NCBI GenBank assembly: GCA_001816585.1
Contig: MHCJ01000003.1
Location: 11,013-75,012, forward strand
Direction of reading: 5' to 3'
From: Candidatus Chisholmbacteria bacterium RIFCSPHIGHO2_01_FULL_52_32
GTDB taxonomy: Bacteria > Patescibacteriota > Microgenomatia > UBA1400 > Chisholmbacteraceae
Length of the DNA: 64,000 nucleotides
Part shown: piece by piece, positions 1 to 64,000 of the stretch
Layout of the letters: each line of letters starts with the position of its first letter
How positions within the stretch are numbered: the stretch's first letter is position 1
The notes under the pieces: generated by a model
What the model was told of the DNA's origin: nothing
Seen by the model: the letters and a program-made list of their open reading frames with translations, nothing else
The model's database searches: none
Made by a program: the position numbers and the translations under genes

Positions 1-332
1 ACAAGGTACTTGACCCCACGTCGGCGTTCGCTTCGCAGTCCTTTTTCTCGCTTGATCTGGGTATTTATCGAGAGGTCCTGCGTTGGATTCAGGGTGCTTT
101 GGGGTTTGGCGATGAAGTCCTGCAGAGCATCTTGATGAAGTTGACCCGGAATACCCTCGCGGATGTTTTTATCCTCTCAAACGCCAAGATTACGGAGGCG
201 GTCTACATCGAACGGGGGGATGATGCCGATAGTTTCTTTGCGGGCGTTCTCCATGAGGCTTTGGCGGAACTTAAGGAACGAGAGGGACCGGTCCTTAGGA
301 TGATGGAAGAGCGGGCAGGGATGGGAGTGTAG
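1..332 (+). CDS. Hypothetical protein, 5'-truncated at window edge (C-terminal part only)
   Basis: The reading frame is open from base 3 to the stop at 330-332. The track shows only the 77-aa tail. No family recognised. Confidence 0.35.
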   Translation, partial: KVLDPTSAFASQSFFSLDLGIYREVLRWIQGALGFGDEVLQSILMKLTRNTLADVFILSNAKITEAVYIERGDDADSFFAGVLHEALAELKEREGPVLRMMEERAGMGV

Positions 333-341
333 GAAGCGCAA

Positions 342-1757
342 ATGGCACGGAACGCTTCTTTTTTTGTCTGTCAACAGTGTGGAACCACTTTTCCAAAATG
401 GTCGGGAAGGTGTAGTCAGTGTGGGGCGTGGAACAGTCTCGTCGAAACGATGGTTTCGACGAGAACGCAAAACGCAAAACGCCACGCCAACGGGCGGGCA
501 GGCAAAACGCAAAACTTGGCAGTCAAACCAATAAGGCTTTCGGAGGTCACAGGGGTTGCCGAAAAAAGGATTCCGACCGGCATTGGGGAACTGGATCGAG
601 TCTTGGGCGGAGGGATTGTTCCCGGGAGTGTGGTCTTGGTTGCGGGGGAACCGGGGATCGGGAAAAGCACACTCTTAACGCAGCTAGCGTTAAGAGTAGC
701 AAATAGCATATGGCATATGGCAAATAGCAAAAGGGGAGAAACGAAACCATCTGCTATACGCCATACGCCATCTGCCGTACTGTATGTCTGTGGGGAGGAG
801 AATCCGGGGCAGATAAAGCTTCGAGTCGGTAGACTCGAGGCAAGTTTAAAATTCAAAGTGCAAAGTGCAAAGTTGTTTTTACTGCCCGAGGTGGATGTGG
901 ATGCGGTGGTTTCTACCATTGAAAAAGAGAAGCCCGGATTGGTGATTGTTGACAGTATCCAGACGATGATGACTGGTGATTTAACATCTTCGGCAGGAAG
1001 CGTGGGGCAAGTGAGCGAATCCACCCGTCGGTTGATTTCGGTTGCCAAGGCCCTTGAGGTTCCGGTGTTCCTCGTTGGCCACGTGACCAAAGAGGGGGCG
1101 ATTGCCGGACCAAAGATTTTGGAACATATGGTTGATGTGGTTTTGGAGCTTTCTGGGGATATGCAGCATGAATTTCGCCTGCTTCGGACGACCAAGAACC
1201 GGTTTGGGACGACGGATGAAGTTGGGGTGTTCGTCATGGAGGAGGTGGGCCTTGAGGAAGTATTGAATCCGTCTGACCGTTTCCTTGAGGATCGACAGGA
1301 CAAAGTCTCGGGGAGCGCGGTGGTTTGCGTCCTTGAAGGGACACGCCCGATGCTGGTTGAGATCCAAGCCCTTGTGGTGCCCAGCCAACTCGCAATCCCG
1401 CGGCGCGTGGCAAGCGGGGTAGATTTACGGCGGGTCCAAATCCTGGTCGCGGTATTGACCAAGCGTTGCGGGCTTCGCTTGGGCGATGCTGACGTTTATG
1501 TGAATGTTGCAGGAGGTCTTACGATCCGGGAACCGGCTTCGGATTTTGGCATCGCCATGGCAATTGCCTCAAGTAATCGGAATCGGGCTCTTCCAACAAA
1601 GACCGCATTTATCGGAGAAGTCGGACTTTTAGGGGAGGTTCGGAAGGTTGGGCGACTGAACCAACGCCTCGCCGAAGCAAAGGCGCAGGGATTTTCTCGG
1701 GTAGTTTCAGCCTCCGAGTACCGTTCTTTAGCTGCGGCGGTTCGCGCACTTCTATAA
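342..1757 (+). CDS. radA: DNA repair protein RadA/Sms
   Basis: N-terminal C4 zinc finger (CQQCG...CSQCGAW), RecA-like P-loop GEPGIGKST, KNRFG motif, C-terminal Lon-protease-like domain. ATG at 342. Carries in-frame heptamer-repeat insertions. Confidence 0.9.
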   Translation: MARNASFFVCQQCGTTFPKWSGRCSQCGAWNSLVETMVSTRTQNAKRHANGRAGKTQNLAVKPIRLSEVTGVAEKRIPTGIGELDRVLGGGIVPGSVVLVAGEPGIGKSTLLTQLALRVANSIWHMANSKRGETKPSAIRHTPSAVLYVCGEENPGQIKLRVGRLEASLKFKVQSAKLFLLPEVDVDAVVSTIEKEKPGLVIVDSIQTMMTGDLTSSAGSVGQVSESTRRLISVAKALEVPVFLVGHVTKEGAIAGPKILEHMVDVVLELSGDMQHEFRLLRTTKNRFGTTDEVGVFVMEEVGLEEVLNPSDRFLEDRQDKVSGSAVVCVLEGTRPMLVEIQALVVPSQLAIPRRVASGVDLRRVQILVAVLTKRCGLRLGDADVYVNVAGGLTIREPASDFGIAMAIASSNRNRALPTKTAFIGEVGLLGEVRKVGRLNQRLAEAKAQGFSRVVSASEYRSLAAAVRALL

Positions 1758-2783
1758 CTGATTCCTCATTTCCCCCAGGTTTTCCACACCTCCATTTGAG
1801 TTTTCCACACTTACCTTTCTTGTTCTTTTTTCCGCGAGTGTGATCAGGTTTTGGTTTGTAATTATTGTTACAGGCCTTTTTGTTTTATCCAAGTTTATTC
1901 CTATAGGATTTGACAGCTGTTGACAAATGTGTTAAGTTTGGAATTGATGCGGAAAGTCCAAAGACAGATACGAACATTTTTCCGTGGCTTAAGAAGCAGA
2001 AAAGCCCGAAGAATCAACCGCGAGAAGGGAGCGGTTGCATTTGTGACGCATCAGTTGAAAGACCTTGTCCGTTTGGATCAAAAGCTGATCCTCATGGGGA
2101 AGTGAAGCAAGTTGAAAATTTAACGTTAAAAGTTTGAAGTTTTGCGAGATAAATAAGGCTCACTACCGCTTGTCTGATGGAAAAGAGCATTACTACCGCA
2201 GCACGGTGGGCTCGAATAGCAATGCTCTTTCTTAAGAGTCGGCTCGCGTTCGGACAGGTGACGCGAAACCTAAAAGACACCATAACACGGGCTTGGCACC
2301 TTGTCAATCTTTCGCATTTTGTTTGAGTACTATTAGTGGACAACATGGATATTTCAGGTTCGACTACTTGAGTGGTGGGTGATGATCGGGCCCAGCCTAC
2401 GCAACACTGCTTTTCGCAGTCCACCAGCTGGCGGACTCGTGGGCCGGTTGCTTCGGCGGGCAGGCATGCTTGGCACGTTGGCTTATTCGACCAAGTCAGA
2501 CTGGGTTCGATAGGGATTGAATTCGACTGCTTTAGTGGTGGGTGATGTGTAGGGCAGGCGCATCACCCGCCTCTTGAGTAGTTGAGTTCAAGCTGGCAGA
2601 GGCTCGCTCTTCTTTCGCTTATCGTTTCGTTCTTGACAGATCGCTGGGAACTTGAAACAATGGGGGTTGTCTTAGACCTCTAGGGTTTTTCCTCAATGTG
2701 CATGCGAAAAACGTCTTTACGATTTGATTGAACATTCCGTTTCATGGCTATTTGCTTTTTCCATTGACCTTTCTTGTTTGTCT

Positions 2784-4229
2784 ATGGCAGTTCGCTCAAC
2801 AGCCTCCCGTTCCAAAACTTATTCCAAAATTCAGAAGGTTCCGGAGCTTGCTCCTGAGGATTTCGTCGGTCGAGTAGAGGAGCCTCAGACGGAGGTACCC
2901 GCACCCGCTGAACAAGAGGTGAACAATGTTGTTCCTCCTGAAGATACACCTCCACCCGTTCAACCACCGATTCAGACCCCGGTTGGGCCCCCACAGTTTC
3001 CGGCTTCGCCCCCTCCCCAACCCCAAGCGGGCTTATCCTTTAGCGGAATGGTCGATGATCGAGTTATACCCGATGCCGGTCTTCCGACGGAAAATGTCTC
3101 CGGGATACTAGATAAGAAACAGGAAGGTCATGGGTTACTCCGCCCTCATTTTTCTCCGAGCAACATGGATGTCTATATCTCTTCTTCCCAGATACGTCGG
3201 TTTGCGCTCCGCCCGGGAGACTTGGTGGAAGGCCCGGCGCGACGGCCAAAGGAGAACGAGCGCTATTGGGGACTCCTGAAAGTGGAGATTGTGAACGGTC
3301 ATCCGATCGGAGAGTTGGGGAGGCGACCGCACTTCGACGAACTCACACCCATTTTTCCTGAGGAGCGGTTGGCACTTGAGACCGGGAAAGATCCGCTCTC
3401 GGCCCGTCTGATTGATTTGGTGGCTCCGATAGGAAAAGGTCAGCGGGGCATGATTGTGTCTCCGCCCAAGGCGGGGAAGACAACGATTCTCAAGGATATA
3501 GCCTTGGGGGTAGCGGTCAATTACCCCAAAGTCCACTTAATGGCTGTTTTGATCGGTGAGCGGCCGGAGGAAGTGACGGATATTCGTCGCCACATCGAAA
3601 AGGTAACCAAAGGAACCGGGGAAGTGGCCTCTTCCAATTTCGATGAGCCAGCCGACCAGCAGACGGAGATAGCGGAGATGGCTTTAGAGCGGGCAAAACG
3701 GCTGGTGGAGATGGGAATGGATGTGGTCATCTTGCTCGACTCCATCACCCGTTTGGCACGTGCCTACAACTTAGCCATACCCACATCCGGACGGACTCTT
3801 TCCGGAGGATTCGATCCCGCGGCGTTGTATCCACCTAAGCGATTTTTCGGCGCAGCCAGGAACTTTGAACCTTTCGAGACGTTCGAGGGTAAGGCGTCGG
3901 GGTCCTTGACGATACTGGGGACCGCCCTCATCGATACGGGGAGCCGGATGGACGATTTGATCTATGAAGAGTTTAAAGGAACGGGGAATATGGAACTTCA
4001 CTTGGACCGGCATTTGGCAGAACGGCGGATCTATCCTTCCATTGATGTCCAGCGCTCCGGAACCAGAAAAGAAGAACTGCTGTTTGACTCGACGTCTTAC
4101 CAGAGTGTGGTTGTCATGCGGCGGATGATCGATGTCCTCGGCAAGGATGAGCGGACCGAGCTTCTCTTGGATCGGTTACGGAAGACAAAAAACAACAAGG
4201 AGTTCCTCGCTTCTCTGAAAGAAGGATAA
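2784..4229 (+). CDS. rho: Transcription termination factor Rho (Pro-rich N-terminal extension)
   Basis: RNA-binding domain then ATPase core (PIGKGQRGMIVSPPKAGKTT, RecA-like), C-terminal ...RSGTRKEELL. The first ATG is at 2784; the track ORF begins at an upstream TTG (2724). Confidence 0.88.
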   Translation: MAVRSTASRSKTYSKIQKVPELAPEDFVGRVEEPQTEVPAPAEQEVNNVVPPEDTPPPVQPPIQTPVGPPQFPASPPPQPQAGLSFSGMVDDRVIPDAGLPTENVSGILDKKQEGHGLLRPHFSPSNMDVYISSSQIRRFALRPGDLVEGPARRPKENERYWGLLKVEIVNGHPIGELGRRPHFDELTPIFPEERLALETGKDPLSARLIDLVAPIGKGQRGMIVSPPKAGKTTILKDIALGVAVNYPKVHLMAVLIGERPEEVTDIRRHIEKVTKGTGEVASSNFDEPADQQTEIAEMALERAKRLVEMGMDVVILLDSITRLARAYNLAIPTSGRTLSGGFDPAALYPPKRFFGAARNFEPFETFEGKASGSLTILGTALIDTGSRMDDLIYEEFKGTGNMELHLDRHLAERRIYPSIDVQRSGTRKEELLFDSTSYQSVVVMRRMIDVLGKDERTELLLDRLRKTKNNKEFLASLKEG

Positions 4230-4230
4230 G

Positions 4231-4352
<122 letters not shown>

Positions 4353-4357
<5 letters not shown>

Positions 4358-5690
4358 CCTTCTGTGTTTTATACTTGTGTGCGTTTGATTGGAGAGTATT
4401 CGTTATCCAGGTTGTCGCCTGCTTCAGTCCTACGGAAGTTACCAGAATAAGGATGAGCAGGGTTGGAATGAGGTACCGTTCAAAACCTGGGAGCTTCACG
4501 CGGGCGTAGGCGATGTTGACGACAATCCAGAAGATGGAGAGGGAGAGCAGAGAATGGCTCTGTGGATCGTTTTTTGCTCTCCTTAAGAGGCTATACCATC
4601 CGAACAGGAGCAACAGTGTGAGGAGGCTTTGAACGATGCGATATTTTGAGATCGAGATAAATACTGTCAGGATGTAGAGCGGCATCTCGAGAAAGCTAAA
4701 CTGTCCGAACGCCCGATAGAAAAGTTCCTGCTGGAGGATTCGAGAGCCAAAGAGGGCTCCCGTGCCTCGGATGGGATCCGCCCAGATCTCCGGTTCCAAA
4801 AAGAAGAACGTGGCAAGGAAAGAAAGGGTATACCCCGCGCAGAAGAATAGGAATCTTTTCCATTGTTGTTTGGAAATTGTGCTTGGGTGGGTGAGACAAA
4901 GCAGGGAAAAGTATAACCAGGGGAAGAAGAGGAGGAAGACTCCGGGGAGTTTGATGCTCGTAGTACACGCAATGAGCATTCCCAGGACGAATGAGGAGAG
5001 AAAAATACGGCTGTTTGAAAGTCGGGGAAGCTGATGAAGTGTTGCGACAAGTGCAGTTCCACTGATGAGGAGGAAGAGGACAAAAAAGGCGTCGGCTGTG
5101 GCAATCCCAAAAGTATTCCTTATGAGCGGATGCCATGCGCTAAAGACAGCGATAGAAAAGCCGATTTTCCAGTCTCGGGTTATATTGGTAGCGATCCATG
5201 CGAGAAACAGGATGGCCAGCAAACCCGCCGCTACGGAGGCGTATCGGATGAGAAGGATCGCATCGGTCACCTCAGAACCGAGTATGATTGCGGCCTCCTC
5301 CAGCGTTTTCCCTGTCGGGAGTACGTCAGTGTGAACGATGGCGTAGAGCCGGGTGCTTGTTTCCTCATCGACCATTTTTCTCCCGGTGCTTTGCAAAAGG
5401 AAACCGATGAGGTATTTCCCGAATTGCGGCTGGTCGAGGAGGCGGCGCTTCTGTGTTTCCCACCGAAGATATTTGAAGTCTTTTGGCAGCGAAAACCGTT
5501 CCCAATTGTTGTTTCGGCGATGCGTATAGAATTGGGCATCCAAGATCCAGGGAACCTCGTCAATGGAGAGGGTTATTTTCGGGACTAGGGAAATCCACAA
5601 GCCGTAGATCCAATAAACCCCAAGCATAACCAAGGGAATTTGCCACAGAAGAGAGCGCCAATACCTCCTTTTTCGCATCGGCTTAATCAT
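4353..5690 (-). CDS. Polytopic integral membrane protein, possibly GT-C-type glycosyltransferase (PMT/ArnT-like)
   Basis: 445 aa with many predicted transmembrane helices. Weak resemblance to glycosyltransferase family 39/83 membrane enzymes; not a firm family call. Confidence 0.45.
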
Positions 5691-5724
5691 TGCACATGTA
5701 TATCTGCTGTGCTAGGATGCTTGC

Positions 5725-6852
5725 TTGTCCCTCAATTATGGGGGAAGTATGCAGAGATTGGTCCGTTTCTTCCTTGAACTCCGGGAGTTTTCCCTAGCTT
5801 TATTTTCCTTTGCCTCACACCGGCTGGGAGGCGCGTTTTGGCGGTTTGAGCGCGGGAAGGGATTTTTTGTTTCCGCGCTTTACCGAAGACGGGGGCGATA
5901 CGCTCAGCCGTTTATCCATTCGGCAATGGCTGGTTTGGTGTTTGTTGCGGTCACGTTCGGGCCGCTTTTTATTGCCCAAACCTTTCCCGGCCAGGCCTCG
6001 TCGTTTGAGGAAGCATTACCCTCCGCGATCATCTTGGGGACTACTGCTGATTATGACCCTCCGGTTACCACCCTCATTTCCGAAAAGCCAAGATCAGAAG
6101 TGATTGAATACCAGGTTCAGACAGGGGATACGGTCAGTTCGATTGCCACAAAGTTCGGGGTTTCCATTGATACGGTGCTTTGGGCGAACGGAATGACGGA
6201 AACGCAACGGATACAACCGGGACAGACTCTCAAGATCCCTCCGGTTACCGGTGTTGTTCATTCGGTGCGGAAAGGCGATACGATTTATTCGATTGCCAAG
6301 AAGTATGAGGCGGAGGCACAGGCCCTGGTTGACTTTCCTTTTAATACATTTACGAATGATGAGACGTTTGCTTTGGCTGTGGGACAGATTGTCATTGTTC
6401 CAGACGGCGTGTTACCGGAGGTGAAGCCGGTGTCACCGGAGTCGATGATTGCGAAGGTGTTGACGCCGAGCGCGGGTGCGGTTTCGGCAACCGGGAATTT
6501 CGTTTGGCCGGCGGCGGGGCGGATTACGCAGCGATACGTGTGGTACCACCGCGGCATCGACATCGCAAACAAGGATGGGGGGCCGATTTTGGCGGCTGAC
6601 AGCGGAACGGTGGTCGTTGCCGGATGGCCGGACGGTCAAGGGTATGCAAACCGGGTGATCATCGATCACGGAAACGGACTCACGACGCTGTATGCGCATA
6701 TGTCGCGGGTACGCGTGGTTGCGGGACAGACGGTCAGTCGCGGAGATGTGATCGGAGATATGGGATGTACCGGCCGCTGTACCGGGACTCACCTTCACTT
6801 TGAGATCCGGGGCGGGGGCGGTTTTATGAACCCATCGGAGTATTTGAAGTGA
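5725..6852 (+). CDS. LysM-domain M23 family metallopeptidase (peptidoglycan hydrolase)
   Basis: Two LysM repeats (YQVQTGDTVSSIATKFGVS; HSVRKGDTIYSIAKKY) followed by an M23 core (HRGIDIA ... GCTGRCTGTHLHFEIR). The start could be TTG at 5725 or ATG at 5749. Confidence 0.85.
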   Translation: MSLNYGGSMQRLVRFFLELREFSLALFSFASHRLGGAFWRFERGKGFFVSALYRRRGRYAQPFIHSAMAGLVFVAVTFGPLFIAQTFPGQASSFEEALPSAIILGTTADYDPPVTTLISEKPRSEVIEYQVQTGDTVSSIATKFGVSIDTVLWANGMTETQRIQPGQTLKIPPVTGVVHSVRKGDTIYSIAKKYEAEAQALVDFPFNTFTNDETFALAVGQIVIVPDGVLPEVKPVSPESMIAKVLTPSAGAVSATGNFVWPAAGRITQRYVWYHRGIDIANKDGGPILAADSGTVVVAGWPDGQGYANRVIIDHGNGLTTLYAHMSRVRVVAGQTVSRGDVIGDMGCTGRCTGTHLHFEIRGGGGFMNPSEYLK

Positions 6853-6920
6853 GAAATTAGCTTCTTCGCTTCTTGGCTGCGAAAATCTTGAGGGTTTAAC
6901 GAGAGAGTGCTGTCGGGGTT

Positions 6921-7166
6921 TTAGTTTCTGCAGGTAAAGATGCGGCAGCCATTTTCATCGCGGTCGATGGTCCACTCTGTCGAGCAAATTTTTCCGCGCG
7001 GGATGATTGGGGCTTCACAGTTCTTCGGGAAGTAGGCGCGCCCAAGGATGTTGGTTTGTTGGGTTAGTGCCCAGATGAGGAGAGGAATGGTTGCCAGCAT
7101 GAGAATGATGAGGAGGATGGCGAGTTTATGGTGGGAGAGAAGAATGGTTTTTGCCACTGAACTCAA
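6921..7166 (-). CDS. Small membrane protein with C-terminal Cys pairs (hypothetical)
   Basis: 81-aa track ORF with one TM helix (AILLIILMLATIPLLIW) and a CEAP...CRIFTC tail. Coordinates taken from the ORF track. Confidence 0.3.
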   Translation of the reverse strand: MSSVAKTILLSHHKLAILLIILMLATIPLLIWALTQQTNILGRAYFPKNCEAPIIPRGKICSTEWTIDRDENGCRIFTCRN

Positions 7167-7167
7167 G

Positions 7168-7277
7168 GGTAGGGAATTAGGGAAGGGAAGTCAAGAGAAA
7201 TAGCGTTTAGCGATAAGCGTCTAGCGTCTAGTTCCTCAACCCTCAACCCCCAACCCTCAACCCTCGACCCTCGACCC
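7168..7277. repeat. Heptamer repeat tract (TAGGGAA/TAGCGxx then CCTCAAC/CCTCGAC)
   Basis: gggtagggaattagggaagggaag ... agcgtttagcgataagcgtctagcgtctag ... cctcaac cctcaac ccccaac cctcaac cctcgac cctcgac. Confidence 0.75.
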
Positions 7278-7453
7278 TATTCCTTGTCTTTTCTGTACTT
7301 TGCAAACTGGCGCTCACGAGCCTGAAACTTGGCGCGGCAGATGAGGCAGAAACTCGGGGGTTTAAGACCCTTTTGGCGGTAAAAGTCCTGTTCGCCATCG
7401 GTCCAGATGAATTCGTTACCGCAGTTTTGGCAGATAAGGGTGAGGTCGGACAT
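7277..7453 (-). CDS. Small zinc-ribbon protein (58 aa); not in the ORF track because it is under 60 aa
   Basis: Reverse-complement translation gives MSDLTLICQNCGNEFIWTDGEQDFYRQKGLKPPSFCLICRAKFQAREQFAKYRKDKE*, with two CxxC pairs. ATG at 7453-7451, TAG at 7279-7277. This is more plausible than the overlapping 7243..7464 track ORF. Confidence 0.5.
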   Translation of the reverse strand: MSDLTLICQNCGNEFIWTDGEQDFYRQKGLKPPSFCLICRAKFQARERQFAKYRKDKE

Positions 7454-7531
7454 GGGTTAGGCAATAGGCACTAGGGTATAGGGTTTAGGGAAAAAGCAGT
7501 AATGGCTGATAGCGAATAGCCAGTAGCCAAT
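7454..7531. repeat. Heptamer repeat tract (TAGGCAA/TAGGGTT/TAGCGAA types)
   Basis: ggttagg caatagg cactagg gtatagg gtttagg ... gctgatagcgaatagccagtagccaa. Confidence 0.7.
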
Positions 7532-7533
7532 TG

Positions 7534-7605
7534 TGGACCGTAGCGGGATCGAACCGCTGACCTTTTGCATGCCATGCAAACGCTCTACCAGCTGAGCTAA
7601 CGGCC
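7534..7605 (-). tRNA. tRNA-Ala (anticodon GGC)
   Basis: The reverse complement GGGCCGTTAGCTCAGCTGGTAGAGCGTTTGCATGGCATGCAAAAGGTCAGCGGTTCGATCCCGCTACGGTCCA folds as a cloverleaf. It has the G3:U70 alanine identity pair and anticodon loop AT-GGC-AT. Confidence 0.8.
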
Positions 7606-7682
7606 CTGGTGGACCTAGCCGGACTCGAACCGGCCACCTCACCCATGCGAAGGGTGCGCTCTACCAGATGAGCTATAGGCCC
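7606..7682 (-). tRNA. tRNA-Ala (anticodon CGC), CCA encoded
   Basis: The reverse complement GGGCCTATAGCTCATCTGGTAGAGCGCACCCTTCGCATGGGTGAGGTGGCCGGTTCGAGTCCGGCTAGGTCCACCA has G3:U70 and anticodon loop TT-CGC-AT. Confidence 0.8.
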
Positions 7683-7765
7683 TCAGGCAGATATTTTAAC
7701 ATAGTAACTCTGTCTCTGTCCTTATTCATCTCGTAAAGGAGGAGATGGTTGGGGGAAAGAAGGTA

Positions 7766-8770
7766 TTAACGAAAATCTCTGAGTGCTGCCTCGACCTGGG
7801 GACTTCTATGGAAACTGACAAGCTCGATCGACGAGGATTGGGTTGGAATTTTTAGGATATCAAATAGGCTGATTTGATTGAGGATAGCGTTGCGTGTCTG
7901 TTCTTGAAGATCGAGCGGAGCTTGTACCTCTGCAAGTACGGAATCTGCGGTTTCCAGTGTGTATTTAGCAAAGTCGCGGATCTTTTGTTGTCTTTCACTC
8001 CGGTCTCGTAAGAGCGTTTCTGCCATGAACATATGGGCGTTTCCCATGACAATCGCTCCACTTGTTTGCCTGGGTTTTTGCAGGAGGTCGATTGCGTCCT
8101 GGGTTTTGGCGATTAACAGGGCGGTGCGGCCATCCACCCACCACAATGTTTTGGTCAAGATCGGTTTGGTGAGACGGGCAACACGCAGAAGAACGTCCCG
8201 TTGAGTTTCGCTTGGGGTAAAGGGAGCTGCGATCATTGAGGCTACCTGGCCAGCTCGACTGCCAAAGATAGCAAACGCAGCCGAGTATGCTAATGTCTTC
8301 TTGAGGAAGTCTCTGCGCGTGATTACAGGACGATTGGAGACCCCTAGTATTACACTTGAGAGTACAGATGCAGCGAATATTTCTGTTACTACACCTCCCC
8401 TCGCTTCCTTATCCAGTTGATTTGTGTCGGATAAGGCCTGTGCAACCTGTTCTTCGAGTGACCAGTTACTTTGCGTATAATCGAAGACGTCTCCCCTGAC
8501 AAGATAGATATACTCACTTTTTGTATTAATCTCATCAGGCCTGCCTGGAAAGCCTTCCGAGAGAGAAAGGGAGAATTGAAGATCGGAACCACCTTGCATG
8601 CCATCGATCGAGAGGAATTCTGGATTGTACTGCGAAAGTCTCCTGGCCATTTGTCTGTTCCAATCCGGACGGGGCGTATCCACCCTTTCATGCAATCCGG
8701 GTTCAAAGCGGAGATTGGGGTACTCTGAATTTTCCCTTTCATTCGCATGGTTCGGGCTTGATTCGATCAT
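7766..8770 (-). CDS. Hypothetical protein with an internal twin-arginine-like motif
   Basis: 334 aa. TRRDFLKKTLAYSAAFAIFGS sits at about residue 150, so the real start may be internal (the region may hold two genes or a mis-called start). No known catalytic motif. Confidence 0.35.
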   Translation of the reverse strand: MIESSPNHANERENSEYPNLRFEPGLHERVDTPRPDWNRQMARRLSQYNPEFLSIDGMQGGSDLQFSLSLSEGFPGRPDEINTKSEYIYLVRGDVFDYTQSNWSLEEQVAQALSDTNQLDKEARGGVVTEIFAASVLSSVILGVSNRPVITRRDFLKKTLAYSAAFAIFGSRAGQVASMIAAPFTPSETQRDVLLRVARLTKPILTKTLWWVDGRTALLIAKTQDAIDLLQKPRQTSGAIVMGNAHMFMAETLLRDRSERQQKIRDFAKYTLETADSVLAEVQAPLDLQEQTRNAILNQISLFDILKIPTQSSSIELVSFHRSPQVEAALRDFR

Positions 8771-8897
8771 GGGGCGGTATGGTACCAGTTTTGCGACCTT
8801 GCTGCAAGGCGTGTAGAATATTTAGGAGTAAGGAGTCATTCGGATCCTTCGACTACGCTCAGACAAGTTCGCTCAGAATAAATAAGGAGTAGGGAGA

Positions 8898-11513
8898 ATG
8901 GAGATATACGATCATCGAAAGATAGAACGTCGCTGGCAGAAGATGTGGAAAGAAGCGAGGATCTATCAGCCTGATCTTCGCAAGGCAAAGAAACCGTTCT
9001 ACAACCTGATGATGTTTCCGTATCTCTCGGCAGAAGGACTGCATGTCGGGAATATGTATGCCTTTACGGGGGCGGATATCTATGGGCGATTTAAGCGGAT
9101 GCAAGGCTATGATGTGTTCGAACCCATCGGGTTGGACGGGTTTGGGATCCACTCGGAAAATTATGCAATGAAGATCGGGAAGCATCCGGCGGAGCAGGCG
9201 AAGCTGTCTCAGAAGCGGTTCTACGCGCAACTCCATGACATCGGTAACAGTTTTTCTTGGGAGAATACCCTTGAGACTTTTGATCCTGTCTATTATCGGT
9301 GGACACAGTGGCTGTTTGTGCAGATGTTTAAACACGGACTCGCGGTGCGTAAAAAGGCGATGGTGAATTGGTGCCCTTCATGCAAGACCGTTTTGGCGGA
9401 TGAGCAGGTGGAGGGAGGGGTGTGTGAGCGGTGCGGGACACCCGTTGAGCGCCGAGAGATGGCGCAGTGGTTTTTCCGGATTACCGACTTTGCAGAGCGG
9501 TTACTTGGGAACCTTGAAACGCTCAATTGGCCGGAGAAGATCAAAATCGCACAGAGGAACTGGATTGGCAGGAGGGATGGCGCAGAGGTTGGATGGGTGG
9601 TCGATGGCACCAGAGAGGTTCTTTGGACCTTCACAACGCGTCTGGACACGATTTTTGGGGCGACGTTCCTTGTTATAGCTCCTGAGCATCCCACAGTAGC
9701 GGATCTGATGAGTTCAAAGTTTAAAGTGAAAAGTGAAAAGTTAGAAAATGTAAGAGTCTACGTCGAGGCGGCGCTCAAGAAAACGGAGCAGAAGCGGAAG
9801 ACGACAGAAAAAGAGAAGACGGGCGTTGATACCGGTTTGAGGGTGATCCATCCTCTGACCGGCGGGAAAATTCCAGTCTGGATTGCCGATTTTGTGTTGA
9901 TGGATGTGGGAACCGGTGTCGTCATGGGTGTGCCTGGACACGATCAGCGCGACGGGGACTTTGCCCGGAAGCACAATCTCCCGATTATCAAGGTCATCGA
10001 TGTTGGTGGGCGGGAGGTGCAGCAGGCAGCGGTTACGGAATTTGGCAGTTTGGTGACTTCCGGGGAATTTGACGGGCTTTCTTCTTTGGAGGCGATGGAG
10101 AGGATTCTTGAGCGTTTAGCGTCGCAAGGAACGGGAAAAAAGAAAGTTGCGTACCACCTCCGTGACTGGCTGATCTCAAGGCAGCGCTATTGGGGCCCGC
10201 CGATCCCGATGATTTTTTGTGAGCAATGTGCCAAGGAGGGAAGGGCCTTTAAAGGAGACTCCCTGAAAGGTACCCTGAAAGGTATGGCGGGGTGGTGGCC
10301 GGTTCCTGAAGGGGATTTACCGGTTGAACTTCCTTTTGTTTCAGACTACAAGCCGATTGGGGACGGAAGATCTCCTCTTGAGAGGGCGTCGGAATCCTGG
10401 CTCTACACCAAGTGCCCCAGGTGCGGGGGAAGGGCCAAAAGAGAGACGGATGTGTCGGATACCTTCCTGGACAGCTCGTGGTATTTTCTTGCCTACCCAA
10501 ATCTTGGAACGGAGGAGTGGACCCGAAAAAAAATTGCTAAATTGATCAATGGTCAAATTGCTCGTAACAATACAACAATGCAACCATTTAACAATACGGT
10601 AACCCGCCGGTGGTTGCCTGTCGATGCGTATATCGGTGGCGCGGAGCATGCGGTGTTACACCTTTTGTACAGCAGGTTCGTGACGATGGCGCTTCATGAC
10701 TGGGGTTACCTTTCCTTTGAAGAGCCTTTCCCGTTTTTGTTCAGCCACGGTTTGATCATCAAGGAAGGGGCGAAGATGAGCAAGAGCCGGGGGAATATCG
10801 TCACGCCCGATGATTATATTCGAAAGTTCGGTTCTGATACATTAAGATCTTATTTGATGTTTATAGGACCATATGATCAAGGAGGAGATTTTCGCGATAC
10901 GGGGACTCTAGGGATGTACCGCTTCCTGATGCGAGTCTGGCGACTCTATCAGGAAAGTTCGAAGTTGGGGGAGAAGACGGATCCGAACCTGGTCGGGCCG
11001 CTGCACCGTATGACCAAGCAGGTGACAGAGGATCTTGAAAAGTTCCGCTTCAATACGGCTCTGGCAAAATTGATGGAGTTTATCAATGCATGGGAGGACG
11101 GGAAAATGCTTTCTTGGGATGACGCAGGGATTTTCTTGAGACTATTGGCTCCGTTTGCGCCGCATATGAGCGAGGAATTGTGGCACAATTTGCCGAAAAA
11201 ACATACCTGCCTCGATTTGAATTGTATTCTTAAAGGGTTGCGGGGAAAGCCATTTTCTCTCTCGAGCATCCATGTGGCTCCTTGGCCGGCGTATGATGTA
11301 ACGCTGGCGGCATTTGGCGATCTCGAAATCGTGGTTGAGGTCAACGGAAGGGTGCGGGGGAAGATTTTGGTTGCGGCCGAGAAGGCGAACGATCGTTCGG
11401 AGACTATTCGTCTGGCTCAAAAGATACCAGGAGTGGCAGCTCATCTCTCGGGAAAACAGATAACAAAGACGATTTGGGTGGAGGGAAAACTGGTGAATTT
11501 CGTTGTCTCGTAG
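8898..11513 (+). CDS. leuS: Leucyl-tRNA synthetase
   Basis: HVGNMYAFTGADIYGRFKRMQGYDV (HIGH region), editing domain, KMSKS motif. SD aaggag lies upstream of the ATG at 8898. Contains an in-frame heptamer tract and a REP-like insert. Confidence 0.92.
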   Translation: MEIYDHRKIERRWQKMWKEARIYQPDLRKAKKPFYNLMMFPYLSAEGLHVGNMYAFTGADIYGRFKRMQGYDVFEPIGLDGFGIHSENYAMKIGKHPAEQAKLSQKRFYAQLHDIGNSFSWENTLETFDPVYYRWTQWLFVQMFKHGLAVRKKAMVNWCPSCKTVLADEQVEGGVCERCGTPVERREMAQWFFRITDFAERLLGNLETLNWPEKIKIAQRNWIGRRDGAEVGWVVDGTREVLWTFTTRLDTIFGATFLVIAPEHPTVADLMSSKFKVKSEKLENVRVYVEAALKKTEQKRKTTEKEKTGVDTGLRVIHPLTGGKIPVWIADFVLMDVGTGVVMGVPGHDQRDGDFARKHNLPIIKVIDVGGREVQQAAVTEFGSLVTSGEFDGLSSLEAMERILERLASQGTGKKKVAYHLRDWLISRQRYWGPPIPMIFCEQCAKEGRAFKGDSLKGTLKGMAGWWPVPEGDLPVELPFVSDYKPIGDGRSPLERASESWLYTKCPRCGGRAKRETDVSDTFLDSSWYFLAYPNLGTEEWTRKKIAKLINGQIARNNTTMQPFNNTVTRRWLPVDAYIGGAEHAVLHLLYSRFVTMALHDWGYLSFEEPFPFLFSHGLIIKEGAKMSKSRGNIVTPDDYIRKFGSDTLRSYLMFIGPYDQGGDFRDTGTLGMYRFLMRVWRLYQESSKLGEKTDPNLVGPLHRMTKQVTEDLEKFRFNTALAKLMEFINAWEDGKMLSWDDAGIFLRLLAPFAPHMSEELWHNLPKKHTCLDLNCILKGLRGKPFSLSSIHVAPWPAYDVTLAAFGDLEIVVEVNGRVRGKILVAAEKANDRSETIRLAQKIPGVAAHLSGKQITKTIWVEGKLVNFVVS

Positions 11514-11551
11514 GCGACCTTATCCGATTTGTTTGATCTTTGCTTGCCTCT

Positions 11552-12181
11552 ATGGACGCAACGTTTGACTTCCGACAGGCTTTCGAGGAGCATAAGGCGC
11601 GGTTTCTGCTGGTTTTCCTTGGCTTGTTCCTCATTGGTGTGGGAGCCCTCTCGCTGGTTGTTTTAACTTTTCAACGATCAGAACCTCAGATTGAGGTGAT
11701 TTCTTCTTCCCGGCCTTCGCCTGCGGAAGGAGGAGAAATTGTTGTCGATGTGGCTGGTGCGGTTGAGAAACCGGGGGTTTACCGGCTGGCTTCCGGGGCT
11801 CGTGTGAACGATGCGTTGCTGGTTGCCGGGGGTATATCCGCCGAGGCAGATCGGGAGTGGTTGACTAAATATATCAATCTTGCTCAAATACTTTCAGACG
11901 GTATTAAAGTGTATATTCCAAGGGTCGGAGAAATTTCCGAGGGAACGGCGCCTGTTTTGGGTAAAACCGATAGTGAAGTCATTGGACTTACGCAGGAGCA
12001 TAAAATCAATCTCAACACGGCTTCGGTTTCAGAACTCGATTCTCTTTGGGGGATCGGAGAGACGCGGGCTCAGACAATTATTGGCAATCGACCGTATTCC
12101 TCCGTTGAGGAGTTGTTGGAGAAACGGATTGTTCCCAGCAATGTCTTTGAGCGGATTAAAGATGAGGTCAGCGTTCAGTAG
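11552..12181 (+). CDS. comEA: Competence protein ComEA (SLBB + helix-hairpin-helix DNA-binding)
   Basis: N-terminal TM anchor, central SLBB-like region, C-terminal tandem HhH (INLNTASVSELDSLWGIGETRAQTIIGNRPYSSVEELL). ATG at 11552; the track starts at TTG 11540. Confidence 0.75.
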   Translation: MDATFDFRQAFEEHKARFLLVFLGLFLIGVGALSLVVLTFQRSEPQIEVISSSRPSPAEGGEIVVDVAGAVEKPGVYRLASGARVNDALLVAGGISAEADREWLTKYINLAQILSDGIKVYIPRVGEISEGTAPVLGKTDSEVIGLTQEHKINLNTASVSELDSLWGIGETRAQTIIGNRPYSSVEELLEKRIVPSNVFERIKDEVSVQ

Positions 12182-12287
12182 GAGTTTTTGGGAAGTTTGT
12201 CGAATATTACATAGCATTTCATACAAAAGCCCAAGAATTTTATTGTTTGCACGGTAAAGCTTTTTCTGTTCTTGTTGCATTATTTTG

Positions 12288-13571
12288 ATGTACTTTAATC
12301 GTTTATTATTGCTATTGATACCTCTTGTACTGGTTTGGGTTTTCCGCGTGTTTTTGATGACTCGGAACGCAGAGCGCTATCCCGATCGATCACCGGTCCG
12401 CGTTCGCGGGAGGGTGTCTTCCCAACCATATCAATATAAATCAAAGCAGATCATGGAGGTGGGGATGATTTTGGTCTATACTACGCCTTTTCCCCAGTAC
12501 TCCTATGGTGATTTCGTGGACTTGTCTGGCAGCCTCAGAAGGGAAGTGACAGGCTTCGGTAAACCAAAAATGAGTCTGATGTATCCAACAATTCGCGTTG
12601 TTGATAAAGAAGAGTTCGGGGGTGGTTTTGGTCTTATCTCCCTGCAGGCTTGGCTGAGCCGCTTGCGGAGTCGGATCCACCAGAATTTCTCAAGTTTTTT
12701 ACCGGAGCCCCAAGCCTCGCTCCTATCCGGAGTCGTGTTGGGCGCTAAAGGACGGATTCCGGATGATTTTCTGACTGCCCTTCGACGGACAGGGACGATC
12801 CATGTGGTGGTGGCCTCGGGGTATAACGTAACCATGGTTGCCGGACTTCTGTCTGCTCTTTTTTTACGGTTTCTTTCGCGTCGTTTGGCGATTCCCTGCG
12901 TGATTGTGGGGATCGCCCTCTACGCGATGCTGGCAGGCGCTGATTCACCCATTATCCGGGCCTCCATCATGGGAAGCTTGGCTTTTATCGCCCAGTATTT
13001 CGGGCGACAGTACTTGGCGGTCTGGGGGCTTGTTGCCGCATCCCTGTTGATGCTTGTGGTTTCCCCTTTCGCGTTGTTTGACGTCGGATTTGAACTTTCG
13101 GTTGCGGCGACGGCCGGAATTTTATTGGTTTCTCCGGCGATCTTGGGTTTACTAGGACGGGTCCGGTGGTTCGGTTATATTGCCGAGGAATTAGCGGTTA
13201 CCCTCGGAGCGCAACTGGCTGTTTTACCGATTCTCCTTATCTACTTCCGTCAAGCGAGTTGGCTTTCGTGGTTGGTCAACCTTTTGACGGTTCCGCTTAT
13301 CCCATTTCTCATGGTTCTTGGAGGTGTGGTGGCTGTCACAAGCTTGGTATGGCAGGAACTTGCCTTTGTGGGCGCTCTTTTATCCTGGGTGCCGTTGACC
13401 GTTTTTGTCAGTGTGGTTTCTTGGTTTGACCGGCTGCCTTTCGGGGTGTTTCAGATTTCTGCCCTCTCGTGGTGGTGGGCCATAGGTTACTATTTGGTGC
13501 TTGGCTATTTGGTTTGGCGTCAGTCTCAAAAAGGGAGGTTGACACGGGAAGACAGGCGTTTCGTCTCTTGA
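12288..13571 (+). CDS. comEC: ComEC/Rec2 DNA internalisation channel, N-terminal and transmembrane part (apparently split from the following ORF)
   Basis: Polytopic competence-domain TM region. Ends at 13571 and overlaps the next ORF, which is in another frame. Confidence 0.7.
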   Translation: MYFNRLLLLLIPLVLVWVFRVFLMTRNAERYPDRSPVRVRGRVSSQPYQYKSKQIMEVGMILVYTTPFPQYSYGDFVDLSGSLRREVTGFGKPKMSLMYPTIRVVDKEEFGGGFGLISLQAWLSRLRSRIHQNFSSFLPEPQASLLSGVVLGAKGRIPDDFLTALRRTGTIHVVVASGYNVTMVAGLLSALFLRFLSRRLAIPCVIVGIALYAMLAGADSPIIRASIMGSLAFIAQYFGRQYLAVWGLVAASLLMLVVSPFALFDVGFELSVAATAGILLVSPAILGLLGRVRWFGYIAEELAVTLGAQLAVLPILLIYFRQASWLSWLVNLLTVPLIPFLMVLGGVVAVTSLVWQELAFVGALLSWVPLTVFVSVVSWFDRLPFGVFQISALSWWWAIGYYLVLGYLVWRQSQKGRLTREDRRFVS

Positions 13572-14440
13572 GTTTGGGGTTTCTGATCGGTGTCGGACTC
13601 GTCCTTGGCGTTGGCGCTTCTCTTCCTGACGGGCGGCTGCATATGGTGGTTTGCGATGTCGGTCAGGGCGACGCTATTCTTCTGACTTTCCGATCGAGAC
13701 AGATTCTCGTGGATGGGGGGCCGGATGACCGGGTGGTTGATTGTCTGTCACGGCATATGCCGTTTTGGGACCGGGCGCTTGAAGTAATCGTCCTGACGCA
13801 CCCCCAGGCGGATCATATGAATGGCCTGGTGGATGTGTTGAGGCGATACGATGTTTCGGAAGTGTTCTTGACCGGTGCAACCAATACAACGGATGGTTTT
13901 ATGGCTTTCAAAGCGGCAGTTTTGCAGGAGGGGGCAAGCTTGCACTTTGCCCGAAGGGGAGATGAAATCCGGCTTGAACCCCTGGCCCTGACAGTGGTAT
14001 GGCCGAAAGCGGCGATCGGAACTCTTGCTTCTTTTAGGAAGGAAGCAATTGACGCAGCGGTCCTCGGTGAAACAACCGCAACGGACGTGAATGAGACATC
14101 GGTCGTTCTTCTGGCACAGTTTGGGACGTTTCGGGCTCTGATGACTGGTGATATCGGGATTGATACCGAGCAAGCACTACTCCGTTCGGGAGCGCTAAAT
14201 CGCGTGGACGTCCTAAAAGTTGCGCACCACGGGTCTAAATACGCTACTTCTTCGGATTTTCTTAGTGTCATTCGACCTCAATTGGCTTTGATTTCGGCCG
14301 GAAAGAAGAACCGTTACGGACATCCGACTAGTGATACTTTGATGCGGTTAGATAGTGTTGGGGCAGAAATTCTACGGACCGATGAGCGAGGAGATATTGA
14401 AATCATGTCGAATGGAGAGGATTATTGGGTTTTGGAGTGA
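13469..14440 (+). CDS. comEC: ComEC C-terminal part: TM helix plus metallo-beta-lactamase domain (frameshifted continuation)
   Basis: HMVVCDVGQGDAILL, VLTHPQADHMNGL, VAHHGS match the ComEC MBL nuclease-like domain. It is in a different frame and overlaps the previous ORF by about 100 bp. The junction is somewhere in 13470-13570. Confidence 0.7.
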   Translation: MVVGHRLLFGAWLFGLASVSKREVDTGRQAFRLLSLGFLIGVGLVLGVGASLPDGRLHMVVCDVGQGDAILLTFRSRQILVDGGPDDRVVDCLSRHMPFWDRALEVIVLTHPQADHMNGLVDVLRRYDVSEVFLTGATNTTDGFMAFKAAVLQEGASLHFARRGDEIRLEPLALTVVWPKAAIGTLASFRKEAIDAAVLGETTATDVNETSVVLLAQFGTFRALMTGDIGIDTEQALLRSGALNRVDVLKVAHHGSKYATSSDFLSVIRPQLALISAGKKNRYGHPTSDTLMRLDSVGAEILRTDERGDIEIMSNGEDYWVLE

Positions 14441-14610
14441 CCCGCCTATGTTCCAGATATTTCGTCTTGATCATTAGTCAAGACTCCATTCTGGGCACGA
14501 TTGCGGGCTAGTGGTGAGCGATACTGGGTAGTAAAGTAGCGTAAATATTTGCGACTGTATTTGAAGATTCATAGGCGGTTCCCGTTCTCTTAACCTGATA
14601 TACTGGGCAT

Positions 14611-16524
14611 ATGCTTGCAGAGGAGATCAAGGTTCAGGTTCAAAAGGCGCTCAAAGAGTTGGATTTTCCGGAGGTGCCGATTGTTATTGAGCATCCTAGT
14701 TCGGCAGAGCATGGGGACTATAGCTCGAATGTTGCGTTGCAACTTTTCGCTAAATCCGAAGCACGAAGCACGAAGCACGAAAAAACATCACAGCTCGCTA
14801 AGTATAAAACTCCTAGGGAAATCGCAAAGGCGATTGCTGACTATTTCGGATTTCGGATTTCGGATTTCGGATTTCTTCATAAAGTGGAGTTAGCGGGGCC
14901 GGGGTTTATCAATTTTTGGCTTTCCGAGCAGTTTTTGTCAGACACGCTTAAGCAGGCAATACATCTGGGAGACAGGTATGGGCAGAACGAAGCACTCAAA
15001 GGGAAAAAGATCATGGTGGAGTTTACCGATCCCAACCCGTTTAAAGAGTTTCACATTGGGCACCTGTACAGCAATGCGGTGGGGGAATCTTTGTCGCGAC
15101 TCTTGGATGCAAGTGGCGCCCAAGTAAAACGTGCGAACTACCAAGGAGATGTGGGGTTGCATGTCGCCAAGGCCCTTTATGGGCTCTTGGCGAAGTTAAA
15201 AGTTAAAAGTGAAAAGTTAAAAGTTAATGAGGAGAAGCTTAAGGAGCTTGAGAAGAAACAACTCGCAGAGCGGATCCGAATATTGGGTGAGGCGTATGCG
15301 GTGGGAGCTAAAGCCTATGAAGCGGATGAGAAAGCAAAAGCCCAGATCGAGGAGCTCAACCGAAAGATTTACGCACAGGAGCCGGATGTGATGGAGATAT
15401 ATGGGAAGGGCCGGGCCTGGAGTTTGGAGTACTTTGAGACGATTTACCGGCGGCTCGGAACCAAGTTTGATTTCTACTACTTCGAGTCGGAGGCGGGAAA
15501 AATCGGGCTTGAAGTGGTGAAGGGGGGCTTACGGAAAGGTGTTTTCGAAGAAAGCCAAGGGGCAATCGTTTTCTCCGGAGAAAAACACGGATTACATACG
15601 CGGGTCTTTGTCAACTCACAGGGTTTGCCAACCTATGAGGCAAAAGACTTGGGATTGGCGCCGACGAAATACAAGGATTTTCCCTATGACAAGTCCATCA
15701 TCATTACGGGTAATGAAGTTGATGCGTATTTCAGGGTGGTTTTGAAAGCACTGGCGCTTCTTTCCCCCGAGCTTGGGGAAAAGACGCAACATCTTTCCCA
15801 TGGGATGGTGCGGTTGCCAACAGGAAAGATGTCGAGCCGGACAGGTGAAGTGCTCACCGGCGAATGGCTCATCGATGAGGCGAAAAAGAGGATCTTGAGG
15901 ATAATGGAGCAGGGACCCTCCTTCGCAACTGCGACTTCGCGCAGACTGCCTGTTCGGCCGTTTCGCGAATCGGTTGCTTTGGAGGGTGATAAGCGCGATG
16001 GGGAAATTGTATCGCGCTTGTCAAAAGATGAGGTGGCGGAGATGGTTGGCATCGGGGCGGTCAAATATGCATTGCTTCGAGGGAGTATCGGACGGGATAT
16101 CATTTTTGACATTGATGAATCGGTGAACTTGGAAGGGAACAGCGGGCCGTACCTCCAATACACTTTTGCAAGATGCAAAAGTGTATTGGCAAAATCCGAA
16201 GCACGAAGCACGAAGCACGAAGCAGTTTCGAATTTCGATATTCGAGCTTCGAATTTGAATGCTGAGGATCTCAGCATTCTGCGTTGGTTGTATCGGTATC
16301 CGGAGGTGGTGGAGCAGGCAGTGAAGGGGTATGCACCATACTTGGTGTGTGCTTACCTCTATGGATTGGCGCAGCGATACAATGCCTTTTACAACAAACA
16401 CAGGATTGTTCAGACTAAGAAGGAAGAGGAGAGAAGGTTTCGTCTGATGATGACCAGTGCAATCGCCCAAATTCTTGAGAACGGACTTAAGCTCCTTGGT
16501 ATTGCAGCTCCGGAAACCATGTGA
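14611..16524 (+). CDS. argS: Arginyl-tRNA synthetase
   Basis: N-terminal Arg-tRNA-binding domain, HIGH-like FHIGHLYSNAVGESL, class I catalytic core, C-terminal DALR anticodon-binding domain. Four in-frame heptamer-repeat inserts. Confidence 0.92.
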   Translation: MLAEEIKVQVQKALKELDFPEVPIVIEHPSSAEHGDYSSNVALQLFAKSEARSTKHEKTSQLAKYKTPREIAKAIADYFGFRISDFGFLHKVELAGPGFINFWLSEQFLSDTLKQAIHLGDRYGQNEALKGKKIMVEFTDPNPFKEFHIGHLYSNAVGESLSRLLDASGAQVKRANYQGDVGLHVAKALYGLLAKLKVKSEKLKVNEEKLKELEKKQLAERIRILGEAYAVGAKAYEADEKAKAQIEELNRKIYAQEPDVMEIYGKGRAWSLEYFETIYRRLGTKFDFYYFESEAGKIGLEVVKGGLRKGVFEESQGAIVFSGEKHGLHTRVFVNSQGLPTYEAKDLGLAPTKYKDFPYDKSIIITGNEVDAYFRVVLKALALLSPELGEKTQHLSHGMVRLPTGKMSSRTGEVLTGEWLIDEAKKRILRIMEQGPSFATATSRRLPVRPFRESVALEGDKRDGEIVSRLSKDEVAEMVGIGAVKYALLRGSIGRDIIFDIDESVNLEGNSGPYLQYTFARCKSVLAKSEARSTKHEAVSNFDIRASNLNAEDLSILRWLYRYPEVVEQAVKGYAPYLVCAYLYGLAQRYNAFYNKHRIVQTKKEEERRFRLMMTSAIAQILENGLKLLGIAAPETM

Positions 16525-16695
16525 GGTTCTTTCTCTCTTTCCAGAATGCCCGTTGTCGGTATAATACGAATCATTCTATGCCAGAGTATCTTCGTGCTGG
16601 ATATGATCTGCAGAGGGGACTGACTCAAGAGCAGGTTGACTAACGGTCTCATTTCCCCTATAATAATTGGTTATAATACTTGATAGTCAGATACT

Positions 16696-17376
16696 ATGAC
16701 TGGTGAACGGCTGATTCCTGGGCTTAACGGCCAAGCGCAACTTTTACCGCAAGAAAGCGATACTTTCCTGGTGCCTGAGTTCAATACGATTGCTGAACGG
16801 TTATTGCCTTCGGAGAGTTCTGTTTTTACCTACCTTGCCCAGCGTTTTGAAGAGACCGTTGCATCAGCAGAGCTCTATCAATCGGGAATGGGATACTTTC
16901 TGATAGGAGACTGGCAGAATCATCTTCAGCAGAGTATCTTTCGGATTCGTCGTGTCCTTCCTGAAAAATTTTCCGTCTATGGACTTCATGGATTTGCTCG
17001 TTATTCCCTTGACTGGCGACGGGCGGATGGGAGCCGGTTTGTCCCAAAGGATTGGTCTCTCAGGGCGGAGGAGTTTCCGGAACCGGTACAACCGCTGATG
17101 CGTTTTTGTTACGAGGCTCGAGTCGATGATGATCGGCGACTGGCTCCGCGCTTAACGGGAATTCAACTCGGGATTATGGAAACGCTGGGAAGAGCTTATC
17201 CTAATGCCGTTGGCAACAGTGAACTTTTCCATATGGCATGGAATCATGACCCCGTTATCGTTGAATCTGAGAACGCATTACGAACACAGATTCACTACGT
17301 TCGAGGGAAAATTGGAGACTTTGACCAGGGAAGATTTGAAATCGTTTCAAGGCCAGGACAATATGCACTTGTCTGA
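16696..17376 (+). CDS. Hypothetical protein with OmpR/PhoB-type winged-helix DNA-binding C-terminus
   Basis: The C-terminal NSELFHMAWNHDPVIVESENALRTQIHYVRGKI resembles the trans_reg_C consensus (..VWG.. ..V.VHI.RLR.KL). A sigma70-like promoter TTGACT-17-TATAAT lies at about 16636-16664. Confidence 0.45.
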   Translation: MTGERLIPGLNGQAQLLPQESDTFLVPEFNTIAERLLPSESSVFTYLAQRFEETVASAELYQSGMGYFLIGDWQNHLQQSIFRIRRVLPEKFSVYGLHGFARYSLDWRRADGSRFVPKDWSLRAEEFPEPVQPLMRFCYEARVDDDRRLAPRLTGIQLGIMETLGRAYPNAVGNSELFHMAWNHDPVIVESENALRTQIHYVRGKIGDFDQGRFEIVSRPGQYALV

Positions 17377-17525
17377 GAGGAATGACCGCTACCTCTGTGG
17401 GGGTGTGTTACCGTCATAGCATGGATGAGCAGGATGGTTTTGTCTTTCTCTATGCAATGGGCCTTTGTTTTTAATACCTTGTTTGACACGGGTGGAAGGT
17501 TCGTTTATTATAAAAATTGAGTCGT

Positions 17526-18395
17526 ATGGGTACTTTATCTTCAAAGGCCGCTGTTTTTCTGTTTTCCCTTTTCGTGATTTTGACCGTTACAATCGCCATG
17601 CGGCGAAGTCAAACAACGGGAGCGAAGGCAGACGGCGTCCAGTACGAGGCGATCGTTGAACCAGACATTGCCTACGGTTCGCAAACAAAACAGCGTCTTG
17701 ATCTGTGTCGGCCCAAGAATGCGATCGGAAAGCATGGGGGTGTGATGATCATTCACGGCGGCGGCGGGGATAAATCACAGCACCGTGACCAGTGTAAGTC
17801 GTTTGCCGAGCGGGGGTTGGTGGCGATTGCCGTGAATTACCGCGAAGACCCTCCACCGACATGGAAGGTGATTTTAGGTGATAATGCCATGGCTATGGAT
17901 TGGTTATTGGCGCGGCCTGATGTCGATACCAATCGGATCGGCGCAATGGGTGCCAGCCTGGGAGGGTATGTGGCATCGTATTTTGGAACCTATGATGATC
18001 CGCGGAAGGTCGATTGTACGGAAAACAACTTCGGGCCGATGGACTTTACCGATACCAACTTTGAGGGCAGTCCGCTCTACGATGAGGCGGTTTCCAAGTT
18101 CTTCGGCGGGGTGACCTATGATGAGAATCCGCAGCTTTATGTCCGCTTATCTCCTATTTCCCATGTCACAGCGGATGATGCTCCCAAGTGGTTGTTCACC
18201 CGCAGCACGAATGATCATTTGGTGCCGCGGAGTCAATTTGAACGGATGATCGCAGCACTGAATGGTGTGGGTATTCAGACAGAATTATATGAGTACAACG
18301 GGAGCGGTGGTGGACATGCCAACAAGCTGCCGCCGCTTGAGGCTCTCAAGCTCTATCGAAAACGTATTAACTTCATGGAAACCTGTCTTCGGTAG
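17526..18395 (+). CDS. Secreted alpha/beta-hydrolase (esterase/lipase-like)
   Basis: N-terminal signal anchor, HGGGG oxyanion motif, nucleophile elbow GASLGG, C-terminal His. The -35 TTGACA and -10 TATTAT lie upstream. Confidence 0.7.
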   Translation: MGTLSSKAAVFLFSLFVILTVTIAMRRSQTTGAKADGVQYEAIVEPDIAYGSQTKQRLDLCRPKNAIGKHGGVMIIHGGGGDKSQHRDQCKSFAERGLVAIAVNYREDPPPTWKVILGDNAMAMDWLLARPDVDTNRIGAMGASLGGYVASYFGTYDDPRKVDCTENNFGPMDFTDTNFEGSPLYDEAVSKFFGGVTYDENPQLYVRLSPISHVTADDAPKWLFTRSTNDHLVPRSQFERMIAALNGVGIQTELYEYNGSGGGHANKLPPLEALKLYRKRINFMETCLR

Positions 18396-18451
18396 CGCAA
18401 ACCCCGCGCCTTTCAAGTATCACGGTTTTGCGGCCGTGTTACAATTGCGGC

Positions 18452-19777
18452 ATGGATGAACGGTACCGGAAATTCATTTTTCCTTCCGGTTTAACACTTC
18501 TGACGGTGCCGATGCCGGGGGTCGAGAGCGTGACCATTCTTGTGATGGTGCGGACCGGGAGCCGCGACGAACCTTCTGAGCTTTCGGGGATTTCCCATTT
18601 TCTCGAGCACATGGTCTTTAAGGGAACGGCGAAGTATCCTTCGGCCTTGGCGTTGACCTCGGCGATTGATTCAGTGGGAGGGGAATTCAATGCCTTTACA
18701 AGCAAGGAGTTCACCGGTTTTTACGTCAAGGTGGCAAGCGCCCATCTTGACAAAGGGATTGATGTTTTGTCTCAGATGCTCACAGCGCCGAAGCTTTTGG
18801 CGAGCGATATCGAGCGGGAGAAGGGGGTTGTGGTTGAGGAAATTAACCTTTATGAGGATTTACCAACGCACAAAGTTTCCGATGTGTTTGACCGGCTGAT
18901 GTACGGAGCCAATGGCTTGGGAAGAGAGACAGCGGGGAGCAAAGAAACAGTGAAGTCATTGTCGAGGGAAGACCTGCTCCGTTACCTTCGCGGGCGCTAC
19001 ACGGCGACGCGGACGGTGGTTGGTGTAGTCGGGGGGGTTGGTGGGATCGATGGAGAAAAGGAGATGCGAAGGATTCGGGAATCGGTCGGAAGAGCCTTTG
19101 CACCACTGGGCAAAGATCGTATATCTCGTTGGGGAAGTCCGGTTGAGCTGCCTCGTCGGTCTTCCGTTGCCCTCCATCCCAAGAAGACCAACCAGGCGCA
19201 TTTTATCTTGGGTGTTCCGGCGTTCCGGCGAGGGCATCGGGATCGGTTTGCCTTGGCGGTTTTGGCAACAATCCTTGGGGGAAACATGAGCTCGAGGCTG
19301 TTTTCGGAAGTCCGCGAGAAGCGAGGCCTGGCCTACTACGTCAAGTCCGATGTCGATATTTTCTTTGATACGGGAAGCATTTCGGTCCATACCGGGGTAG
19401 AGGTGGGTAAAATCGACGAGGCGATTCGGGTTACGCTTTTGCAACTTCGGCTTGCGGCAAACGGGAGCCGGGGACAAGGGATTTCTGCAACGGAAGTGGT
19501 TGCGGCAAAAGATTATCTCAAGGGCCAGTTTATTCTTGATCTTGAAGACAGCCATGAGGTGGCGGATCACTTTGTCCGTCGCTACCTTTTGGAGCAACGG
19601 ATTCTTACCCCAGGTGAGTTTTTGGCAATGATTGACCGGGTGCGACCCACGGATGTGGTACGGGTAGCTAAAACGCTTTTTAATGGGGATGGGCTGCGGT
19701 TGGCGGTGGTGGGACCGTACTCGGAAAAGGATAGACAGCGATGGGAGAGGATGATACAGTTAAAAGTGAAAAGTTAA
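18452..19777 (+). CDS. M16 family zinc peptidase (insulinase/pitrilysin-like)
   Basis: Inverted zinc motif HFLEH plus downstream E. Two-domain M16 architecture. The C-terminal tail ...QLKVKS is encoded by a GTGAAAA/GTTAAAA heptamer tract. Confidence 0.8.
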   Translation: MDERYRKFIFPSGLTLLTVPMPGVESVTILVMVRTGSRDEPSELSGISHFLEHMVFKGTAKYPSALALTSAIDSVGGEFNAFTSKEFTGFYVKVASAHLDKGIDVLSQMLTAPKLLASDIEREKGVVVEEINLYEDLPTHKVSDVFDRLMYGANGLGRETAGSKETVKSLSREDLLRYLRGRYTATRTVVGVVGGVGGIDGEKEMRRIRESVGRAFAPLGKDRISRWGSPVELPRRSSVALHPKKTNQAHFILGVPAFRRGHRDRFALAVLATILGGNMSSRLFSEVREKRGLAYYVKSDVDIFFDTGSISVHTGVEVGKIDEAIRVTLLQLRLAANGSRGQGISATEVVAAKDYLKGQFILDLEDSHEVADHFVRRYLLEQRILTPGEFLAMIDRVRPTDVVRVAKTLFNGDGLRLAVVGPYSEKDRQRWERMIQLKVKS

Positions 19778-19799
19778 AAGTGAAAAGTTGGGAGAAGGG

Positions 19800-20264
19800 A
19801 TGGAGCAAACGGTGGTACTCGTCAAGCCGGATGCGATGCAGCGAGGGCTTGTCGGGCAGATTATCAGTCGGTTTGAGCAAAAAGGATTGAAGCTGGTCGC
19901 CATCAAAATGATGGAGCTTTCCGATGAGGTTTTGGACGAGTGGTATGCACACCACAAGGGGAAGCCGTTTTTTGAGAATCTGAAGATCTTCATGAGGAGT
20001 GCTCCGATTATTGCCATGCTCTGGGAGGGATTGGAGGCAGTTGAGGCGGTGCGAAAGCTTTGTGGCGTTACCAAAGCCAGGGCGGCCGAGGCGGGGAGCA
20101 TCCGTGGGGACTTCGGGATGAGCCAGCAGCTTAATTTAGTCCATGCGTCTGATTCACTTGAGATGGCCAAGAAGGAGAAGGATCTCATTTTCTCCCCTGG
20201 GGAGATTTTCAGTTATGAACACGGTGCGCACCCGTTGATTTACTCCGAAGAGGAGAGGGAGTAG
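19800..20264 (+). CDS. ndk: Nucleoside diphosphate kinase
   Basis: VVLVKPDAMQRGLVGQIISRFEQKGLKLVAIKMM and the active-site region NLVHASDS. ATG at 19800. Confidence 0.9.
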   Translation: MEQTVVLVKPDAMQRGLVGQIISRFEQKGLKLVAIKMMELSDEVLDEWYAHHKGKPFFENLKIFMRSAPIIAMLWEGLEAVEAVRKLCGVTKARAAEAGSIRGDFGMSQQLNLVHASDSLEMAKKEKDLIFSPGEIFSYEHGAHPLIYSEEERE

Positions 20265-20350
20265 AGATAGGCATTAGGCACTAGGCAATAGGGTAGAGGG
20301 TAAAGGGAGAAGTCTTCGGTTTTCAGTCTTCAGTTTTTTAAGCCGAGTGA
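20265..20350. repeat. Heptamer repeat tract (TAGGCAx/TAGGGTA then TTCAGTC types)
   Basis: agatagg cattagg cactagg caatagg gtagagg gtaaagg ... cttcggt tttcagt cttcagt ttt. Confidence 0.75.
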
Positions 20351-20431
20351 GACAGACCTTTAAAGGAGGCTCCCTGCAAGGTAAGGCCTATACTTGAGTT
20401 TCCAAGAGGAAGTAGTATACTTCCTGGAATT

Positions 20432-20926
20432 ATGAGTAGAAGTGGGCCTGAAGCGCCAGGAAAAGAAGAGAAGCTAAGCTCCGCTGAGGTGTTTGTTGAG
20501 GCGAAGCGATTACTCGGGGCATTTAAAGAAAACCTGAGAACGACACCCGAGTTCTCGAACGCTGTTGTGGATGGTTATTTCAGCGAGGAGCCCTACGACA
20601 GGAGTAACTTTGGTCACGTACCGGTTGAGATCACAAGGGGTGGTTTTCGTTATTCCATTAGCTACGTCGCAGTCAAGAACATTATCGGCCGTACGGAACA
20701 TGAATTACAGATTATCCGGGAACGATCGGGAGAGAAACAGCCAGGAGATTTGACAGAGGAAATGGATTTGTTAGTGGAACCTAATTCAGCCCGTATCCGA
20801 TTTATGAGGGGAACACGAGATAGCGATGAAATTTGGAATGAAGAAGGTTTGGAGCTCCATATTTCGACGCCGACTGCGGTTGAGAATGCTGAGGCATTTC
20901 TTCGAGATCTTCAGGGAACCACTTAA
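20432..20926 (+). CDS. Hypothetical protein
   Basis: 164-aa ORF with an ATG start. No recognisable motifs. Flanked by REP palindromes. Confidence 0.35.
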   Translation: MSRSGPEAPGKEEKLSSAEVFVEAKRLLGAFKENLRTTPEFSNAVVDGYFSEEPYDRSNFGHVPVEITRGGFRYSISYVAVKNIIGRTEHELQIIRERSGEKQPGDLTEEMDLLVEPNSARIRFMRGTRDSDEIWNEEGLELHISTPTAVENAEAFLRDLQGTT

Positions 20927-20930
20927 GGAG

Positions 20931-20965
20931 ATTTAAAGACCTTGAAAGGTCTGACCTTTCAAGGT
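20931..20965. repeat. REP palindrome doublet (ACCTTGAAAGGTCTGACCTTTCAAGGT)
   Basis: Perfect inverted 12-mers ACCTTGAAAGGT / ACCTTTCAAGGT. The same element recurs at about 21447-21475, 21660-21695, 29668-29703, 39463-39493 and 51815-51852. A variant CCTTTAAAGGAGNCTCCCTGCAAGG occurs at 10252-10285, 20355-20385, 36690-36720 and 51146-51180. Confidence 0.8.
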
Positions 20966-21651
20966 CGGTCGATGGTGAGACCTGGAAGGAATGGGTCCGG
21001 CGTTTCATCCTTGGTTTCCACGAACGATTCGTAGGAGGTAAAGTCGATACTCCCGATTCTTCTTCTCGATTTGAAAAAGGCGAGGATTTCTTTCGGCTGA
21101 ATCCATGCGGTCGTTCGCAGCCCAAGATACTCCGCGTAACTTGAGTAGGGATAGTCTTTGAGCGGTTTTTCCCAAAATTTCATTGGATTTTTGTGGATGT
21201 AGCGACTGAGGTGGAGGAACTGCTCGTTGGTTTCCACAAGTACGGCTTTATACACACTCTCAAATAATGATCCTAATCTTCCGTGTGTCTTGTTGAAGTG
21301 AACAGCATACCGAGTTGCTAGGGACTGCATGAATTGTTTCATCATATTTTTTGTCTGTTGCATTACCAGGAGATGGAAGTGATTTGGCATCAGGCAGTAC
21401 GCGAGCAGCTTGAGTTTCCCGGAACAATTCTTGGGTTGATGCGGTATACCTTGAAAGGTCGAACCTTTCAAGGTGAAGGATTGGACGAGGGCTTGTGGGT
21501 TTGGCGGGGGTGAGAGCGCTGTTTTTAGGATATTTAGGAAGACCTGATAATCTTTTTTGCCGACAAAAATAGATCGTTTCTCAACACCCCGATTGTAAAT
21601 ATGGTAGTACCCACCTTCGACATTGATCTTGCGGGTGTGCTTTCGAGGCAT
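20959..21651 (-). CDS. IS200/IS605-family Y1 (HUH) transposase homolog; REP-associated tyrosine transposase (RAYT)
   Basis: MPRKHTRKINVEGGYYHIYNRG ... LLAYCLMPNHFHLLVMQ (HuH motif) ... catalytic Tyr region. REP copies lie immediately upstream (21660-21695), inside the gene (21447-21475) and downstream (20931-20965). Confidence 0.8.
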   Translation of the reverse strand: MPRKHTRKINVEGGYYHIYNRGVEKRSIFVGKKDYQVFLNILKTALSPPPNPQALVQSFTLKGSTFQGIPHQPKNCSGKLKLLAYCLMPNHFHLLVMQQTKNMMKQFMQSLATRYAVHFNKTHGRLGSLFESVYKAVLVETNEQFLHLSRYIHKNPMKFWEKPLKDYPYSSYAEYLGLRTTAWIQPKEILAFFKSRRRIGSIDFTSYESFVETKDETPDPFLPGLTIDRP

Positions 21652-21699
21652 AATATTTATCCTACCTTGAAAGGTCTGACCTTTCAAGGTTGGTGTTTG

Positions 21700-23874
21700 T
21701 TACGCTTCTTTTATTGTTCTTGAGTATCTTTCGCGGGAGACGCGCAGGACTTTTTCCCGGTTTTGGTTCTTGGAGCGGGGTAAAGGCAGGGTAATGGCAG
21801 GGAAGGGAGCGGAGGTGGCGTTATCGATCGAGAGTTTGATGACGATTTGGTACTTACCGAGGCTCACCAGCTCTTCCTGGGTGTAAACCCCGCCAAATTC
21901 CTTCATCAGGTGCTCGGCGTCTTCGGCACCGACGAGGAAGCCTACCAAGGTTCCTGCATTGCCGAAGATTGCCTTTTCGAGCTCCTCGTTAAGCTGGGCG
22001 ATGTATTGGTTGGCAAGGATGAGGTCCAGGCGGTATTTGCGTGCTTCGGAGAGGATTTTAATGAAGCTCGTTGTCGCAAAGTTCTGGAACTCGTCCACGT
22101 AGAGGTAGAAGTCGCGGCGCTGTGCCTCCGGGATGTTTATCCGGTTCATCGCGGCAAGCTGCATCTTGGTGATGAACATGGCGCCAAGTAGGGCGGCATT
22201 GTCTTCGCCGAGTTTCCCTTGGGCGAGGTTGACGATCAAGATCTTTCCGCTGTTCATGAGTTCCTCTAGGTTCAACGAAGAATGCGGATGGCTGATGATT
22301 TCTCTGATGGTCGGGCTGGTGACGAATTGGCCGACTTTGTTGAGGATGGGCGAGATGGCTTCCGAGCGAAGCTTGGGGTTCATCTGCGCGTACTCCTTGG
22401 TCCAGAACGTTTTGAGGGCATCTTCAGGGAGCCGGTCCACGATTGACTGGCGGAAGCTGTCATCGGTGAGGATCCGTGGCACGTCGACTAGGGTTGAACC
22501 GGGCCGCTGGACTAAGGTGAGGATCGAGTTTCGCAGGATATACTCAAGGCGCGGCCCCCAGGAGTAGTAGTAGAGCTTATAGAAGATGGCAACGATCCCG
22601 GAGGCGACCAGCTCGGCGTGGGCGGGATCGTCGACCTCCAAGGGATTCATCCGGATGACGTGCTTTGTGTCTGAGGGATCAAAGTAGACGACGTCGTTTA
22701 ACCGTTTTGCGGGAATATAGTCAAGCAGTATGTCACAGAGGTCGCCGTGGGGGTCGATGATGGCCAGGCCCTCGTCGTTTCGCATGTCGGCGATTGCGAG
22801 GTTTGCAATCAGGGTTGATTTTCCGGTACCGGTTTTTCCGATGATGTAAATGTGCTTTCTTCGGTCAAGCCGCTTGATGCCGAAGATTTGCATGCGGTTT
22901 TTAAACTCGGTGCGGGCGATGAAGTTGATCTCCCGCTTTTCCTCGTCGGTAAGGTCAATGGCAATCGGTAAGTTCTCCGGCGGTTCGCCGAGGAGGTTTG
23001 AGCCCCAAGCGATGTTGCGGATTTTGGCGAGGGTTAGGTTGGGAAGGTGATATAGTGTGGCTAGTTCTGATATATTCAGATAGTGTTTTGCCGGTGTATT
23101 TGCAAATGTACGGGTGGTGATTGACCTTAGAAATTCCCGTCTGAAAAGGGTGGGGGTTTTGAGCCGGAGGCTGTTTCCCTCGCCGATGGTGAAACTGCCA
23201 TACGAGCCGGCGATGTGCTTCAGGAGCTCTTGGGAGCGGGTTTTGCTGTCGGAATCAGTTACGAGCTTGATGCCTACCCGGAAACCAACCTCCGAGATTT
23301 TTCTTTCAATCAGCTCTTTTTGGGGATGGGCCTTGGTTTCTCCGGGTTGGCCGCCGACGGCTGGCACTCCTTTTTCAACGGCGCTTGCTCCTTTTGATTG
23401 CCAATTTCCAGAGGCAGGAGCCACCAAATACTGGACAAGCATCAGGTCATCGGGCTGGGCTTTTGCCATGGTTCCGAGGATGGCTGCCAACGGATCCACG
23501 TCCGTGAATTCTTTATAGGTTTTGAGGGGAAAATACGATGCTTGCGAGAGTGTGAGCAGGCCGACTGAGGGATTTTTCCACTCGTTCGGAGGCGGTAGGT
23601 ATTCTTTTACGGGGGTGATGATGATTTTCGGAAAGGAAGCGGAGAGTTGGGATTCGAGGTAACCTTGGACGTCCTTCGGGGCAACGACATAAAAGTGGGT
23701 GACTTGATTGATGGTGGCGATTTCGAGTGAGATGGGCTCCGGAATACCGAGGAGCTGTTTTAGAAAGGGCGTACGAAGGTGGGGAAGGGCGGCGAGGAAT
23801 TGGGCGGCGGCTTCGGGGGTTTCTTCGCTGTCGCGGGGAGTACGCAGTTCAAGGATGACGCGATCGGCAGTCAT
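21700..23874 (-). CDS. TraD/VirD4/TrwB-like coupling-protein-type P-loop ATPase with an unknown ~350-aa N-terminal region
   Basis: Walker A IIGKTGTGKST, IDPHGD, Walker B-like FYLYVDEFQNF, C-terminal LILANQYIAQL, consistent with the TrwB_AAD_bind / FtsK-HerA superfamily. The start could be as far upstream as 23976. Confidence 0.6.
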   Translation of the reverse strand: MTADRVILELRTPRDSEETPEAAAQFLAALPHLRTPFLKQLLGIPEPISLEIATINQVTHFYVVAPKDVQGYLESQLSASFPKIIITPVKEYLPPPNEWKNPSVGLLTLSQASYFPLKTYKEFTDVDPLAAILGTMAKAQPDDLMLVQYLVAPASGNWQSKGASAVEKGVPAVGGQPGETKAHPQKELIERKISEVGFRVGIKLVTDSDSKTRSQELLKHIAGSYGSFTIGEGNSLRLKTPTLFRREFLRSITTRTFANTPAKHYLNISELATLYHLPNLTLAKIRNIAWGSNLLGEPPENLPIAIDLTDEEKREINFIARTEFKNRMQIFGIKRLDRRKHIYIIGKTGTGKSTLIANLAIADMRNDEGLAIIDPHGDLCDILLDYIPAKRLNDVVYFDPSDTKHVIRMNPLEVDDPAHAELVASGIVAIFYKLYYYSWGPRLEYILRNSILTLVQRPGSTLVDVPRILTDDSFRQSIVDRLPEDALKTFWTKEYAQMNPKLRSEAISPILNKVGQFVTSPTIREIISHPHSSLNLEELMNSGKILIVNLAQGKLGEDNAALLGAMFITKMQLAAMNRINIPEAQRRDFYLYVDEFQNFATTSFIKILSEARKYRLDLILANQYIAQLNEELEKAIFGNAGTLVGFLVGAEDAEHLMKEFGGVYTQEELVSLGKYQIVIKLSIDNATSAPFPAITLPLPRSKNQNREKVLRVSRERYSRTIKEA

Positions 23875-23884
23875 GAGGAAATCA

Positions 23885-24100
23885 TAGCATATTCGCCCCT
23901 TTCTTTGCTTGTCCAAAGAAAGGGGCGAAAGAAAGGACACCCCAGTGAACGATCTCTCGGGAACTCGTTCGCTCATCCTTCGTCATCAAACTCCTCGGGA
24001 TAAACCCTTCGTCGAACAGTCGATGACATTTCAGCGGTATTCGCTCACTTCGTTCTCGAGTAGCTCCGTTCAAAGGGGGGGAGCATTTTATGCTTGAAGA
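23885..24100. repeat. Approximately 200-bp repeat element, copy A (second copy at 60925-61140)
   Basis: Shared blocks with copy B: CTTGTCCAAAGARRGGGG, CCCCAGTGARCGWTCTYTCGRGA, CTCGARTAGCTCCGYTCAAAGGGG. Contains the hairpin CCCCTTTCTTTG-cttgtc-CAAAGAAAGGGG. Confidence 0.5.
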
Positions 24101-24127
24101 TACGGGTATGGTACAATTTTGGCAACA

Positions 24128-24199
24128 CGGAGCGTAGTTCACCGGTAGAACGCTCGGTTCGGGACCGAGAGGTACTGGGTTCAATTCCCAGCGCTCCGA
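24128..24199 (+). tRNA. tRNA-Pro (anticodon CGG)
   Basis: CGGAGCGTAGTTCACCGGTAGAACGCTCGGTTCGGGACCGAGAGGTACTGGGTTCAATTCCCAGCGCTCCGA. Cloverleaf with anticodon loop TT-CGG-GA. Confidence 0.8.
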
Positions 24200-24209
24200 C
24201 TCTTTCCAT

Positions 24210-24281
24210 GTCCCTGTAGCTCAACGGATAGAGCAGAGGTTTCCTAAACCTCCGATAGAGGTTCAATTCCTCTCAGGGACA
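24210..24281 (+). tRNA. tRNA-Arg (anticodon CCT)
   Basis: GTCCCTGTAGCTCAACGGATAGAGCAGAGGTTTCCTAAACCTCCGATAGAGGTTCAATTCCTCTCAGGGACA. Anticodon loop TT-CCT-AA. Confidence 0.8.
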
Positions 24282-24720
24282 CTGCTTGGATAGGGAAAAT
24301 ATCTCCTCGTGAACCTTCGGAATAGGGTTTGTGTTCATCGGCACGCTTCTCCTCTTTCGCTTTTTCGGTCTGGGCATGATGATAGACGTTCCAATCCTGC
24401 TCGCTCATATCTGCGTATCCCGGAGCCGAGGCGATGTTGGCCATGGTTCCCAGGGTCCTATCGCCGATCGGGCGGTAGAAGGCGCCGACAACGATCTCCA
24501 CTTCGCGCTCGAAAACGACGATTGTGGCGTTTAACTCATCGAACGTTTGCTCAATGCCTGGCACAATGAGGAGACCGAAGACGCCATATCCTTCGGTGTC
24601 TTCCCGAGCGTGGTCGCCTTCATGGCTCACCGGTTCGTCAATAACGTGGGAAGGAGTGTCCCTTTCTGCCGCAGCTCTGGCGAGGTCGCCTAAGTTTGAA
24701 CCGACAACTTCCGTGTGCAT
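24244..24720 (-). CDS. Hypothetical acidic protein; 3' end overlaps tRNA-Arg on the opposite strand
   Basis: 158-aa ORF with an ATG at 24720. No family recognised. The 37-bp antisense overlap with the tRNA argues for caution. Confidence 0.35.
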   Translation of the reverse strand: MHTEVVGSNLGDLARAAAERDTPSHVIDEPVSHEGDHAREDTEGYGVFGLLIVPGIEQTFDELNATIVVFEREVEIVVGAFYRPIGDRTLGTMANIASAPGYADMSEQDWNVYHHAQTEKAKEEKRADEHKPYSEGSRGDIFPIQAVSLRGIEPLSEV

Positions 24721-24853
24721 TTGGTCTCTTTTCTCACACCGTGTAAAGTCGGCAGGCAGCGTTGAAAATATAAATTGAGGTTCCTGCTGGGATTACGAAT
24801 CTAAAGATTGAGGATAGTCAGGAGCCAATCCGATAGATCACCTACAATTTAGG

Positions 24854-25288
24854 TTACGGTTGTGACAATGTTTCATCTTCAGCTGCGTTCGGCTTGAGCC
24901 TCTTGTCAATCTCGGAAATCAATTCATGAATTGCTGCAGTTTCGAGTTGACGTGTCTCTAGCAATTGTTGCAAGGTGAGTCCTTGGCTCTCTAGATTAGC
25001 TAGAGTCATCTTTAAGCGTTCTCCGTACTCCGAAGTTCTGTTTGATATCTTATCTGCAACAAGCGTTACCGCGAGTAACCTGATAACTGTACGTCTGTGT
25101 TCATCAGGGACACTTTCATTGAGCCACTCAAGCCTCTTGTCTTGGTCGATACGATCAAAAGCCATTTGTGCATAGGTTGTTACGAGACCCATGTCAGCCT
25201 CGTCCAGGCTGATATCTCCGACGACGCCAAGTATATCTTGAGCTATCTGAGAGAATTTGTCTTTCCTCAACGTTTCTTTATCTGGCAT
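24854..25288 (-). CDS. Hypothetical small acidic helical protein
   Basis: 144-aa ORF, ATG start, first of three tandem small acidic proteins on the minus strand. Confidence 0.4.
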   Translation of the reverse strand: MPDKETLRKDKFSQIAQDILGVVGDISLDEADMGLVTTYAQMAFDRIDQDKRLEWLNESVPDEHRRTVIRLLAVTLVADKISNRTSEYGERLKMTLANLESQGLTLQQLLETRQLETAAIHELISEIDKRLKPNAAEDETLSQP

Positions 25289-25407
25289 ATCGTTACATTT
25301 TCAATCTTTCTCAGCGATGGACATATTGTACCGCAAGAGTCAATGTTTTGTTCGGGATTGAGAGTTGGGGCTTACTGCACGTTGAGCTTTTATGTGGACT
25401 TTGCTTA

Positions 25408-25716
25408 TTATGGGCGTGCGTTTAAGTCTTTCGATCTCTGTTTTCGTTCCTCAAGCTCACTTTGCATTCCGTTCATCGCGGTGTCGAACTCTTGCATAAA
25501 CTGATCGAATTCATCTTGGGTTGCATACTCCGCAAGGAGGTGGATAACTGGGGGAAGTATAGATTGTAGTTTCGTGAGTAATTTGTCTGCTGCCGCAGTG
25601 TCAGAAGAAATGCCGAGTATCTCTCGTAATGTTTCATCTGGTTCAGCGCTGAGCGCGCGTTGCCGCTCGTGCCAGATCGAAGCTATTGGAACCGACTTCA
25701 ACTGCCCGCATGCCAC
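25408..25716 (-). CDS. Hypothetical small acidic protein (paralogous to 25818..26135)
   Basis: 102 aa with a GTG start. Shares the IWHERQRAL / EKWQAEARQRL-type segment and a conserved 5' leader motif with neighbouring genes. Confidence 0.4.
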   Translation of the reverse strand: MACGQLKSVPIASIWHERQRALSAEPDETLREILGISSDTAAADKLLTKLQSILPPVIHLLAEYATQDEFDQFMQEFDTAMNGMQSELEERKQRSKDLNARP

Positions 25717-25817
25717 TATTCTCTCACATCGTGTAAAGTGAGAAACTGCGTATCGTAGTCAGACTCAATGAAGCTTTGTACGGGTGGAGAGTTTCACGAA
25801 TGGGCAGAATGTAGCGC

Positions 25818-26135
25818 TTAGTGTTCTTGACCAAGATATGCATTGATTTCATCTAATCGTTGTCGTGCTTCTGCCTGCCATTTTTCAATCAAATCAAGAT
25901 CCTCAGTTTCCAGTTTACCCGCAGCATCCATTTGGGGAAGTATATTGTTTAATGCCGTCGTTATTGCGTTTATTGTGATCAAATACCGTTGGATCTCGTC
26001 CGGTATGTTGATTTGTAACCACCGCTCGACTTCGGCCTCATCTCTACCTTCCGCAAACATCTGGAGCAGTGTTGAGGCGAGCCTGTCTAATTCCTGAGGA
26101 TCGGAGATGATTCTTCCTGATTCCACGGTTGGCAT
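25818..26135 (-). CDS. Hypothetical small acidic protein
   Basis: 105 aa, ATG start. Confidence 0.4.
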   Translation of the reverse strand: MPTVESGRIISDPQELDRLASTLLQMFAEGRDEAEVERWLQINIPDEIQRYLITINAITTALNNILPQMDAAGKLETEDLDLIEKWQAEARQRLDEINAYLGQEH

Positions 26136-26531
26136 AAATGGTTAGCGCTAATACGTTCAAACAAACGCTCAGCTTAGTGGAATATTTTGTGGGGGAGGGG
26201 GTTCTAGGGACTGAGGGGACTCTTCTGATTGGTGTTGTCTCGTATCTGGAACATGTCCGGGGGCAGTGAGCATCCAAAGTAAGGTATGACCGAAGCCGCG
26301 CAAGGTTCTTCCGAGCTCCTGGTGGAAGTACATCCCGAGCGGTTCTTGTTTCTGATTCGAGCTTATATCCGACTGCGGTACTTCCTGGTGGTAATTAGGT
26401 TTCGGTTCCATGATCTGATCACTCGAGCGGAAAGCCCTTGAGGGGATTCCTCTGAGTATGAGATATACAGGGGAAGTATACCAGAGCGGTCAATTTAATT
26501 ATCTTGGAAGGAGGGGCCTTGGACGGGGGGG

Positions 26532-27491
26532 CTAATTCTTCCTTCCCTTCGGAGTGAGGGAGAAGTCGAGATCGACGGTGATATTCGAATCAATAGTCGT
26601 GGTTTTGCGAATTTTCGTGAATCCTTGCGCATCAGCCTCCACATCATAACTTCCCGGATCGAGGCTGAATGTATAGTTTCCTGAAGCGTCGGTAGATGTC
26701 GTCGCAATGACTCTGGGTTTCCCTTTTGCGCCCGGAAGCATGACGGACATATTCGTTCCCGGGAGAGGATTGCCGGTTGTGGCATGGATGACGGTGCCTG
26801 TCAGCGTCCCTTTGGCTGTTGGGGGGACAGTAGGTGTTGGAGAGACAGTGGGCGTCGGGGTTGGTGGAACAGGATTGACGACTATCGTCGCAGTTTCTCC
26901 GGTAAAGCTTAAGTTTGCAGAGGTCATGTCAACCAGCTGGGTACCGACGGTGTCGAGATTAACTGTGGTTGTCTGGTTTTGCTCTTGGGTTTTCGGTCCG
27001 AATGCAACTTCGGCAAACTCAAATATGCCTGTCGGCGGGGTGGCTCTGTTTGCCGGGGAAAGACCGAGAACGATGAGAATTCTTCCGGTTGTGTTTGCAT
27101 CCGTCAGGGAGGTTTTAGTAACGACGGTACTCATAAGGTTCGTGGGGGCGATTTCTTGGGTGAGTGCAATTTTTGTTTGATCAAAGGCCAGCTCAACACG
27201 GGCAAACCCTAGTTGATTCGATTGCGCATCGAACATGAGTTTCAACGCGGTGTTCGGGGGGATGGTAGCTTGCGATGGGGTGAAATACATTTTTACCACT
27301 TGCTCCTGCGCCTTCGAGCGAAGCTCAGTTTTTCTCTGGACGAGGGAAATACTCAGCGGCATTGCCAATAACACGATTGCCAACAGTATCAATTTTTGGA
27401 AAGTCGAAGGCGGTAATTTGTACCTAAACGGCATTGACTGCGTTCCTTTGTCTGCGAAACCGCTTCCAAGTTGATTCATCCATTCGGGCAT
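26532..27491 (-). CDS. Secreted/anchored protein with a C-terminal carboxypeptidase-regulatory-like (CarboxypepD_reg) domain
   Basis: N-terminal TM anchor, PTPTPT linker, C-terminal GTLTGTVIHATTGNPLPGTNMSV...DASGNYTFSLDPGSYDVEA. The start is ambiguous (27479, 27491 or 27503). Confidence 0.5.
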   Translation of the reverse strand: MPEWMNQLGSGFADKGTQSMPFRYKLPPSTFQKLILLAIVLLAMPLSISLVQRKTELRSKAQEQVVKMYFTPSQATIPPNTALKLMFDAQSNQLGFARVELAFDQTKIALTQEIAPTNLMSTVVTKTSLTDANTTGRILIVLGLSPANRATPPTGIFEFAEVAFGPKTQEQNQTTTVNLDTVGTQLVDMTSANLSFTGETATIVVNPVPPTPTPTVSPTPTVPPTAKGTLTGTVIHATTGNPLPGTNMSVMLPGAKGKPRVIATTSTDASGNYTFSLDPGSYDVEADAQGFTKIRKTTTIDSNITVDLDFSLTPKGRKN

Positions 27492-27506
27492 AGACTTTAC
27501 CACTTT

Positions 27507-29186
27507 TTAGGTTCCGTAATGGGTTAACCAAATAACGTAGTCCATACCGTCCACCATACTGTCTCTATTGAAGTCGCCGTCTGCGGGGCCGTTTGCGGTC
27601 GTGAGGTTATAATGGGCAAACCAGATGGTATAGTCGCTCGTATCCACTTTTCCGTCACCATTGGCATCTCCCGGGATAGGCGCTGGAGTCGGAACAGCGG
27701 TAGGGGTTGGGGTTGGAGTCGGCGTTGTTCCCGTGTTGTTCGTCACAGTCACCGTATATCCGGAAGGGGTCTGGGTATTAACGGTTACTGAGATGCCGAT
27801 CGGGTCGGAGAAGGTTTCTCCAACGGTCCACATCGCACCGGCGTCTCCGGTATTTCCGTTTCCATCCGGATCCACGACATGCGCTGGGTTCATTCTGGTG
27901 GTATCCACCTTGTGAATAATAACCGCCTCTCCGGGAAGTTTGATATCGTAGCCGGCCCAACGTCTCACCTCGACTGTAAAGAAGACGGTGGAAGATCCGG
28001 CGACCGGCAGGATAATCATCTTTACGTTCGTGGTTTGCGGAAGTGTAAGTTGCTCAAGGGTTGCAGTTTGCGTGCCGGAAGAAACCGTTAGCTTTTGGGC
28101 AGCGGGAATCCACTGCAACCTGTCTTTATGGAAGGAAATCGTATGCTGACCCAAACAGCCGTAGGTAGGATCCGTGGAGCGGGAACAGTTTGACCAGGTG
28201 TCACTCATGACGTCCCATCTATTGTCGTAGGTATAACCGTAATCACCGGACGAGTGCGGCAAGCCGAAGCCATGGCCCATCTCGTGAGCCAAGACGGTTT
28301 GGTTTCCATACCCCCAAGGCGGTTCCCAGGTTGAATACCAGAATCGGCTGGCTCCATCAAGCGTTGTCCAGCGGCTTCCACCCCATGCAGAACCATCCAA
28401 CTCGCCATTCAACATGATGTTGACCCCAAGATAATTTGGAAAGAAGACGTCGGGATCGGCAGCTGCCACACAGTCATTGAATATTGTGGTTAACATCTGT
28501 GAAGTGCCCAGGGAAGTATAGTAGGCTCTGGTATTTGGGAGGATATACCAGCCGACGGCTGTGGTTCCGTCGATATTGACTAAATCGTATGAGGATTCTT
28601 TCCAATAATGATTCAGGCCAGGTTTAGTTGATGAGAACAACCCCTGGAAATACGAAGGGCTTTTCGGTTCGGTGGCAATGTCCTGATATTTACAAAGGAT
28701 ATTGATCCACGGCTGAGATCCGGTGATGGCCGCCGCTACTTCTCCTAAGACCGGAGAGCCACCAGGGTTATTGACAGGCTGAATTTGGCTGGCTTCCAGG
28801 ACCTCAGTTATTTTTCCCTGTAAGGAGAGCCGTTTCAGCTGTCCCTTGACTGAGAGGCGGCGTCTATCCAGTGCCAGAATGCCACCGCTTTGCTGCTGCA
28901 GTGCATCGTTGATCACTATTTGTGTCGGTTTTCCTGCCTCATCAGACAACGAAAATATCAGTGCCGAGCGGCCTGTTCCCGGCGGTCCGTCGCCCCAAAG
29001 CAGTGACATTTGTCCAGACTGGGATACTTCCACGCTGGCTGGTTCACCGGGAAATTGCGAGAAGACCGGATCGACGCGGGACATCAAGAAGATACCGATA
29101 ATGGGGAGCAACAAGAGGGCCGTACTTTTCCACAGCCTTTGGGCAAATAGCAGGTAGGCAGCTTTGCTTAGATTTGGCAGGTTCAC
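27507..29186 (-). CDS. Secreted metzincin-type zinc metalloprotease with a C-terminal dockerin-like repeat pair
   Basis: Signal/TM at the N-terminus, HEMGHGFGLPHS (HExxHxxGxxH), TPTPTPT linker, then GDANGDGKVDTSDY...DGDFNRDSMVDGMDY (dockerin type I-like Ca-binding repeats). Confidence 0.65.
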   Translation of the reverse strand: MNLPNLSKAAYLLFAQRLWKSTALLLLPIIGIFLMSRVDPVFSQFPGEPASVEVSQSGQMSLLWGDGPPGTGRSALIFSLSDEAGKPTQIVINDALQQQSGGILALDRRRLSVKGQLKRLSLQGKITEVLEASQIQPVNNPGGSPVLGEVAAAITGSQPWINILCKYQDIATEPKSPSYFQGLFSSTKPGLNHYWKESSYDLVNIDGTTAVGWYILPNTRAYYTSLGTSQMLTTIFNDCVAAADPDVFFPNYLGVNIMLNGELDGSAWGGSRWTTLDGASRFWYSTWEPPWGYGNQTVLAHEMGHGFGLPHSSGDYGYTYDNRWDVMSDTWSNCSRSTDPTYGCLGQHTISFHKDRLQWIPAAQKLTVSSGTQTATLEQLTLPQTTNVKMIILPVAGSSTVFFTVEVRRWAGYDIKLPGEAVIIHKVDTTRMNPAHVVDPDGNGNTGDAGAMWTVGETFSDPIGISVTVNTQTPSGYTVTVTNNTGTTPTPTPTPTAVPTPAPIPGDANGDGKVDTSDYTIWFAHYNLTTANGPADGDFNRDSMVDGMDYVIWLTHYGT

Positions 29187-29187
29187 G

Positions 29188-29580
29188 TTACTCTTCCATT
29201 AAGTCATCTGCCAACTTCAATGTCAAGACGATGATTTTATCCTGGTTTGCGGAGAGCGACGTTCCAACCACGGTGACTCTGGTGCGGTCGAGGGAAAGAG
29301 GACCACCCAGCTTTTTTATCAATATGTCATTGATGAGGAGTTCGGTTGTTCGTCCTTCGTCATCCGTAAGCAAGTATTGTGGTTCTCCGTTCCAGATTAT
29401 GGTTAACCAACCCGTCAGGGAAATTCTATCTAGATCCATGAGTAATGACGGTTCTGGCTTTGTTGGCGGAGGAACACTAGCCGTTCTATTTTGTCTCACT
29501 AATGCGATTGCTACGGTCAGAGTCAGAAAGACCAAACCGAGCAGCCATGCTTTTTTGTTTTGGTTTGCCCTTGAACTCAT
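29188..29580 (-). CDS. Hypothetical membrane-anchored protein
   Basis: The track ORF 29188..29616 starts at TTG; the ATG is at 29580. Has a signal anchor (AWLLGLVFLTLTVAIAL). Confidence 0.35.
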   Translation of the reverse strand: MSSRANQNKKAWLLGLVFLTLTVAIALVRQNRTASVPPPTKPEPSLLMDLDRISLTGWLTIIWNGEPQYLLTDDEGRTTELLINDILIKKLGGPLSLDRTRVTVVGTSLSANQDKIIVLTLKLADDLMEE

Positions 29581-29735
29581 CGTTTTGATTCTGGCAAGAA
29601 GTGTTGTGGCTGTCAAGCATATCCGGATGAATCTTCGAGCGGAATCCTGAAAAGAAGCAGGATTACCAACCTTGAAAGGTCAAACCTTGCAAGGTTGGGT
29701 GGACAGAGGGTTTGGATGGTCTGTACAATGAAGCT

Positions 29736-30392
29736 ATGGAATCTGCCCGAGGCTGGCGGCTGGCGGCTGTTTTTATCGCTCTTCTTGTCCTTATTGTCGG
29801 TGTTTGGATGGCGACCCGTTCTCGACAGCAAAAACCCCAGACGAAGGTGAATGAGGTGACCCTGACCCGTGGAGATGTGTCCATTACCGTGACTCGGGAA
29901 GGGGCGATGACGGTACGGACCCCTGAAGGGTTGTTTGAGCAGCAGTGGGATGAACAGCGCGTGCGGGCGTTTTTTGCCCAGTTTGAAAGCGAGGATTTTT
30001 CCCGTTTCCGCCGATTCGATGAAACAACAGAAGGGTATATGTTAACCCTTGTTTCTGATGGTGGGCAACGGACTACTTTTGTCGTGCCTTTTTTGGATAT
30101 ACCAATCCCTCCATCTGTTGAGGAATTGATCAAGGTTCTTGAAGAAGTGACGAGCGGGGGAGGTTTGCCGTCCCCGACGCCATTTCCTACGGTTGGCTTC
30201 TGGCCGACCCAGCCGCCTTTTCCGACCCCAACCCAAATGCCGTTTTATCAGCCCTTACCGACTCCGACCCCAACCCCGACGCAGGGCGGAAGTAGTGGAG
30301 GTACAGATCCCCGGCAACCCTTTACGTGCTCCTTTTCCGATCCGACGATTCGCCCCGACGTGCTCTCTGAGACGGTGTGCACGCCGGAGTAA
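29736..30392 (+). CDS. Hypothetical membrane-anchored protein with a Pro/Thr-rich C-terminus
   Basis: ATG at 29736. TM anchor RLAAVFIALLVLIVGVWMA and PTPTPTPTQ low-complexity tail. Confidence 0.4.
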   Translation: MESARGWRLAAVFIALLVLIVGVWMATRSRQQKPQTKVNEVTLTRGDVSITVTREGAMTVRTPEGLFEQQWDEQRVRAFFAQFESEDFSRFRRFDETTEGYMLTLVSDGGQRTTFVVPFLDIPIPPSVEELIKVLEEVTSGGGLPSPTPFPTVGFWPTQPPFPTPTQMPFYQPLPTPTPTPTQGGSSGGTDPRQPFTCSFSDPTIRPDVLSETVCTPE

Positions 30393-30396
30393 CCCA

Positions 30397-30480
30397 GGGT
30401 ATAGGTTTTAGGGTATAGGGTCTAGGGTTTAGGATAGGGACCTCAGTTTTCAGCCTTCAGTCTTCAGTTTTCAGTTTGTA
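30397..30480. repeat. Heptamer repeat tract (TAGGGTx then TTCAGTC types)
   Basis: gtatagg ttttagg gtatagg gtctagg gtttagg ... tcagttt tcagcct tcagtct tcagttt tcagttt. Confidence 0.75.
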
Positions 30481-30503
30481 GCCTGGGTATGGAAGTTCGC
30501 TTC

Positions 30504-31916
30504 CTAGAGTTCGGTCCAGGAGATGAGGTCGTAGGTCCCGAAAGAGGGGTAATAGGGCGGGGGGTTGATGGCAATGTTGGGATCGAAGGTGATGGTTCGG
30601 GTTCGGAAGCCTGAAATCGGCTCGGTGCCGAAATTCCAGTAGGATTTTTCGTATGAGATGAGGGAGCCGTAGATAGAGAGGCTGTTTCTCACGGCGCTGG
30701 GGTGGTCGCCGCAATACGAAAGATACCCGTGCCGGATGACGGCGCCTTGCTGGGCCAGGAGGGCAGCGTCGACCTCAAAATCGTCGGGAACATCACGGAC
30801 AAAGTAGATGTCATTGTTGGCGATCAGTCCCAACGCGTGGTTCCCATCTTTGGCGAGGTACTTGAGATTGTCAGTAATCCAGACGTCGGTCTTTGCGGTT
30901 TGGATGGGGAATTTGGCAGCGACGACCGTAGTTCTGCCGTTGACTGTCCCGCTTATCCAGGTGAAATCTTCGAGGAAGATGACCGGGGCATCCGAGAGGC
31001 TGTAGGTGGCAAGTAAGGTTTGGTTCTGGATGGTCTGGCGGCGGTTGGCGCAACCGTCGTTCACGGCCCAGCCGTGCTCGCGTTTGGCCGAGATCACCTG
31101 GTAGATGTCCACGGTTCCGTTGTCCTTAAAGATCAAATTATATCCGTAGTAGCCAGACGGACCATAGTAGACCCCATTGGCTTGGGCTTCACTTTTGAGT
31201 TTTCCAAAATCGTAAGAAATTGCATTAAAGTCAATGAGCGTGACAGGAAATTTCCACAGACTCTGGTCCACTCCCGTTCCCCACACTCCCGGTTTATCTT
31301 CCGGAGGGCTACAGCCCGTTTCCTTGCCGCAGACGTAGGTTTCCTGGGCGCTGGTGATGAGGGAGGTGTTGACCCCATCCTGGCGAATGCCGGTGTTCGT
31401 ATGGGCTCTGCCGTTGACCGTCATACCTGAACCTAACCAGAGGCTGGCGTTCGAGAGGAAGGCGAAACTCGCGTAGGAGGTTTGTCCGAGGCGCACGGTT
31501 ATCGACCGCTGAATGGTCGGATAGCGGAGGGTCCGGCCTGTGGATTTGATGGTGACGATGGTCGAACCCTCTCCCGGAGGTGTGATTTCCAGGCTGAAGT
31601 TTCCTATCGGAGCACCTTGGGGGTCACGGTACTCATGTTCATACGGCCCCGGACCTCCGGTGCCGTCGGAAAAGTCGGTCGGAGCTTGGAAGAGGTGCCA
31701 GCGGTAGTAGTTGATGCCTGCCTCCGCGATATGGTATGCCTGATCGCCGGCGACTTGGCGGAAGGTGAAGTCAAATTGAGTGGCGATAACCGCCAAAAGC
31801 GAGTAAATGACGATGGAGAAGATCGCCGCGGTGATGAGAAGGGAGATGAGAATAGAACCGTTCTGGGCGTAGAGCGTAGAGCGTAGAGCGTAGAGTTTAG
31901 AGCTGTGTAGTTTCAT
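30504..31916 (-). CDS. Pilin/pseudopilin-like protein (type IV pilus or T2SS minor pilin-like) with a repeat-encoded leader
   Basis: Leader MKLHSSKLYALRSTLYAQNG then a hydrophobic SILISLLITAAIFSIVIYSL (class III signal-like, Ser at +5). The leader is encoded by CGTAGAG x4 (31867-31905). Confidence 0.5.
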   Translation of the reverse strand: MKLHSSKLYALRSTLYAQNGSILISLLITAAIFSIVIYSLLAVIATQFDFTFRQVAGDQAYHIAEAGINYYRWHLFQAPTDFSDGTGGPGPYEHEYRDPQGAPIGNFSLEITPPGEGSTIVTIKSTGRTLRYPTIQRSITVRLGQTSYASFAFLSNASLWLGSGMTVNGRAHTNTGIRQDGVNTSLITSAQETYVCGKETGCSPPEDKPGVWGTGVDQSLWKFPVTLIDFNAISYDFGKLKSEAQANGVYYGPSGYYGYNLIFKDNGTVDIYQVISAKREHGWAVNDGCANRRQTIQNQTLLATYSLSDAPVIFLEDFTWISGTVNGRTTVVAAKFPIQTAKTDVWITDNLKYLAKDGNHALGLIANNDIYFVRDVPDDFEVDAALLAQQGAVIRHGYLSYCGDHPSAVRNSLSIYGSLISYEKSYWNFGTEPISGFRTRTITFDPNIAINPPPYYPSFGTYDLISWTEL

Positions 31917-32608
31917 AGATTGGTTTTAAGCGATCGGATTTGGACGAAGGGTTCCAGGCTAAACTCCGACTCCGGATGGGTAGGGTCGGCATTGACGCGA
32001 ACGGAAACTTTCACGAGCGTTACCGCATTGAGGGGGGCCGGTGTAGACAGCGGATTGGTGGTGGTTTCCACCGGCCAATCTTGGTTGTAGTAGGAGAAGA
32101 CGGGCGATGCTCCGTTTCTGATGTCCTCGGCAACGGTTTTTACCTGTTCGTTCTCCGAGGGATAGGAGACGGGAAAGCCGGTCGGTTGGACCGTTCCCTT
32201 CTTTAGCTCCGTTCCGTCAAGGTAATAGCGGACGTGCTCGATTTGCGGATCCGAGTCGACGTTGGCATAAAAAATAATTTCCTGCGCATCGGCCTTTTCA
32301 AGCGGAAAGGAGCCTGCCTCGGATGGGCGACTGCTTCGAAGCTCGTCGGTGAGCGTTCGCAGGGAAGCATTGGCGTTCTCAATCGTAAAGATCGTCCGGA
32401 GGGAAAAATTCTCGCTCGTTCCTAAGGATGACTGGAGGGCAACCACCGTGCCAAGGAGAGCGACGAAAATCGACATACCGATAAGAATTTCGATCATGGT
32501 AAACCCGGCTCGCCCTTGGCGAGAGTTAAAAGTTAAAAGTGCAAAGTTAAAAGTTGAAGATCGGGTTATACTGTCTTGGAGTTTTGTACTCAATTTTGAA
32601 TTTTTCAT
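31913..32608 (-). CDS. Type IV prepilin-like protein (canonical N-methylation motif)
   Basis: ...QGRAG|FTMIEILIGMSIFVALLG (G-F-T-x-I-E consensus). Best start is ATG at 32608 (MKNSKLSTKLQDSITRSSTFNFALLTFNSR...), not the track's 32863. The leader contains a GTTAAAA heptamer tract. Confidence 0.65.
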   Translation of the reverse strand: MKNSKLSTKLQDSITRSSTFNFALLTFNSRQGRAGFTMIEILIGMSIFVALLGTVVALQSSLGTSENFSLRTIFTIENANASLRTLTDELRSSRPSEAGSFPLEKADAQEIIFYANVDSDPQIEHVRYYLDGTELKKGTVQPTGFPVSYPSENEQVKTVAEDIRNGASPVFSYYNQDWPVETTTNPLSTPAPLNAVTLVKVSVRVNADPTHPESEFSLEPFVQIRSLKTNL

Positions 32609-32627
32609 TTTGACTTTTGTACTTAAT

Positions 32628-33965
32628 TTACAGCGAATCGAGTTGGATGGTGCTTTCGGTTTGGCCGGAGACTTCGATCGTATCGGATTTCGGCATGAAG
32701 CCTTCCTTAGTGATCTGGGCGGTGAAGTTTCCGGAGGAGAGGGGGCTGAAAAAGGCCTGGCCGAAATCCGGAACATTCGCTTCGCCGGTGAATATGGTTT
32801 CATCGAAGTTTCCCGGACCCGTGAGATGGGCGCTGGCGCTGGCGATGGCCGATCCCGAGGCATCGGTCACGGCCAGGAGCAGGGAATCGGGGCTATGGAC
32901 TGCGGAGGCAAATGCCAAATCCAGAGAAGTATTCGGATAGAGGACGACGGGTCGGAGCGGGTTGGTTCCTGCAAGGTCCCAGGCACCGGGAGGGATAGTC
33001 AGTTGGTAGCTATCCCACTCCATGCCGGAAAGGCTGAGCGTGCCAGTCGGAGCAGTCTGGAGCTGTTTGTTGTACTTCGGAACGGGATCACCCAGACTGT
33101 CGAAACCTATGGTTTTTCCGCCCCTGAGGGTGAAGATTTGGTTCGGGAGGGTTCCGTAGCTGAAGTCCCGATCCCTCTTTGAGAAAATTATGAGGGTCGA
33201 GGTGTGATCGATTGCAAAGCTTACTTCCGTTACCTGGCCTTCGATCAGGGTGGCATGGGGCTTTGCCGGATTTGTCACTTCGAGGCTTGAGTACGTGCGG
33301 TCGGTCGAAAAGTCGGTTTTGGTTGCGGTAATCTGGTAACAATTGGTACATGTTGGGGCTCCGGGGAGGATGATGCGGCCATCATCGGCGGTCTGAAGGG
33401 TGAGGTTTACTGGCGGGGAAACCTCGTTATTGACGATTGTTACATCGGCTTGTGAAACAGGCTGGGCGCTTGAGTCGAACACGAGGATTGCGAGCGTGCC
33501 CCCTCCTGCCGCGGCATTCGAGGCAATGTCGGTCACGAGGGTGACCGACTCTCCGGCAACAAATCTCCCTGTCCAGGAAACATCTACCCGGATGCGTTTG
33601 TAGTCGGCAGGACTAAGGTCGGACGGAGCTACCTGATCAAAGGGGTCATCGATGTAGATCACTGCGGTTCGCACTGTGTACGTCAGCCCGTTTCTGTCGA
33701 CACTTTCTTGTTGGGGAATTACTCCTTGGGGGATTCCGCCGACCACACCGAGTGAAGCATAGGGAAGGTTGTGCAGTTGTTCAATTTTTTCATTTCCCAA
33801 CTGCCTTGCGGTGATGCGGGTTCGAGAATTTCCGAGAAGATCGTAGGCGGCGATAATGAGGCTTCCGAACGCATGAAAGAGGATGATGAGGATCCCAAGA
33901 CCAACGAGGGCTTCGATGAGGCTTTGACCATGCTCTGAATATCGGTGGGGCAGAGCGGACTTCAT
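32628..33965 (-). CDS. Pilin/pseudopilin-like large protein
   Basis: N-terminal ...EHGQSLIEALVGLGILIILF (prepilin-like G-x-x-L-I-E plus a hydrophobic helix), then a 400-aa beta-rich extracellular region. Confidence 0.5.
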   Translation of the reverse strand: MKSALPHRYSEHGQSLIEALVGLGILIILFHAFGSLIIAAYDLLGNSRTRITARQLGNEKIEQLHNLPYASLGVVGGIPQGVIPQQESVDRNGLTYTVRTAVIYIDDPFDQVAPSDLSPADYKRIRVDVSWTGRFVAGESVTLVTDIASNAAAGGGTLAILVFDSSAQPVSQADVTIVNNEVSPPVNLTLQTADDGRIILPGAPTCTNCYQITATKTDFSTDRTYSSLEVTNPAKPHATLIEGQVTEVSFAIDHTSTLIIFSKRDRDFSYGTLPNQIFTLRGGKTIGFDSLGDPVPKYNKQLQTAPTGTLSLSGMEWDSYQLTIPPGAWDLAGTNPLRPVVLYPNTSLDLAFASAVHSPDSLLLAVTDASGSAIASASAHLTGPGNFDETIFTGEANVPDFGQAFFSPLSSGNFTAQITKEGFMPKSDTIEVSGQTESTIQLDSL

Positions 33966-34078
33966 TGCTGTTTTCAGTATAGCAAATGGCCGATGGCTGA
34001 TGGCAAATGGCTGATGGCTAATGGCAGATAGCAGAGACCTAAACCCTAACCCTAAACCCTAGACCCTAGACCCTTCTT
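33966..34078. repeat. Heptamer repeat tract (ATGGCTG/ATGGCAA then CCTAAAC/CCTAGAC types)
   Basis: aatggcc gatggct gatggca aatggct gatggct aatggca gatagca ... cctaaac cctaacc ctaaacc ctagacc ctagacc. Confidence 0.75.
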
Positions 34079-35164
34079 TCACCTTGGGAGGTCGACCTTG
34101 CTCATGTCGGAGACGGTGAGGCGATATGCGGGATTCACCGAGCGTGTTCCCTGGATCGTGGCATCTTTCCCGATCATTGAGGCCTCGATTCTTACCGGGA
34201 CATCGGCAATATCTGCGTCTTCCATTACGATTGAGTACTCAATGGCGGTGTTGGTCACCTCGCACCCTGAGCCAATTGAGGTGTAGGGACCGATGTGGCT
34301 GTCTTTGATGCGGACATGATCGCCGATTGAAATGGGGCCGACCAGACGGCTGTTTTGGATGGTTGAATGGAGGCCGACTGTGACGTTGCCGCTTAATTTT
34401 GATTGCTTGTCAACTTTTCCTTTGACGTCGAGCTTGCAGTTGAGTTCCAGAAGGAGGCGATTTGCCTCGAGTGAGTCGTCAAACTTTCCCGGGTCGAGCC
34501 ACTTCCCTTCAATTTTCTTGAATTCAACCTTATATCCGTTTTTAAGCATGTAGTTGTAGATCTCGGTTATTTCATATTCGCCGCGGGCGGATGGCTTGAT
34601 TGCCCCTTTCCCGCTGAAGGCTTTATGGACTTCGCGGGTGAAGAAGTACAGACCCGGCATACCGAGTTTATTGGGAGGATTTTTCGGTTTTTCTACCACC
34701 TTCACCAGCTTACCGTCCTTGAAGAAGGGTACGCCAAGACGGAAATTCTCTTCGTGTTCGACCATCGTCAGGAGGGCGTTGGCTTTGGTTTTGAGAAAGT
34801 GCTCGAACGGGCCCTTAATTCCTCTGGTGAAGATGTTGTCTCCCAGGATGTAGACAAACGGCTCGTTTCCGAGGAATTGGCGGGCTACTCTGATGACATG
34901 GCCGACGCCCAGGGGCTCAGCTTGGTTTATGTAGGTGAATTTTACTCCCCACTTCGAACCATCCCCGAGGACGCTTTCGACGGCAGATCGACTTTCGTTG
35001 ACCACAACCCCAATGTCTTTGATGCCGAGTGAAATCAATGACCCGAGGGGATACAGAAGGAGGGGTTTGTTCGCAATCGGGATGAGATGTTTGTTTGAGG
35101 TAAAGGTGAGCGGCCGGAGCCTGGTCCCTTTTCCCCCTGCAGCGATGAGGCCTTTGATTTGCAT
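34079..35164 (-). CDS. Sugar-phosphate nucleotidyltransferase (glucose-1-phosphate thymidylyl/uridylyltransferase-like) with a C-terminal left-handed beta-helix
   Basis: MQIKGLIAAGGKGTRLRPLTFTSNKHLIPIANKPLL (G-x-G-T-R-L NTP-transferase motif). Hexapeptide repeats in the C-terminal 120 aa. ATG at 35164. Confidence 0.75.
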   Translation of the reverse strand: MQIKGLIAAGGKGTRLRPLTFTSNKHLIPIANKPLLLYPLGSLISLGIKDIGVVVNESRSAVESVLGDGSKWGVKFTYINQAEPLGVGHVIRVARQFLGNEPFVYILGDNIFTRGIKGPFEHFLKTKANALLTMVEHEENFRLGVPFFKDGKLVKVVEKPKNPPNKLGMPGLYFFTREVHKAFSGKGAIKPSARGEYEITEIYNYMLKNGYKVEFKKIEGKWLDPGKFDDSLEANRLLLELNCKLDVKGKVDKQSKLSGNVTVGLHSTIQNSRLVGPISIGDHVRIKDSHIGPYTSIGSGCEVTNTAIEYSIVMEDADIADVPVRIEASMIGKDATIQGTRSVNPAYRLTVSDMSKVDLPR

Positions 35165-35384
35165 AGGACGTTGTCGCAGATTTCTATTGTAACACACACG
35201 AGTTTCGCGTTCTTTTTGAGATCGCGGAACAGAAATTTACTTGATCGCAAAAGGTTTGAAACGAGAATGAGAAATAGATTGCTTATCTAGCCAGACGAAT
35301 AGTCTGGCCTAGCGACCAGCGTAAATTTGTTCCGCGCTCTCATCGGGAAATGCTTGAGTGCGAAACTCGTGTTAGACTAAAGAT

Positions 35385-36695
35385 ATGGAGACACTTTTGA
35401 CCGAGAGTTTGTGGGGGGATGAGAGCTTTTCTGCGATGGCGGTGAAGCTGCCGTTTGGGGAAACGATGGGGGTGGTGATGCGGGACACCGCGCCGCCTTT
35501 ATTCTATTTTGTCGGTTGGATCTGGGGAAGGGTGTTTGGTTTTTCTGAAGTGGCGCTGAGGAGCTCGTCTCTGCTTCTCATGATAGGAGCTGCCGTCTTT
35601 GCCTACGCAATCGTCAAACGGATTGGGAAGGACAGGTTTGCGGCAATCGGAGCGGGTTTCCTCTCACTGTTGAGTCCATTTCTCGTTCCGTTTGCTTTTG
35701 AGTTTCGAATGTACGCGCTGTTTGCCTTTCTGGTCGTCGGATCGGTGTACTTTTTTATCGCGAGGAAATGGCGAAGCTATGTCGTGTTTACGGTGGCTGC
35801 GCTTTACAGCCACCATTACGCATTGTTTACCGTTTTCGGGCAGTTTGTCTGGTTTTTGGTGACGGAGTTTCATTGGAAAAGTTGGCGGACCTTCCCTCGA
35901 CAGCTCTGGCCGTTCGTTTTGATCGGCGCGCTTTACATCCCTTGGCTTTATCCGTTTTACCTGCAGATTGCCCGGGTGAAGGGAGCGGGTTTTTGGCTTC
36001 AGGCGCCCGGAGTGTGGGAAATCTTAGGGACCTTGGGTCGTTTTGCAACGGGGGGGGTTCCCGCCGGCTTTGTGTTGCCGACGGCTTTTTTGGTGGGAGG
36101 GCTTCTTCTTGGTAAAGATTGGAAGCGGATCGGCAAACGGTGGCTCGAGCTGTTTGTGATTTTCCTGATGCCGGTTGCGGTAGCGGTTGGGATTTCCCAT
36201 GTTCTGACGCCAATTTTCTACGACCGTTACCTGTTGTCGGTGGCGATCGGGACGGTTATCTTAACCACTCTGGGTATCCGGGGACGGTTTCGGGCGGGTC
36301 TCTTTATGCTTCTGGTTCTGTATGGCTATGTCAGTTTTACGCTCTTTACGCATCCGACGAAGCGACCGTTCCGGGAATTGGCGGCGTACGTTCATTCGGA
36401 ACAACTCGAGGGTGATTTCTTCATTAATTACAACGGGCGGGCCCATCATTTATGGGAATCGAAGTATTACGGGATTTCCGCACCGATCTACACTCCTGCC
36501 GGACCGCTGCCTTTATATGTCGGCACCGCCCAAATGACAGCGGAGGATACCGTGGCGAAATTGCCGGAACAGGCTTTGCGACTTGGGGTCATCACCAGCG
36601 ACCCGGCAGAGACAATTGTTTTGCCCGGAGGCTTCAGGCGCGCCGGTATAAAGGAGTTTGGGGAGTTGAAGGTAGTGTGGTTCTCACACCTTTAA
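35385..36695 (+). CDS. Polytopic membrane protein, GT-C-like glycosyltransferase candidate (ArnT/PMT-like)
   Basis: 12 or more predicted TM helices and a first-loop WGDE acidic motif, typical of the GT-C fold. The family call is tentative. Confidence 0.45.
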   Translation: METLLTESLWGDESFSAMAVKLPFGETMGVVMRDTAPPLFYFVGWIWGRVFGFSEVALRSSSLLLMIGAAVFAYAIVKRIGKDRFAAIGAGFLSLLSPFLVPFAFEFRMYALFAFLVVGSVYFFIARKWRSYVVFTVAALYSHHYALFTVFGQFVWFLVTEFHWKSWRTFPRQLWPFVLIGALYIPWLYPFYLQIARVKGAGFWLQAPGVWEILGTLGRFATGGVPAGFVLPTAFLVGGLLLGKDWKRIGKRWLELFVIFLMPVAVAVGISHVLTPIFYDRYLLSVAIGTVILTTLGIRGRFRAGLFMLLVLYGYVSFTLFTHPTKRPFRELAAYVHSEQLEGDFFINYNGRAHHLWESKYYGISAPIYTPAGPLPLYVGTAQMTAEDTVAKLPEQALRLGVITSDPAETIVLPGGFRRAGIKEFGELKVVWFSHL

Positions 36696-36719
36696 AGGAG
36701 ACTCCCTGCAAGGTTGGTG

Positions 36720-38093
36720 TTACTTCAGGTTGATGGCGTAGAGGTTGGCGGGAAGCTCTGACTGGGGGTTGAGGTTTGTAAGAATCAATAGCTTTGACCC
36801 ATCCGGCCAGGAGTAGGCGAATCGGTCCAAGAGGGAGCCGGCATAGACCGCCGCCCGATTGGTGCCATCGTATTCAAGAATGGTGATTTTGTCTTCTTCG
36901 GTTTGGATGAGGTGGTTTGAATCGGGGAACCACTGGAGTTGTCCCGCAGAGATCGGTGCGTACTGGGCAGCGAATTCGCTTATGGTGCTTTGGGTTGTTT
37001 CTTTCTGAAGTTTTGTGTAGGCACTCGGCGATGCTTCCTCAATAAACGGAAGGTTTTGCGTGATTCGATCGACGAGAAGGATTTTCTGACGGAGCGTCCC
37101 CAGTTCAGCGGGCGGTTCTTGTCTTTGGGCAATCAGGAAGTTCCTATCTTCCTTGAGGTCATAGACGTAAACGTTTCCGGGCTCGAGAAGACGCTGTTCC
37201 TGTTGTGTGCTTGAGGCAGGGAGAGGAGGGATGAGTTTTTCGGGAATCTCCGCTTCATTGGTGGCTGTTAAGAGAAGCTTCTCTTCGTCCGGAGAAAAGT
37301 AGAGATTTGTCGCGGAGCCGGTCGCGATGTTTTGCATTTCACTTGGCAAGGTGAGCAGCTGATCGTTTAACTTATGCGCAAGTTGCTCTTCCCATTGGGA
37401 GAAGATTACCGGGAGTCTTGCCGTTGCATCACGAAGTGCCTCCTCCCGGTTTAAGCCGCCGGCATCAAGGAGGATGTTGGTTTCGGATACCACGGTTTTC
37501 TCTCCTTCCGGAAAGTGGGCAAGGAGTTGGGCGGAGTCCGGCGACCACAAGAGTGTTGCGTTGCCGAAATCGAGATTTTCCGTGTTACGGACAATCTGGA
37601 TGGGGTCTTTGGAGAGCGAGAACGGCCTGGTAACCATGTCGAGGACCCAAACGCCTTTTTTTACGTCTTCACTTGAGGCGGTTACCACATAGGCGATTTT
37701 TTGGCCATCGGGACTCGGGGTAAGATTCTCGGCTCCGGTGAAGGTAAGCGGGCGAAGATCCGTGACGGATGGAAAGAGGCGGGCAATGGCTTGGGTGACG
37801 AGTTCCTCTTCAATTTTCAGGGTCTTTTTCCAGGAAATGTAGCCATCTTTCTTGATCTCTACCTCGTACTCTCCCGGAGGAAGGTTGGTCGTGTCGTTGG
37901 TGGCTGTCGTGAGTTTTCCATTGAGAAAGACTTGGGCACCGATAGGGACGGAGTTTGTCACCAAGAGGCCGGTGCCGCGGATTTCTCGTTTCCGAAGATC
38001 CGGGCGGTAACCTTTCGCGAACTGGATGGCGATGTAGGTACCCGCAACCAGAATAACCGCGGTGGCGATGGCGACGATGAGTTTACGATTCAT
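36720..38093 (-). CDS. Membrane-anchored protein with a PEGA-like domain and beta-propeller-like repeats
   Basis: N-terminal TM (LIVAIATAVILVAGTYIAI), a PEGA-like segment (GAQVFLNGKLTTATNDTTNLPPGEYEVEIKKDGY), then a long beta-rich region. Confidence 0.4.
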   Translation of the reverse strand: MNRKLIVAIATAVILVAGTYIAIQFAKGYRPDLRKREIRGTGLLVTNSVPIGAQVFLNGKLTTATNDTTNLPPGEYEVEIKKDGYISWKKTLKIEEELVTQAIARLFPSVTDLRPLTFTGAENLTPSPDGQKIAYVVTASSEDVKKGVWVLDMVTRPFSLSKDPIQIVRNTENLDFGNATLLWSPDSAQLLAHFPEGEKTVVSETNILLDAGGLNREEALRDATARLPVIFSQWEEQLAHKLNDQLLTLPSEMQNIATGSATNLYFSPDEEKLLLTATNEAEIPEKLIPPLPASSTQQEQRLLEPGNVYVYDLKEDRNFLIAQRQEPPAELGTLRQKILLVDRITQNLPFIEEASPSAYTKLQKETTQSTISEFAAQYAPISAGQLQWFPDSNHLIQTEEDKITILEYDGTNRAAVYAGSLLDRFAYSWPDGSKLLILTNLNPQSELPANLYAINLK

Positions 38094-38183
38094 TCGGAAG
38101 TGAAGTCATTATAGCAGAAGGCAGAGAGCGGAGGGCGGAGAGGGTGTGATATACTTTTGCCGCCTCAAAGGAGAATCTTTACA

Positions 38184-39188
38184 ATGTTTGCGAAAAGACT
38201 TGGCATAGACTTAGGGACGGCCAATTCCGTTGTCTGGCTTGCAGGAAAGGGTATCGTTCTTAACGAGCCGACGGTGGTCGCGGTATCGATTGAAGATAAC
38301 CGGGTGGTAGCAGTTGGGAACGAGGCGCGCGAGATGCTGGGACGGACTCCCGGCAACATCGTTGCCAGCCGGCCGCTTCGGGATGGGGTGATTGCAGACT
38401 ATGCGGTCACCGAGGCGATGCTTCGGTTTTTCATCCAGCGCGTGGTGGGGAGGGCTTTCCTGTTTAAACCCGAGGTAATGATCTGTGTTCCCGCAGGATG
38501 CACCCAGGTTGAACGGCGGGCGGTTTTGGATGCGACCCTTTCCGCGGGAGCGCGGCATGCGTATCTCATCGATGAGCCGCTGGTCGCCGCAATCGGAGCC
38601 CAAGTCCCGATTGCACAAGCTTCGGGAAACATGATTGTGGATATCGGGGGAGGAGCGGCTGAAGCTGCGGTCATCTCACTTGGAGGTGTCGTGGTCCACA
38701 AGAGTGTTCGGATCGCGGGGAACAAAATTGATGAGGCGATTGCTTCGTTTATCCGTCGCAGCCACAACCTTATCGTCGGTGATCAGACCGCGGAGATGAT
38801 AAAGATTAAGATCGGATCTGCGACCCGGCTTGCGGAGGAAGAGAAGCTTGCGGTGAAGGGGAGGGATTCCATTGCCGGGCTTCCGAGAACCGTCACTATC
38901 ACGAGTACTGAGGTAACCGAGGCAATCCACCGGCCGCTTATGGCGATCATCGGAGCGGTGAAGGGCGTTTTGGAGCAGGTGCCGCCGGAATTGGCCTCGG
39001 ATATTATTGATAAGGGGATTGTGATGGCCGGTGGAACCAGTTTGCTCCGGAATTTGGATCTCCTGATGACCGAGGAAACGGGCGTGCCTTGCCATGTGTG
39101 TGAAGAACCCATGCTTGCGGTGGCGAAAGGGACGGGGATTGCCTTGGAGAATTTGGATTTGTACAAACGAAGCATTACGAGGAGATAA
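38184..39188 (+). CDS. mreB: Rod shape-determining actin homolog MreB
   Basis: MFAKRLGIDLGTANSVVW...EPTVVAV...IVDIGGGAAEAAVISLGG (actin fold phosphate 1/2 motifs). SD aaaggaga lies upstream of the ATG at 38184. Confidence 0.9.
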   Translation: MFAKRLGIDLGTANSVVWLAGKGIVLNEPTVVAVSIEDNRVVAVGNEAREMLGRTPGNIVASRPLRDGVIADYAVTEAMLRFFIQRVVGRAFLFKPEVMICVPAGCTQVERRAVLDATLSAGARHAYLIDEPLVAAIGAQVPIAQASGNMIVDIGGGAAEAAVISLGGVVVHKSVRIAGNKIDEAIASFIRRSHNLIVGDQTAEMIKIKIGSATRLAEEEKLAVKGRDSIAGLPRTVTITSTEVTEAIHRPLMAIIGAVKGVLEQVPPELASDIIDKGIVMAGGTSLLRNLDLLMTEETGVPCHVCEEPMLAVAKGTGIALENLDLYKRSITRR

Positions 39189-39328
39189 GAGTAGGGTATA
39201 GGGCTTAGGATTTAGCTTATTGGCTTGTAGCTTCTTAGTTTAATTAGCCTCTAAGCACCTCGTTTTTCCTGACTACTGAATACTGAATACCCTGCCTGCA
39301 ATTTGCAGACTCCTGCTATCATAGCCTC

Positions 39329-40477
39329 ATGAATGTTGGCATTGACGCCTCAAGGGCATTTGTTTCAGAGCGAACCGGGACGGAGAAATACTCCTTAAAG
39401 CTTCTTGAGGCGTTGGGGAAGGTAGACGATAGGAATCGGTATATCATGTATACTCGTACCTTGAAAGGTCTGACCTTGCAAGGTGGGTCTGGTGGGCGGT
39501 TTGCTGTGCGGGAGATCGGGTGGCCGAGGCTGTGGACCCAAGGAGGCCTGGCCGCCCGCACGTGGGTTGACCGCTTAGATGTTCTTTTTATTCCGGCGCA
39601 CACCCTGCCGGTTCTGCGGCGGCCACGGCTTAAGACGGTCGTCACTATTCATGGGCTCGAGTATGAATATCTGCCGCAGTATTACCAGTTTCCCCAAAAA
39701 GTGTACCTCACGTGGTCCACACGCTATGCCGTGCGGTCTGCTACGCGACTGATTGCGGTTTCCCGCTTCACCGCTTCGGAGCTGGTTTCTCGGATGGGAG
39801 CTGATTCTTCAAAAATCCGTGTGATTCATGAAGGTGTTGATGCACTAGGTTATAGTAAATCATATAGCGATAATGTAAAGCATAGTGTTTTGGAGGGCTT
39901 TGGCGTTCGGAAACCCTACGTTCTGTTTGTCGGAGTGGTTCAGCCGAGGAAGAACCTTGTGCGGCTGGTTGAGGCGTTTTCGCTTACTGTGAACAGACTT
40001 TTGGGAGAAAGAAAGGGGTTTCCGGATCTTACCTTGGTCATTGCCGGAAAGCTTGGGTGGATGGTTGAGGAGACACTAAAGGCCCCGCAAAAGTTCGGGG
40101 TGGCGGATCGGGTGAAGTTTTTGGGCTTTGTGGAGGATAAGCATTTACCTTTTCTTATGCAGGAAGCGGAGCTTTTAGTGCAACCAAGCCTCACCGAGGG
40201 CTTTGGGTTACCGGTTTTAGAGGCAATGGCCGCCGGCACGCCGGTTGTGGCTGCTCGGGCGGGGGCATTGCCTGAGGTCTGCGGGGATGCAGCAATTCTC
40301 GTCGATCCTGTTGACGTTGTTAATATTGCAGATGGTCTGTTTCAAGGGCTGACTCACAAGGAGATGAGAAGAAGGCTGACGAAACTGGGTCTCGAGAGGG
40401 TGAAACAGTTTACTTGGGAAAAGGCGGCACAAAAGACACTTGAAGTGTTGGAAGAAGCGGTGGGGGAATCGAGGTAA
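39329..40477 (+). CDS. Glycosyltransferase family 1 (GT4-type, GT-B fold)
   Basis: The C-terminal EGFGLPVLEAMAAGTPVVA is the signature E-x7-E region of retaining GT4 enzymes. An in-frame REP palindrome at 39463-39493 encodes TLKGLTLQGG. Confidence 0.8.
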   Translation: MNVGIDASRAFVSERTGTEKYSLKLLEALGKVDDRNRYIMYTRTLKGLTLQGGSGGRFAVREIGWPRLWTQGGLAARTWVDRLDVLFIPAHTLPVLRRPRLKTVVTIHGLEYEYLPQYYQFPQKVYLTWSTRYAVRSATRLIAVSRFTASELVSRMGADSSKIRVIHEGVDALGYSKSYSDNVKHSVLEGFGVRKPYVLFVGVVQPRKNLVRLVEAFSLTVNRLLGERKGFPDLTLVIAGKLGWMVEETLKAPQKFGVADRVKFLGFVEDKHLPFLMQEAELLVQPSLTEGFGLPVLEAMAAGTPVVAARAGALPEVCGDAAILVDPVDVVNIADGLFQGLTHKEMRRRLTKLGLERVKQFTWEKAAQKTLEVLEEAVGESR

Positions 40478-40600
40478 TAGGCATTAGGGTATAGGGTTTA
40501 GGCTAAGGCAGAAAGATTCATGATTTACGATTGATGAATCATGAACTGCTGAAAACTGAATACTGAATACTGAATTCTGAATTCATAATACTGTCCTGAA
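40478..40600. repeat. Heptamer repeat tract (TAGGGTA/TAGGCTA and CTGAATA types)
   Basis: taggcat tagggta tagggtt taggcta agg ... ctgaaaa ctgaata ctgaata ctgaatt ctgaatt. Confidence 0.7.
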
Positions 40601-41103
40601 GAACAATGCTATATTTTCAACGATTTACGAGTGTTTTTCCAGATGTTCAATGGGGAAAGTTACCAGAGTAATACTGAGTATAGAAGCTGTGCAATGTGGG
40701 CGATTATTGCTATGATTTTGGAAATGAATAGTCTTATAGTATCATCCTCTTTGTCTTATTGAGGCGGACGATAGAGCAGCAACGACACAAAACTTAGATA
40801 CCCTCAACCACTATTCTTGGCGTTCGTGTTTCGCGGGTGTCCAAGCGGGAGACTCTGACCTGGATCACGGGGGAATCACGAAAGGGGAGAGAAAACTGGT
40901 GCTAACACCTAACCCGGAGCAGGTAATGATGGCTCAAAAGGATTGGTCCTTCCGACAAATCCTGAGTAAGGCCGACTTAGCACTCTCCGACGGGGTTGGC
41001 TCGCTGTAGTAGGAGTACTGTTTTCACGATTGACTGTTACGGTACAATGAGGGTTGTATTTAGATTGGTGAATCGATTACTTTCTCAACGCTGAAAGGGT
41101 GGG

Positions 41104-42759
41104 ATGAGTCCAAGATACGGCGGCAGGGAATTGTCTCCGGAATACCGGGCGGCAGGTGGTTTGGTGGTGTTGGGGTTGGCTTTGTCAGCCTGTACCACTG
41201 AGGCGCAAGCGACCATCACACCAGAACAATTCCCCACGCAGCCAAGATCGACCGAGGTATTACCGAGCCCGACACCTGAATTCAGTGTGGGGCGGACGCA
41301 GAGTCAAGAGGATATTCGGGTTGGTTTGGGGCGGGCAGTGGGAGCAGGTGGACCGGAGAGTTTTCAACGATTCGAGCAGATACACAACAACTCCTTACTT
41401 CAAGATGCGCTAAACCGTGTGGGGTTAAACCCTTGGATTGGCGAACTATTGAATGGGCGGAGCATTTTGACCCAAGTCGGGACTCACTCCGATGGGAGAC
41501 GGACCTGTTTCCCAACGATGCCTGAGCTCATCTATAATCCCGATGTTCCTGCGCGCCCCGGGCAGGAGTCCGGCCAAGATGATTGGCTATCCACAAACAA
41601 CTTTGTGGTTTCTTACGGGGATGGGGTGACTCGGTCAGAGAGACTTAAGGCAATTTCAGCTGTGACGCTGCGGAATACAACGGAAGATGTTATTTGTGTG
41701 AATACTTATGTCAGCAGGGATAGACCGAACCCATATGGGAAAAAACCCGGGACGCTCCTCAATGTCCTTATCAACCGGCAAACGGGGAGGATCTACGGGA
41801 CACTCCGAGCGGCATATGCCCAAACTGATCAAGTCGAGTTTGATGCGCGGACTGGTTCCGTCTTTGTCAACGGGGTAGAGACTTGGTATGAGGGGGAGGG
41901 GATGGCGGATCTGGTTATTCCCCCTGATCCCATGGAGCTCGGCAGACAGCTTCCCGGGGTTACCGAAGTCCTCAAACTTGGGGATGAGACGTTGGCCTAT
42001 GGGCGCCCCGGCCAGATGCCTTTGTTTAAGTTCAATACCGACACCGGAGAATGGGCGACGTTTGTGAGGGACACGGGATTTGCGCTAGTAAAGGAGTGGA
42101 TGAATATTCCGGAGAGCATGCTCAAGCCGCTGTCCGTGGAACGCACCCAGTCCATGCGGTTTGTGGACGGACAGGGAGATCCGCTGCCCTACGGCTATAT
42201 TGGGTACATGAGGCAGGGTATGTTGGCTTTGGATGGGATCCATAAAACGTGGTACCTCAGTGATCCGGTTGTTTCGGGCGATGAGGGTGTTAATGTTCTG
42301 CTCCATGGTAGATTACGTGGTGTTCTTGCTGATCTTCATCAGCTACCTCCGGGATTTAACCCCGACTATACAACTCGATGGGCTATCCTTGAGTTTCCCA
42401 TCGAGCGGGTTGACCCGGCTACCGGGGATTTGCGCTGGACCGGTGATTCGCAGTTTGCAGCCGTCGGGCTCCAGTACGGTCCAGGAAATGATATTATCCG
42501 CATTCCCGTCCGTTTCCTTGAGGGGAGAAACATCGAAAACCAGAAGGTTCTTGGGAGAACGCCCACTACCATTACGGACATCATTCAACAGATGCCCGAG
42601 GGTGCATCGGTCATCCTTGGGGTTCCGACTAGTTTCCGTAGTCGGGGGAGCGATCATGCCGCAAGTGTGTTTGATGCCTTCAGGAGAGGCGAGCTTATCA
42701 CCGATTCAATCCCATTTGATACTCTTGTTCAGATAATAGATTCTTCGTTTTCTGACTAG
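41104..42759 (+). CDS. Predicted lipoprotein, large hypothetical
   Basis: Lipobox-like LALSAC at residues 23-28. No enzymatic motif recognised. Confidence 0.4.
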   Translation: MSPRYGGRELSPEYRAAGGLVVLGLALSACTTEAQATITPEQFPTQPRSTEVLPSPTPEFSVGRTQSQEDIRVGLGRAVGAGGPESFQRFEQIHNNSLLQDALNRVGLNPWIGELLNGRSILTQVGTHSDGRRTCFPTMPELIYNPDVPARPGQESGQDDWLSTNNFVVSYGDGVTRSERLKAISAVTLRNTTEDVICVNTYVSRDRPNPYGKKPGTLLNVLINRQTGRIYGTLRAAYAQTDQVEFDARTGSVFVNGVETWYEGEGMADLVIPPDPMELGRQLPGVTEVLKLGDETLAYGRPGQMPLFKFNTDTGEWATFVRDTGFALVKEWMNIPESMLKPLSVERTQSMRFVDGQGDPLPYGYIGYMRQGMLALDGIHKTWYLSDPVVSGDEGVNVLLHGRLRGVLADLHQLPPGFNPDYTTRWAILEFPIERVDPATGDLRWTGDSQFAAVGLQYGPGNDIIRIPVRFLEGRNIENQKVLGRTPTTITDIIQQMPEGASVILGVPTSFRSRGSDHAASVFDAFRRGELITDSIPFDTLVQIIDSSFSD

Positions 42760-42852
42760 CCTTGGAATTTCTCAACCCCCCCCGTTTAGGGTATTGTTCG
42801 TCTTGCATCCATTGCATCTTTTCGGTAGTCTGGTTCTTAGGATGTTTTTGGT

Positions 42853-43491
42853 ATGAATAGAATGCTGTCCTTCTTGAGAGAGCGATCTTCGGCAATCGCC
42901 GGTGTTTTGTTGCTGGTTCTGCTGGTGGGGCTTGCAGTTTTTTTGTACTTTCGCACCCGCGTACTTGAGGTTCCGCCTCCGGAACCGTCAGCTGAACCGG
43001 CAGTCACGAGTATCCTAAACCAGCCAAATAATCCAATTCAGAAGTATCCCGGTGCAGATAAGCGGAGCTTTCTCTATAAGCTCGAGGGGAGCTTCGTCGG
43101 AACAATTGCGCAGGATCAGTTCCGTGAGGATAAAGCATGGGTTGGGAAATTCGTCCTGCGTGGTGACTCCTTGAAACGAGAAATTCCCCTTCTTATTGGA
43201 ATACCGGAAGACACCGTGTTATTCGGTATTTTTGAGGGCACATTATCCGGCGACTCAACCTGGAAGATTCGGGGGATGGCTGATGTAGCAATCGAGCTCA
43301 AGCCCGGAGAACTGGTATTGATCCAATCCGAGCAGAAGCTCCCGCCTGACCTTGCCGTTGTTCCTGACTATTTCAGGTCAAATCAGCAAGTGTTAGATAC
43401 ACTGGCCGGAGAGTTTAATACCAAGGAATTTGGGTACACTATTCCGTCTGATTATACATTGATTGTTACCGGCATTGGTGTCGCGCGATGA
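42853..43491 (+). CDS. Hypothetical membrane-anchored protein
   Basis: N-terminal TM (IAGVLLLVLLVGLAVFLYF). The stop overlaps the next start (ATGA), suggesting translational coupling. Confidence 0.35.
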   Translation: MNRMLSFLRERSSAIAGVLLLVLLVGLAVFLYFRTRVLEVPPPEPSAEPAVTSILNQPNNPIQKYPGADKRSFLYKLEGSFVGTIAQDQFREDKAWVGKFVLRGDSLKREIPLLIGIPEDTVLFGIFEGTLSGDSTWKIRGMADVAIELKPGELVLIQSEQKLPPDLAVVPDYFRSNQQVLDTLAGEFNTKEFGYTIPSDYTLIVTGIGVAR

Positions 43492-45908
43492 GACAGAAAT
43501 TCTTACTGCTCTCAATATCTATTTTGATCCTGGTTGGCGGAATGTTCTTTCTACTTCGAGAACAGAAAGCCTACGGTCAAATCATTGACGGCCATCCGGC
43601 GTGTGGAGGTTCGAAGCCCGCTTGTTGGTCGACAAGAACAGCTGAACGATGGGCCTGTTCCGCTTGTCCTTCCACTGCATTACGTTGTCAGGGCCATATT
43701 TCCTGGGGATGTGCGAGATGCTCAAACTTCCCTGATGCTGCTTGTAGCTCTGACGCTGACTGTGACTTCGGACCCTATTATCCAGCTGGGACATGTGGGG
43801 CATCAAATGCCGCTTGTGCTGGACAAGGTCCGTGTATCTACGTGTGTGTGAATTCACCCTACCCAACGTCCCAGTGTGAAAACTTTTCCGATAATCTGGC
43901 ATGTAATAACGTTTCTGGGTCATCTTGTAATTGGCAGGGATATCTTGAGAATTGTACTTCTTCAGTTGATTCGTGCGATCTTGACCTGACTTGGACTACA
44001 TTGAGCTGTTGTGGTCCGGGTTCGAGCTCGCCGACTCCGACACCGGTTCCACCCACCCCTGCTCCAACTCCCATACCGACTCCGACACCGATTCCCGGGT
44101 GTACAGCAACTGCACCAACCAATTTGACCACCCCTGGGATAACAGGCAGCGGGGCTACCCTACAGTGGACACCCGGAACAGGAGGGACCAAGCAGCAGGT
44201 GATGCTCGGAACCGTACTCTCTGAAGTGTCCGCGGGGTGTCCTTCCGGGTTCGGAGGTACTTGTCTTATAATTGCCGACAATCTGTCTACCACGAAGAAC
44301 TTCTTTAGCACTGACCTTGATGACCGAGGGGATGGCAGCGGTCCTGCGGTGCTTTCACCCAATACCCTTTACTATTGGAGAGTGGTGAACTACCTGGATG
44401 CAGCTTGTTCCGCCTCGGCCGTCTCTTCCTTTACGACGGCGATTCCGGTTTGTTCCGCACCCTTGAATCTCACGGGAACCACCGCTTGCGATGCCAGCGA
44501 CAGCCTTTTAGATATCACCTGGAGGTGGAATGTGGTAACTGGGGCGACGCAATACCTTTTCCAGGCAGATAACACCTCAAATCTCTTCCCGAGCCCTGAA
44601 GTGAGTAATGGTCTTGATGCCAGCGCTGTCTGCAGCGGGGCAACCTGTACCTATATCACTAATAACATCACGCCGGGTACCTGGTACGGCCGCGTCAAGG
44701 TGTTGGTATCGGATGGGAGCTGTGACTATTCTAATCCGCCTTGGAGCTTGGTAACTTCCGTCACGAATACGTGTACGGCGGCGTTCACGGGAACGGTGTA
44801 TAACGATCTTGCGCTTGATGCCTATCTGTCGGGAGGCGTCTGCGTCAATCCTACCCCAGACAGCGGAACACAGCCAGGGGCGAGTTCGCGGGTTCGGGTG
44901 AATGACAGCCTGGGTGGGCTGGAGACCGGGCCTGTCGGAGGCGGCGGTGCGTATACGGTTTCCGGGGTTCCGATCAGCCTGACGGGGAACCAACCTCTGC
45001 TTGAGAATATGGATGCGGGGTGGGTCTGCAAGTGTCCGGCCGGCTGTGCCTATGGGGCAAACTTTGCCTCGCCTGCTTCCGGGGTCAATTTCTTTGTGAC
45101 GCAGCGCCAAGGCGGGTGGGCCCAGACCGTAGGCGGAGATGTCATGGTAGGGGCGGATCCTTTAGCCTCTGGCGATATCAGCATTCCGATTCCCGGAACA
45201 TGTTCTTCTTTCCCGACCTGTACACCGCAATTCTCGCTTGCCGGTACGGATTCCGTGGGTGTTGTCCAAGCCACAGGGACGGTCAGCTTTGACCCGAGTG
45301 GTGCGGTTTCTTCAACGGGCTGGCAGGCAGCTAGCGGGTACTCCGGCCCCCAGTTCCGCCATGCCTTTTGGCGGAAGGAAGCCAGAACCGTGGTTCCGAT
45401 TGCGAATCTGACCACTCGTCCTGCTGCCGGTGGCCCCACCTTTGAAGTCCAAAGCGCAACAGACATCACCCTGACAGGGGCGAATTGGCAAAATATTCCA
45501 CAGCCTTTAACCATCTTTGTCACCTTCACGGACCCGAATCCCTTGAACCGAACCCTGACGATCAACCCCGATCAGCACGAAATCACCATGAATCCTCTTG
45601 GGATGCTGACCATCATCACCAACGGGAATATCCAGGCGGCTGATACACTCACCCGGCTTGAAGGTGTCTATCTTACCGATGGTCAGTTTCGCACCTGCGC
45701 TTCGGCGACCTGCGGAACTACCCTTGCGGATCAATTCAGGTTCCGCGGATCGGTTATTGCCTGGGGTGGAGTTGAGCTCGCCCGTGATTTGGATCTGGAC
45801 AATCGAATGGCCCCGGCGGAGCTGTTTACCTACGAACCGGAGTTTTTATCACGGCTTCCCGATTTCATCCAACGTTCCATCTTCTCCTGGCATGAAGTAG
45901 CTCCGTAG
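43488..45908 (+). CDS. Large Cys-rich extracellular protein with a Pro/Thr linker and FN3-like segments
   Basis: Signal anchor, about 30 Cys in the first 200 aa (CGGSKPACW...CSACP...CARC...), PTPTPVPPTPAPTPIPTPTPIP linker, then a beta-rich region to the C-terminus. Confidence 0.45.
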   Translation: MRQKFLLLSISILILVGGMFFLLREQKAYGQIIDGHPACGGSKPACWSTRTAERWACSACPSTALRCQGHISWGCARCSNFPDAACSSDADCDFGPYYPAGTCGASNAACAGQGPCIYVCVNSPYPTSQCENFSDNLACNNVSGSSCNWQGYLENCTSSVDSCDLDLTWTTLSCCGPGSSSPTPTPVPPTPAPTPIPTPTPIPGCTATAPTNLTTPGITGSGATLQWTPGTGGTKQQVMLGTVLSEVSAGCPSGFGGTCLIIADNLSTTKNFFSTDLDDRGDGSGPAVLSPNTLYYWRVVNYLDAACSASAVSSFTTAIPVCSAPLNLTGTTACDASDSLLDITWRWNVVTGATQYLFQADNTSNLFPSPEVSNGLDASAVCSGATCTYITNNITPGTWYGRVKVLVSDGSCDYSNPPWSLVTSVTNTCTAAFTGTVYNDLALDAYLSGGVCVNPTPDSGTQPGASSRVRVNDSLGGLETGPVGGGGAYTVSGVPISLTGNQPLLENMDAGWVCKCPAGCAYGANFASPASGVNFFVTQRQGGWAQTVGGDVMVGADPLASGDISIPIPGTCSSFPTCTPQFSLAGTDSVGVVQATGTVSFDPSGAVSSTGWQAASGYSGPQFRHAFWRKEARTVVPIANLTTRPAAGGPTFEVQSATDITLTGANWQNIPQPLTIFVTFTDPNPLNRTLTINPDQHEITMNPLGMLTIITNGNIQAADTLTRLEGVYLTDGQFRTCASATCGTTLADQFRFRGSVIAWGGVELARDLDLDNRMAPAELFTYEPEFLSRLPDFIQRSIFSWHEVAP

Positions 45909-46030
45909 AGATAGGGGATAGGGTTTAGGGTTTAGGGTTTAGCATTCATTTTCAATCATCAGTCTTCAGTTCTCAGTCATCAGCCATTAGCTATTGGCCA
46001 TCTACTATCTGCCATACGCCATTTGCACTC
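45909..46030. repeat. Heptamer repeat tract (TAGGGTT x3 then CAGTCTT/CAGCCAT/CTGCCAT types)
   Basis: gatagggtttagggtttagggtttagc ... cagtctt cagttct cagtcat cagccat tagctat tggccat ctactat ctgccat acgccat ttgcact. Confidence 0.8.
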
Positions 46031-46091
46031 ATAACCCCTTACAGCATACTTCTTACTCCATACTTCTCCCTGTGTTATACTCGACCGTAGC

Positions 46092-47615
46092 ATGCCGAAA
46101 CGGAGACTTAGGATTTTTATTGTTGCGGCGGAGGTGGCGCCGTTTTCTTCGGTCGGAGGACTTTCGCAGGTCATGTACTTTCTCCCGAAAGCCTTGGCAA
46201 ACTTAGGCCATGAGGTACGCGTCCTGACTCCGAAATACGGAACCTTGGACGAGAAACGTTATCCGCTCTCCGTGGTGTATAAAGGCCTGCGCGTCCCGAC
46301 CGGGGAACGGGAGGGAACCACGGAGCTGGTGTGCAACATCAAAGCTTCCCGAAAAGGGGCCCGGGATCCTCAAGTGCTTTTTCTTGAGAACATGGAGTAT
46401 TACGAACAGCGGAGTAACGTCTACGGCTACAACGATGACCACATTCGCTTTGCCCTCCTTTCCAGGGGGGCAGTTGCGTTTTTACTGAAGGACAAGTGGA
46501 TCCCCGATATCATCCATACGAACGACTGGCATACCGCTTATCTTGTCAACGATCTCCGAACACGTTATGCAGGAGACCCTAAGCTTTCGAAGGTGGCAAC
46601 GCTTCTCTCCATGCACAACCTCCACCAAGGCTGGTTTGATTTTTCCAATGCCTCCGATCTGGATTTTGACGACGGCAAGGGGCCGCTGGCTAGTTTTTTT
46701 TCCGATCGCCTGTTTAAGCAAAATTCCCTCAAAAGAGGGATCATCTACTCCGATGCAGTCAATACGGTTTCGGAGACCTATGCCCGCGAAATCATGACGG
46801 AGGAGTTCGGAGCCGGCCTTGAGAACCTCATTAAAGAGGTGAGAACCAAGGTTTTCGGGATCCTCAACGGGATTGATTACACGGATTTCAATCCCTCAAC
46901 CGATCCGCTCATCAAGAAGAACTTTTCTTTGTCAACCCTTGCGGATCGGGTGGAGAACAAGGTTGACCTCCAGAAAGAGTTTGATTTGACCGTTGATCCT
47001 TCGATTCCGATCCTTTCCATTATGGGGAGGCTTGATACCCAGAAGGGATTGAACTTGGTCATGGATGTGCTTCCGTTTGTCCTTGATGAATACAATGTGC
47101 AGTTCATCGCCATGGGGGGTGGAGACCCCCAGTATCGGGATTTTTTCCTTGACCTTGAGAAGCGGTACCCGAAGCGCGTCGGAACTCACCTGATGCCGAA
47201 TTTCACGCTTCCGAGAAAGATTTTTGCCGGGACCGACTTACTCCTCCTGCCAAGCCGGTGGGAGCCGGGCGGAATCGTGGCGATTGAGGGTATGCGGTAT
47301 GGGGCGGTTCCGCTCGTTAGGACAACCGGGGGCTTGGCGGATTCCGTTTCGGAGTTCGATCTTGTCAGCGGGAAGGGGACCGGGTTTACCTTCGAGCATT
47401 TCCATTCGTTGGCGTTCATGGGGGCGTTGACGCGAGCCCTGGTGCTTTTTTCGCAAGCGAAGCTTTGGAAGAAGCTGGTCCGAAACTGCATGCTGGCGGA
47501 TTTCTCCTGGAAGAAGGCGGCAAAGCGGTACGAGGAGATGTATTTTCGGGCGATTGATTTTCGATCAAAGCAGCTGAAGAAAAACCCGGGCGAAGCGTAT
47601 CAGGTGGAATATTAA
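46092..47615 (+). CDS. glgA: Glycogen/starch synthase (GT5, ADP-glucose type), paralog 1
   Basis: MPKRRLRIFIVAAEVAPFSSVGGLSQVMYFLPKALANLGHEV (K-x-G-G-L motif region). GT-B C-terminal domain. Confidence 0.85.
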   Translation: MPKRRLRIFIVAAEVAPFSSVGGLSQVMYFLPKALANLGHEVRVLTPKYGTLDEKRYPLSVVYKGLRVPTGEREGTTELVCNIKASRKGARDPQVLFLENMEYYEQRSNVYGYNDDHIRFALLSRGAVAFLLKDKWIPDIIHTNDWHTAYLVNDLRTRYAGDPKLSKVATLLSMHNLHQGWFDFSNASDLDFDDGKGPLASFFSDRLFKQNSLKRGIIYSDAVNTVSETYAREIMTEEFGAGLENLIKEVRTKVFGILNGIDYTDFNPSTDPLIKKNFSLSTLADRVENKVDLQKEFDLTVDPSIPILSIMGRLDTQKGLNLVMDVLPFVLDEYNVQFIAMGGGDPQYRDFFLDLEKRYPKRVGTHLMPNFTLPRKIFAGTDLLLLPSRWEPGGIVAIEGMRYGAVPLVRTTGGLADSVSEFDLVSGKGTGFTFEHFHSLAFMGALTRALVLFSQAKLWKKLVRNCMLADFSWKKAAKRYEEMYFRAIDFRSKQLKKNPGEAYQVEY

Positions 47616-47714
47616 AACATAGGGTATAGGGTTTAGGGTATAGGGTTTAAGTGGCATGTGACGTTTTCGTTTTCACTTTTGACTTTTGAGATTTGACTTT
47701 TGCGTATATTACCC

Positions 47715-48863
47715 ATGTATCTAGCTTTGGTTCTTCACATCTATCAGCCGCCGACGCAGTACCCGGAGATGGTGCGGCGGATTACCGAGCAGTCGTATAC
47801 GAAGATTGTTGATTTGCTGGAACGGTTTCCAAAGGCTAAGATTACCCTGAATATTCCCGGTTCGCTGTCAGGACAGTTACTTGAAATGGATTATGAGGCG
47901 CTTTTGGGACGGATCCGGCGTCTTAGTGAGCGTGGGCAAGTGGAGCTGACCGGGACTGCGGCCTATCATCCCATTCTTCCTCATCTTCCCAAGACGGAGA
48001 TCGTCCGCCAAATCAAGATCAACACGAGCATCAATACCTCTTTCTTTGGCAGTTCGTATCAGCCGAGGGGATTCTTTCCTCCTGAGCTTGGGTATAGCAA
48101 GGGTGTTGGGGAGGTGTTGGAAGAGCTTGGTTTTCAGTGGGTTTTGGTTGACGGGACGGCTCTGGCGGACTGGCAGAAGTTTTTAGCGTTTGTTTACGTG
48201 CGGAAGGGGGGAAGGCTTTTTGCATTTCCCCGTGAAGATACCTTGAGTTGGCGGATCGCCTTCGGCAGGCTGAGAACTTTGGTTGGTCTGCGGCGGGCGA
48301 TTGGGAGAGGGGAACTTGCCAAACAACAATACGCGGTAGTGGCAATGGACGGAGAGACGTTCGGACATCATCAGCCTCGGCAGCTTGAATTACTCGAACA
48401 ACTGTTTTCCCGATCGGATACTGACGGCGGAGTTCCGCTGGTTTCCGTTTCGGAGCTGGTTACGCTTTTCTCAAGAAGGAAGGAGGTCGATGTGGCTCTG
48501 TCCACTTGGGGGTACACGGAGTGGGTTGACGGAGAACGGGTGTGGGTTCGTTGGCGGAATCCCCAAAATCCCCTTCACACGCTTCTTAAGAAGTTTCAGG
48601 AGCTTTCCTTTCGGTCCGTCACCGAGAATGATGCCAAATCCAGGCAGATTCTTGACCGGGCGCTGTGTTCGGATACCTTCTGGTGGGCTTCCGGCCGTCC
48701 GTATAAGCATCCCGGGATGGTAGAGCGCGGATCACGCCTTTTTCTGGATGCCATTCTTTCGAGCGAGAGCGCGACCACCTTTCAGAAGCAGGAGGCGAGG
48801 GAGCTTCACCATACAATTTCGCGGATGGGGTATCGGGTACCCGGGAAACGCAAGAGAGGATGA
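47715..48863 (+). CDS. Glycoside hydrolase family 57 protein (alpha-glucan branching/transferase-like), paralog 1
   Basis: N-terminal HIYQPP, AAYHPILPHLP, and the nucleophile region AMDGETFGHHQ match GH57 conserved regions. ATG at 47715. Confidence 0.7.
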   Translation: MYLALVLHIYQPPTQYPEMVRRITEQSYTKIVDLLERFPKAKITLNIPGSLSGQLLEMDYEALLGRIRRLSERGQVELTGTAAYHPILPHLPKTEIVRQIKINTSINTSFFGSSYQPRGFFPPELGYSKGVGEVLEELGFQWVLVDGTALADWQKFLAFVYVRKGGRLFAFPREDTLSWRIAFGRLRTLVGLRRAIGRGELAKQQYAVVAMDGETFGHHQPRQLELLEQLFSRSDTDGGVPLVSVSELVTLFSRRKEVDVALSTWGYTEWVDGERVWVRWRNPQNPLHTLLKKFQELSFRSVTENDAKSRQILDRALCSDTFWWASGRPYKHPGMVERGSRLFLDAILSSESATTFQKQEARELHHTISRMGYRVPGKRKRG

Positions 48864-49046
48864 GGGAGGAAAATATGAATTACGAATTATGAGTTATGAA
48901 TTATGAATTATGAATAAAGCACTAAAGGAATAGAGAGAGGGAAGAGGGCGATTTGGAATTTACGATTCAACATTGATAATTGATGAATTTTTGGCTAACG
49001 GATGCTATATGCTTAATTCTTGATTCATTATTCTTGATTCTCTCCT

Positions 49047-50384
49047 ATGCTTTGGGCAAACTTCATGCACATCTACCAGCCTCCGGATCAAAAGCGGTTC
49101 ATCATAGATGCAGTGGTGCGCGAAGCCTATCGGCCGATTATCTCCATTTTGATGGATAATCCTCAGGCGCGGATAACGATGTCGATCGTCGGTTTATTGC
49201 TTAAGAAGCTTGATACCGAGGGGTATCGGGATGTGATTGATGGATTGAAAACTCTGGTTTCGCGTGGGCAGATCGAACTTACCGCAGGAACGATGTACCA
49301 TCCCTTTCTGCCGAAACTACCTGATAGTGAAATAGTCCGTCAAATCAATCTGAATAACGAGAGTCAGCACTTTTACTTCGGGAGTGCTTATCAGCCGCAG
49401 GGATTCTATAGCCCAGAGGCGGGGTACAGTTACCGGGTGATGGAGATTGCGCATTCGTTCGGATACCGATGGACGATTGTCGATGAGATTGCGTACTCCG
49501 GATTCTTAAGCCGGAGAGGGTATGATTTCCAGCACACTCCGGGGTTTTACAGCGGCGGATTGGACCTCGAGCGGATCGTCGGAACAGTCAGCGGAGCGGG
49601 GAAGGGGAAAACGGAGAAGCGGCGGTTTGTCGATTACAGCAAGCTCTATAGCATTCGGGGACTTCATGGCTTTTTGGTCAATTTCCGGGAACGGGTGATC
49701 TCCGATGCTTTAGCTTCAGGGCAAATCACGACTCCGGAACAATTTCTTGAGGTGCTTAAACCCGAAATGACAAAAAAGCGGTATCTTTTAACCGGCACGG
49801 ATGGGGAAGCGTACGGGCATCACCAGAAGGGATTGGATCATGTTTTAGGACAGCTCTACTGGCGGAAAGCTTTGGAGACGGTCACGATTTCCGAGCTTCC
49901 GCAGCATTTCCCGGTTGCTGAGGAGGTGGAGCCGATACCCTCGACTTGGGGGACGAGTGAGGAGGAGGTTGCGGCTCGCAACTACTATGCCCGATGGCAC
50001 CACATTGACAACGAACTTCACGATAAGCAGTGGGCGCTCACCGATTTGGCGATCCATGCAGTCACTTCTGGTACGGCGAAGCGGAAGACGGTTTCAGCCG
50101 AGGCACGGAAGATGCTTGATGAGGCGCTGTACTCATGTCACTACTGGTGGGCGTCGGCGCGGCCTTGGTGGTCGATAGAGCTTATCGAGCGGGGGGCACG
50201 AAGCCTAGCGGACGTCGTTGCGGTCGCAGAGGGGTACACGGGAGGGATTCGGGAGGTGGAAAAAAAGAAGGAAGACAAAGGGCGAGCGGGAAAGGCCCTA
50301 CGGCTGTATCAGGACATCGTCTTCACCGCGTTTGATTGGCTGAGGACGGAGAAGGTGTGGGACCTCTCCCATCTCCACAAGTGA
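49047..50384 (+). CDS. Glycoside hydrolase family 57 protein, paralog 2
   Basis: MHIYQPP, TMYHPFLPKLP, GTDGEAYGHHQ. Collinear with 47715..48863. Confidence 0.7.
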   Translation: MLWANFMHIYQPPDQKRFIIDAVVREAYRPIISILMDNPQARITMSIVGLLLKKLDTEGYRDVIDGLKTLVSRGQIELTAGTMYHPFLPKLPDSEIVRQINLNNESQHFYFGSAYQPQGFYSPEAGYSYRVMEIAHSFGYRWTIVDEIAYSGFLSRRGYDFQHTPGFYSGGLDLERIVGTVSGAGKGKTEKRRFVDYSKLYSIRGLHGFLVNFRERVISDALASGQITTPEQFLEVLKPEMTKKRYLLTGTDGEAYGHHQKGLDHVLGQLYWRKALETVTISELPQHFPVAEEVEPIPSTWGTSEEEVAARNYYARWHHIDNELHDKQWALTDLAIHAVTSGTAKRKTVSAEARKMLDEALYSCHYWWASARPWWSIELIERGARSLADVVAVAEGYTGGIREVEKKKEDKGRAGKALRLYQDIVFTAFDWLRTEKVWDLSHLHK

Positions 50385-50404
50385 GCTTGAGGTTCTTTTT
50401 CCTA

Positions 50405-51145
50405 TCAGTCAACCGAGATTAATCCACGTGCTTGTGAGATCAAACGGGCGACGCTCGCATATTGAGACAGCTTATCATCGGGAATCAACTGACGAAGAGT
50501 CACGGCTTCTTGGGCTAACTGTTGGAGAGGGGGGTCTTCTCTTTTCTGCTTTGATCCTTGATTAAAGTATGTGTTGAGAAGATTCAGCGGAACGATACGA
50601 AGGAGACGTGGGACGTGTTGTATTCCGGTTTGGAAGCTATGTTCAAGTTCATCGATGAGTGTGACGCTCATTCCCTGAGTGATTTCTTTTTTTATGGTCG
50701 ACAATTGGGGGTTTTCGGCGGAAGTTTGTGTCGTTGAGAATTCGTTGGCCGTGCCTCTAGACGGAAAGAGCAAGCTGAAAACAGCTACAGTGTCTGGATG
50801 AATTACGATATGGTTGTTGATCGTGTCGTAGTGACCGCTCTGGAAGCCAAATTTTCTGAGTATCGAATTGTCGGAAACAGCCACTATATCTTCGAGTACT
50901 CCCTCATCGCTATCGAGATTGTAGGCCAGGGGAAGAAAACGGCGAGATACATATTCCCTTTCGCCAAGAACCAAGCCACCACGAATGATAATCCGATCGA
51001 GTCTCGACTGTCGACCCTGACCTAGCTCTGACATGAGCTGCGCCATAGCCTGGGGCTGAAATTCAAGGTCGAACCACTGGGGCGGATATTTCTCGTCGTG
51101 AAGCACTTCCGGAATCGTGAATGGAGTTGGGGCTTCAGGAGTCAT
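50405..51145 (-). CDS. Hypothetical protein (first gene of the REP-flanked cassette)
   Basis: 246 aa, ATG start, no recognisable motif. Confidence 0.35.
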   Translation of the reverse strand: MTPEAPTPFTIPEVLHDEKYPPQWFDLEFQPQAMAQLMSELGQGRQSRLDRIIIRGGLVLGEREYVSRRFLPLAYNLDSDEGVLEDIVAVSDNSILRKFGFQSGHYDTINNHIVIHPDTVAVFSLLFPSRGTANEFSTTQTSAENPQLSTIKKEITQGMSVTLIDELEHSFQTGIQHVPRLLRIVPLNLLNTYFNQGSKQKREDPPLQQLAQEAVTLRQLIPDDKLSQYASVARLISQARGLISVD

Positions 51146-51180
51146 AGATTACCTTTAAGGGAGTCTCCTTTAAAGGTGGG
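51146..51180. repeat. REP variant with a shared GGTGGGTTAGCCGC tail (left copy flanking gene 51181..51810)
   Basis: cctttaagggagtctcctttaaaggtgggttagccgc. The same tail follows the REP at 51815-51858. Confidence 0.7.
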
Positions 51181-51810
51181 TTAGCCGCTGATGTAGCGGG
51201 CGTGGTTTCTGACATTGGGTTCCAGAAGCGCATTGGCCTTTCGAATCTCTTGGCAGACGGTCTCTACAGGTTTATTCTCTGCGTCGATGAGGATTTGTGT
51301 ACGGAAGCGGTTCCATCCGCCATCGCCAACATAAACAAAGAAACGAGGGAGAGTAAGCGACTCAAGTTTGAACTGTGGCTCTCCCCAGGCTTGAATGTAG
51401 ATGTCTGGCCGGAGTGACCCGGTGAATCGTTGGACAGTTTGGTCGTATCTCTTGACGAGGTAGACCGCAAATTGAAGGGCGACATTTGGTGTCCAGTCGC
51501 GGCGGGTAATTTTCCCAGGTCTGGCAAAAGACATGTCATAATCATAAGATCTACTGACCGGGTAAACTGATTCTTCTGAATGAAGTACGTTGAGAAGGTA
51601 GGCATATGCCATGTCGGGCGGTCCTGGGTTGGGACGCATATTCTCAGGATATTCGATTTTTTTGGAGACTAGAGCGAGTGGCTCGGATCCGAAACGGGCG
51701 TAGAAATCCTGGGCAAAGCAAGAGAACACACTTTTAAGGAATGGGTCGTATTCAGCCCGTGAGCGTTCAATGGTGTTGCGGAGTTGGTTTCGTTCGGCGG
51801 GAGTAGTCAT
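51181..51810 (-). CDS. Hypothetical protein bracketed by direct REP copies
   Basis: 209 aa, ATG start. Direct repeats ...AAGGTGGGTTAGCCGC sit immediately at both ends. Confidence 0.35.
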   Translation of the reverse strand: MTTPAERNQLRNTIERSRAEYDPFLKSVFSCFAQDFYARFGSEPLALVSKKIEYPENMRPNPGPPDMAYAYLLNVLHSEESVYPVSRSYDYDMSFARPGKITRRDWTPNVALQFAVYLVKRYDQTVQRFTGSLRPDIYIQAWGEPQFKLESLTLPRFFVYVGDGGWNRFRTQILIDAENKPVETVCQEIRKANALLEPNVRNHARYISG

Positions 51811-51814
51811 GTCA

Positions 51815-51858
51815 GAGTTATCGACCTTGAAAGGTTCGACCTTACAAGGTGGGTTAGC
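51815..51858. repeat. REP palindrome with the GGTGGGTTAGCCGC tail (right copy)
   Basis: gaccttgaaaggttcgaccttacaaggtgggttagccgcggg. Confidence 0.7.
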
Positions 51859-51998
51859 CGCGGGCGCGGGTGATGGCCGCCCCGCACAACTCCTGCCTGA
51901 TCTACGGCGTACCGCCTGTACTCTAAGGCACGTCGTATGCGGGGCAGGCTCGAGAATTTGTCAGATCTTGCCATCGCGAATCCTGCGCGGTAATCGGA

Positions 51999-52625
51999 TT
52001 ATCCTCGAGCTCTTGTAATTGCCGCGATGATGAGGATGATGACGAAGAGGACGACAGCCACAATGACGCCGGCTCGGCGTACTCCGGAGAAGAACCCGCC
52101 TGTTTGGGGAGCGATGGTTGGGCTGGCTTCCGGCTGTTCGACAATCTCTCCGAAGCTTTGGGCTGGGGTAGTTCTGGCTGTCGGCGCGGTCGGTTGGGGA
52201 GTTCCCTCGAGGAAACGGATGGATTGGACTGCCCCTTGCATGACGATATCAGCAGAAGGGGTCCTGGCCCGGTTGCCGCGTTCCCTGGTGACAAGGAGGC
52301 TTGAGAAAGCGGTCTTCGTCTTGAACTGCGCTTTTCCGACCCCAAGGTCACCGAGTTTGGCTGCATTTCCGCCGGTGGTCGGATTAGTCCAGAGCGTATA
52401 GGTGAATTCCTCTGGAGTCGCAGGGTAGATCAGGTCACGACAGCTGACGACGACCTGGTAGTTGTAGTCGGGCATGAGTACCGAGGCGGCAAAGCAGCGG
52501 GCGGCTTGGCCCGTGGTCGAACGAAGCTCGGCGGTACCTTCAGAGGCATGCACGGCACGCGCTCCAGAAAGGAACAGCGCTGCGGCTACAAAAAAAGCGG
52601 CGGACAGAAGCCGTAATGATTTCAT
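51999..52625 (-). CDS. Secreted protein with a C-terminal TM anchor (hypothetical)
   Basis: Signal peptide MKSLRLLSAAFFVAAALFLSGARAVHA. C-terminal AGVIVAVVLFVIILIIAAIT. Confidence 0.4.
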   Translation of the reverse strand: MKSLRLLSAAFFVAAALFLSGARAVHASEGTAELRSTTGQAARCFAASVLMPDYNYQVVVSCRDLIYPATPEEFTYTLWTNPTTGGNAAKLGDLGVGKAQFKTKTAFSSLLVTRERGNRARTPSADIVMQGAVQSIRFLEGTPQPTAPTARTTPAQSFGEIVEQPEASPTIAPQTGGFFSGVRRAGVIVAVVLFVIILIIAAITRARG

Positions 52626-52734
52626 ACAAGAGTATTATAGGGTATATTTTAAAAAATGCAAGTACCAGAGCGATGTCTGACTTCTAATGGTGAGTGGGAA
52701 TGGTTCTTATCGAAGGCAGTTTACGGTCGGACCA

Positions 52735-53208
52735 TCATTGGAGGATCCTTAGCCTGCCTTTTGCCCACTGCTGAACTTGGGCAAGTGAATCTTCTGGTCG
52801 GATACCGACGATTGAGAAGAGGATGACAACTTCCTTCCCTTCGCTTTCGGATTCGCCAAAGCCGAGGACAATCTTGGGTAAAGACTGTTTAACGACATGG
52901 GCTTCCATCATGGTTCGTAGCTCAAGATCTTTCTCTACCGGTAACAACTTTACCCTCTCGGGGACATCCAAACTGAGGATTTTTTCGTAGATCGTTCGGA
53001 TCTCTTGGGTTTTATGCAACTGTATCAAAGCATAGAATTCTCCCAGAGGACTCGTTGCGGGAAAGACGCCGACAAGTGTATTAATCTCTGAGGGAACATC
53101 GATCAGACCTCTGAGTACGAAGTTATTCACTCCCTGTTCGGGTGTAAGGCGGGAGAATCGATCGATACTTTCATAGAGAAGGTGGGGAAAGGGTACTTCG
53201 GCTGGCAT
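52735..53208 (-). CDS. Hypothetical protein
   Basis: 157 aa, ATG start. Confidence 0.35.
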   Translation of the reverse strand: MPAEVPFPHLLYESIDRFSRLTPEQGVNNFVLRGLIDVPSEINTLVGVFPATSPLGEFYALIQLHKTQEIRTIYEKILSLDVPERVKLLPVEKDLELRTMMEAHVVKQSLPKIVLGFGESESEGKEVVILFSIVGIRPEDSLAQVQQWAKGRLRILQ

Positions 53209-53345
53209 ACGATCATATTATAGGCTTTCCTGCCGAGGAGTCAAATGCGGTTCTTGGGTAGTATAGGGAATATGATCTATCTTATCCTTGAGACCAAGAT
53301 TTTAGGGCGGCTCAGCGCGCAGGTCCTGAAGTATTGACGGAGGGA

Positions 53346-53768
53346 TTAGGTCGGCTGAACTTCGGTTGGTGCGCTTTCCCGGGAGGCGAAGTAGGCTTGG
53401 ATGCCAGACAGAATTTGGTCCCCGATAATTTCAAGTGGTTTAAGGCCCCTTTCGTGTTGGCCGATGAGGTTAATGGTTGTGTTCTGGAGTTCCTGTCCGC
53501 GCTTTCTTTTTTCCTGGGCTTTGCGGTGGGAAGAGGTGATGCCAAAGGGAACGATCCCCGCGGCGGTTTCCACCAGATAATGGATGCCTTTGCTACGTTC
53601 TTCGGGTGACGCGGTTTCCCACCAGAGGATTTGTCCAAAATCTTCAAGGAGTGCCAGGGCTGACTCGAATTGACGCTCGTATTGGGTCCTTTTTCTCCTA
53701 TCCTGAATTGCTTCTCGGTTTACTTGACTTAGCCTATCAGTCTGGTGGTTCGGCGCTTCTGCTGACAT
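53346..53768 (-). CDS. Hypothetical protein
   Basis: 140 aa, ATG start. Confidence 0.35.
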   Translation of the reverse strand: MSAEAPNHQTDRLSQVNREAIQDRRKRTQYERQFESALALLEDFGQILWWETASPEERSKGIHYLVETAAGIVPFGITSSHRKAQEKRKRGQELQNTTINLIGQHERGLKPLEIIGDQILSGIQAYFASRESAPTEVQPT

Positions 53769-53817
53769 CGATCAGCGTGATTGTATCATAGAGGATTTTT
53801 CGGAGTCCATGAGGAGG

Positions 53818-53859
53818 TTTCTTGATTTTGGTTGGGAAAATTGTAGAATTGCGGGCAAG
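53818..53859 (+). promoter_or_regulatory. Conserved promoter/5' region, copy 1 (TTGATT-17-TAGAAT then TGCGGGCAAG ATG)
   Basis: cttgattttggttgggaaaattgtagaattgcgggcaagATG. Near-identical blocks precede the ATGs at 54755 and 55953. Confidence 0.5.
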
Positions 53860-54636
53860 ATGGGTGATCTTGAGGAGGCTAAACAAAGATATCTTGCAAG
53901 GAAGCAGGCCGAAGAAGCTGAGCAGCGAGCTGTGGAGACAGAGAGGAAAGCGGCTCTGGATTTGAAGTCCACGCAAGTGGCTGAGGAGTGGCGTCACCAT
54001 GAAGCAACATTCAAGGATCAGATTCTTCCAGCTCTTGTAGGTATTGAAGATGATTTCTGGAAGAATCATCTTTCTCCTCAAGTATTGGGTCTCTTTGATG
54101 ATGCGGCTAAAGAAATTGCAAGGAGAGAGCAAATAGCAATGAATAGGAGGATATATTTTGATCATGGAGTTGATCTCAGGGTGGAGCGAGCTCCTGATGT
54201 TACAACTGCTTACCAACGATATAAGCGTGACATGACATTGTTAGGACATTACTTGTACGGAAATTATGAGTTCAAAGAAAGACTTGATCTGAAGCATTTG
54301 ATCTCACTTTGGGAAAGTGGTGAGCTTATGCATCTCCCGGTTACCATGCTGGTTAGCTTTGGGAAAGTAGGGAGGCCGATACCCCCAACTATCGATATAG
54401 TCGGTGGGGGCTCAACATTTGAGGTAAGTTTTAGGGTTGAAAGGGATGGGGTTGTTCGTTGGGGTTGGGGAGATCTTTCTGATGAGTTAGGGGAGAGGAA
54501 GTTTCAGGAGTATAACGGAGATTTCCATACGCTCGCCGACCAATTGTGGGCTGGTATTGAAAAACGGATTTATATGAAAACATATAATATTCGAGGAGGA
54601 GTAGCACGTGATGGTGATGAGCAGGGATGGGCATGA
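53860..54636 (+). CDS. Hypothetical protein, paralog A of a three-member tandem family
   Basis: Starts MGDLEEAKQRYLARKQAEEAEQRA (charged coiled-coil-like) and shares the motif IEDDFWKNHLSP with paralogs B and C. The track ORF begins at an upstream TTG (53809), before the promoter. Confidence 0.45.
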   Translation: MGDLEEAKQRYLARKQAEEAEQRAVETERKAALDLKSTQVAEEWRHHEATFKDQILPALVGIEDDFWKNHLSPQVLGLFDDAAKEIARREQIAMNRRIYFDHGVDLRVERAPDVTTAYQRYKRDMTLLGHYLYGNYEFKERLDLKHLISLWESGELMHLPVTMLVSFGKVGRPIPPTIDIVGGGSTFEVSFRVERDGVVRWGWGDLSDELGERKFQEYNGDFHTLADQLWAGIEKRIYMKTYNIRGGVARDGDEQGWA

Positions 54637-54699
54637 GTGCGGGTTATGGGTCCCAAGGTGACCACGGTTCAGGAGCGGATAAGGGATGATGAAGATTGT

Positions 54700-54754
54700 C
54701 TAAAGATAGAGGTTTGTTGATTTTAGTGCAGAAAATTGTAGAATTGCGGGCAAA
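54700..54754 (+). promoter_or_regulatory. Conserved promoter/5' region, copy 2
   Basis: ttgattttagtgcagaaaattgtagaattgcgggcaaaATG, preceded by the conserved ggataagggatgatgaagattgtctaaagatag. Confidence 0.5.
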
Positions 54755-55888
54755 ATGGCTTGGAATCAAGAATCAGAGAGAATGAGGGTCAGGGAGAGAG
54801 AGGTTGATGAGGTCTTAATTACTCACACCGTCGAGCACGTAGTCCGGCTGACTACAGGAGCTGAGTCTGTTGATCCAATATCACGATGGGATGTTCTTCA
54901 GGAACTTGTGATTCCTATCCTAGAGCTTGATTATTGGAGAAGAAACATCACTCCAGAGATTGAAGTCTTACTTCGAAATAATGCGCTTGATCTTCAGGCC
55001 AGAGAGCGCCGTAAGTATGGAGAGACGCTGGAACTCTTGCCTCGATATTTTTCAGCAACAGCGACGGTCCTAGATGAGAGAGACAAAGTAACACTTTTAT
55101 CACGGCTTCAAAATCCCTACCGAGATATGAACCCCTCACAAATAGTTGATTTGTTATCACGAAAGAGAGGATGGGTAATGGAACAATTGGATGAGATGTT
55201 TACTGTCGGGAGAGGGTTTGTTTTTTCTCATGAGAGGTTGCTGGAAGGATTACCGCCCGAAGAATTGCCAGGAACAAGGAGGGTTTGGTGTGTAGGAGTT
55301 CAAGCTGTTGGCGACAGGATGAAAGCCTTTATAGGAAGTGAGGAGACTGACTTTAACCGTCACGTTGCGGCAAATAAAAAATGGGATAGCGCTGGTCTTT
55401 CACGGTGGTTTTCGGAGCATATTCAATCTGGAAAAAAGGGGCATACTTTTTTCCCACTTCAGTGGGATGAAATATATCGAGGAGGCTGGTATTGGAATAT
55501 TGATCAGCCCTCTATTAATAAACCAGTCGAGTTCATAGCAGCGATCTCCCATATAGGATCGTTTTCAGAACTTCTTGTACTTCTTGCAGAGAAAGACAGG
55601 TTTATCACCAAGCCAAAGGTGGTTGTTGTCAAGCCTGAAGAGCAAGAAGCGAAGCAGACACTCACGCAAACTATCTATACCCCAGAATTTGGTCTATCGG
55701 AACCGCCACTCATTTCAGATCCAAGGTTGGCTTTAAATCCTCGAGCACAGATGTTGGCGGCACAAGGGTTTCCGGAATGGAAGATACGGGCAATGTTTGA
55801 TGAGGAGGAGATGGAAATGCGTAAGCGTTCTAGTGGAGATCGCTATCTCCGAGGAGGAGATCACGCGTCGGGAGCGGATAGGGGATGA
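54755..55888 (+). CDS. Hypothetical protein, paralog B
   Basis: 377 aa. Shares LELDYWRRNITP with A and C. Ends ...GADRG, followed by the conserved GATAGGGGATGATGAAGATT block. Confidence 0.45.
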   Translation: MAWNQESERMRVREREVDEVLITHTVEHVVRLTTGAESVDPISRWDVLQELVIPILELDYWRRNITPEIEVLLRNNALDLQARERRKYGETLELLPRYFSATATVLDERDKVTLLSRLQNPYRDMNPSQIVDLLSRKRGWVMEQLDEMFTVGRGFVFSHERLLEGLPPEELPGTRRVWCVGVQAVGDRMKAFIGSEETDFNRHVAANKKWDSAGLSRWFSEHIQSGKKGHTFFPLQWDEIYRGGWYWNIDQPSINKPVEFIAAISHIGSFSELLVLLAEKDRFITKPKVVVVKPEEQEAKQTLTQTIYTPEFGLSEPPLISDPRLALNPRAQMLAAQGFPEWKIRAMFDEEEMEMRKRSSGDRYLRGGDHASGADRG

Positions 55889-55899
55889 TGAAGATTCTT

Positions 55900-55952
55900 T
55901 AAGATAGGGATCTCTTGACTTTAAACAAAGGAAATGTAGAATTGCGGGCAAT
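55900..55952 (+). promoter_or_regulatory. Conserved promoter/5' region, copy 3 (TTGACT-17-TAGAAT)
   Basis: cttgactttaaacaaaggaaatgtagaattgcgggcaatATG. Confidence 0.5.
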
Positions 55953-56681
55953 ATGAGTAGACTTGAGGAAGCGAGAGCTAGAATTGCAGCTCAAGAACAT
56001 GCGGCACAGGAAGCCAGGGAGAAATGGGAGCAAGAGGAAGAGCTACGTAAAAGAGACTTTGAGTCTCTCAAGCCTGAGCTGGAAAGAATTGAGCTCGAAT
56101 TCTGGCGGGCACATGTCCCAGTCCAACTTACTGATCTCTATTCGGAAGTGCGAAGAACAATTGAAGAGAAAGAAGGATTTCAGATGGATGAAGTCATCAG
56201 ATTTTACTATGGGGAGTATTCACTGCATCATGAGGTTGTACGTTACTCTTCTGGTAAACAAGAGAATCGATGGGATAAAATGTATGGTCTCCGAGATGAT
56301 GCGGTTGGATTATGGAGGGAAGGGAAATTAGCCCAGATTCCTTTGCGGAGCGTGTCACTTGAATATATTCATAGCAAGAGAGCTGGCGACTCTGAAACTG
56401 TCAACAGAATACACTTTGAAGTTGGTCAGGATGATAAAGCCACTTGGACTGTGGGTGACGGAAAAAAATATTTCTTTGATCCAGAAAGGGGAATACATGG
56501 GAACTTTGACAGAGATGGACATGGTAAATGTGGAACTTCCAATTCTGATATAGATTTACTCGCGGAGCTTATGATCCCGTTTATTAATGGAAGACAATAC
56601 CATTACGGGATTGATCATTCTCCTGGTCCAAAAGACCGAGCTGGTGATGATGGGAGCTCTGGTGGTCCTGGCGGGCATTAG
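55953..56681 (+). CDS. Hypothetical protein, paralog C
   Basis: MSRLEEARARIAAQEHAAQEAREKWEQEEELRKRDFESLKPELERIELEFWRAHVPVQL; Gly/Asp-rich C-terminus. Confidence 0.45.
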   Translation: MSRLEEARARIAAQEHAAQEAREKWEQEEELRKRDFESLKPELERIELEFWRAHVPVQLTDLYSEVRRTIEEKEGFQMDEVIRFYYGEYSLHHEVVRYSSGKQENRWDKMYGLRDDAVGLWREGKLAQIPLRSVSLEYIHSKRAGDSETVNRIHFEVGQDDKATWTVGDGKKYFFDPERGIHGNFDRDGHGKCGTSNSDIDLLAELMIPFINGRQYHYGIDHSPGPKDRAGDDGSSGGPGGH

Positions 56682-56786
56682 GTAACTTGAGGATCAGCCA
56701 TAGGCTTGATCTGAGCAGAGGATGTCTTCCTTGTTAGATTCCCCTTATCGTTGTCTTCTTTCTCCATCTCGCATATAGTTAATTTT

Positions 56787-56855
56787 ATGCGTGTGCTTTT
56801 TGTTGCCGCGGAGGCGGCGCCTTTAGTCAAGGTCGGGGGTTTGTCGCAGTCTTAA
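56787..56855 (+). pseudogene. Truncated remnant of a glycogen synthase (glgA) 5' end
   Basis: atgcgtgtgctttttgttgccgcggaggcggcgcctttagtcaaggtcgggggtttgtcgcagtcttaa encodes MRVLFVAAEAAPLVKVGGLSQS*. The 5' part matches glgA-2 (57831) and the GGLSQ part matches glgA-1 (46092). Confidence 0.55.
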
Positions 56856-56897
56856 GGAAATGATCAGGAGTTTATTCCAAGCGCTGGTTTACTATCG

Positions 56898-57539
56898 TTA
56901 AACAGCTCGTACTACTTCCGGATCTCCTTGACTAAACCGAGAAAGCTCTTGTTTTATGGCTTCGGGGTTGCTATTCGCCCTTATTAGAGGACCCATCGTT
57001 TCGGATAGCCATTTACCGTCGATTGTTTGCTGGGAATCACGCAAGATTCTCCTGCCGTCACTGGCCAGTAAAGACCAGGCTACCCCGCTTGATAATGCGT
57101 GCTGTCGTTCGTTGGGTCCTCTGGAGGTGTTGAGAAGCTCACGGATATAGGTTGCAAGCAGCCAGCGCTGGGCTCCTGCCGCTCTTTCGGATCCCAACTC
57201 CCTATAGTGTGAATAGTTGGGTAGATTTCTTATTCTTTCTACAAGAGCTTCTCTTGTCCGATCGAAGAAAGAATCCGCAACGCCGCTATTGCCGGAAAGA
57301 TACAGACGCATTGAAGATACTTCAAGTTTCACCTGTTGTCGTAATAAGCCTTTTATGATTTTGTCCGCAGCCTCCAGTCCACTTTTTGTTGAATCAAACT
57401 CGGCAAACCTTTCTAGTGCATCAAAGACGCTGCGTATTCCATCCTCAGTCTTCCTCTTTACTTCTGCGAGGAGGGTTTCTTTTTTCTCGGTTGGCGTTTG
57501 TTCTTGAGGGATTCCTTCTTCCTCGGGAGGTTGTTCCAT
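56898..57539 (-). CDS. Hypothetical protein
   Basis: 213 aa, ATG start, acidic N-terminus. Confidence 0.35.
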   Translation of the reverse strand: MEQPPEEEGIPQEQTPTEKKETLLAEVKRKTEDGIRSVFDALERFAEFDSTKSGLEAADKIIKGLLRQQVKLEVSSMRLYLSGNSGVADSFFDRTREALVERIRNLPNYSHYRELGSERAAGAQRWLLATYIRELLNTSRGPNERQHALSSGVAWSLLASDGRRILRDSQQTIDGKWLSETMGPLIRANSNPEAIKQELSRFSQGDPEVVRAV

Positions 57540-57738
57540 AGCCTTCTTGTTGTAGAGGACTGAAGATAGTGTACTACAAAAAGGACAGTATAAACATTCC
57601 TTGCGAGGTAGTCTTGAGAAGTCATTGGGGAACCAGAGCGGTTCCTTCGTGGACGCTCTTCTTGAAACGAAAGGCGTGCGAGGAGAATTATCTGAAGGTG
57701 GGACATAATTCCTAGGTTCTTTGACAACTTGTCACGTA

Positions 57739-57772
57739 GAGGTCGGACCTCTGCACAGAGGTCCGACCTCTT
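57739..57772. promoter_or_regulatory. Perfect 15-bp inverted repeat (AGAGGTCGGACCTCT gcac AGAGGTCCGACCTCT) in a divergent intergenic region
   Basis: Read directly in sequence. Lies between the minus-strand gene 56898..57539 and glgA-2. A related GGTCCGACG-tta-CGTCGGACC hairpin occurs at about 61041-61065. Confidence 0.45.
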
Positions 57773-57830
57773 AAGGCTCCTATTTTTCATGAGTCTTTGC
57801 CATAAGAAGAATTCATAGTACACTTAAGCA

Positions 57831-59159
57831 ATGCGCGTCTTATATGTTGCTGCGGAGGCGGCGCCGATTGTCAAGGTCGGGGGTCTTGGGGATGTAGCGG
57901 GAAGCCTTCCTTTGGCTTTGAAGCGGCTAGGGGTGGATGTGCGGGTGGCTATCCCCTGGTATCCGGAGATCGATGCTTTGCGATGGCAAGTTCAGGAGAA
58001 CGGTGGGGTGGGGGTGACGAGGCTTGGCGAGAGCGAGGTGCCAGTCTATCTTCTGGCTCGGGATGTGTTTGCCGATGCCGGGCCTCATAAGGCGATCGCG
58101 GGGACGAAGGCAGAGGAAACCTGGTTCTCCGGTTTCTGCGATGCGGTCGTAACGTTTCTGAAAGACTCCGAATGGAAGCCGGAAGTCTTGCACGGGAACG
58201 ATTGGCATGTGGCACGGGCCTTGTCCTTTGTTGAGAGAACCTCTCGTGAGACCTTCAGCCAGTGGGGATTTACCCATAAGAACCTGGCGACCATCCTCAC
58301 CATTCATAACCTCAGCTACCACCCAAAAATGATGAAAGAGGCTATTCTTGCTGCGGATGTGATCAACGCGGTTTCACCGACCTATGCGAAAGAAATTCTT
58401 ACTTCAGATTATTGCGAGGGACTCTGTGAAGAGCTCAATGCACGGAAAGCAGATCTTTACGGGATCTTAAACGGGATTGATTACGGAGTTTGGAGTCCGG
58501 AGACGGATGCGCGTGTCTCGACTAAGTACAGCACGGTAACTTGGAAGACGGGAAAAGCGGGAAACAAGATGGCTTTGCGGCAGAAGCTCGGTCTTGCAAA
58601 AGAGGGGGGAATGCTTCTCGGGTTTGTCGGCAGGATCGACGCCAACCAGAAGGGCATCGGGATTTTGGCTGAGGCCATGGACCGGTTGGTGGCGTTGGGT
58701 AGCCAGGTGGTCGTACTGGGGACCGGTGACCCGAAATATGAGAAACGACTGGCCTTGGTGGCTGCCCGTTATCCGAAGAACGTCGCATGTATTTTGCGCT
58801 ACGATGAAGATTTGGCGCACCTTATCTATGCGGGGGCGGATGCGCTGCTTATTCCGAGCAAATTTGAACCCTGCGGATTGATCCAATTGATCGGCATGCG
58901 GTATGGAACTCTCCCAATTGCGCGGGCAACCGGGGGACTTTCCGATACTATTCGGGACGGTGAAACCGGGTTTCTGTTTACCGCATATTCTTCTCAAGGG
59001 TTGGTCGGGGCCGTTGAGCGGGCCCGGGACATGTTCGCGGCCGAACCGGTTTCATGGGAAGTGTTGGTCGGAACCGGCATGCGCGAGGATTTTTCCTGGG
59101 ACCGTTCGGCTGAAGAATATCTTAGGCTGTATGAGCGCGCGCTTGCAAAAAGTGGGTAG
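57831..59159 (+). CDS. glgA: Glycogen/starch synthase (GT5), paralog 2
   Basis: MRVLYVAAEAAPIVKVGGLGDVAGSLPLAL (canonical K-V-G-G-L-G-D-V). GT-B C-terminal domain. Confidence 0.85.
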   Translation: MRVLYVAAEAAPIVKVGGLGDVAGSLPLALKRLGVDVRVAIPWYPEIDALRWQVQENGGVGVTRLGESEVPVYLLARDVFADAGPHKAIAGTKAEETWFSGFCDAVVTFLKDSEWKPEVLHGNDWHVARALSFVERTSRETFSQWGFTHKNLATILTIHNLSYHPKMMKEAILAADVINAVSPTYAKEILTSDYCEGLCEELNARKADLYGILNGIDYGVWSPETDARVSTKYSTVTWKTGKAGNKMALRQKLGLAKEGGMLLGFVGRIDANQKGIGILAEAMDRLVALGSQVVVLGTGDPKYEKRLALVAARYPKNVACILRYDEDLAHLIYAGADALLIPSKFEPCGLIQLIGMRYGTLPIARATGGLSDTIRDGETGFLFTAYSSQGLVGAVERARDMFAAEPVSWEVLVGTGMREDFSWDRSAEEYLRLYERALAKSG

Positions 59160-59355
59160 CTTTTCTCCTGTTTATCCTCCTTTCTTGTTCTTGATCAAGG
59201 TTATTCCTCTTGTGACTTGTGTGCCGCTATGTTTTTATTGAATCGATTCATTGAAATAACTGTGGAGGATCTGGGAAAGGAGGTGAGAGTTTCTGACCCA
59301 AGTTTCAAAGCGCATTCTTTCTGATGGAGAATGGAGAGTCCTCTGGGAGCGATTT

Positions 59356-59712
59356 TTGGACGTCATCGGAAAAACACAAGGTCGTTCAACGCTTTCGATG
59401 GTGTTCCGCGGCTTCCTAACGCCTACCGAGCAGGTAATGCTTTCAAAGCGTGTTATGGCGGGGTTTTTGATCCTGTCCGATTGGGACGCGTATGCGATAT
59501 CCAGTGTGCTTAAGCTTTCGGTTTCAACCGTCTATAAGTTGAAGCATTATCTTGAGTTGAGCAAAGACTACCGGAAGTTTTTGGAAAAACTTTTACCTAA
59601 GAAAATTCCCTTCCAACCGCAAAAAGGTCCGTCGGCCATACCGCCATTGGTCAAGTTACTTGAGAACATCTTTGAGGGCTACAGGCATCGGTCAAGACTG
59701 CTCTACAGCTAA
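59356..59712 (+). CDS. Hypothetical protein
   Basis: TTG start in the track. The frame stays open upstream to about 59287 without an ATG. No motif recognised. Confidence 0.3.
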   Translation: MDVIGKTQGRSTLSMVFRGFLTPTEQVMLSKRVMAGFLILSDWDAYAISSVLKLSVSTVYKLKHYLELSKDYRKFLEKLLPKKIPFQPQKGPSAIPPLVKLLENIFEGYRHRSRLLYS

Positions 59713-60000
59713 CATGAGTAGCATGGTAGTGAGGTAGTAAGGTAGTAAGAATCTCTTTTACCTGCCTTATCACAAATGAATGAATCGATTGATCGATTCA
59801 TTGTAATGAACAAGAGGGTTGCAATTGAAATATTGAAGGTCGAGTTAGGCAAGCGGGGTGAGATTAGATAAAGAGATGGGTGGCTTCTTTCAGGTATTAG
59901 GGTTGGTTGATTAAGGTGAGAGGCTAGTGAACTGGAGTGTAGATGGACTTCTGATTTCGCAATAGGTTATAGTAGAAATGAAAGATACGGAGGATTTTGC

Positions 60001-60912
60001 ATGGCAAAGTTTGTTCCTGATGTGAATACGAGACGGTGGGTGGTGATTGCCCCTTCCCGCAGCAGCAGGCCGAAGGATAAGGATCATGACATCAATCACG
60101 GAGCGACGCCCGCGCCTGAGCCTCAAGTGGAACTTCCCAAGCGGAACGGCTACAGCTTTAATGAAACCTGCCCGTTTTGCTATGGAAACGAGAAGAGCAC
60201 GCCCCCGGAAATATACCGATGGGGGAGGAAAGATCCCCACGACCCGGATTGGGTGGTTCGGGTGGTTCCCAACAAGTATCCGATTACCGATATCCACGAA
60301 GTGATCATCCATTCTCCGGATCATCTGACCGATATTGACGATTTCCCTCAGGAACATGTGGAAATTATCCTGCGCGTTTACCGCGAGCGGTACAATGCCC
60401 TGCGGAAAAGGGGCCAGGTCATTATTTTTGTAAATGTCGGACCGCAAAGCGGTGCCTCGCTGCAGCATCCACACTCCCAAGTTGTCGTGGTGCCGCATCA
60501 GATCAATTTGGATGTGCTCGCGATTGAGCCTGTCGGTAATGTCATTGAGGAAGGGGAACACTTCATCGCCTGGTCGCCCGATTTTTCCCAATGGCCGTGG
60601 GAGGTGTGGATCGCTCCAAAAATCTGTTGTCAGCGGGAGCACGAGAAGGGAGAGCAGTGCTTTTTTGGCGGTATCCGTGACGAGCAGATTCCGGAGCTTT
60701 CCAGGCTTCTTCAGGCTATGCTGCAACGGCTGCTCGTTCGTTTTCCTGAGATGAGCTACAATTTCTATATTTTTCCGGGAGAATGTTGGTATCTCCGCTT
60801 GATCCCCAGGCTCGTCCACCGTGCGGGTTTTGAGCTCGGAACCGGGCTTTCGGTGAACATCGCCGATCCGACGACGGTAGCAGGGGAGCTGAAGAAGAAC
60901 GGCTCGGCTTAG
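60001..60912 (+). CDS. galT: Galactose-1-phosphate uridylyltransferase-like (HIT superfamily, GalT family)
   Basis: Zn-binding CPFCYGNE near the N-terminus and active-site GASLQHPHSQVV (H-P-H-x-Q). SD acggagg lies upstream. Confidence 0.75.
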   Translation: MAKFVPDVNTRRWVVIAPSRSSRPKDKDHDINHGATPAPEPQVELPKRNGYSFNETCPFCYGNEKSTPPEIYRWGRKDPHDPDWVVRVVPNKYPITDIHEVIIHSPDHLTDIDDFPQEHVEIILRVYRERYNALRKRGQVIIFVNVGPQSGASLQHPHSQVVVVPHQINLDVLAIEPVGNVIEEGEHFIAWSPDFSQWPWEVWIAPKICCQREHEKGEQCFFGGIRDEQIPELSRLLQAMLQRLLVRFPEMSYNFYIFPGECWYLRLIPRLVHRAGFELGTGLSVNIADPTTVAGELKKNGSA

Positions 60913-60924
60913 ATATTCTTCTTT

Positions 60925-61140
60925 ACTTGTCCAAAGAGGGGGTTACTTTCTTACTCGTCTAAGAAAGTAACCAAAGAATGACGCCCCAGTGAGCGTTCTT
61001 TCGAGAGCTTGCTTGCTTATTTTATGCGACCAAAGGTCCGACGTTACGTCGGACCGCTGGAACGCGCTCTGGTCGCATCCTATAGGTATTCGCGCGCTAC
61101 GCTCTCGAATAGCTCCGCTCAAAGGGGATATTTAGGAGAG
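60925..61140. repeat. Approximately 200-bp repeat element, copy B (direct orientation relative to copy A at 23885-24100)
   Basis: ACTTGTCCAAAGAGGGGG, CCCCAGTGAGCGTTCTTTCGAGA, CTCGAATAGCTCCGCTCAAAGGGGA; internal hairpins GGTTACTTTCTTA-ctcgtc-TAAGAAAGTAACC and GGTCCGACG-tta-CGTCGGACC. Confidence 0.5.
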
Positions 61141-61223
61141 TGTCTTTTTTGGGCTATTCTTGAATTGTTGCGTTCAAAGGGGAACTAGAGAGTAAAGATG
61201 CTACAAGCTAGAAAGCTATGAAG

Positions 61224-61481
61224 CTATGTTGATGGGGATTCTTTCGGAGTCATACCGAGAACCCAGAGGACGGATTCTTTCCGGTAGCGGCGGTCGCCGC
61301 GGGAATTGATGCGGATTGCCGGAAGCTTGCCCCGTTTCCCCCAGCGCTTGATGGTGAGGGGGGAGACTCTCAAGAGTTCTGCAACTTCTCGTACCGTCAG
61401 AAGATCGGGAAGATTGTCCAACGAGAGGTATCGTTTTCCGCTCAGGCTCTTCGCCGCGCTTCCTACATCACTCAATTCCAT
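61224..61481 (-). CDS. Small helix-turn-helix DNA-binding protein, excisionase/MerR-like (Xis/AlpA-type HTH)
   Basis: LLTVREVAELLRVSPLTIKRWGKRGKLPAIRI matches the excisionase-family HTH_17 pattern. ATG at 61481 (MELSDVG...); the track starts at GTG 61493. Confidence 0.55.
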   Translation of the reverse strand: MELSDVGSAAKSLSGKRYLSLDNLPDLLTVREVAELLRVSPLTIKRWGKRGKLPAIRINSRGDRRYRKESVLWVLGMTPKESPST

Positions 61482-61671
61482 ACCACTACGCACTATATCA
61501 GAGCGTTTCGCTTCGTGTCAACAGGAGATTTTCCGTATCAGTTTCCGACGGCTCAGGTTTCACTTCAGCTCAACTTGCGCTTCCCGAAAAAATTCCAGTT
61601 TGCTCGCTCGATCATACTGTCGTGCTTCGCATTCTGGAATTTAACGGGACGGCTCAGGTGGAGTTTCAGAG

Positions 61672-62100
61672 TTACTTCAACTCCACTTGAGCGCCTGCTT
61701 CTTCTAATTTTTTCTTAGCCTCTTGGGCCTCTTCCTTTTTGGCTCGCTCAAGGAGTTTTTGCGGAGTCTTTTCGACGAGTTCTTTGGCTTCCTTGAGACC
61801 CAGATCCTGTCTGATTTCGCGGACAGCCTTGATGACACCGATTTTGTTTGCACCCGAAGAGGCGAGGATGACATCGAACTCGCTTTGTTCCGGTACTGCT
61901 GGTTGGCCTGCAGCGGGAGCTCCGGGAGCTTGGGCCGCCGGCGCTTGAGCCATTGCCATCGGTTGAGCGGATACTCCGAACTTCTCTTCCAAAACCTTTA
62001 CCAGGTCTGAAAGATCGACGACGGTAAGCTTCTCAATTTCCTCGACGATCTTCTGAACGCTTCCGGCAAGTTTTTTCACTGCTTTTGGTTTGTCTGCCAT
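61672..62100 (-). CDS. rplL: 50S ribosomal protein L7/L12
   Basis: N-terminal dimerisation helix, Ala/Pro-rich hinge, C-terminal ...[24 protein letters not shown]. Confidence 0.92.
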
Positions 62101-62149
62101 AATTAACTCACCCCCTTTATGATTAGCGTCTAGCGTTTAGTGTCTCTGT

Positions 62150-62689
62150 TTAGTTTGCGGGTTTAGCTTCTTTTATTGCTTTAAGAACAAAGACGAGTTT
62201 TTTGTAGTTTCCCGAAAGGACATGGACAAGGCGTGATATCGGTGTGTTCAGCGAGCCGATGAGCTGGGATCGGAGTTGGTCTTTGGTCGGAAGCTCGGCG
62301 AGCTCGTTAATCTCTTCTTCGGACAGCAGTCTCTCCGACGGTTTTAGCCAGATACCAAGCTTGGATTTTGGCAACTCATGTTCCTTGGAAAATTCAATGA
62401 GTGCCTTGATCGGAGCGATCTCGTCCTCAAAGGCAAAAAGGAAGGCTGTTGGACCCCGCAAAACGTCTTCGACGTCGCGGGGCAAGCCCTTTCTCTTCTC
62501 TTGAAATGCGAGCTTAAAGAGCGTGTTCTTGGCAACGAGGAATTGGCCACCGGTTTGGGTTATTTTTTCCCTGAGATCCCGTTGGAGATTCACCGGAAGG
62601 CCCGAATAATCTGAAAGGATGACCAGCTTTGCACGGGAGAGCTTGTCTGAAAGGTCCCGGACGGCAGTGATGTTTTGTTGGGAAGGCAT
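62150..62689 (-). CDS. rplJ: 50S ribosomal protein L10
   Basis: MPSQQNITAVRDLSDKLSRAKLVILSDYSGLPVNLQRDLREKI, located immediately upstream of rplL. ATG at 62689; the track ORF extends to 62779 through the repeat tract. Confidence 0.88.
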   Translation of the reverse strand: MPSQQNITAVRDLSDKLSRAKLVILSDYSGLPVNLQRDLREKITQTGGQFLVAKNTLFKLAFQEKRKGLPRDVEDVLRGPTAFLFAFEDEIAPIKALIEFSKEHELPKSKLGIWLKPSERLLSEEEINELAELPTKDQLRSQLIGSLNTPISRLVHVLSGNYKKLVFVLKAIKEAKPAN

Positions 62690-62745
62690 ACAGATAGGGT
62701 TTAGGGTATAGGGTCTAGGGTTTAGTGTCTCGAATAAAAGAAAGC
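62690..62745. repeat. Heptamer repeat tract (TAGGGTx) in the rplJ leader
   Basis: cagatagggtttagggtatagggtctagggtttagtgtctcg. Confidence 0.75.
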
Positions 62746-62916
62746 AGAAATAAAAAACTTCTCCGCGGGGAGAAGTCACAAAAAAAAGACTTTTTCTCCT
62801 CGGCAGGACTTACGTTATGCCTGCTGTCTTCGGACGAATCAGATTGTAGGGGTTTGGGGAAGGCTTGTCAAGCCTTGTCATTGTTTGTTCGTTTGGAAAA
62901 CCGCAAACTTGTAGGC

Positions 62917-63723
62917 TTAGGCGATCGGGAAGCGTTGCGGGCTTGAGTCTGGGCTGTCCGGAGGGAGGGGCAGAGTCTGCTCGAGCGGAACGGCGGAGAG
63001 AATCTCAACCCATTCCGGGATAAATACTGTACCGAGTTGCGTGGGGAAGGTAGCTCGAATTTCTCTTCCGTCTTGACCGCTTACTGTGTACGAGAGGGTG
63101 TCGGGTGCACCGTCGGCTTGGTCGGTCCATATTTTTGTCAGTCCGATCCAGTTGACCTTGCAGGAAGCGTTGACCTGGTCAAAAATTTGTTCCGTTGTAA
63201 CGAGACGAATGACTTCTTGTTTTCTGAACGATTGGTCAAGGATTATGGCGGAAGGGTCGTCCGGATACGGGCCAGTGGTTTCGCTGGGGAAAGGCGGGAG
63301 AACGACCGCGGCGGTCAGAATAGGCAGCTGTCTGGGTAGGCGGAGATCTTGCTTCCGGACAGCCTCGGCTGCTTCAGGGGAAAAGGAGGAACGCGCCTTT
63401 TTGGCATCGCTCGATGACCAAGGAAGCGCGATTGCGATCTTTCTATCCAAAGGGGAATCGAGTCGGGGGAGATAGGACACTTCTCTGGCAATCTCTGGGT
63501 TGCGATAAAGCTGAGCGAAGCGATAGTCTTTTTCGGGATTGAACATGTCGCGGTAGAGGTCAAGGAGTTCTGTTTCAGAAATGCTGACAGGAGCATTTGA
63601 TTCGGTTCCCATCCGCTCGCCTGCAATGTCGGAGAGTGCGATAACGGTTCCTCCCACGATTCCGAATCCTACGCCTGCACCCAGAAACTTTCCGGAAAGC
63701 TCAAGAAATTCGCGACGGGTCAT
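62917..63723 (-). CDS. Twin-arginine signal-bearing hypothetical protein
   Basis: MTRREFLELSGKFLGAGVGFGIVGG (Tat motif T-R-R-x-F-L-x). ATG at 63723; the track begins 12 codons upstream. Confidence 0.4.
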   Translation of the reverse strand: MTRREFLELSGKFLGAGVGFGIVGGTVIALSDIAGERMGTESNAPVSISETELLDLYRDMFNPEKDYRFAQLYRNPEIAREVSYLPRLDSPLDRKIAIALPWSSSDAKKARSSFSPEAAEAVRKQDLRLPRQLPILTAAVVLPPFPSETTGPYPDDPSAIILDQSFRKQEVIRLVTTEQIFDQVNASCKVNWIGLTKIWTDQADGAPDTLSYTVSGQDGREIRATFPTQLGTVFIPEWVEILSAVPLEQTLPLPPDSPDSSPQRFPIA

Positions 63724-63880
63724 TCCTTTGGGATGTCGGGCGGTTTCACTTACTGCCATTGGCCCATATTACCCTATAGCGCATGGCCTGTCAATGGTAT
63801 ACAGGCTATGTTTTTTTACCACAACTGCCGCAGTAGGAATCTCCACTGAGATTTCTGTATACTGTTCATGAAAGGAGTAT

Positions 63881-64000
63881 ATGCCTGATACAAACACACA
63901 GGAAACCAAAGAGCAGGATCCGGTTGAAGGCATCCGTAGCGCCTTAAACCAGGCCATGGGATTCTTAAAGAGGCTATTGGGTCAAGAGGAGGGTGAACTT
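63881..64000 (+). CDS. Hypothetical protein, 3'-truncated at window edge
   Basis: A strong SD (aaaggagtat) lies 7 nt upstream of the ATG at 63881. MPDTNTQETKEQDPVEGIRSALNQAMGFLKRLLGQEEGEL... Confidence 0.4.
   Translation, partial: MPDTNTQETKEQDPVEGIRSALNQAMGFLKRLLGQEEGEL

Follow-up and report, generated by a model that had tools for sequence, protein, structure and literature searches.

How did a 7.4-kb segment filled with orphan genes come to lie inside a set of glycogen genes? In the genome of an uncultured member of the Chisholmbacteria (CPR), the segment 50405-57830 of the window, that is, of the whole stretch of 64,000 nucleotides that was analysed, splits the glycogen genes between GH57b and glgA-2. 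The left sub-cluster opens with glgA-1 (46092-47615, forward strand), which encodes a GT5 glycogen/starch synthase of 507 aa (Pfam Glyco_transf_5, E 4e-61) with 73-77% identity to its counterparts in loci L005, L006, L007 and L104. It continues on the same strand with two members of glycoside hydrolase family 57, GH57a (47700-48863; PF03065, E 3e-35) and GH57b (49047-50384; PF03065, E 7e-27). The latter serves as a conserved anchor on the left side of the variable region, and its orthologues are 55-89% identical (70-86% where the flanks were compared). The conserved right anchor is glgA-2 (57831-59159, forward strand), a GT5 glycogen synthase of 442 aa (Pfam E 4e-42) whose orthologues show 55-80% identity and always have galT next downstream. 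Here the GalT-like gene lies at 60001-60912 (forward strand; 69-84% identical in relatives, 55-84% when glgA-2 and galT are taken together), and the forward-strand stretch 59356-59712 carries p118, a sporadic small gene with a sole orthologue in L090. All four glycogen genes match their profiles over the full length and above the curated cut-off (PF08323, 207 and 145 bits for glgA-1 and glgA-2; PF03065, 123 and 95 bits for the GH57 genes).

The glycogen operon is organised as two transcription units 7.4 kb apart, the second of which starts from a predicted leaderless-type promoter of glgA-2. The gap holds nine ORFs of 140-377 aa and a mini-ORF of 22 codons (56787-56855, 69 nt). Searches of Pfam, PHROG, PADLOC and NCBIfam returned zero matches for any of the nine. 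The orphan genes encode soluble, acidic, fast-evolving proteins and are preceded by predicted leaderless-type promoters; nothing points to a role in glycogen metabolism. Every feature listed in the original prediction, which regarded the region as a candidate horizontally acquired or rapidly evolving island, was found where it had been placed.

The state of this locus in relatives, mostly seen on short metagenome contigs, is informative. In a more distant relative (L105, GH57b 55% identical) the order glgA-GH57-GH57-glgA-galT-PGM-ROK ... MerR ... L12-L10 is contiguous; a spacer of 7 nt separates GH57 from the glgA-2-type gene, and the downstream MerR...L12-L10 synteny matches that of the window. 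A Saccharibacteria locus (L051) likewise has glgA-GH57-glgA without interruption. In the close relative L093, GH57b is followed by a hairpin, the i208 orthologue alone and then glgA-2-galT, giving a gap of 0.86 kb; this compact form could be a secondary deletion and not the ancestral state. The idea of an insertion within an ancestral glg operon is thus borne out by L105, L051 and L093. Elsewhere the content of the gap varies. On a single 508-kb contig (L005 and L088) it spans 14.8 kb with about 16 genes, a GH77 gene adjoining glgA-2. In L103 and L089 the gap measures ~7.5 kb and is occupied by an i246 homologue, i208, four further genes and, ahead of glgA-2, two paralogs, while L104 has i208 and then a GH15-like gene. 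On the contig of an 80% relative, a paralog sits directly upstream of glgA-2, without i213. All relatives nevertheless keep both flanks, as well as the synteny downstream as far as L12-L10, in unchanged order and orientation. The suspicion of a rapidly evolving region therefore holds, since the same gap differs in content among relatives. Recombination with diverged alleles also appears to be ongoing at the strain level: in strain L004, GH57a contains a diverged tract of 380 nt (19 mismatches, of which 15 are synonymous) that looks like a recombination tract, and substitutions among glgA-2 variants are clustered.

The left part of the gap contains its oldest resident and its own latest insertion. 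The gene i208 (51999-52625, reverse strand) is predicted from its hydrophobicity profile to encode a secreted or membrane-anchored protein, with a signal peptide and a C-terminal TM anchor. Its orthologues (L093, L089, L005, L007, L104 and L096-L103) are 41-58% identical. It is found in every relative covering the site, adjoins GH57b and is the oldest resident of the gap; it should be annotated as a predicted conserved surface protein and not as island cargo. Its neighbour i246 (50405-51145, reverse strand), an orphan encoding a soluble protein, evolves fast at a conserved position. Family searches gave no match for it, and homologues occur in L097, L098 and L103, where the homologue (28% identical) is located between GH57b (80%) and i208. 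By comparison, i209 (51181-51810, reverse strand) is the latest insertion in the left slot: tblastn found no match in the fetched loci L005, L007, L093, L103 and L104, family and PDB searches were equally without match, and the structure model was unusable (pLDDT 45).

A direct repeat of 38 nt brackets i209. The first copy (51151-51188) consists of a REP hairpin (51151-51177) followed by GGGTTAGCCGC, a tail derived from the i208 3′ end and missing from other REP copies; this copy provides the stop codon of i209. The second copy (within 51824-51880) has a hairpin at 51824-51850 and continues into a 27-nt i208 3′-end relic (51854-51880), which reads AAITRARG* on the reverse strand. Within the relic, the 21 nt TTAGCCGCGGGCGCGGGTGAT agree at 21/21 positions with the genuine i208 3′ end in L093 and at 19/21 with that in L103, while the resident i208 specifies the same residues with other codons. 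Three further members of the family to which the two hairpins belong are found elsewhere in the window (20939, 21448 and 21664), where none would be expected by chance. A comparison of L103 with L089 (~85% identical DNA) places their breakpoint exactly at the i208 stop codon and hairpin.

Further to the right, the orphans i157 (52735-53208) and i140 (53346-53768), both on the reverse strand, gave no match in family searches and occur only within the same species; i157 has a strong predicted leaderless-type promoter (TTGACT-16-TATAAT at 53244-53217). To date i209, i157, i140 and i213 have turned up only in the species of the window. The three genes that follow on the forward strand are tandem paralogs. 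Paralog 1 (53814-54689) comprises a promoter box (53814-53859), the coding sequence i275 (53860-54636) and an out-of-frame relic (54657-54689) of the C-terminal tail of the family, GDHGSGADKG*. Paralog 2 (54709-55888) and paralog 3 (55907-56681) each combine such a box (54709-54754 and 55907-55952) with a coding sequence, i377 (54755-55888) and i242 (55953-56681). At the protein level the three are merely 20-25% identical (i242/i275, E 3e-7; i275/i377, E 0.02), and a 16-nt element, TGTAGAATTGCGGGCA, is identical in all of them within a conserved upstream box of 50 nt; two of the three also have a 3′ repeat of 48 nt in common. For i377, besides P0242, a 236-aa fragment 100% identical to it, one other cluster representative (P0243, 48%) was found among 1.84 billion. 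A homologue of i377 is present upstream of glgA-2 in L089, and the family directly precedes glgA-2 in at least three lineages.

Between the paralogs and the intact glgA-2 lie a glgA relic and an orphan gene. A promoter-like sequence (TTGTCT-17-TATAGT, 56751-56779) precedes an ATG at 56787, 19 glgA-2 codons up to 56843 and the ending SQS*, so that the whole element occupies 56751-56855 on the forward strand. The ORFan i213 (56898-57539, reverse strand) separates it from glgA-2. Among 5.8 billion proteins i213 retrieves itself alone; it is absent upstream of glgA-2 in L091, L093, L089, L090 and L088, and its codon-usage score is the lowest in the island. The resident gene has a promoter region of its own (57738-57824, forward strand), composed of a double palindrome (57738-57771) and TTGCCA-16-TACACT (57797-57824) with the ATG 7 nt downstream, and this stretch is conserved in L091 (41/52) and L093 (34/55).

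The 5′ end of the mini-ORF had been described as matching glgA-2 over its first ~50 nt, with GGLSQ codons matching glgA-1, and the whole as a product of recombination between the two paralogs. The former statement is sound: 45 of 54 nt agree with the resident glgA-2, above the best of 200 shuffles (33), and a blastn search confined to the window puts the match at E 2.7e-8. The latter is not supported. The relic is purely of glgA-2 type for 57 nt and then loses likeness to any glgA, and no further glgA remains were detected downstream. Its overall identity to glgA-1 (35/54) is due to the shared N-terminal motif of GT5 enzymes, and the lone exact stretch is the hexamer TCGCAG, 6 nt that amount to no more than chance. 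A chimeric glgA-1/glgA-2 pseudogene was consequently rejected. From its sequence, the element is a putative leaderless-type promoter joined to codons 1-19 of another glgA-2 allele, and the unannotated 22-codon ORF should be recorded as a glgA-2 relic.

Could the relic have arisen in situ, by duplication of the resident 5′ end (for instance through tandem duplication, or through Campbell-type integration of an i213-bearing circle) followed by decay or by partial conversion from glgA-1? A direct repeat of 54 nt with 83% identity does flank i213, and the TCGCAG hexamer (SQ) agrees with glgA-1 at the homologous position. However, the relic agrees better with sister-species glgA-2 (51/57 in L091, 49/57 in L093) than with the resident gene (46/57). 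Of its nine differences from the latter over the first 54 nt, seven leave the encoded residue unchanged, and two codons specify another residue (F/Y and L/I). Furthermore, its upstream 50 nt resemble the L089 type moderately (29/50) and are unrelated to the resident promoter (17/52). As the relic is short and this upstream likeness moderate, assignment to a particular allele rests on few substitutions. Conversion by glgA-1 is additionally opposed by the GGLGDV motif, which is present in 16/16 glgA-2 orthologues, and by the 6-nt length of the match. We therefore consider an origin in situ unlikely. It also seems quite unlikely that promoter and ORF form a maintained regulatory element instead of a dead relic, be it a second promoter reading into glgA-2, an antisense unit to i213 or a small peptide. 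The predicted −35/−10 elements are intact, the ATG stands at a leaderless distance like that of the neighbours, the stop is in frame, and the spanning loci L001 and L002 are identical to the window; these loci are, however, 100% identical throughout, so identity over the relic is uninformative on selection, and no orthologous relic was seen in any of the relatives examined. An allele end left by recombination with a diverged relative thus remains our preferred reading of the relic.

Three recombination scars are on display: the glgA-2 promoter with its 19-codon relic, the 27-nt i208 3′-end relic and the 38-nt direct repeat around i209. We propose, with a probability of about 65%, that 50405-57830 is a plasticity zone which grew within a once-contiguous glgA1-GH57-GH57-glgA2-galT operon by successive insertion or displacement, and not a single mobile element. 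DNA of diverged relatives with the same locus would have recombined imprecisely, being anchored by homology on one side and joined illegitimately on the other, in the manner of homology-facilitated illegitimate recombination. Every such event would leave the end of the displaced gene next to the incoming full copy. Such an orphaned, diverged end beside an intact copy is observed for both glgA-2 (56787-56843) and i208 (51854-51880), in agreement with the displacement model proposed for T6SS and Rhs arrays (PMC5361080). Possibly, a single block of ~5 kb (51881-56843, covering i208 through i242 and the glgA-2 5′ end) arrived as one piece. The collections searched yielded no donor lineage, and the direction and number of events are accordingly deduced from the scars. 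The flanking repeat of 38 nt is not predicted by classical homology-facilitated illegitimate recombination and may reflect another mechanism, such as REP-associated insertion or template switching.

A simpler history would be a single genomic island or degraded prophage, acquired horizontally and inserted once between GH57b and glgA-2. In its favour, the nine genes are orphans without exception, GC3 in the right half (53.8-57.5 kb) is 0.35-0.42 against 0.545 ± 0.076 for the window, and the ten intergenic gaps of the island lack the heptamer arrays present in 14 of 41 other gaps (p = 0.045). The GC and codon check is only partly favourable: low GC3 is real but confined to the paralogs and i213 and not island-wide, and L089 has equally low values in the paralog family, whose composition therefore does not point to recent import. 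Moreover, i208 is orthologous and syntenic in every covering relative, i246 and the tandem paralog family are shared in synteny with sister species, and the internal scars indicate several separate events. Neither integrase, recombinase, transposase nor phage structural genes were found among the nine ORFs (Pfam, PHROG, NCBIfam, PADLOC), and scans with i246, i209, i157, i140, i377 and i213 found no close viral relatives. The region gave no Rfam match and has no tRNA target (the nearest tRNA is at 24 kb), and no repeat pair bracketing 50405-57830 was found. A single acquisition is thus very unlikely; the notion of a horizontally acquired island is not supported for the region as one unit, which is a patchwork of long-standing residents and newer insertions, as i208 occurs in all covering relatives and i246 and the paralogs in sisters. 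That the arrangement is an assembly or binning artefact, a chimeric contig joining two loci, might be feared of a metagenome-assembled genome, yet it deserves hardly any credence: the same arrangement recurs at 100% identity in independent assemblies (ENA, Logan, JGI, NCBI) on contigs of up to 1.16 Mb, identity to the window is 100% for the fetched loci L001-L003, the exact GH57b protein is found on 15 contigs from independent assemblies, and both flanks are syntenic in relatives.

The plasticity zone that we favour can be set beside known systems. It shares with plasticity regions and insertion hotspots the conserved syntenic flanks (glgA1-GH57-GH57 and glgA2-galT...L12-L10) around lineage-specific, mostly orphan content. 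In contrast to these, it contains neither mobility genes nor a tRNA target, and the operon that hosts it is metabolic and belongs to a small CPR genome. Two sub-slots can be told apart, GH57b/i208 and i208/glgA-2, and the breakpoints fall at a REP hairpin and at the ends of genes. T6SS effector-immunity arrays and orphan 3′ ends of Rhs/CDI loci (PMC5361080) similarly show a full-length gene beside a short end of a diverged allele, a pattern which implies that incoming homologous but diverged DNA displaced the resident imprecisely; here, however, one of the genes encodes a housekeeping glycogen synthase and the other a surface protein, and neither belongs to a toxin/immunity pair; there is one relic per gene, with no arrays, and no donor was found. 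Integron cassette arrays come to mind as well, given the short, seemingly promoter-less orphan genes, the imperfect palindromes between them and the hairpin-containing repeats bracketing i209. This assignment was rejected: IntI integrase and attI are lacking, the hairpins occur at just two junctions as part of a dispersed, genome-wide REP-type family, and the genes have predicted promoters of their own and mixed orientation. The glycogen genes themselves match the families of bacterial GT5 GlgA/GH57 operons, with the gene order of the contiguous CPR operons L105 and L051, but are split into two units.

Across species, the paralog family keeps its promoter box near-invariant and retains the C-terminal GDHxSGA tail while the remainder diverges to 20-25% identity. 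It is conceivable, though in our view unlikely, that i275, i377 and i242 represent a functional CPR-specific module instead of neutral filler. Such a module might consist of diversifying proteins tied to glycogen or host-sugar handling, or of an inter-strain conflict system whose new alleles supplant the old via imprecise recombination; if true, the conflict system would also account for the gene-end relics.

The region reveals no new system. It is an ordinary kind of genome plasticity, unusual just for the legibility of its recombination scars, and offers a well-resolved case of a streamlined CPR (Patescibacteria) genome gaining and swapping lineage-specific genes without mobile-element machinery. 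The swapping occurs at a fixed hotspot within a metabolic operon, and the scars point to recombination with diverged relatives.

The glycogen genes of the window are recognized by Pfam and comprise glgA-1 (46092-47615), the two GH57 genes GH57a (47700-48863) and GH57b (49047-50384), glgA-2 (57831-59159) and a GalT-like gene (60001-60912). Nine ORFs separate GH57b from glgA-2: i246, i209, i208, i157 and i140 on the minus strand, i275, i377 and i242 on the plus strand, and i213 on the minus strand. For all nine, Pfam, PHROG, PADLOC and NCBIfam gave zero matches. PDB sequence searches with the orphan proteins returned nothing credible, and AlphaFold reached a pLDDT of 47 for i377 (four-row alignment) and 45 for i209 (single sequence), too low for a usable model of the fold. 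Neither Rfam matches nor tRNAs were found in the region. Locus tags are consecutive from GH57b to glgA-2 in three Candidatus Chisholmbacteria MAGs (Microgenomates, CPR), where the annotation is hypothetical throughout. The gene arrangement is real and not an assembly artefact, because the exact GH57b protein occurs on 15 contigs of independent assemblies and the loci fetched from such contigs, L001-L003, match the window at 100% identity, in the case of the ENA metagenome contig L001 over 21 kb. The longest contig with these proteins measures 1.16 Mb.

GH57b and glgA-2 orthologues were collected and their contigs fetched. Synteny rests on look-ups of exact proteins plus a single metagenome scan; a scan of genome contigs with glgA-2 gave only relatives of at most 42% identity because its peptide patterns were too strict. 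In the more distant locus L105 (GH57b 55%), glgA-GH57-GH57-glgA-galT-PGM-ROK form a single compact operon, in which 7 nt separate GH57 from the glgA-2-type gene, followed downstream by MerR and L12-L10 as in the window. The Saccharibacteria locus L051 likewise shows glgA-GH57-glgA without interruption. In the close relative L093 (GCA_015665585.1; GH57b C-terminus 86%, glgA-2 72%, galT 84%) the gap measures 856 nt and an i208 orthologue is the sole gene inside. These gene orders bear out the original prediction that the glycogen operon has been interrupted.

What fills the gap differs from one relative to the next. On a 508-kb contig (loci L005 and L088) it reaches 14.8 kb and about 16 genes: an i208 orthologue adjoins GH57b at the left end, SDR, DUF4012, methyltransferase, PQQ/M23 and SNase proteins are also encoded, and a GH77 4-alpha-glucanotransferase gene (L088 8610-9968, contig_34727) adjoins glgA-2 in divergent orientation. 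No GH77 gene was seen at the corresponding place of the window. L103 and L089 represent related lineages whose i208 genes are 94% identical (DNA 85%). L103 carries GH57b (80%), an i246 homologue (28%), a hairpin and i208, without i209. L089 continues from i208 with an HTH gene, NAGPA, a Cys-rich protein gene and a 97-aa gene, then come two genes of the i275/i377/i242 paralog family, glgA-2 (63%) and galT. In L104 (74%) a GH15-like gene follows i208. A further relative with 80% identity (P0003/P0122 lineage, samples SRR15532675/6) has a 371-aa gene directly 5′ of glgA-2 whose C-terminus is homologous to the paralog family (E 2e-15), and i213 is absent upstream of its glgA-2. Since both flanks stay constant across these gene orders while the gap content varies, the proposal of a fast-evolving accessory region is supported as well. 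A small basic protein gene, p118 (59356-59712), lies between glgA-2 and galT; its orthologue (53%) was found only in the more distant L090, and L088, L089, L093 and the 80% relative lack the gene. Its site is a third small variable slot of the same operon.

That 50405-57800 was acquired as one island is not supported. An i208 orthologue adjoins GH57b, or is separated from it by i246 alone, in all Chisholmbacteria-like relatives covering the site; i208, which encodes a signal peptide and a C-terminal TM anchor, is therefore an old resident. Both i246 and the paralog family are common to sister species and evolve very fast: the i246 homologue is 28% identical where GH57b is 80%, and i377 has, apart from its own fragment, a single further 50%-cluster representative among 1.84 billion proteins. 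Neither an integrase nor an att-like repeat pair was detected in the region. The remaining genes are of narrower distribution: i209, i157 and i140 were seen in this species only, and i213 matches only itself among 5.8 billion proteins. In composition, the paralogs and i213 have a low GC3 of 0.35-0.42 against 0.545 ± 0.076, and i246 to i140 are ordinary. The L089 paralogs are equally low in GC3 relative to their own neighbours, so that low GC3 is probably a property of the family rather than a sign of recent import. A viral origin of the orphan genes was considered and set aside after six scans of viral contigs (for i246, i209, i157, i140, i377 and i213), a method reaching close relatives only, returned no relatives. 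An integron-like reading of the region was rejected, since an integrase is lacking and hairpins, members of a dispersed REP family, stand at two junctions only; i209 and i208, despite similar lengths, share no similarity that would make them paralogs.

The i208-i209 segment retains two scars of rearrangement that the original proposal does not mention. At 51854-51880, TTAGCCGCGGGCGCGGGTGATGGCCGC encodes on the minus strand AAITRARG and a stop, the C-terminus of i208, and its first 21 nt match the genuine i208 3′ end at 21/21 positions in L093 and 19/21 in L103. The stop of the resident i208 (51999) lies 118 nt off, and this copy spells the same C-terminal residues in other codons (...ACAAGAGCTCGAGGATAA). 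A 38-nt direct repeat (51151-51188 and 51824-51861) brackets i209 and consists of a REP hairpin plus the 11-nt tail GGGTTAGCCGC, which is i208 3′ end and provides the i209 stop codon. The window has five dispersed copies of the REP-like palindrome, ACCTTGAAAGGT-nnn-ACCTTTCAAGGT (two mini-palindromes in tandem), where none would be expected by chance; the tail is missing from the three copies at 20939-20965, 21448-21474 and 21664-21690, beside those at 51151-51177 and 51824-51850. In two relatives the orthologous hairpin adjoins the stop codon of i208, lying between that gene and GH57b in L093 and between it and the i246 homologue in L103, and homology between L103 and L089 (about 85% DNA) ends exactly at the i208 stop and hairpin. 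The hairpin coincides with rearrangement breakpoints.

A third scar is a 69-nt mini-ORF (56787-56855) which translates as MRVLFVAAEAAPLVKVGGLSQS and a stop. As proposed, its first ~50 nt match glgA-2: 45/54 positions agree, against a best of 33/54 in 200 shuffles (blastn within the window, E 2.7e-8), and five of the seven differing codons are synonymous. The relic tracks glgA-2 over exactly 19 codons (57 nt) and diverges after that; 16/16 glgA-2 orthologues have the motif KVGGLGDV. A decayed pseudogene was tried and rejected: glgA similarity is lacking 3′ of the relic, and tblastn of seven glgA proteins against 56682-57830 matched their first 25 residues only, which makes the relic a clean truncation. 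The suggested chimera of the two glgA paralogs is unsupported, because the glgA-1-like part is the hexamer TCGCAG alone. Over the 57 nt the relic agrees better with the sister-species alleles L091 (51/57) and L093 (49/57) than with the resident glgA-2 (46/57). Its 50 nt upstream hold a promoter-like TTGTCT-17-TATAGT whose -10 lies 8 nt before the ATG. This upstream stretch shows no relation to the promoter of the resident glgA-2 (17/52) and resembles the L089 glgA-2 upstream sequence (29/50; blastn 77% over 71 nt, -14 to +57). The resident promoter, TTGCCA-16-TACACT with the ATG 7 nt later, is kept in L091 (41/52) and L093 (34/55). Given these differing affinities, the relic stems from another glgA-2 allele, of which it retains the promoter and 5′ end. 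It sits just 3′ of a paralog gene, the place of glgA-2 in L089 and the 80% relative, and the ORFan i213 separates it from the intact glgA-2.

The paralogs i275, i377 and i242 encode soluble, acidic proteins of ~20-25% mutual identity. A 16-nt box, TGTAGAATTGCGGGCA, is identical in all three and sits in a TTGAYT-16-TAGAAT promoter whose -10 lies 11 nt before the ATG. An L089 paralog has the same box in front, its upstream ORF extension reading FLDFSWRSGRIAGTM versus FLDFGWENCRIAGKM in the window. The C-terminal tail GDHASGA is common to i377 and the second L089 paralog. In i275 it was lost by a frameshift: a relic encoding GDHGSGADKG and two stops persists out of frame 20 nt after the stop (54657-54689, in 54637-54689). 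The strain-variant record P0261 was examined as a frameshift-free i275 and proved to be just a gene call extended at the N-terminus.

The start codons (ATG) of i157, the three paralogs, the glgA relic and glgA-2 are each preceded at 7-11 nt by a promoter-like -35/-10 pair (53217-53244, 53822-53849, 54717-54744, 55915-55942, 56751-56779 and 57797-57824). This distance leaves no room for Shine-Dalgarno spacing, which suggests that mRNAs of this organism are leaderless or nearly so. TAGTACACT, the -10 region of glgA-2, has just two copies in the 64 kb, at 57816-57824 (+) and, inverted, upstream of i213 at 57568-57576 (-). The similarity extends over a borderline 14-15 nt, reached by 1/300 shuffles for L091 and 27/300 for the resident copy; the pair may represent a regulatory box common to both genes or a short inverted duplication. 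Across the window there are also 36 short tandem arrays of period 7, reminiscent of the STRR heptamer repeats of cyanobacteria. Their many unit types include TAGGGTT/TAGGGTA (nine sites), ATAGCAA, CCCTCAA, AGTTAAA, CGAAGCA, CTGAATA and TATGAAT; examples are 4240-4354, 7201-7278, 30396-30477, 33986-34074, 45919-45987, 47619-47702, 48874-48915, 49012-49041 and 62695-62725. Arrays occupy 14/41 intergenic gaps outside the island and 0/10 inside (p = 0.045), and some lie within long ORFs (342-1757, 14611-16524).

We propose that several imprecise recombinations with diverged DNA of related lineages inserted or displaced genes at this locus, each event leaving behind the end of the displaced copy. 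T6SS and Rhs arrays show the same pattern, sequential displacement by homology-facilitated illegitimate recombination (PMC5361080), and here too gene-end scars stand beside intact copies. In one economical version, a block of ~5 kb (51881-56843) would have arrived as a single piece, its ends lying in the 3′ flank of an i208 allele and at codon 19 of a glgA-2 allele; it is just as possible that two separate events took place. The classical form of this process does not explain the 38-nt repeat that brackets i209, in which the REP hairpin may be involved. Over 3.2 kb the strain variant L004 departs from the window in one place only, a GH57a tract (48239-48620, ~380 nt) with 19 mismatches, 15 of them synonymous, which looks as if a diverged allele had been its source through homologous recombination. 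Along with the clustered substitutions of the glgA-2 variants, it is a visible sign that this population still recombines with diverged alleles. The region adds one more example to a familiar type of feature, the hotspot of insertion and displacement flanked by conserved genes; for a CPR genome, its scars of recombination can be read unusually well.

Follow-up and report, generated by a model that had tools for sequence, protein, structure and literature searches.

In Mycoplasma, the vlp/vsp genes code for phase-variable lipoproteins whose switching depends on a homopolymer tract within the promoter spacer. In the polymorphic toxins (Rhs, CdiA) it is the C-terminal toxin that varies, and an immunity gene follows. 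Leaderless and near-leaderless bacterial genes, as found in Actinobacteria and Deinococcus-Thermus, carry the -10 box about 6–12 nt before the start codon, and M. tuberculosis reportedly has an extensive leaderless transcriptome. In the erp genes of Borrelia burgdorferi (ospE/ospF/elp, the “upstream homology box”), paralogs have conserved promoter/operator DNA and a conserved first part of the ORF, the remainder of the ORF being of diverse descent with frequent recombination among members, and their co-expression was inferred from the shared promoter (PMC10016077).

The locus and its genes

We have analyzed three tandem genes (g1, g2, and g3) in a window, i.e., the whole 64-kb stretch of DNA considered here, from an uncultured groundwater bacterium, Candidatus Chisholmbacteria (CPR/Patescibacteria). 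The three ORFs were verified, all in the same orientation (Table 1). The NCBI annotation of g1 starts at 53809, 17 codons too early. The locus is variable and precedes glgA, with lineage-specific ORFans in the interval that separates glgA from a conserved membrane-protein gene. Downstream of g3 there is a piece of glgA from its 5′ end, the trace of an ancestral junction between a family gene and glgA that is still intact in the related loci L027 and L041. The stem located 3′ of g3 might mark where the transcription unit ends. A terminator scan found none between the three genes, and no structured RNA was detected in the g1–g2 and g2–g3 spacers, both of which fold worse than their shuffles (z = +1.0 to +1.4), values that also give no sign of the attC-type structures of integron-like cassettes at the junctions. 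There was no integrase among the neighbors scanned, and Rfam gave no matches between the 50- and 60-kb positions of the window. The sequence-only reading had raised the question of variation in cassette number across strains; all 24 g3-carrying contigs read had the identical three-gene layout and none showed copy-number variation.

Table 1. Features of the g1–g3 locus, with positions in the window.
Feature	Coordinates	Strand	Remarks
g1 promoter block	53814..53859	+	-35 TTGATT 53822-53827; spacer 16 nt; -10 TAGAAT 53844-53849
g1 G+C-rich discriminator and short leader	53850-53859	+	TGCGGGCAAG
g1 (core A, divergent short-type family member)	53860..54636	+	258 aa; ends ..GDEQGWA, then stop; family HMM E = 3.8e-68
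Tail relic, out of frame	54633..54689	+	MSAGYGSQGDHGSGADKG, then stop; 83% identical to g2 tail region (D3)
g2 promoter block	54709..54754	+	-35 TTGATT 54717-54722; -10 TAGAAT 54739-54744; TGCGGGCAAA 54745-54754
g2 (core B)	54755..55888	+	377 aa; last residues GGDHASGADRG, coding 55855-55888
g3 promoter block	55907..55952	+	-35 TTGACT 55915-55920; -10 TAGAAT 55937-55942; TGCGGGCAAT 55943-55952
g3 (core A, typical short-type member)	55953..56681	+	242 aa; family HMM E = 3e-93
Stable stem structure 3′ of g3	56689..56758	+	z = -2.2; without T-tract
glgA 5′-end fragment	56787..56840	+	repeat comparison D2 and related loci

A small family of mosaic proteins

The three genes had been taken for divergent paralogs sharing short protein motifs behind a conserved promoter. 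The motif is present in all three proteins (IEDDFWKNHLSP in g1, LELDYWRRNITP in g2, and IELEFWRAHVPV in g3). Paralogy stands for g1 and g3, which match over their full length (BLASTP E = 1e-5, 25–27% identity), but not for g2, which matches g1 over 42 aa only (E = 0.003) and has no significant BLASTP match to g3. All that g2 has in common with the other two is the region of ca. 40 aa around the ELDYW motif, the first codons and the C-terminal tail, and the comparison of core A with core B gave an hhalign probability of 9.5% over 35 columns. The coding sequences are not only highly divergent, as had been stated, but in fact mosaic.

Searching 1.84 billion representatives with a profile recovered 10 proteins of the family, and a word-seeded homolog search with g1 and g3 returned self matches only. 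The identity of g3 is 46% to P0005, 42% to P0006 and 36% to P0007, that of g2 to P0004 is 48%, and g1 is only 20–28% identical to other family members. A second tandem pair of the family was found at L032/L052. The C-terminal domain is common to P0009, L052_A, L041_X1 (which matches via this domain only), a relic at L041, P0004 and g2, proteins with unrelated cores, and the codon differences in the tail between loci fall mostly at synonymous positions. Members share the promoter, the first codons and the C-terminal domain ending in GDHASGADRG, which enclose cores of at least three unrelated kinds. Judging from these comparisons, g1–g3 belong to a small, lineage-specific, mosaic family that is found in Chisholmbacteria and in a few further Patescibacteria.

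The relic found after the stop codon of g1 reads ..GDHGSGADKG, followed by two stops, and an indel of one base would put it back in frame with g1. A programmed frameshift from g1 into the relic was considered and rejected, as a similar relic at L041 has the opposite frame offset and is preceded by a stop codon. It is also disfavored by the in-frame end of g1, which resembles that of P0006 (GEHELDGWS, then stop).

The shared promoter block

The near-identical upstream block reported from the sequence alone is real: the 17-mer TGTAGAATTGCGGGCAA precedes each of the three genes, and the pattern shared by all of them is TTGAyT-16 nt-TAGAAT-TGCGGGCAA-N-ATG. The stretch of the block found ahead of g1–g3 can be written as TAGAATTGCGGGCAA. 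Copies of 50 nt are located at 53814-53863, 54709-54758 and 55907-55956, the second and third with 88 and 68% identity to the first. A scan for the sigma-70-type consensus detected all three sites (TTGATT/TTGACT, 16 nt, TAGAAT) with a score of 9–10 of 12. Some details of the first description had to be amended. The spacer between the -35 and -10 boxes is 16 nt long instead of 17, and the conserved stretch, given as 60–80 nt, covers only ca. 47 nt ahead of g1. The GGAT..GATT element that had been included in the block is found, as GGATArGGGATGATGAAGATT, at two junctions only (54677 and 55876) and is not promoter DNA, since it codes for the C-terminal tail of the preceding gene (..GDHASGADRG, then stop, in g2).

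At g1–g3 the distance from TAGAAT to ATG is 10 nt (TGCGGGCAAN), with no Shine-Dalgarno or GGAGG-like motif in between. With the -10 box so close to the start codon, the mRNA leader would have to be of ca. 0–4 nt, and the very short, nearly leaderless mRNAs that had been proposed are thus upheld as a prediction. This property is not peculiar to the cassette. In 18 of the 55 genes of the window a TANNNT box lies 5–11 nt ahead of the first ATG, compared with 6% of internal ATGs (p = 7e-7), and near-leaderless starts are general in this genome. One could then suppose that the block has no specific meaning, being just the generic promoter or leaderless consensus of the genome or else a dispersed repeat. 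This one third of genes with a -10-like box so near to ATG speaks in its favor, together with several discriminators of the GGGC type, e.g., TATACT-GGGCAT-ATG at 14611 and TAATAT-GGGCCA-ATG at 63759. However, the remaining leaderless-type promoters differ in hexamer, discriminator and spacing, and the 17-mer occurs only three times in the 64 kb that were counted (of a source contig of ca. 1.16 Mb), every copy being at a promoter of g1–g3; allowing up to three mismatches, 0.20 matches would be expected and none of 100 shuffles reached three. None of the other 10 CGGGCAA sites of the window was found in a promoter-like context, and over the window and all the related loci examined CGGGCAA-N-ATG follows TAGAAT/TAAAAT at family genes only, so that the block is not a genome-wide repeat. 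A generic origin of the block is, on these data, extremely improbable. Scanning 596 Gb of genomes, a collection of which the source genome is not a member, gave 13 matches to the block, all in unrelated taxa and by our estimate close to the chance rate, and a metagenome scan gave 17, of which the relevant ones were L041 and L044 only.

Conservation of the promoter core across organisms

Evidence for constraint comes from the comparison with other organisms. Over the 22 nt from the -10 box to ATG, all pairs among g1, g2, g3, L026 and L041 are identical at 20–22 positions, the g1 core being identical to the L041 copy. Ahead of P0009 (L026) we found TTGTAGAATTGCGGGCAATATG, which equals the g3 copy save for the first base (ATG... 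in g3), and at the syntenic locus L027 a one-base-shorter variant, TGTAAAATTCGGGCAATATG, precedes P0012. The -35/-10 spacers, by contrast, are identical at only 4–8 of 16 positions between copies, with the exception of the g1/g2 pair (12/16). In these organisms the glgA products have only 68–70% protein identity, and no family protein exceeds 34% identity to those of the window. A core conserved across organisms while spacers are scrambled and proteins diverge argues for purifying selection rather than gene conversion alone, and indicates that the segment from the -10 box to ATG is constrained across species. Discriminators of other kinds are found in the more distant members P0005, P0008, P0010 and P0011, and the start of P0004 is of the Shine-Dalgarno type, so that the exact core characterizes the clade and not the whole family.

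It had been suggested that gene conversion maintains these promoters, and their similarity could be taken as nothing more than the outcome of recent tandem duplications or conversion events at the junctions, with no constraint beyond that of a working promoter. Copying has probably played some part: the promoter blocks of g1 and g2 are identical at 43 of 50 positions and have the most similar spacers, the two tail-to-promoter junctions have 83% identity in a stretch of 48 nt that extends into non-coding bases past the stop, and the tail relic behind g1 shows that junction DNA was copied. Yet only the g1/g2 pair looks like a recent duplication or conversion. The g3 spacer is no closer to those of g1 and g2 (6–8/16) than the copies of other species are, its core nonetheless matching at 20 of 22 positions, and the core is also found at L026 and L041, with a close variant at L027, where glgA is only ca. 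70% identical. At such distances 21 identical positions out of 21 are not expected of neutral DNA. As the main explanation, duplication or conversion is largely refuted by the cross-species comparison, and we regard it as quite unlikely.

The homologous promoter of L052, GTTTCTTGATTTT..GGGAAATTGTAGAAT-GGCGAGC-ATG, has its ATG exactly at the position of the AAN that precedes ATG in the window, which supports the start of transcription at that A. We also considered an operator in the palindrome ATTGC-GG-GCAAT, an idea that was downgraded because L027 keeps CGGGCAAT without this symmetry and does not keep the half-palindrome TTGC..GCAA.

Protein properties and the search for a function

The three proteins are acidic (pI 4.6–5.8) and hydrophilic (GRAVY -0.5 to -1.0), and neither signal peptides nor transmembrane segments are predicted in them. 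Their N-termini are charged helices, the maximal 19-residue hydropathy of the proteins is 0.3–1.8, and there is no lipobox. In g3 a long charged N-terminal helix is followed by a beta-rich body and an acidic and glycine-rich tail. AlphaFold2 predicted the long N-terminal helix in weak models (pLDDT 54 and 41), and the domain roles given below are for this reason guesses. Scans of g1–g3, their neighbors and homologs against Pfam, NCBIfam, PHROG and PADLOC gave no significant match; the sole sub-threshold family match was DUF7952 (E = 0.016), and the single PADLOC match, to PtuB in one neighbor (E = 0.053), was meaningless. In profile searches of PDB, all matches to the family and to the C-terminal domain had E > 0.4. 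A lead toward HU/IHF DNA-binding proteins was rejected (IHF-alpha profile, E = 0.45 over 39 residues; hhalign 12%). Another lead, a tentative one, points to the p32/Mam33-like acidic beta-sheet proteins. Searches of phages and viral contigs found no relatives of the family; the back-translated tail had a single viral match, which falls in an alternative reading frame of a phage with high GC content and is due to chance. The longest run in a promoter spacer is A4 and the gene layout is constant over the 24 contigs, giving no sign of a phase-variable tract.

Such results bear on the role first proposed for these genes, that of effectors, surface, immunity or defense proteins. They would form a diversifying cassette with cores evolving under host or phage conflict and ends conserved for expression and export. 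The mosaic cores, the conservation of the extreme C-terminal tail and the hyper-variable hot spot with its ORFans are what such a cassette would have, and some genomic contexts are suggestive: P0005 adjoins PhdYeFM/ParE and RHH genes, P0008 is near T4SS pilins, AbiEii and HEPN/NTase pairs, and the window encodes a VirD4/TrwB-like coupling ATPase (21700-23976). The latter, however, is 30 kb off and has no other link to the locus. Neither the lack of export signals nor that of matches in the four databases or of phage relatives favors conflict; we found no toxin-like domain or toxin or immunity family, no adjoining small immunity-like partner, and no copy-number or sequence variation among the 24 contigs read, and it is the C-terminus that is conserved. 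We consider this role unlikely, although it deserves more credit than the other alternatives. A narrower version, in which the family would consist of co-regulated and interchangeable substrates for some secretion or transfer machine of these episymbiotic bacteria (e.g., T4SS-like, with the VirD4/TrwB-type ATPase of the window), the C-terminal peptide their recognition signal and the cores host-directed effectors, seems very unlikely. Candidates for such a signal are ..RYFPsGDHASGADRG or the DDDxGIxPI tails of short members, and if this were true the conserved discriminator would couple substrate expression to one signal.

A model for the locus and its significance

The explanation that we favor, and hold to be reasonably probable on the sequence data, is that of a fast-evolving mosaic family in which each gene has its own conserved near-leaderless promoter, located at a variable spot upstream of glgA. 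Each of g1–g3 would be a separate transcription unit with a sigma-70-type promoter (TTGAyT, 16 nt, TAGAAT). The -10 box is followed by a 7-nt G+C-rich discriminator, TGCGGGC, and initiation would be expected at the following A, leaving a leader of ca. 3 nt (AAN) before AUG, without a Shine-Dalgarno sequence. Most likely the conserved core fixes the start site and one shared regulatory input for all copies, predicted to be either control through the discriminator or the binding of a factor across the start site; with such a common input the copies would be co-expressed. The products would be acidic, soluble, modular proteins in which the first ca. 10 residues are conserved. The core-A members (g1 and g3) would also have a charged N-terminal helix, perhaps serving oligomerization. 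Next would come the variable core, of at least three unrelated types, and then the conserved C-terminal domain or tail (..RYFPsGDHASGADRG), possibly a common docking or sorting peptide. The family would change by tandem duplication, core exchange between the conserved ends, and decay leaving tail relics. Our best guess for the function is that of co-regulated binding or adaptor proteins, their variable cores recognizing changing partners.

If this model holds, the locus offers a testable case of promoter-level constraint in a bacterium of the Candidate Phyla Radiation, with a 22-nt segment (-10 box, discriminator, and start) kept across species while the genes behind are reshuffled, and the region upstream of glgA would be a small hot spot of ORFan birth, duplication and loss. 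It also defines an uncharacterized protein family with a conserved C-terminal peptide as a candidate for sorting or docking. No new mechanism is implied by itself, since conserved 5′ regions before mosaic paralogs have precedents in Borrelia and Mycoplasma and leaderless starts are general in the genome.

Comparison with described systems

Like the vlp/vsp genes of Mycoplasma, g1–g3 are in tandem and each has a highly similar promoter and 5′ end ahead of a divergent body, but their spacer runs are of at most 4 nt and the assemblies all agree. With Rhs and CdiA the family shares conserved segments flanking exchangeable parts, and relics beside intact genes; the conserved part is here the C-terminus, and toxin or immunity domains were not found. 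With the leaderless class it shares a TAGAAT ending 10 nt before ATG without Shine-Dalgarno, a pattern enriched in the window, the difference being that transcription of g1–g3 is predicted to start ca. 3 nt before AUG and not on it. The homologous promoters of L052, 7 nt from ATG, would be truly leaderless.

The Erp proteins of Borrelia are surface lipoproteins with a conserved signal or leader peptide, unlike g1–g3, which have no signal peptide. Their genes reside on cp32 prophage plasmids under the control of BpaB, BpuR and EbfC, whereas g1–g3 are chromosomal, in tandem and upstream of glgA, and also have a shared C-terminal domain and predicted near-leaderless mRNAs. In architecture only, erp is nonetheless the closest analogy, as the g1–g3 family also shares a promoter core and the first ca. 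10 codons, followed by at least three unrelated cores.

A promoter-like block confined to one gene family

Three neighbouring genes, g1, g2 and g3, each stand behind a copy of one promoter-like block (see table). The repeat finder placed the three copies in a single family (D1), copies 2 and 3 being 88% and 68% identical to copy 1. The exact 17-mer TGTAGAATTGCGGGCAA is found three times in the 64-kb window, at these blocks only; allowing up to three mismatches adds no further site (0.2 expected), and three sites were not reached in any of 100 shuffles. The shared block is a real, non-random feature. A consensus scan gave TTGATT or TTGACT, 16 nt and TAGAAT at all three sites, which corrects the 17-nt spacer of the sequence-only reading. 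That reading also had a GGAT..GATT block before every gene. GGATArGGGATGATGAAGATT is present at two sites only. At 55876 it forms the last coding part of g2 (..GGDHASGADRG and TGA TGA), and at 54677 the same tail (..GDHGSGADKG and TGA TGA) lies in a frame differing from that of g1 (stop codon at 54634-54636). No Shine-Dalgarno sequence precedes g1, g2 or g3, and the spacers between them contain neither a terminator nor structured RNA (folds z = +1.0 to +1.4), the only stable RNA structure being 3' of g3 (z = -2.2).

If the block were a repeat scattered over unrelated promoters it would say little about these genes. However, in the window and every locus examined, CGGGCAA-N-ATG behind TAGAAT or TAAAAT occurs at family genes and nowhere else. 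A 19-nt block pattern had 13 matches in 596 Gb of genomes, all in unrelated taxa and near our own chance estimate. Within this scope the block is specific to family genes.

Conservation of the core across species

We retrieved the contigs of the homologs and searched for the block in collections of genomes and metagenomes. Upstream of the homolog P0009 (locus L026) we found TTGACT, 16 nt and TAGAATTGCGGGCAAT-ATG; upstream of X1, a 336-aa gene in L041, TTGACA, 16 nt and TAGAATTGCGGGCAAG-ATG; and upstream of P0012 (L027), TTGAGT..TGTAAAATTCGGGCAAT-ATG. The last 22 nt, from the -10 through the ATG, are identical at 20-22 of 22 positions for any two of the g1, g2, g3, L026 and L041 copies, whether of one genome or of two, whereas the 16-nt spacers agree pairwise at 4-8 positions, except for g1/g2 (12/16). 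In the same organisms the glgA proteins of the window and related loci are 68-70% identical, and the family proteins of related loci have at most 34% identity to those of the window. This contrast indicates that the -10/discriminator/start segment is under purifying selection. Of the concrete results of the analysis, this conservation of the core between species is the most useful. Gene conversion, named in the sequence-only reading as a frequent way of maintaining such families, would be required, either as such or as recent duplication, only for the g1/g2 pair, given its spacers, and for the two tail-to-promoter junctions in the window (83% over 48 nt; repeat finder, D3); elsewhere the core is kept across species.

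Transcription would start ca. 7-8 nt past TAGAAT, at the A after TGCGGGC, leaving a 3-nt leader. The two promoters of L052 (TAGAAT-GGCGAGC-ATG and TAGAAT-CACTGGC-ATG) fit this start, since their ATG falls exactly at the corresponding A. Over the whole window, TANNNT lies 5-11 nt before the first ATG in 18 of 55 long ORFs vs. 6% of internal ATGs (p = 7e-7, odds ratio 7.3), and Shine-Dalgarno-like motifs are not enriched before genes. Near-leaderless starts are a genome-wide habit, ordinary for this genome; the special feature of the cassette is the invariant G+C-rich discriminator plus leader, which in our interpretation would fix the start site and place all copies under a single regulatory input. 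In the public annotation g1 (275 aa) begins at 53809, 17 codons upstream, so that the promoter block (MRRFLDFGWENCRIAGK) is translated. Because all members begin M-x-x-L-E-x-A-R in the family alignment, 53860 is the better start.

A small family of mosaic proteins

The description of the three genes as paralogs holds for g1 and g3, which align over their full length with ~25-27% identity (the best stretch, 123 residues, has a BLASTP E of 1e-5), but g2 has only modules in common with them. It matches g1 over just 42 residues around the (I/L)E(L/D)(D/E)(F/Y)W motif (BLASTP E = 0.003) and g3 not significantly (BLASTP), and hhalign of the g1/g3 family profile against g2 and its homolog gave a probability of 9.5% over 35 columns. 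The g1 and g3 products have identical counterparts in Candidatus Chisholmbacteria bacterium RIFCSPHIGHO2_12_FULL, hypothetical proteins A3F04_02245 and A3F04_02235. Word-seeded searches returned only self matches for these two and one homolog for g2 (P0004, 48% identical), and a HMMER profile run against 1.84 billion representative proteins gave 10 in total. No relatives were found in Pfam, NCBIfam, PHROG, PADLOC, PDB sequences, or phage or viral contigs. The proteins have an acidic pI (4.6-5.8), are hydrophilic and lack any predicted signal peptide or transmembrane segment. AlphaFold2 models were weak (pLDDT 54 and 41); in that of g3 a long N-terminal helix leads into a body rich in beta strands, and the tail is disordered.

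A C-terminal domain of ~90-130 residues (..DPxFxxPxWIP...RYFPsGDHASGADRG) is common to P0009 and L052_A, which carry core A (the body of the short g1/g3-type members), to P0004, with core B (the g2-type body), and to X1 and a relic in L041. The core of X1 is a third, unrelated one, and g2 keeps only the last ~25 residues of the domain. Tail codons differ between loci mainly at synonymous positions, so it is the tail peptide that is under constraint. Although the bodies of g2 and X1 are unrelated, the two genes have in common their promoter and first ~8-11 codons (MAWNQESERMR vs. MSWLQDSEHAR; blastn 83% over 48 nt). L032/L052 have a tandem pair, a long tail-bearing member followed by a short one. 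In L041 an ORF end resembling the domain (..DPFTF..SSGFGEMSGTADL and a stop), directly before the X1 block promoter, suggests an array there of at least three genes that carry the tail. The tail relic behind g1 would be joined to that gene by a one-base indel in the GGGATGGGCATGA region, and L041 has an analogous out-of-frame copy of the domain. Both entail a frame change from the upstream ORF; recoding by frameshift is disfavoured because the offsets differ between them, and the relics are better read as probable rearrangement debris.

We regard the family as new and small; it belongs to a phylum that has received little study, and its build follows a known pattern. The roles suggested at first (effectors, surface or immunity proteins, variable defence components) were unsupported by any test run. 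With low confidence, we favour a view of the g1-g3-type proteins as soluble, co-regulated binding or adaptor proteins whose cores can be exchanged and whose shared tail would serve for docking.

Genomic context

The cassette is set among glycogen genes, flanked by opposite-strand ORFans, with a G+C of 43-46% vs. 50-58% in the flanks. The locus is a syntenic variable spot. In L027 and L041 the family gene(s) are directly upstream of glgA, and L027 has an ortholog of the 208-aa membrane protein of the window. The 5' end of glgA recurs as a 54-nt fragment 106 nt past g3 (repeat finder, D2), with 83% identity both to 57831-57884 and to the start of glgA in L041, where the match takes in 14 nt before the ATG. 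From this it looks like an insertion of ~1 kb (56841-57830, with a 213-aa ORFan and a palindrome) split the ancestral g3-glgA junction, duplicating the gene start.

The palindrome upstream of glgA is a perfect pair, AGAGGTCGGACCTCT-GCAC-AGAGGTCCGACCTCT. In L032/L052, which come from another organism, copies ~92-94% identical stand before both promoters of family genes; the element may serve as a common terminator or insulator, or be a small mobile repeat. Directly upstream of the L027 family gene, two tandem ORFans (174 and 151 aa, 37% mutual identity) represent another local duplication within the same hot spot. Distant family members adjoin toxin-antitoxin genes (PhdYeFM/ParE and RHH) in L025, and T4SS-pilin genes with AbiEii and NTase/HEPN pairs in L028, a mobile or defence-island-like context absent from the window.

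Elsewhere in the window, a second adjacent pair of ORFan genes has a common 38-nt junction block (GCGGCTAA stop, hairpin ACCTTnnAAGG..CCTTnnAAGGT, then start). The exact 16-mer AAGGTGGGTTAGCCGC occurs twice. BLASTP finds no similarity between the two proteins. Near 29690 there is a comparable hairpin, ACCTTGCAAGGT. The Y1 transposase to tRNA stretch (20959-24282) may be the remnant of a mobile or T4SS-related region. Short, imperfectly reiterated words (AAAGTGAAAAGTTAAAAGTGAAAAG, TTTTGACTTTTGAGATTTGACTT, CCATCAGCCATCGGCCATTTGC, CCCTAAACCCTATACCCTAGACCC) stand just before gene starts in several intergenic regions.

Features of the cassette, its surroundings and related loci (window positions unless a locus is named)
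Feature	Position	Strand	Remark
Reiterated-word intergenic regions	~19750-19790, 47660-47700, 33970-34010, 38780-39190, 62690-62740		
IS200-like Y1 transposase gene	20959-21687	-	
VirD4/TrwB-like coupling ATPase gene	21700-23976	-	adjoins Y1 transposase gene
tRNA-Pro, tRNA-Arg	24128-24282		after coupling ATPase gene
GT5 synthase gene	46092		glycogen gene neighbourhood
GH57 genes	47700, 49047		glycogen gene neighbourhood
ORFan gene pair	50405-51145, 51181-51810	-	
38-nt junction block copies	51151-51188, 51824-51861		
208-aa membrane protein gene	51999-52625		
Upstream block copies	53814-53863, 54709-54758, 55907-55956	+	
g1	53860-54636	+	258 aa
Tail relic (..GDHGSGADKG, two stops)	54633-54689		out of frame, after g1 stop
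g2	54755-55888	+	377 aa
g3	55953-56681	+	242 aa
glgA 5'-end fragment	56787-56840		
213-aa ORFan	56898-57539	-	
Palindrome	57738-57771		
glgA	57831		glycogen gene neighbourhood
Palindrome element copies	L032 1205-1251; L052 ~45-88, ~1300-1345		
Tandem ORFans	L027 2177-3177		
Distant members with neighbours	L025 897-1925; L028 1-6164		
ORF end before X1	L041 1-105		
Out-of-frame domain copy	L041 2284-2484		

Comparison with known systems

A phase-variable vlp-type family, a polymorphic toxin array, integron cassettes, known defence systems and HU/IHF each disagreed with the data in at least one defining feature tested. The closest architecture is that of the Borrelia erp (“upstream homology box”) family, in which a conserved promoter/operator and leader precede bodies of diverse origin, and whose members recombine with one another and are inferred to be co-expressed (PMC10016077). 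The g1-g3 family does not share the lipoprotein leader of erp, nor its location at the surface and on prophage plasmids; the resemblance is one of evolutionary design only.
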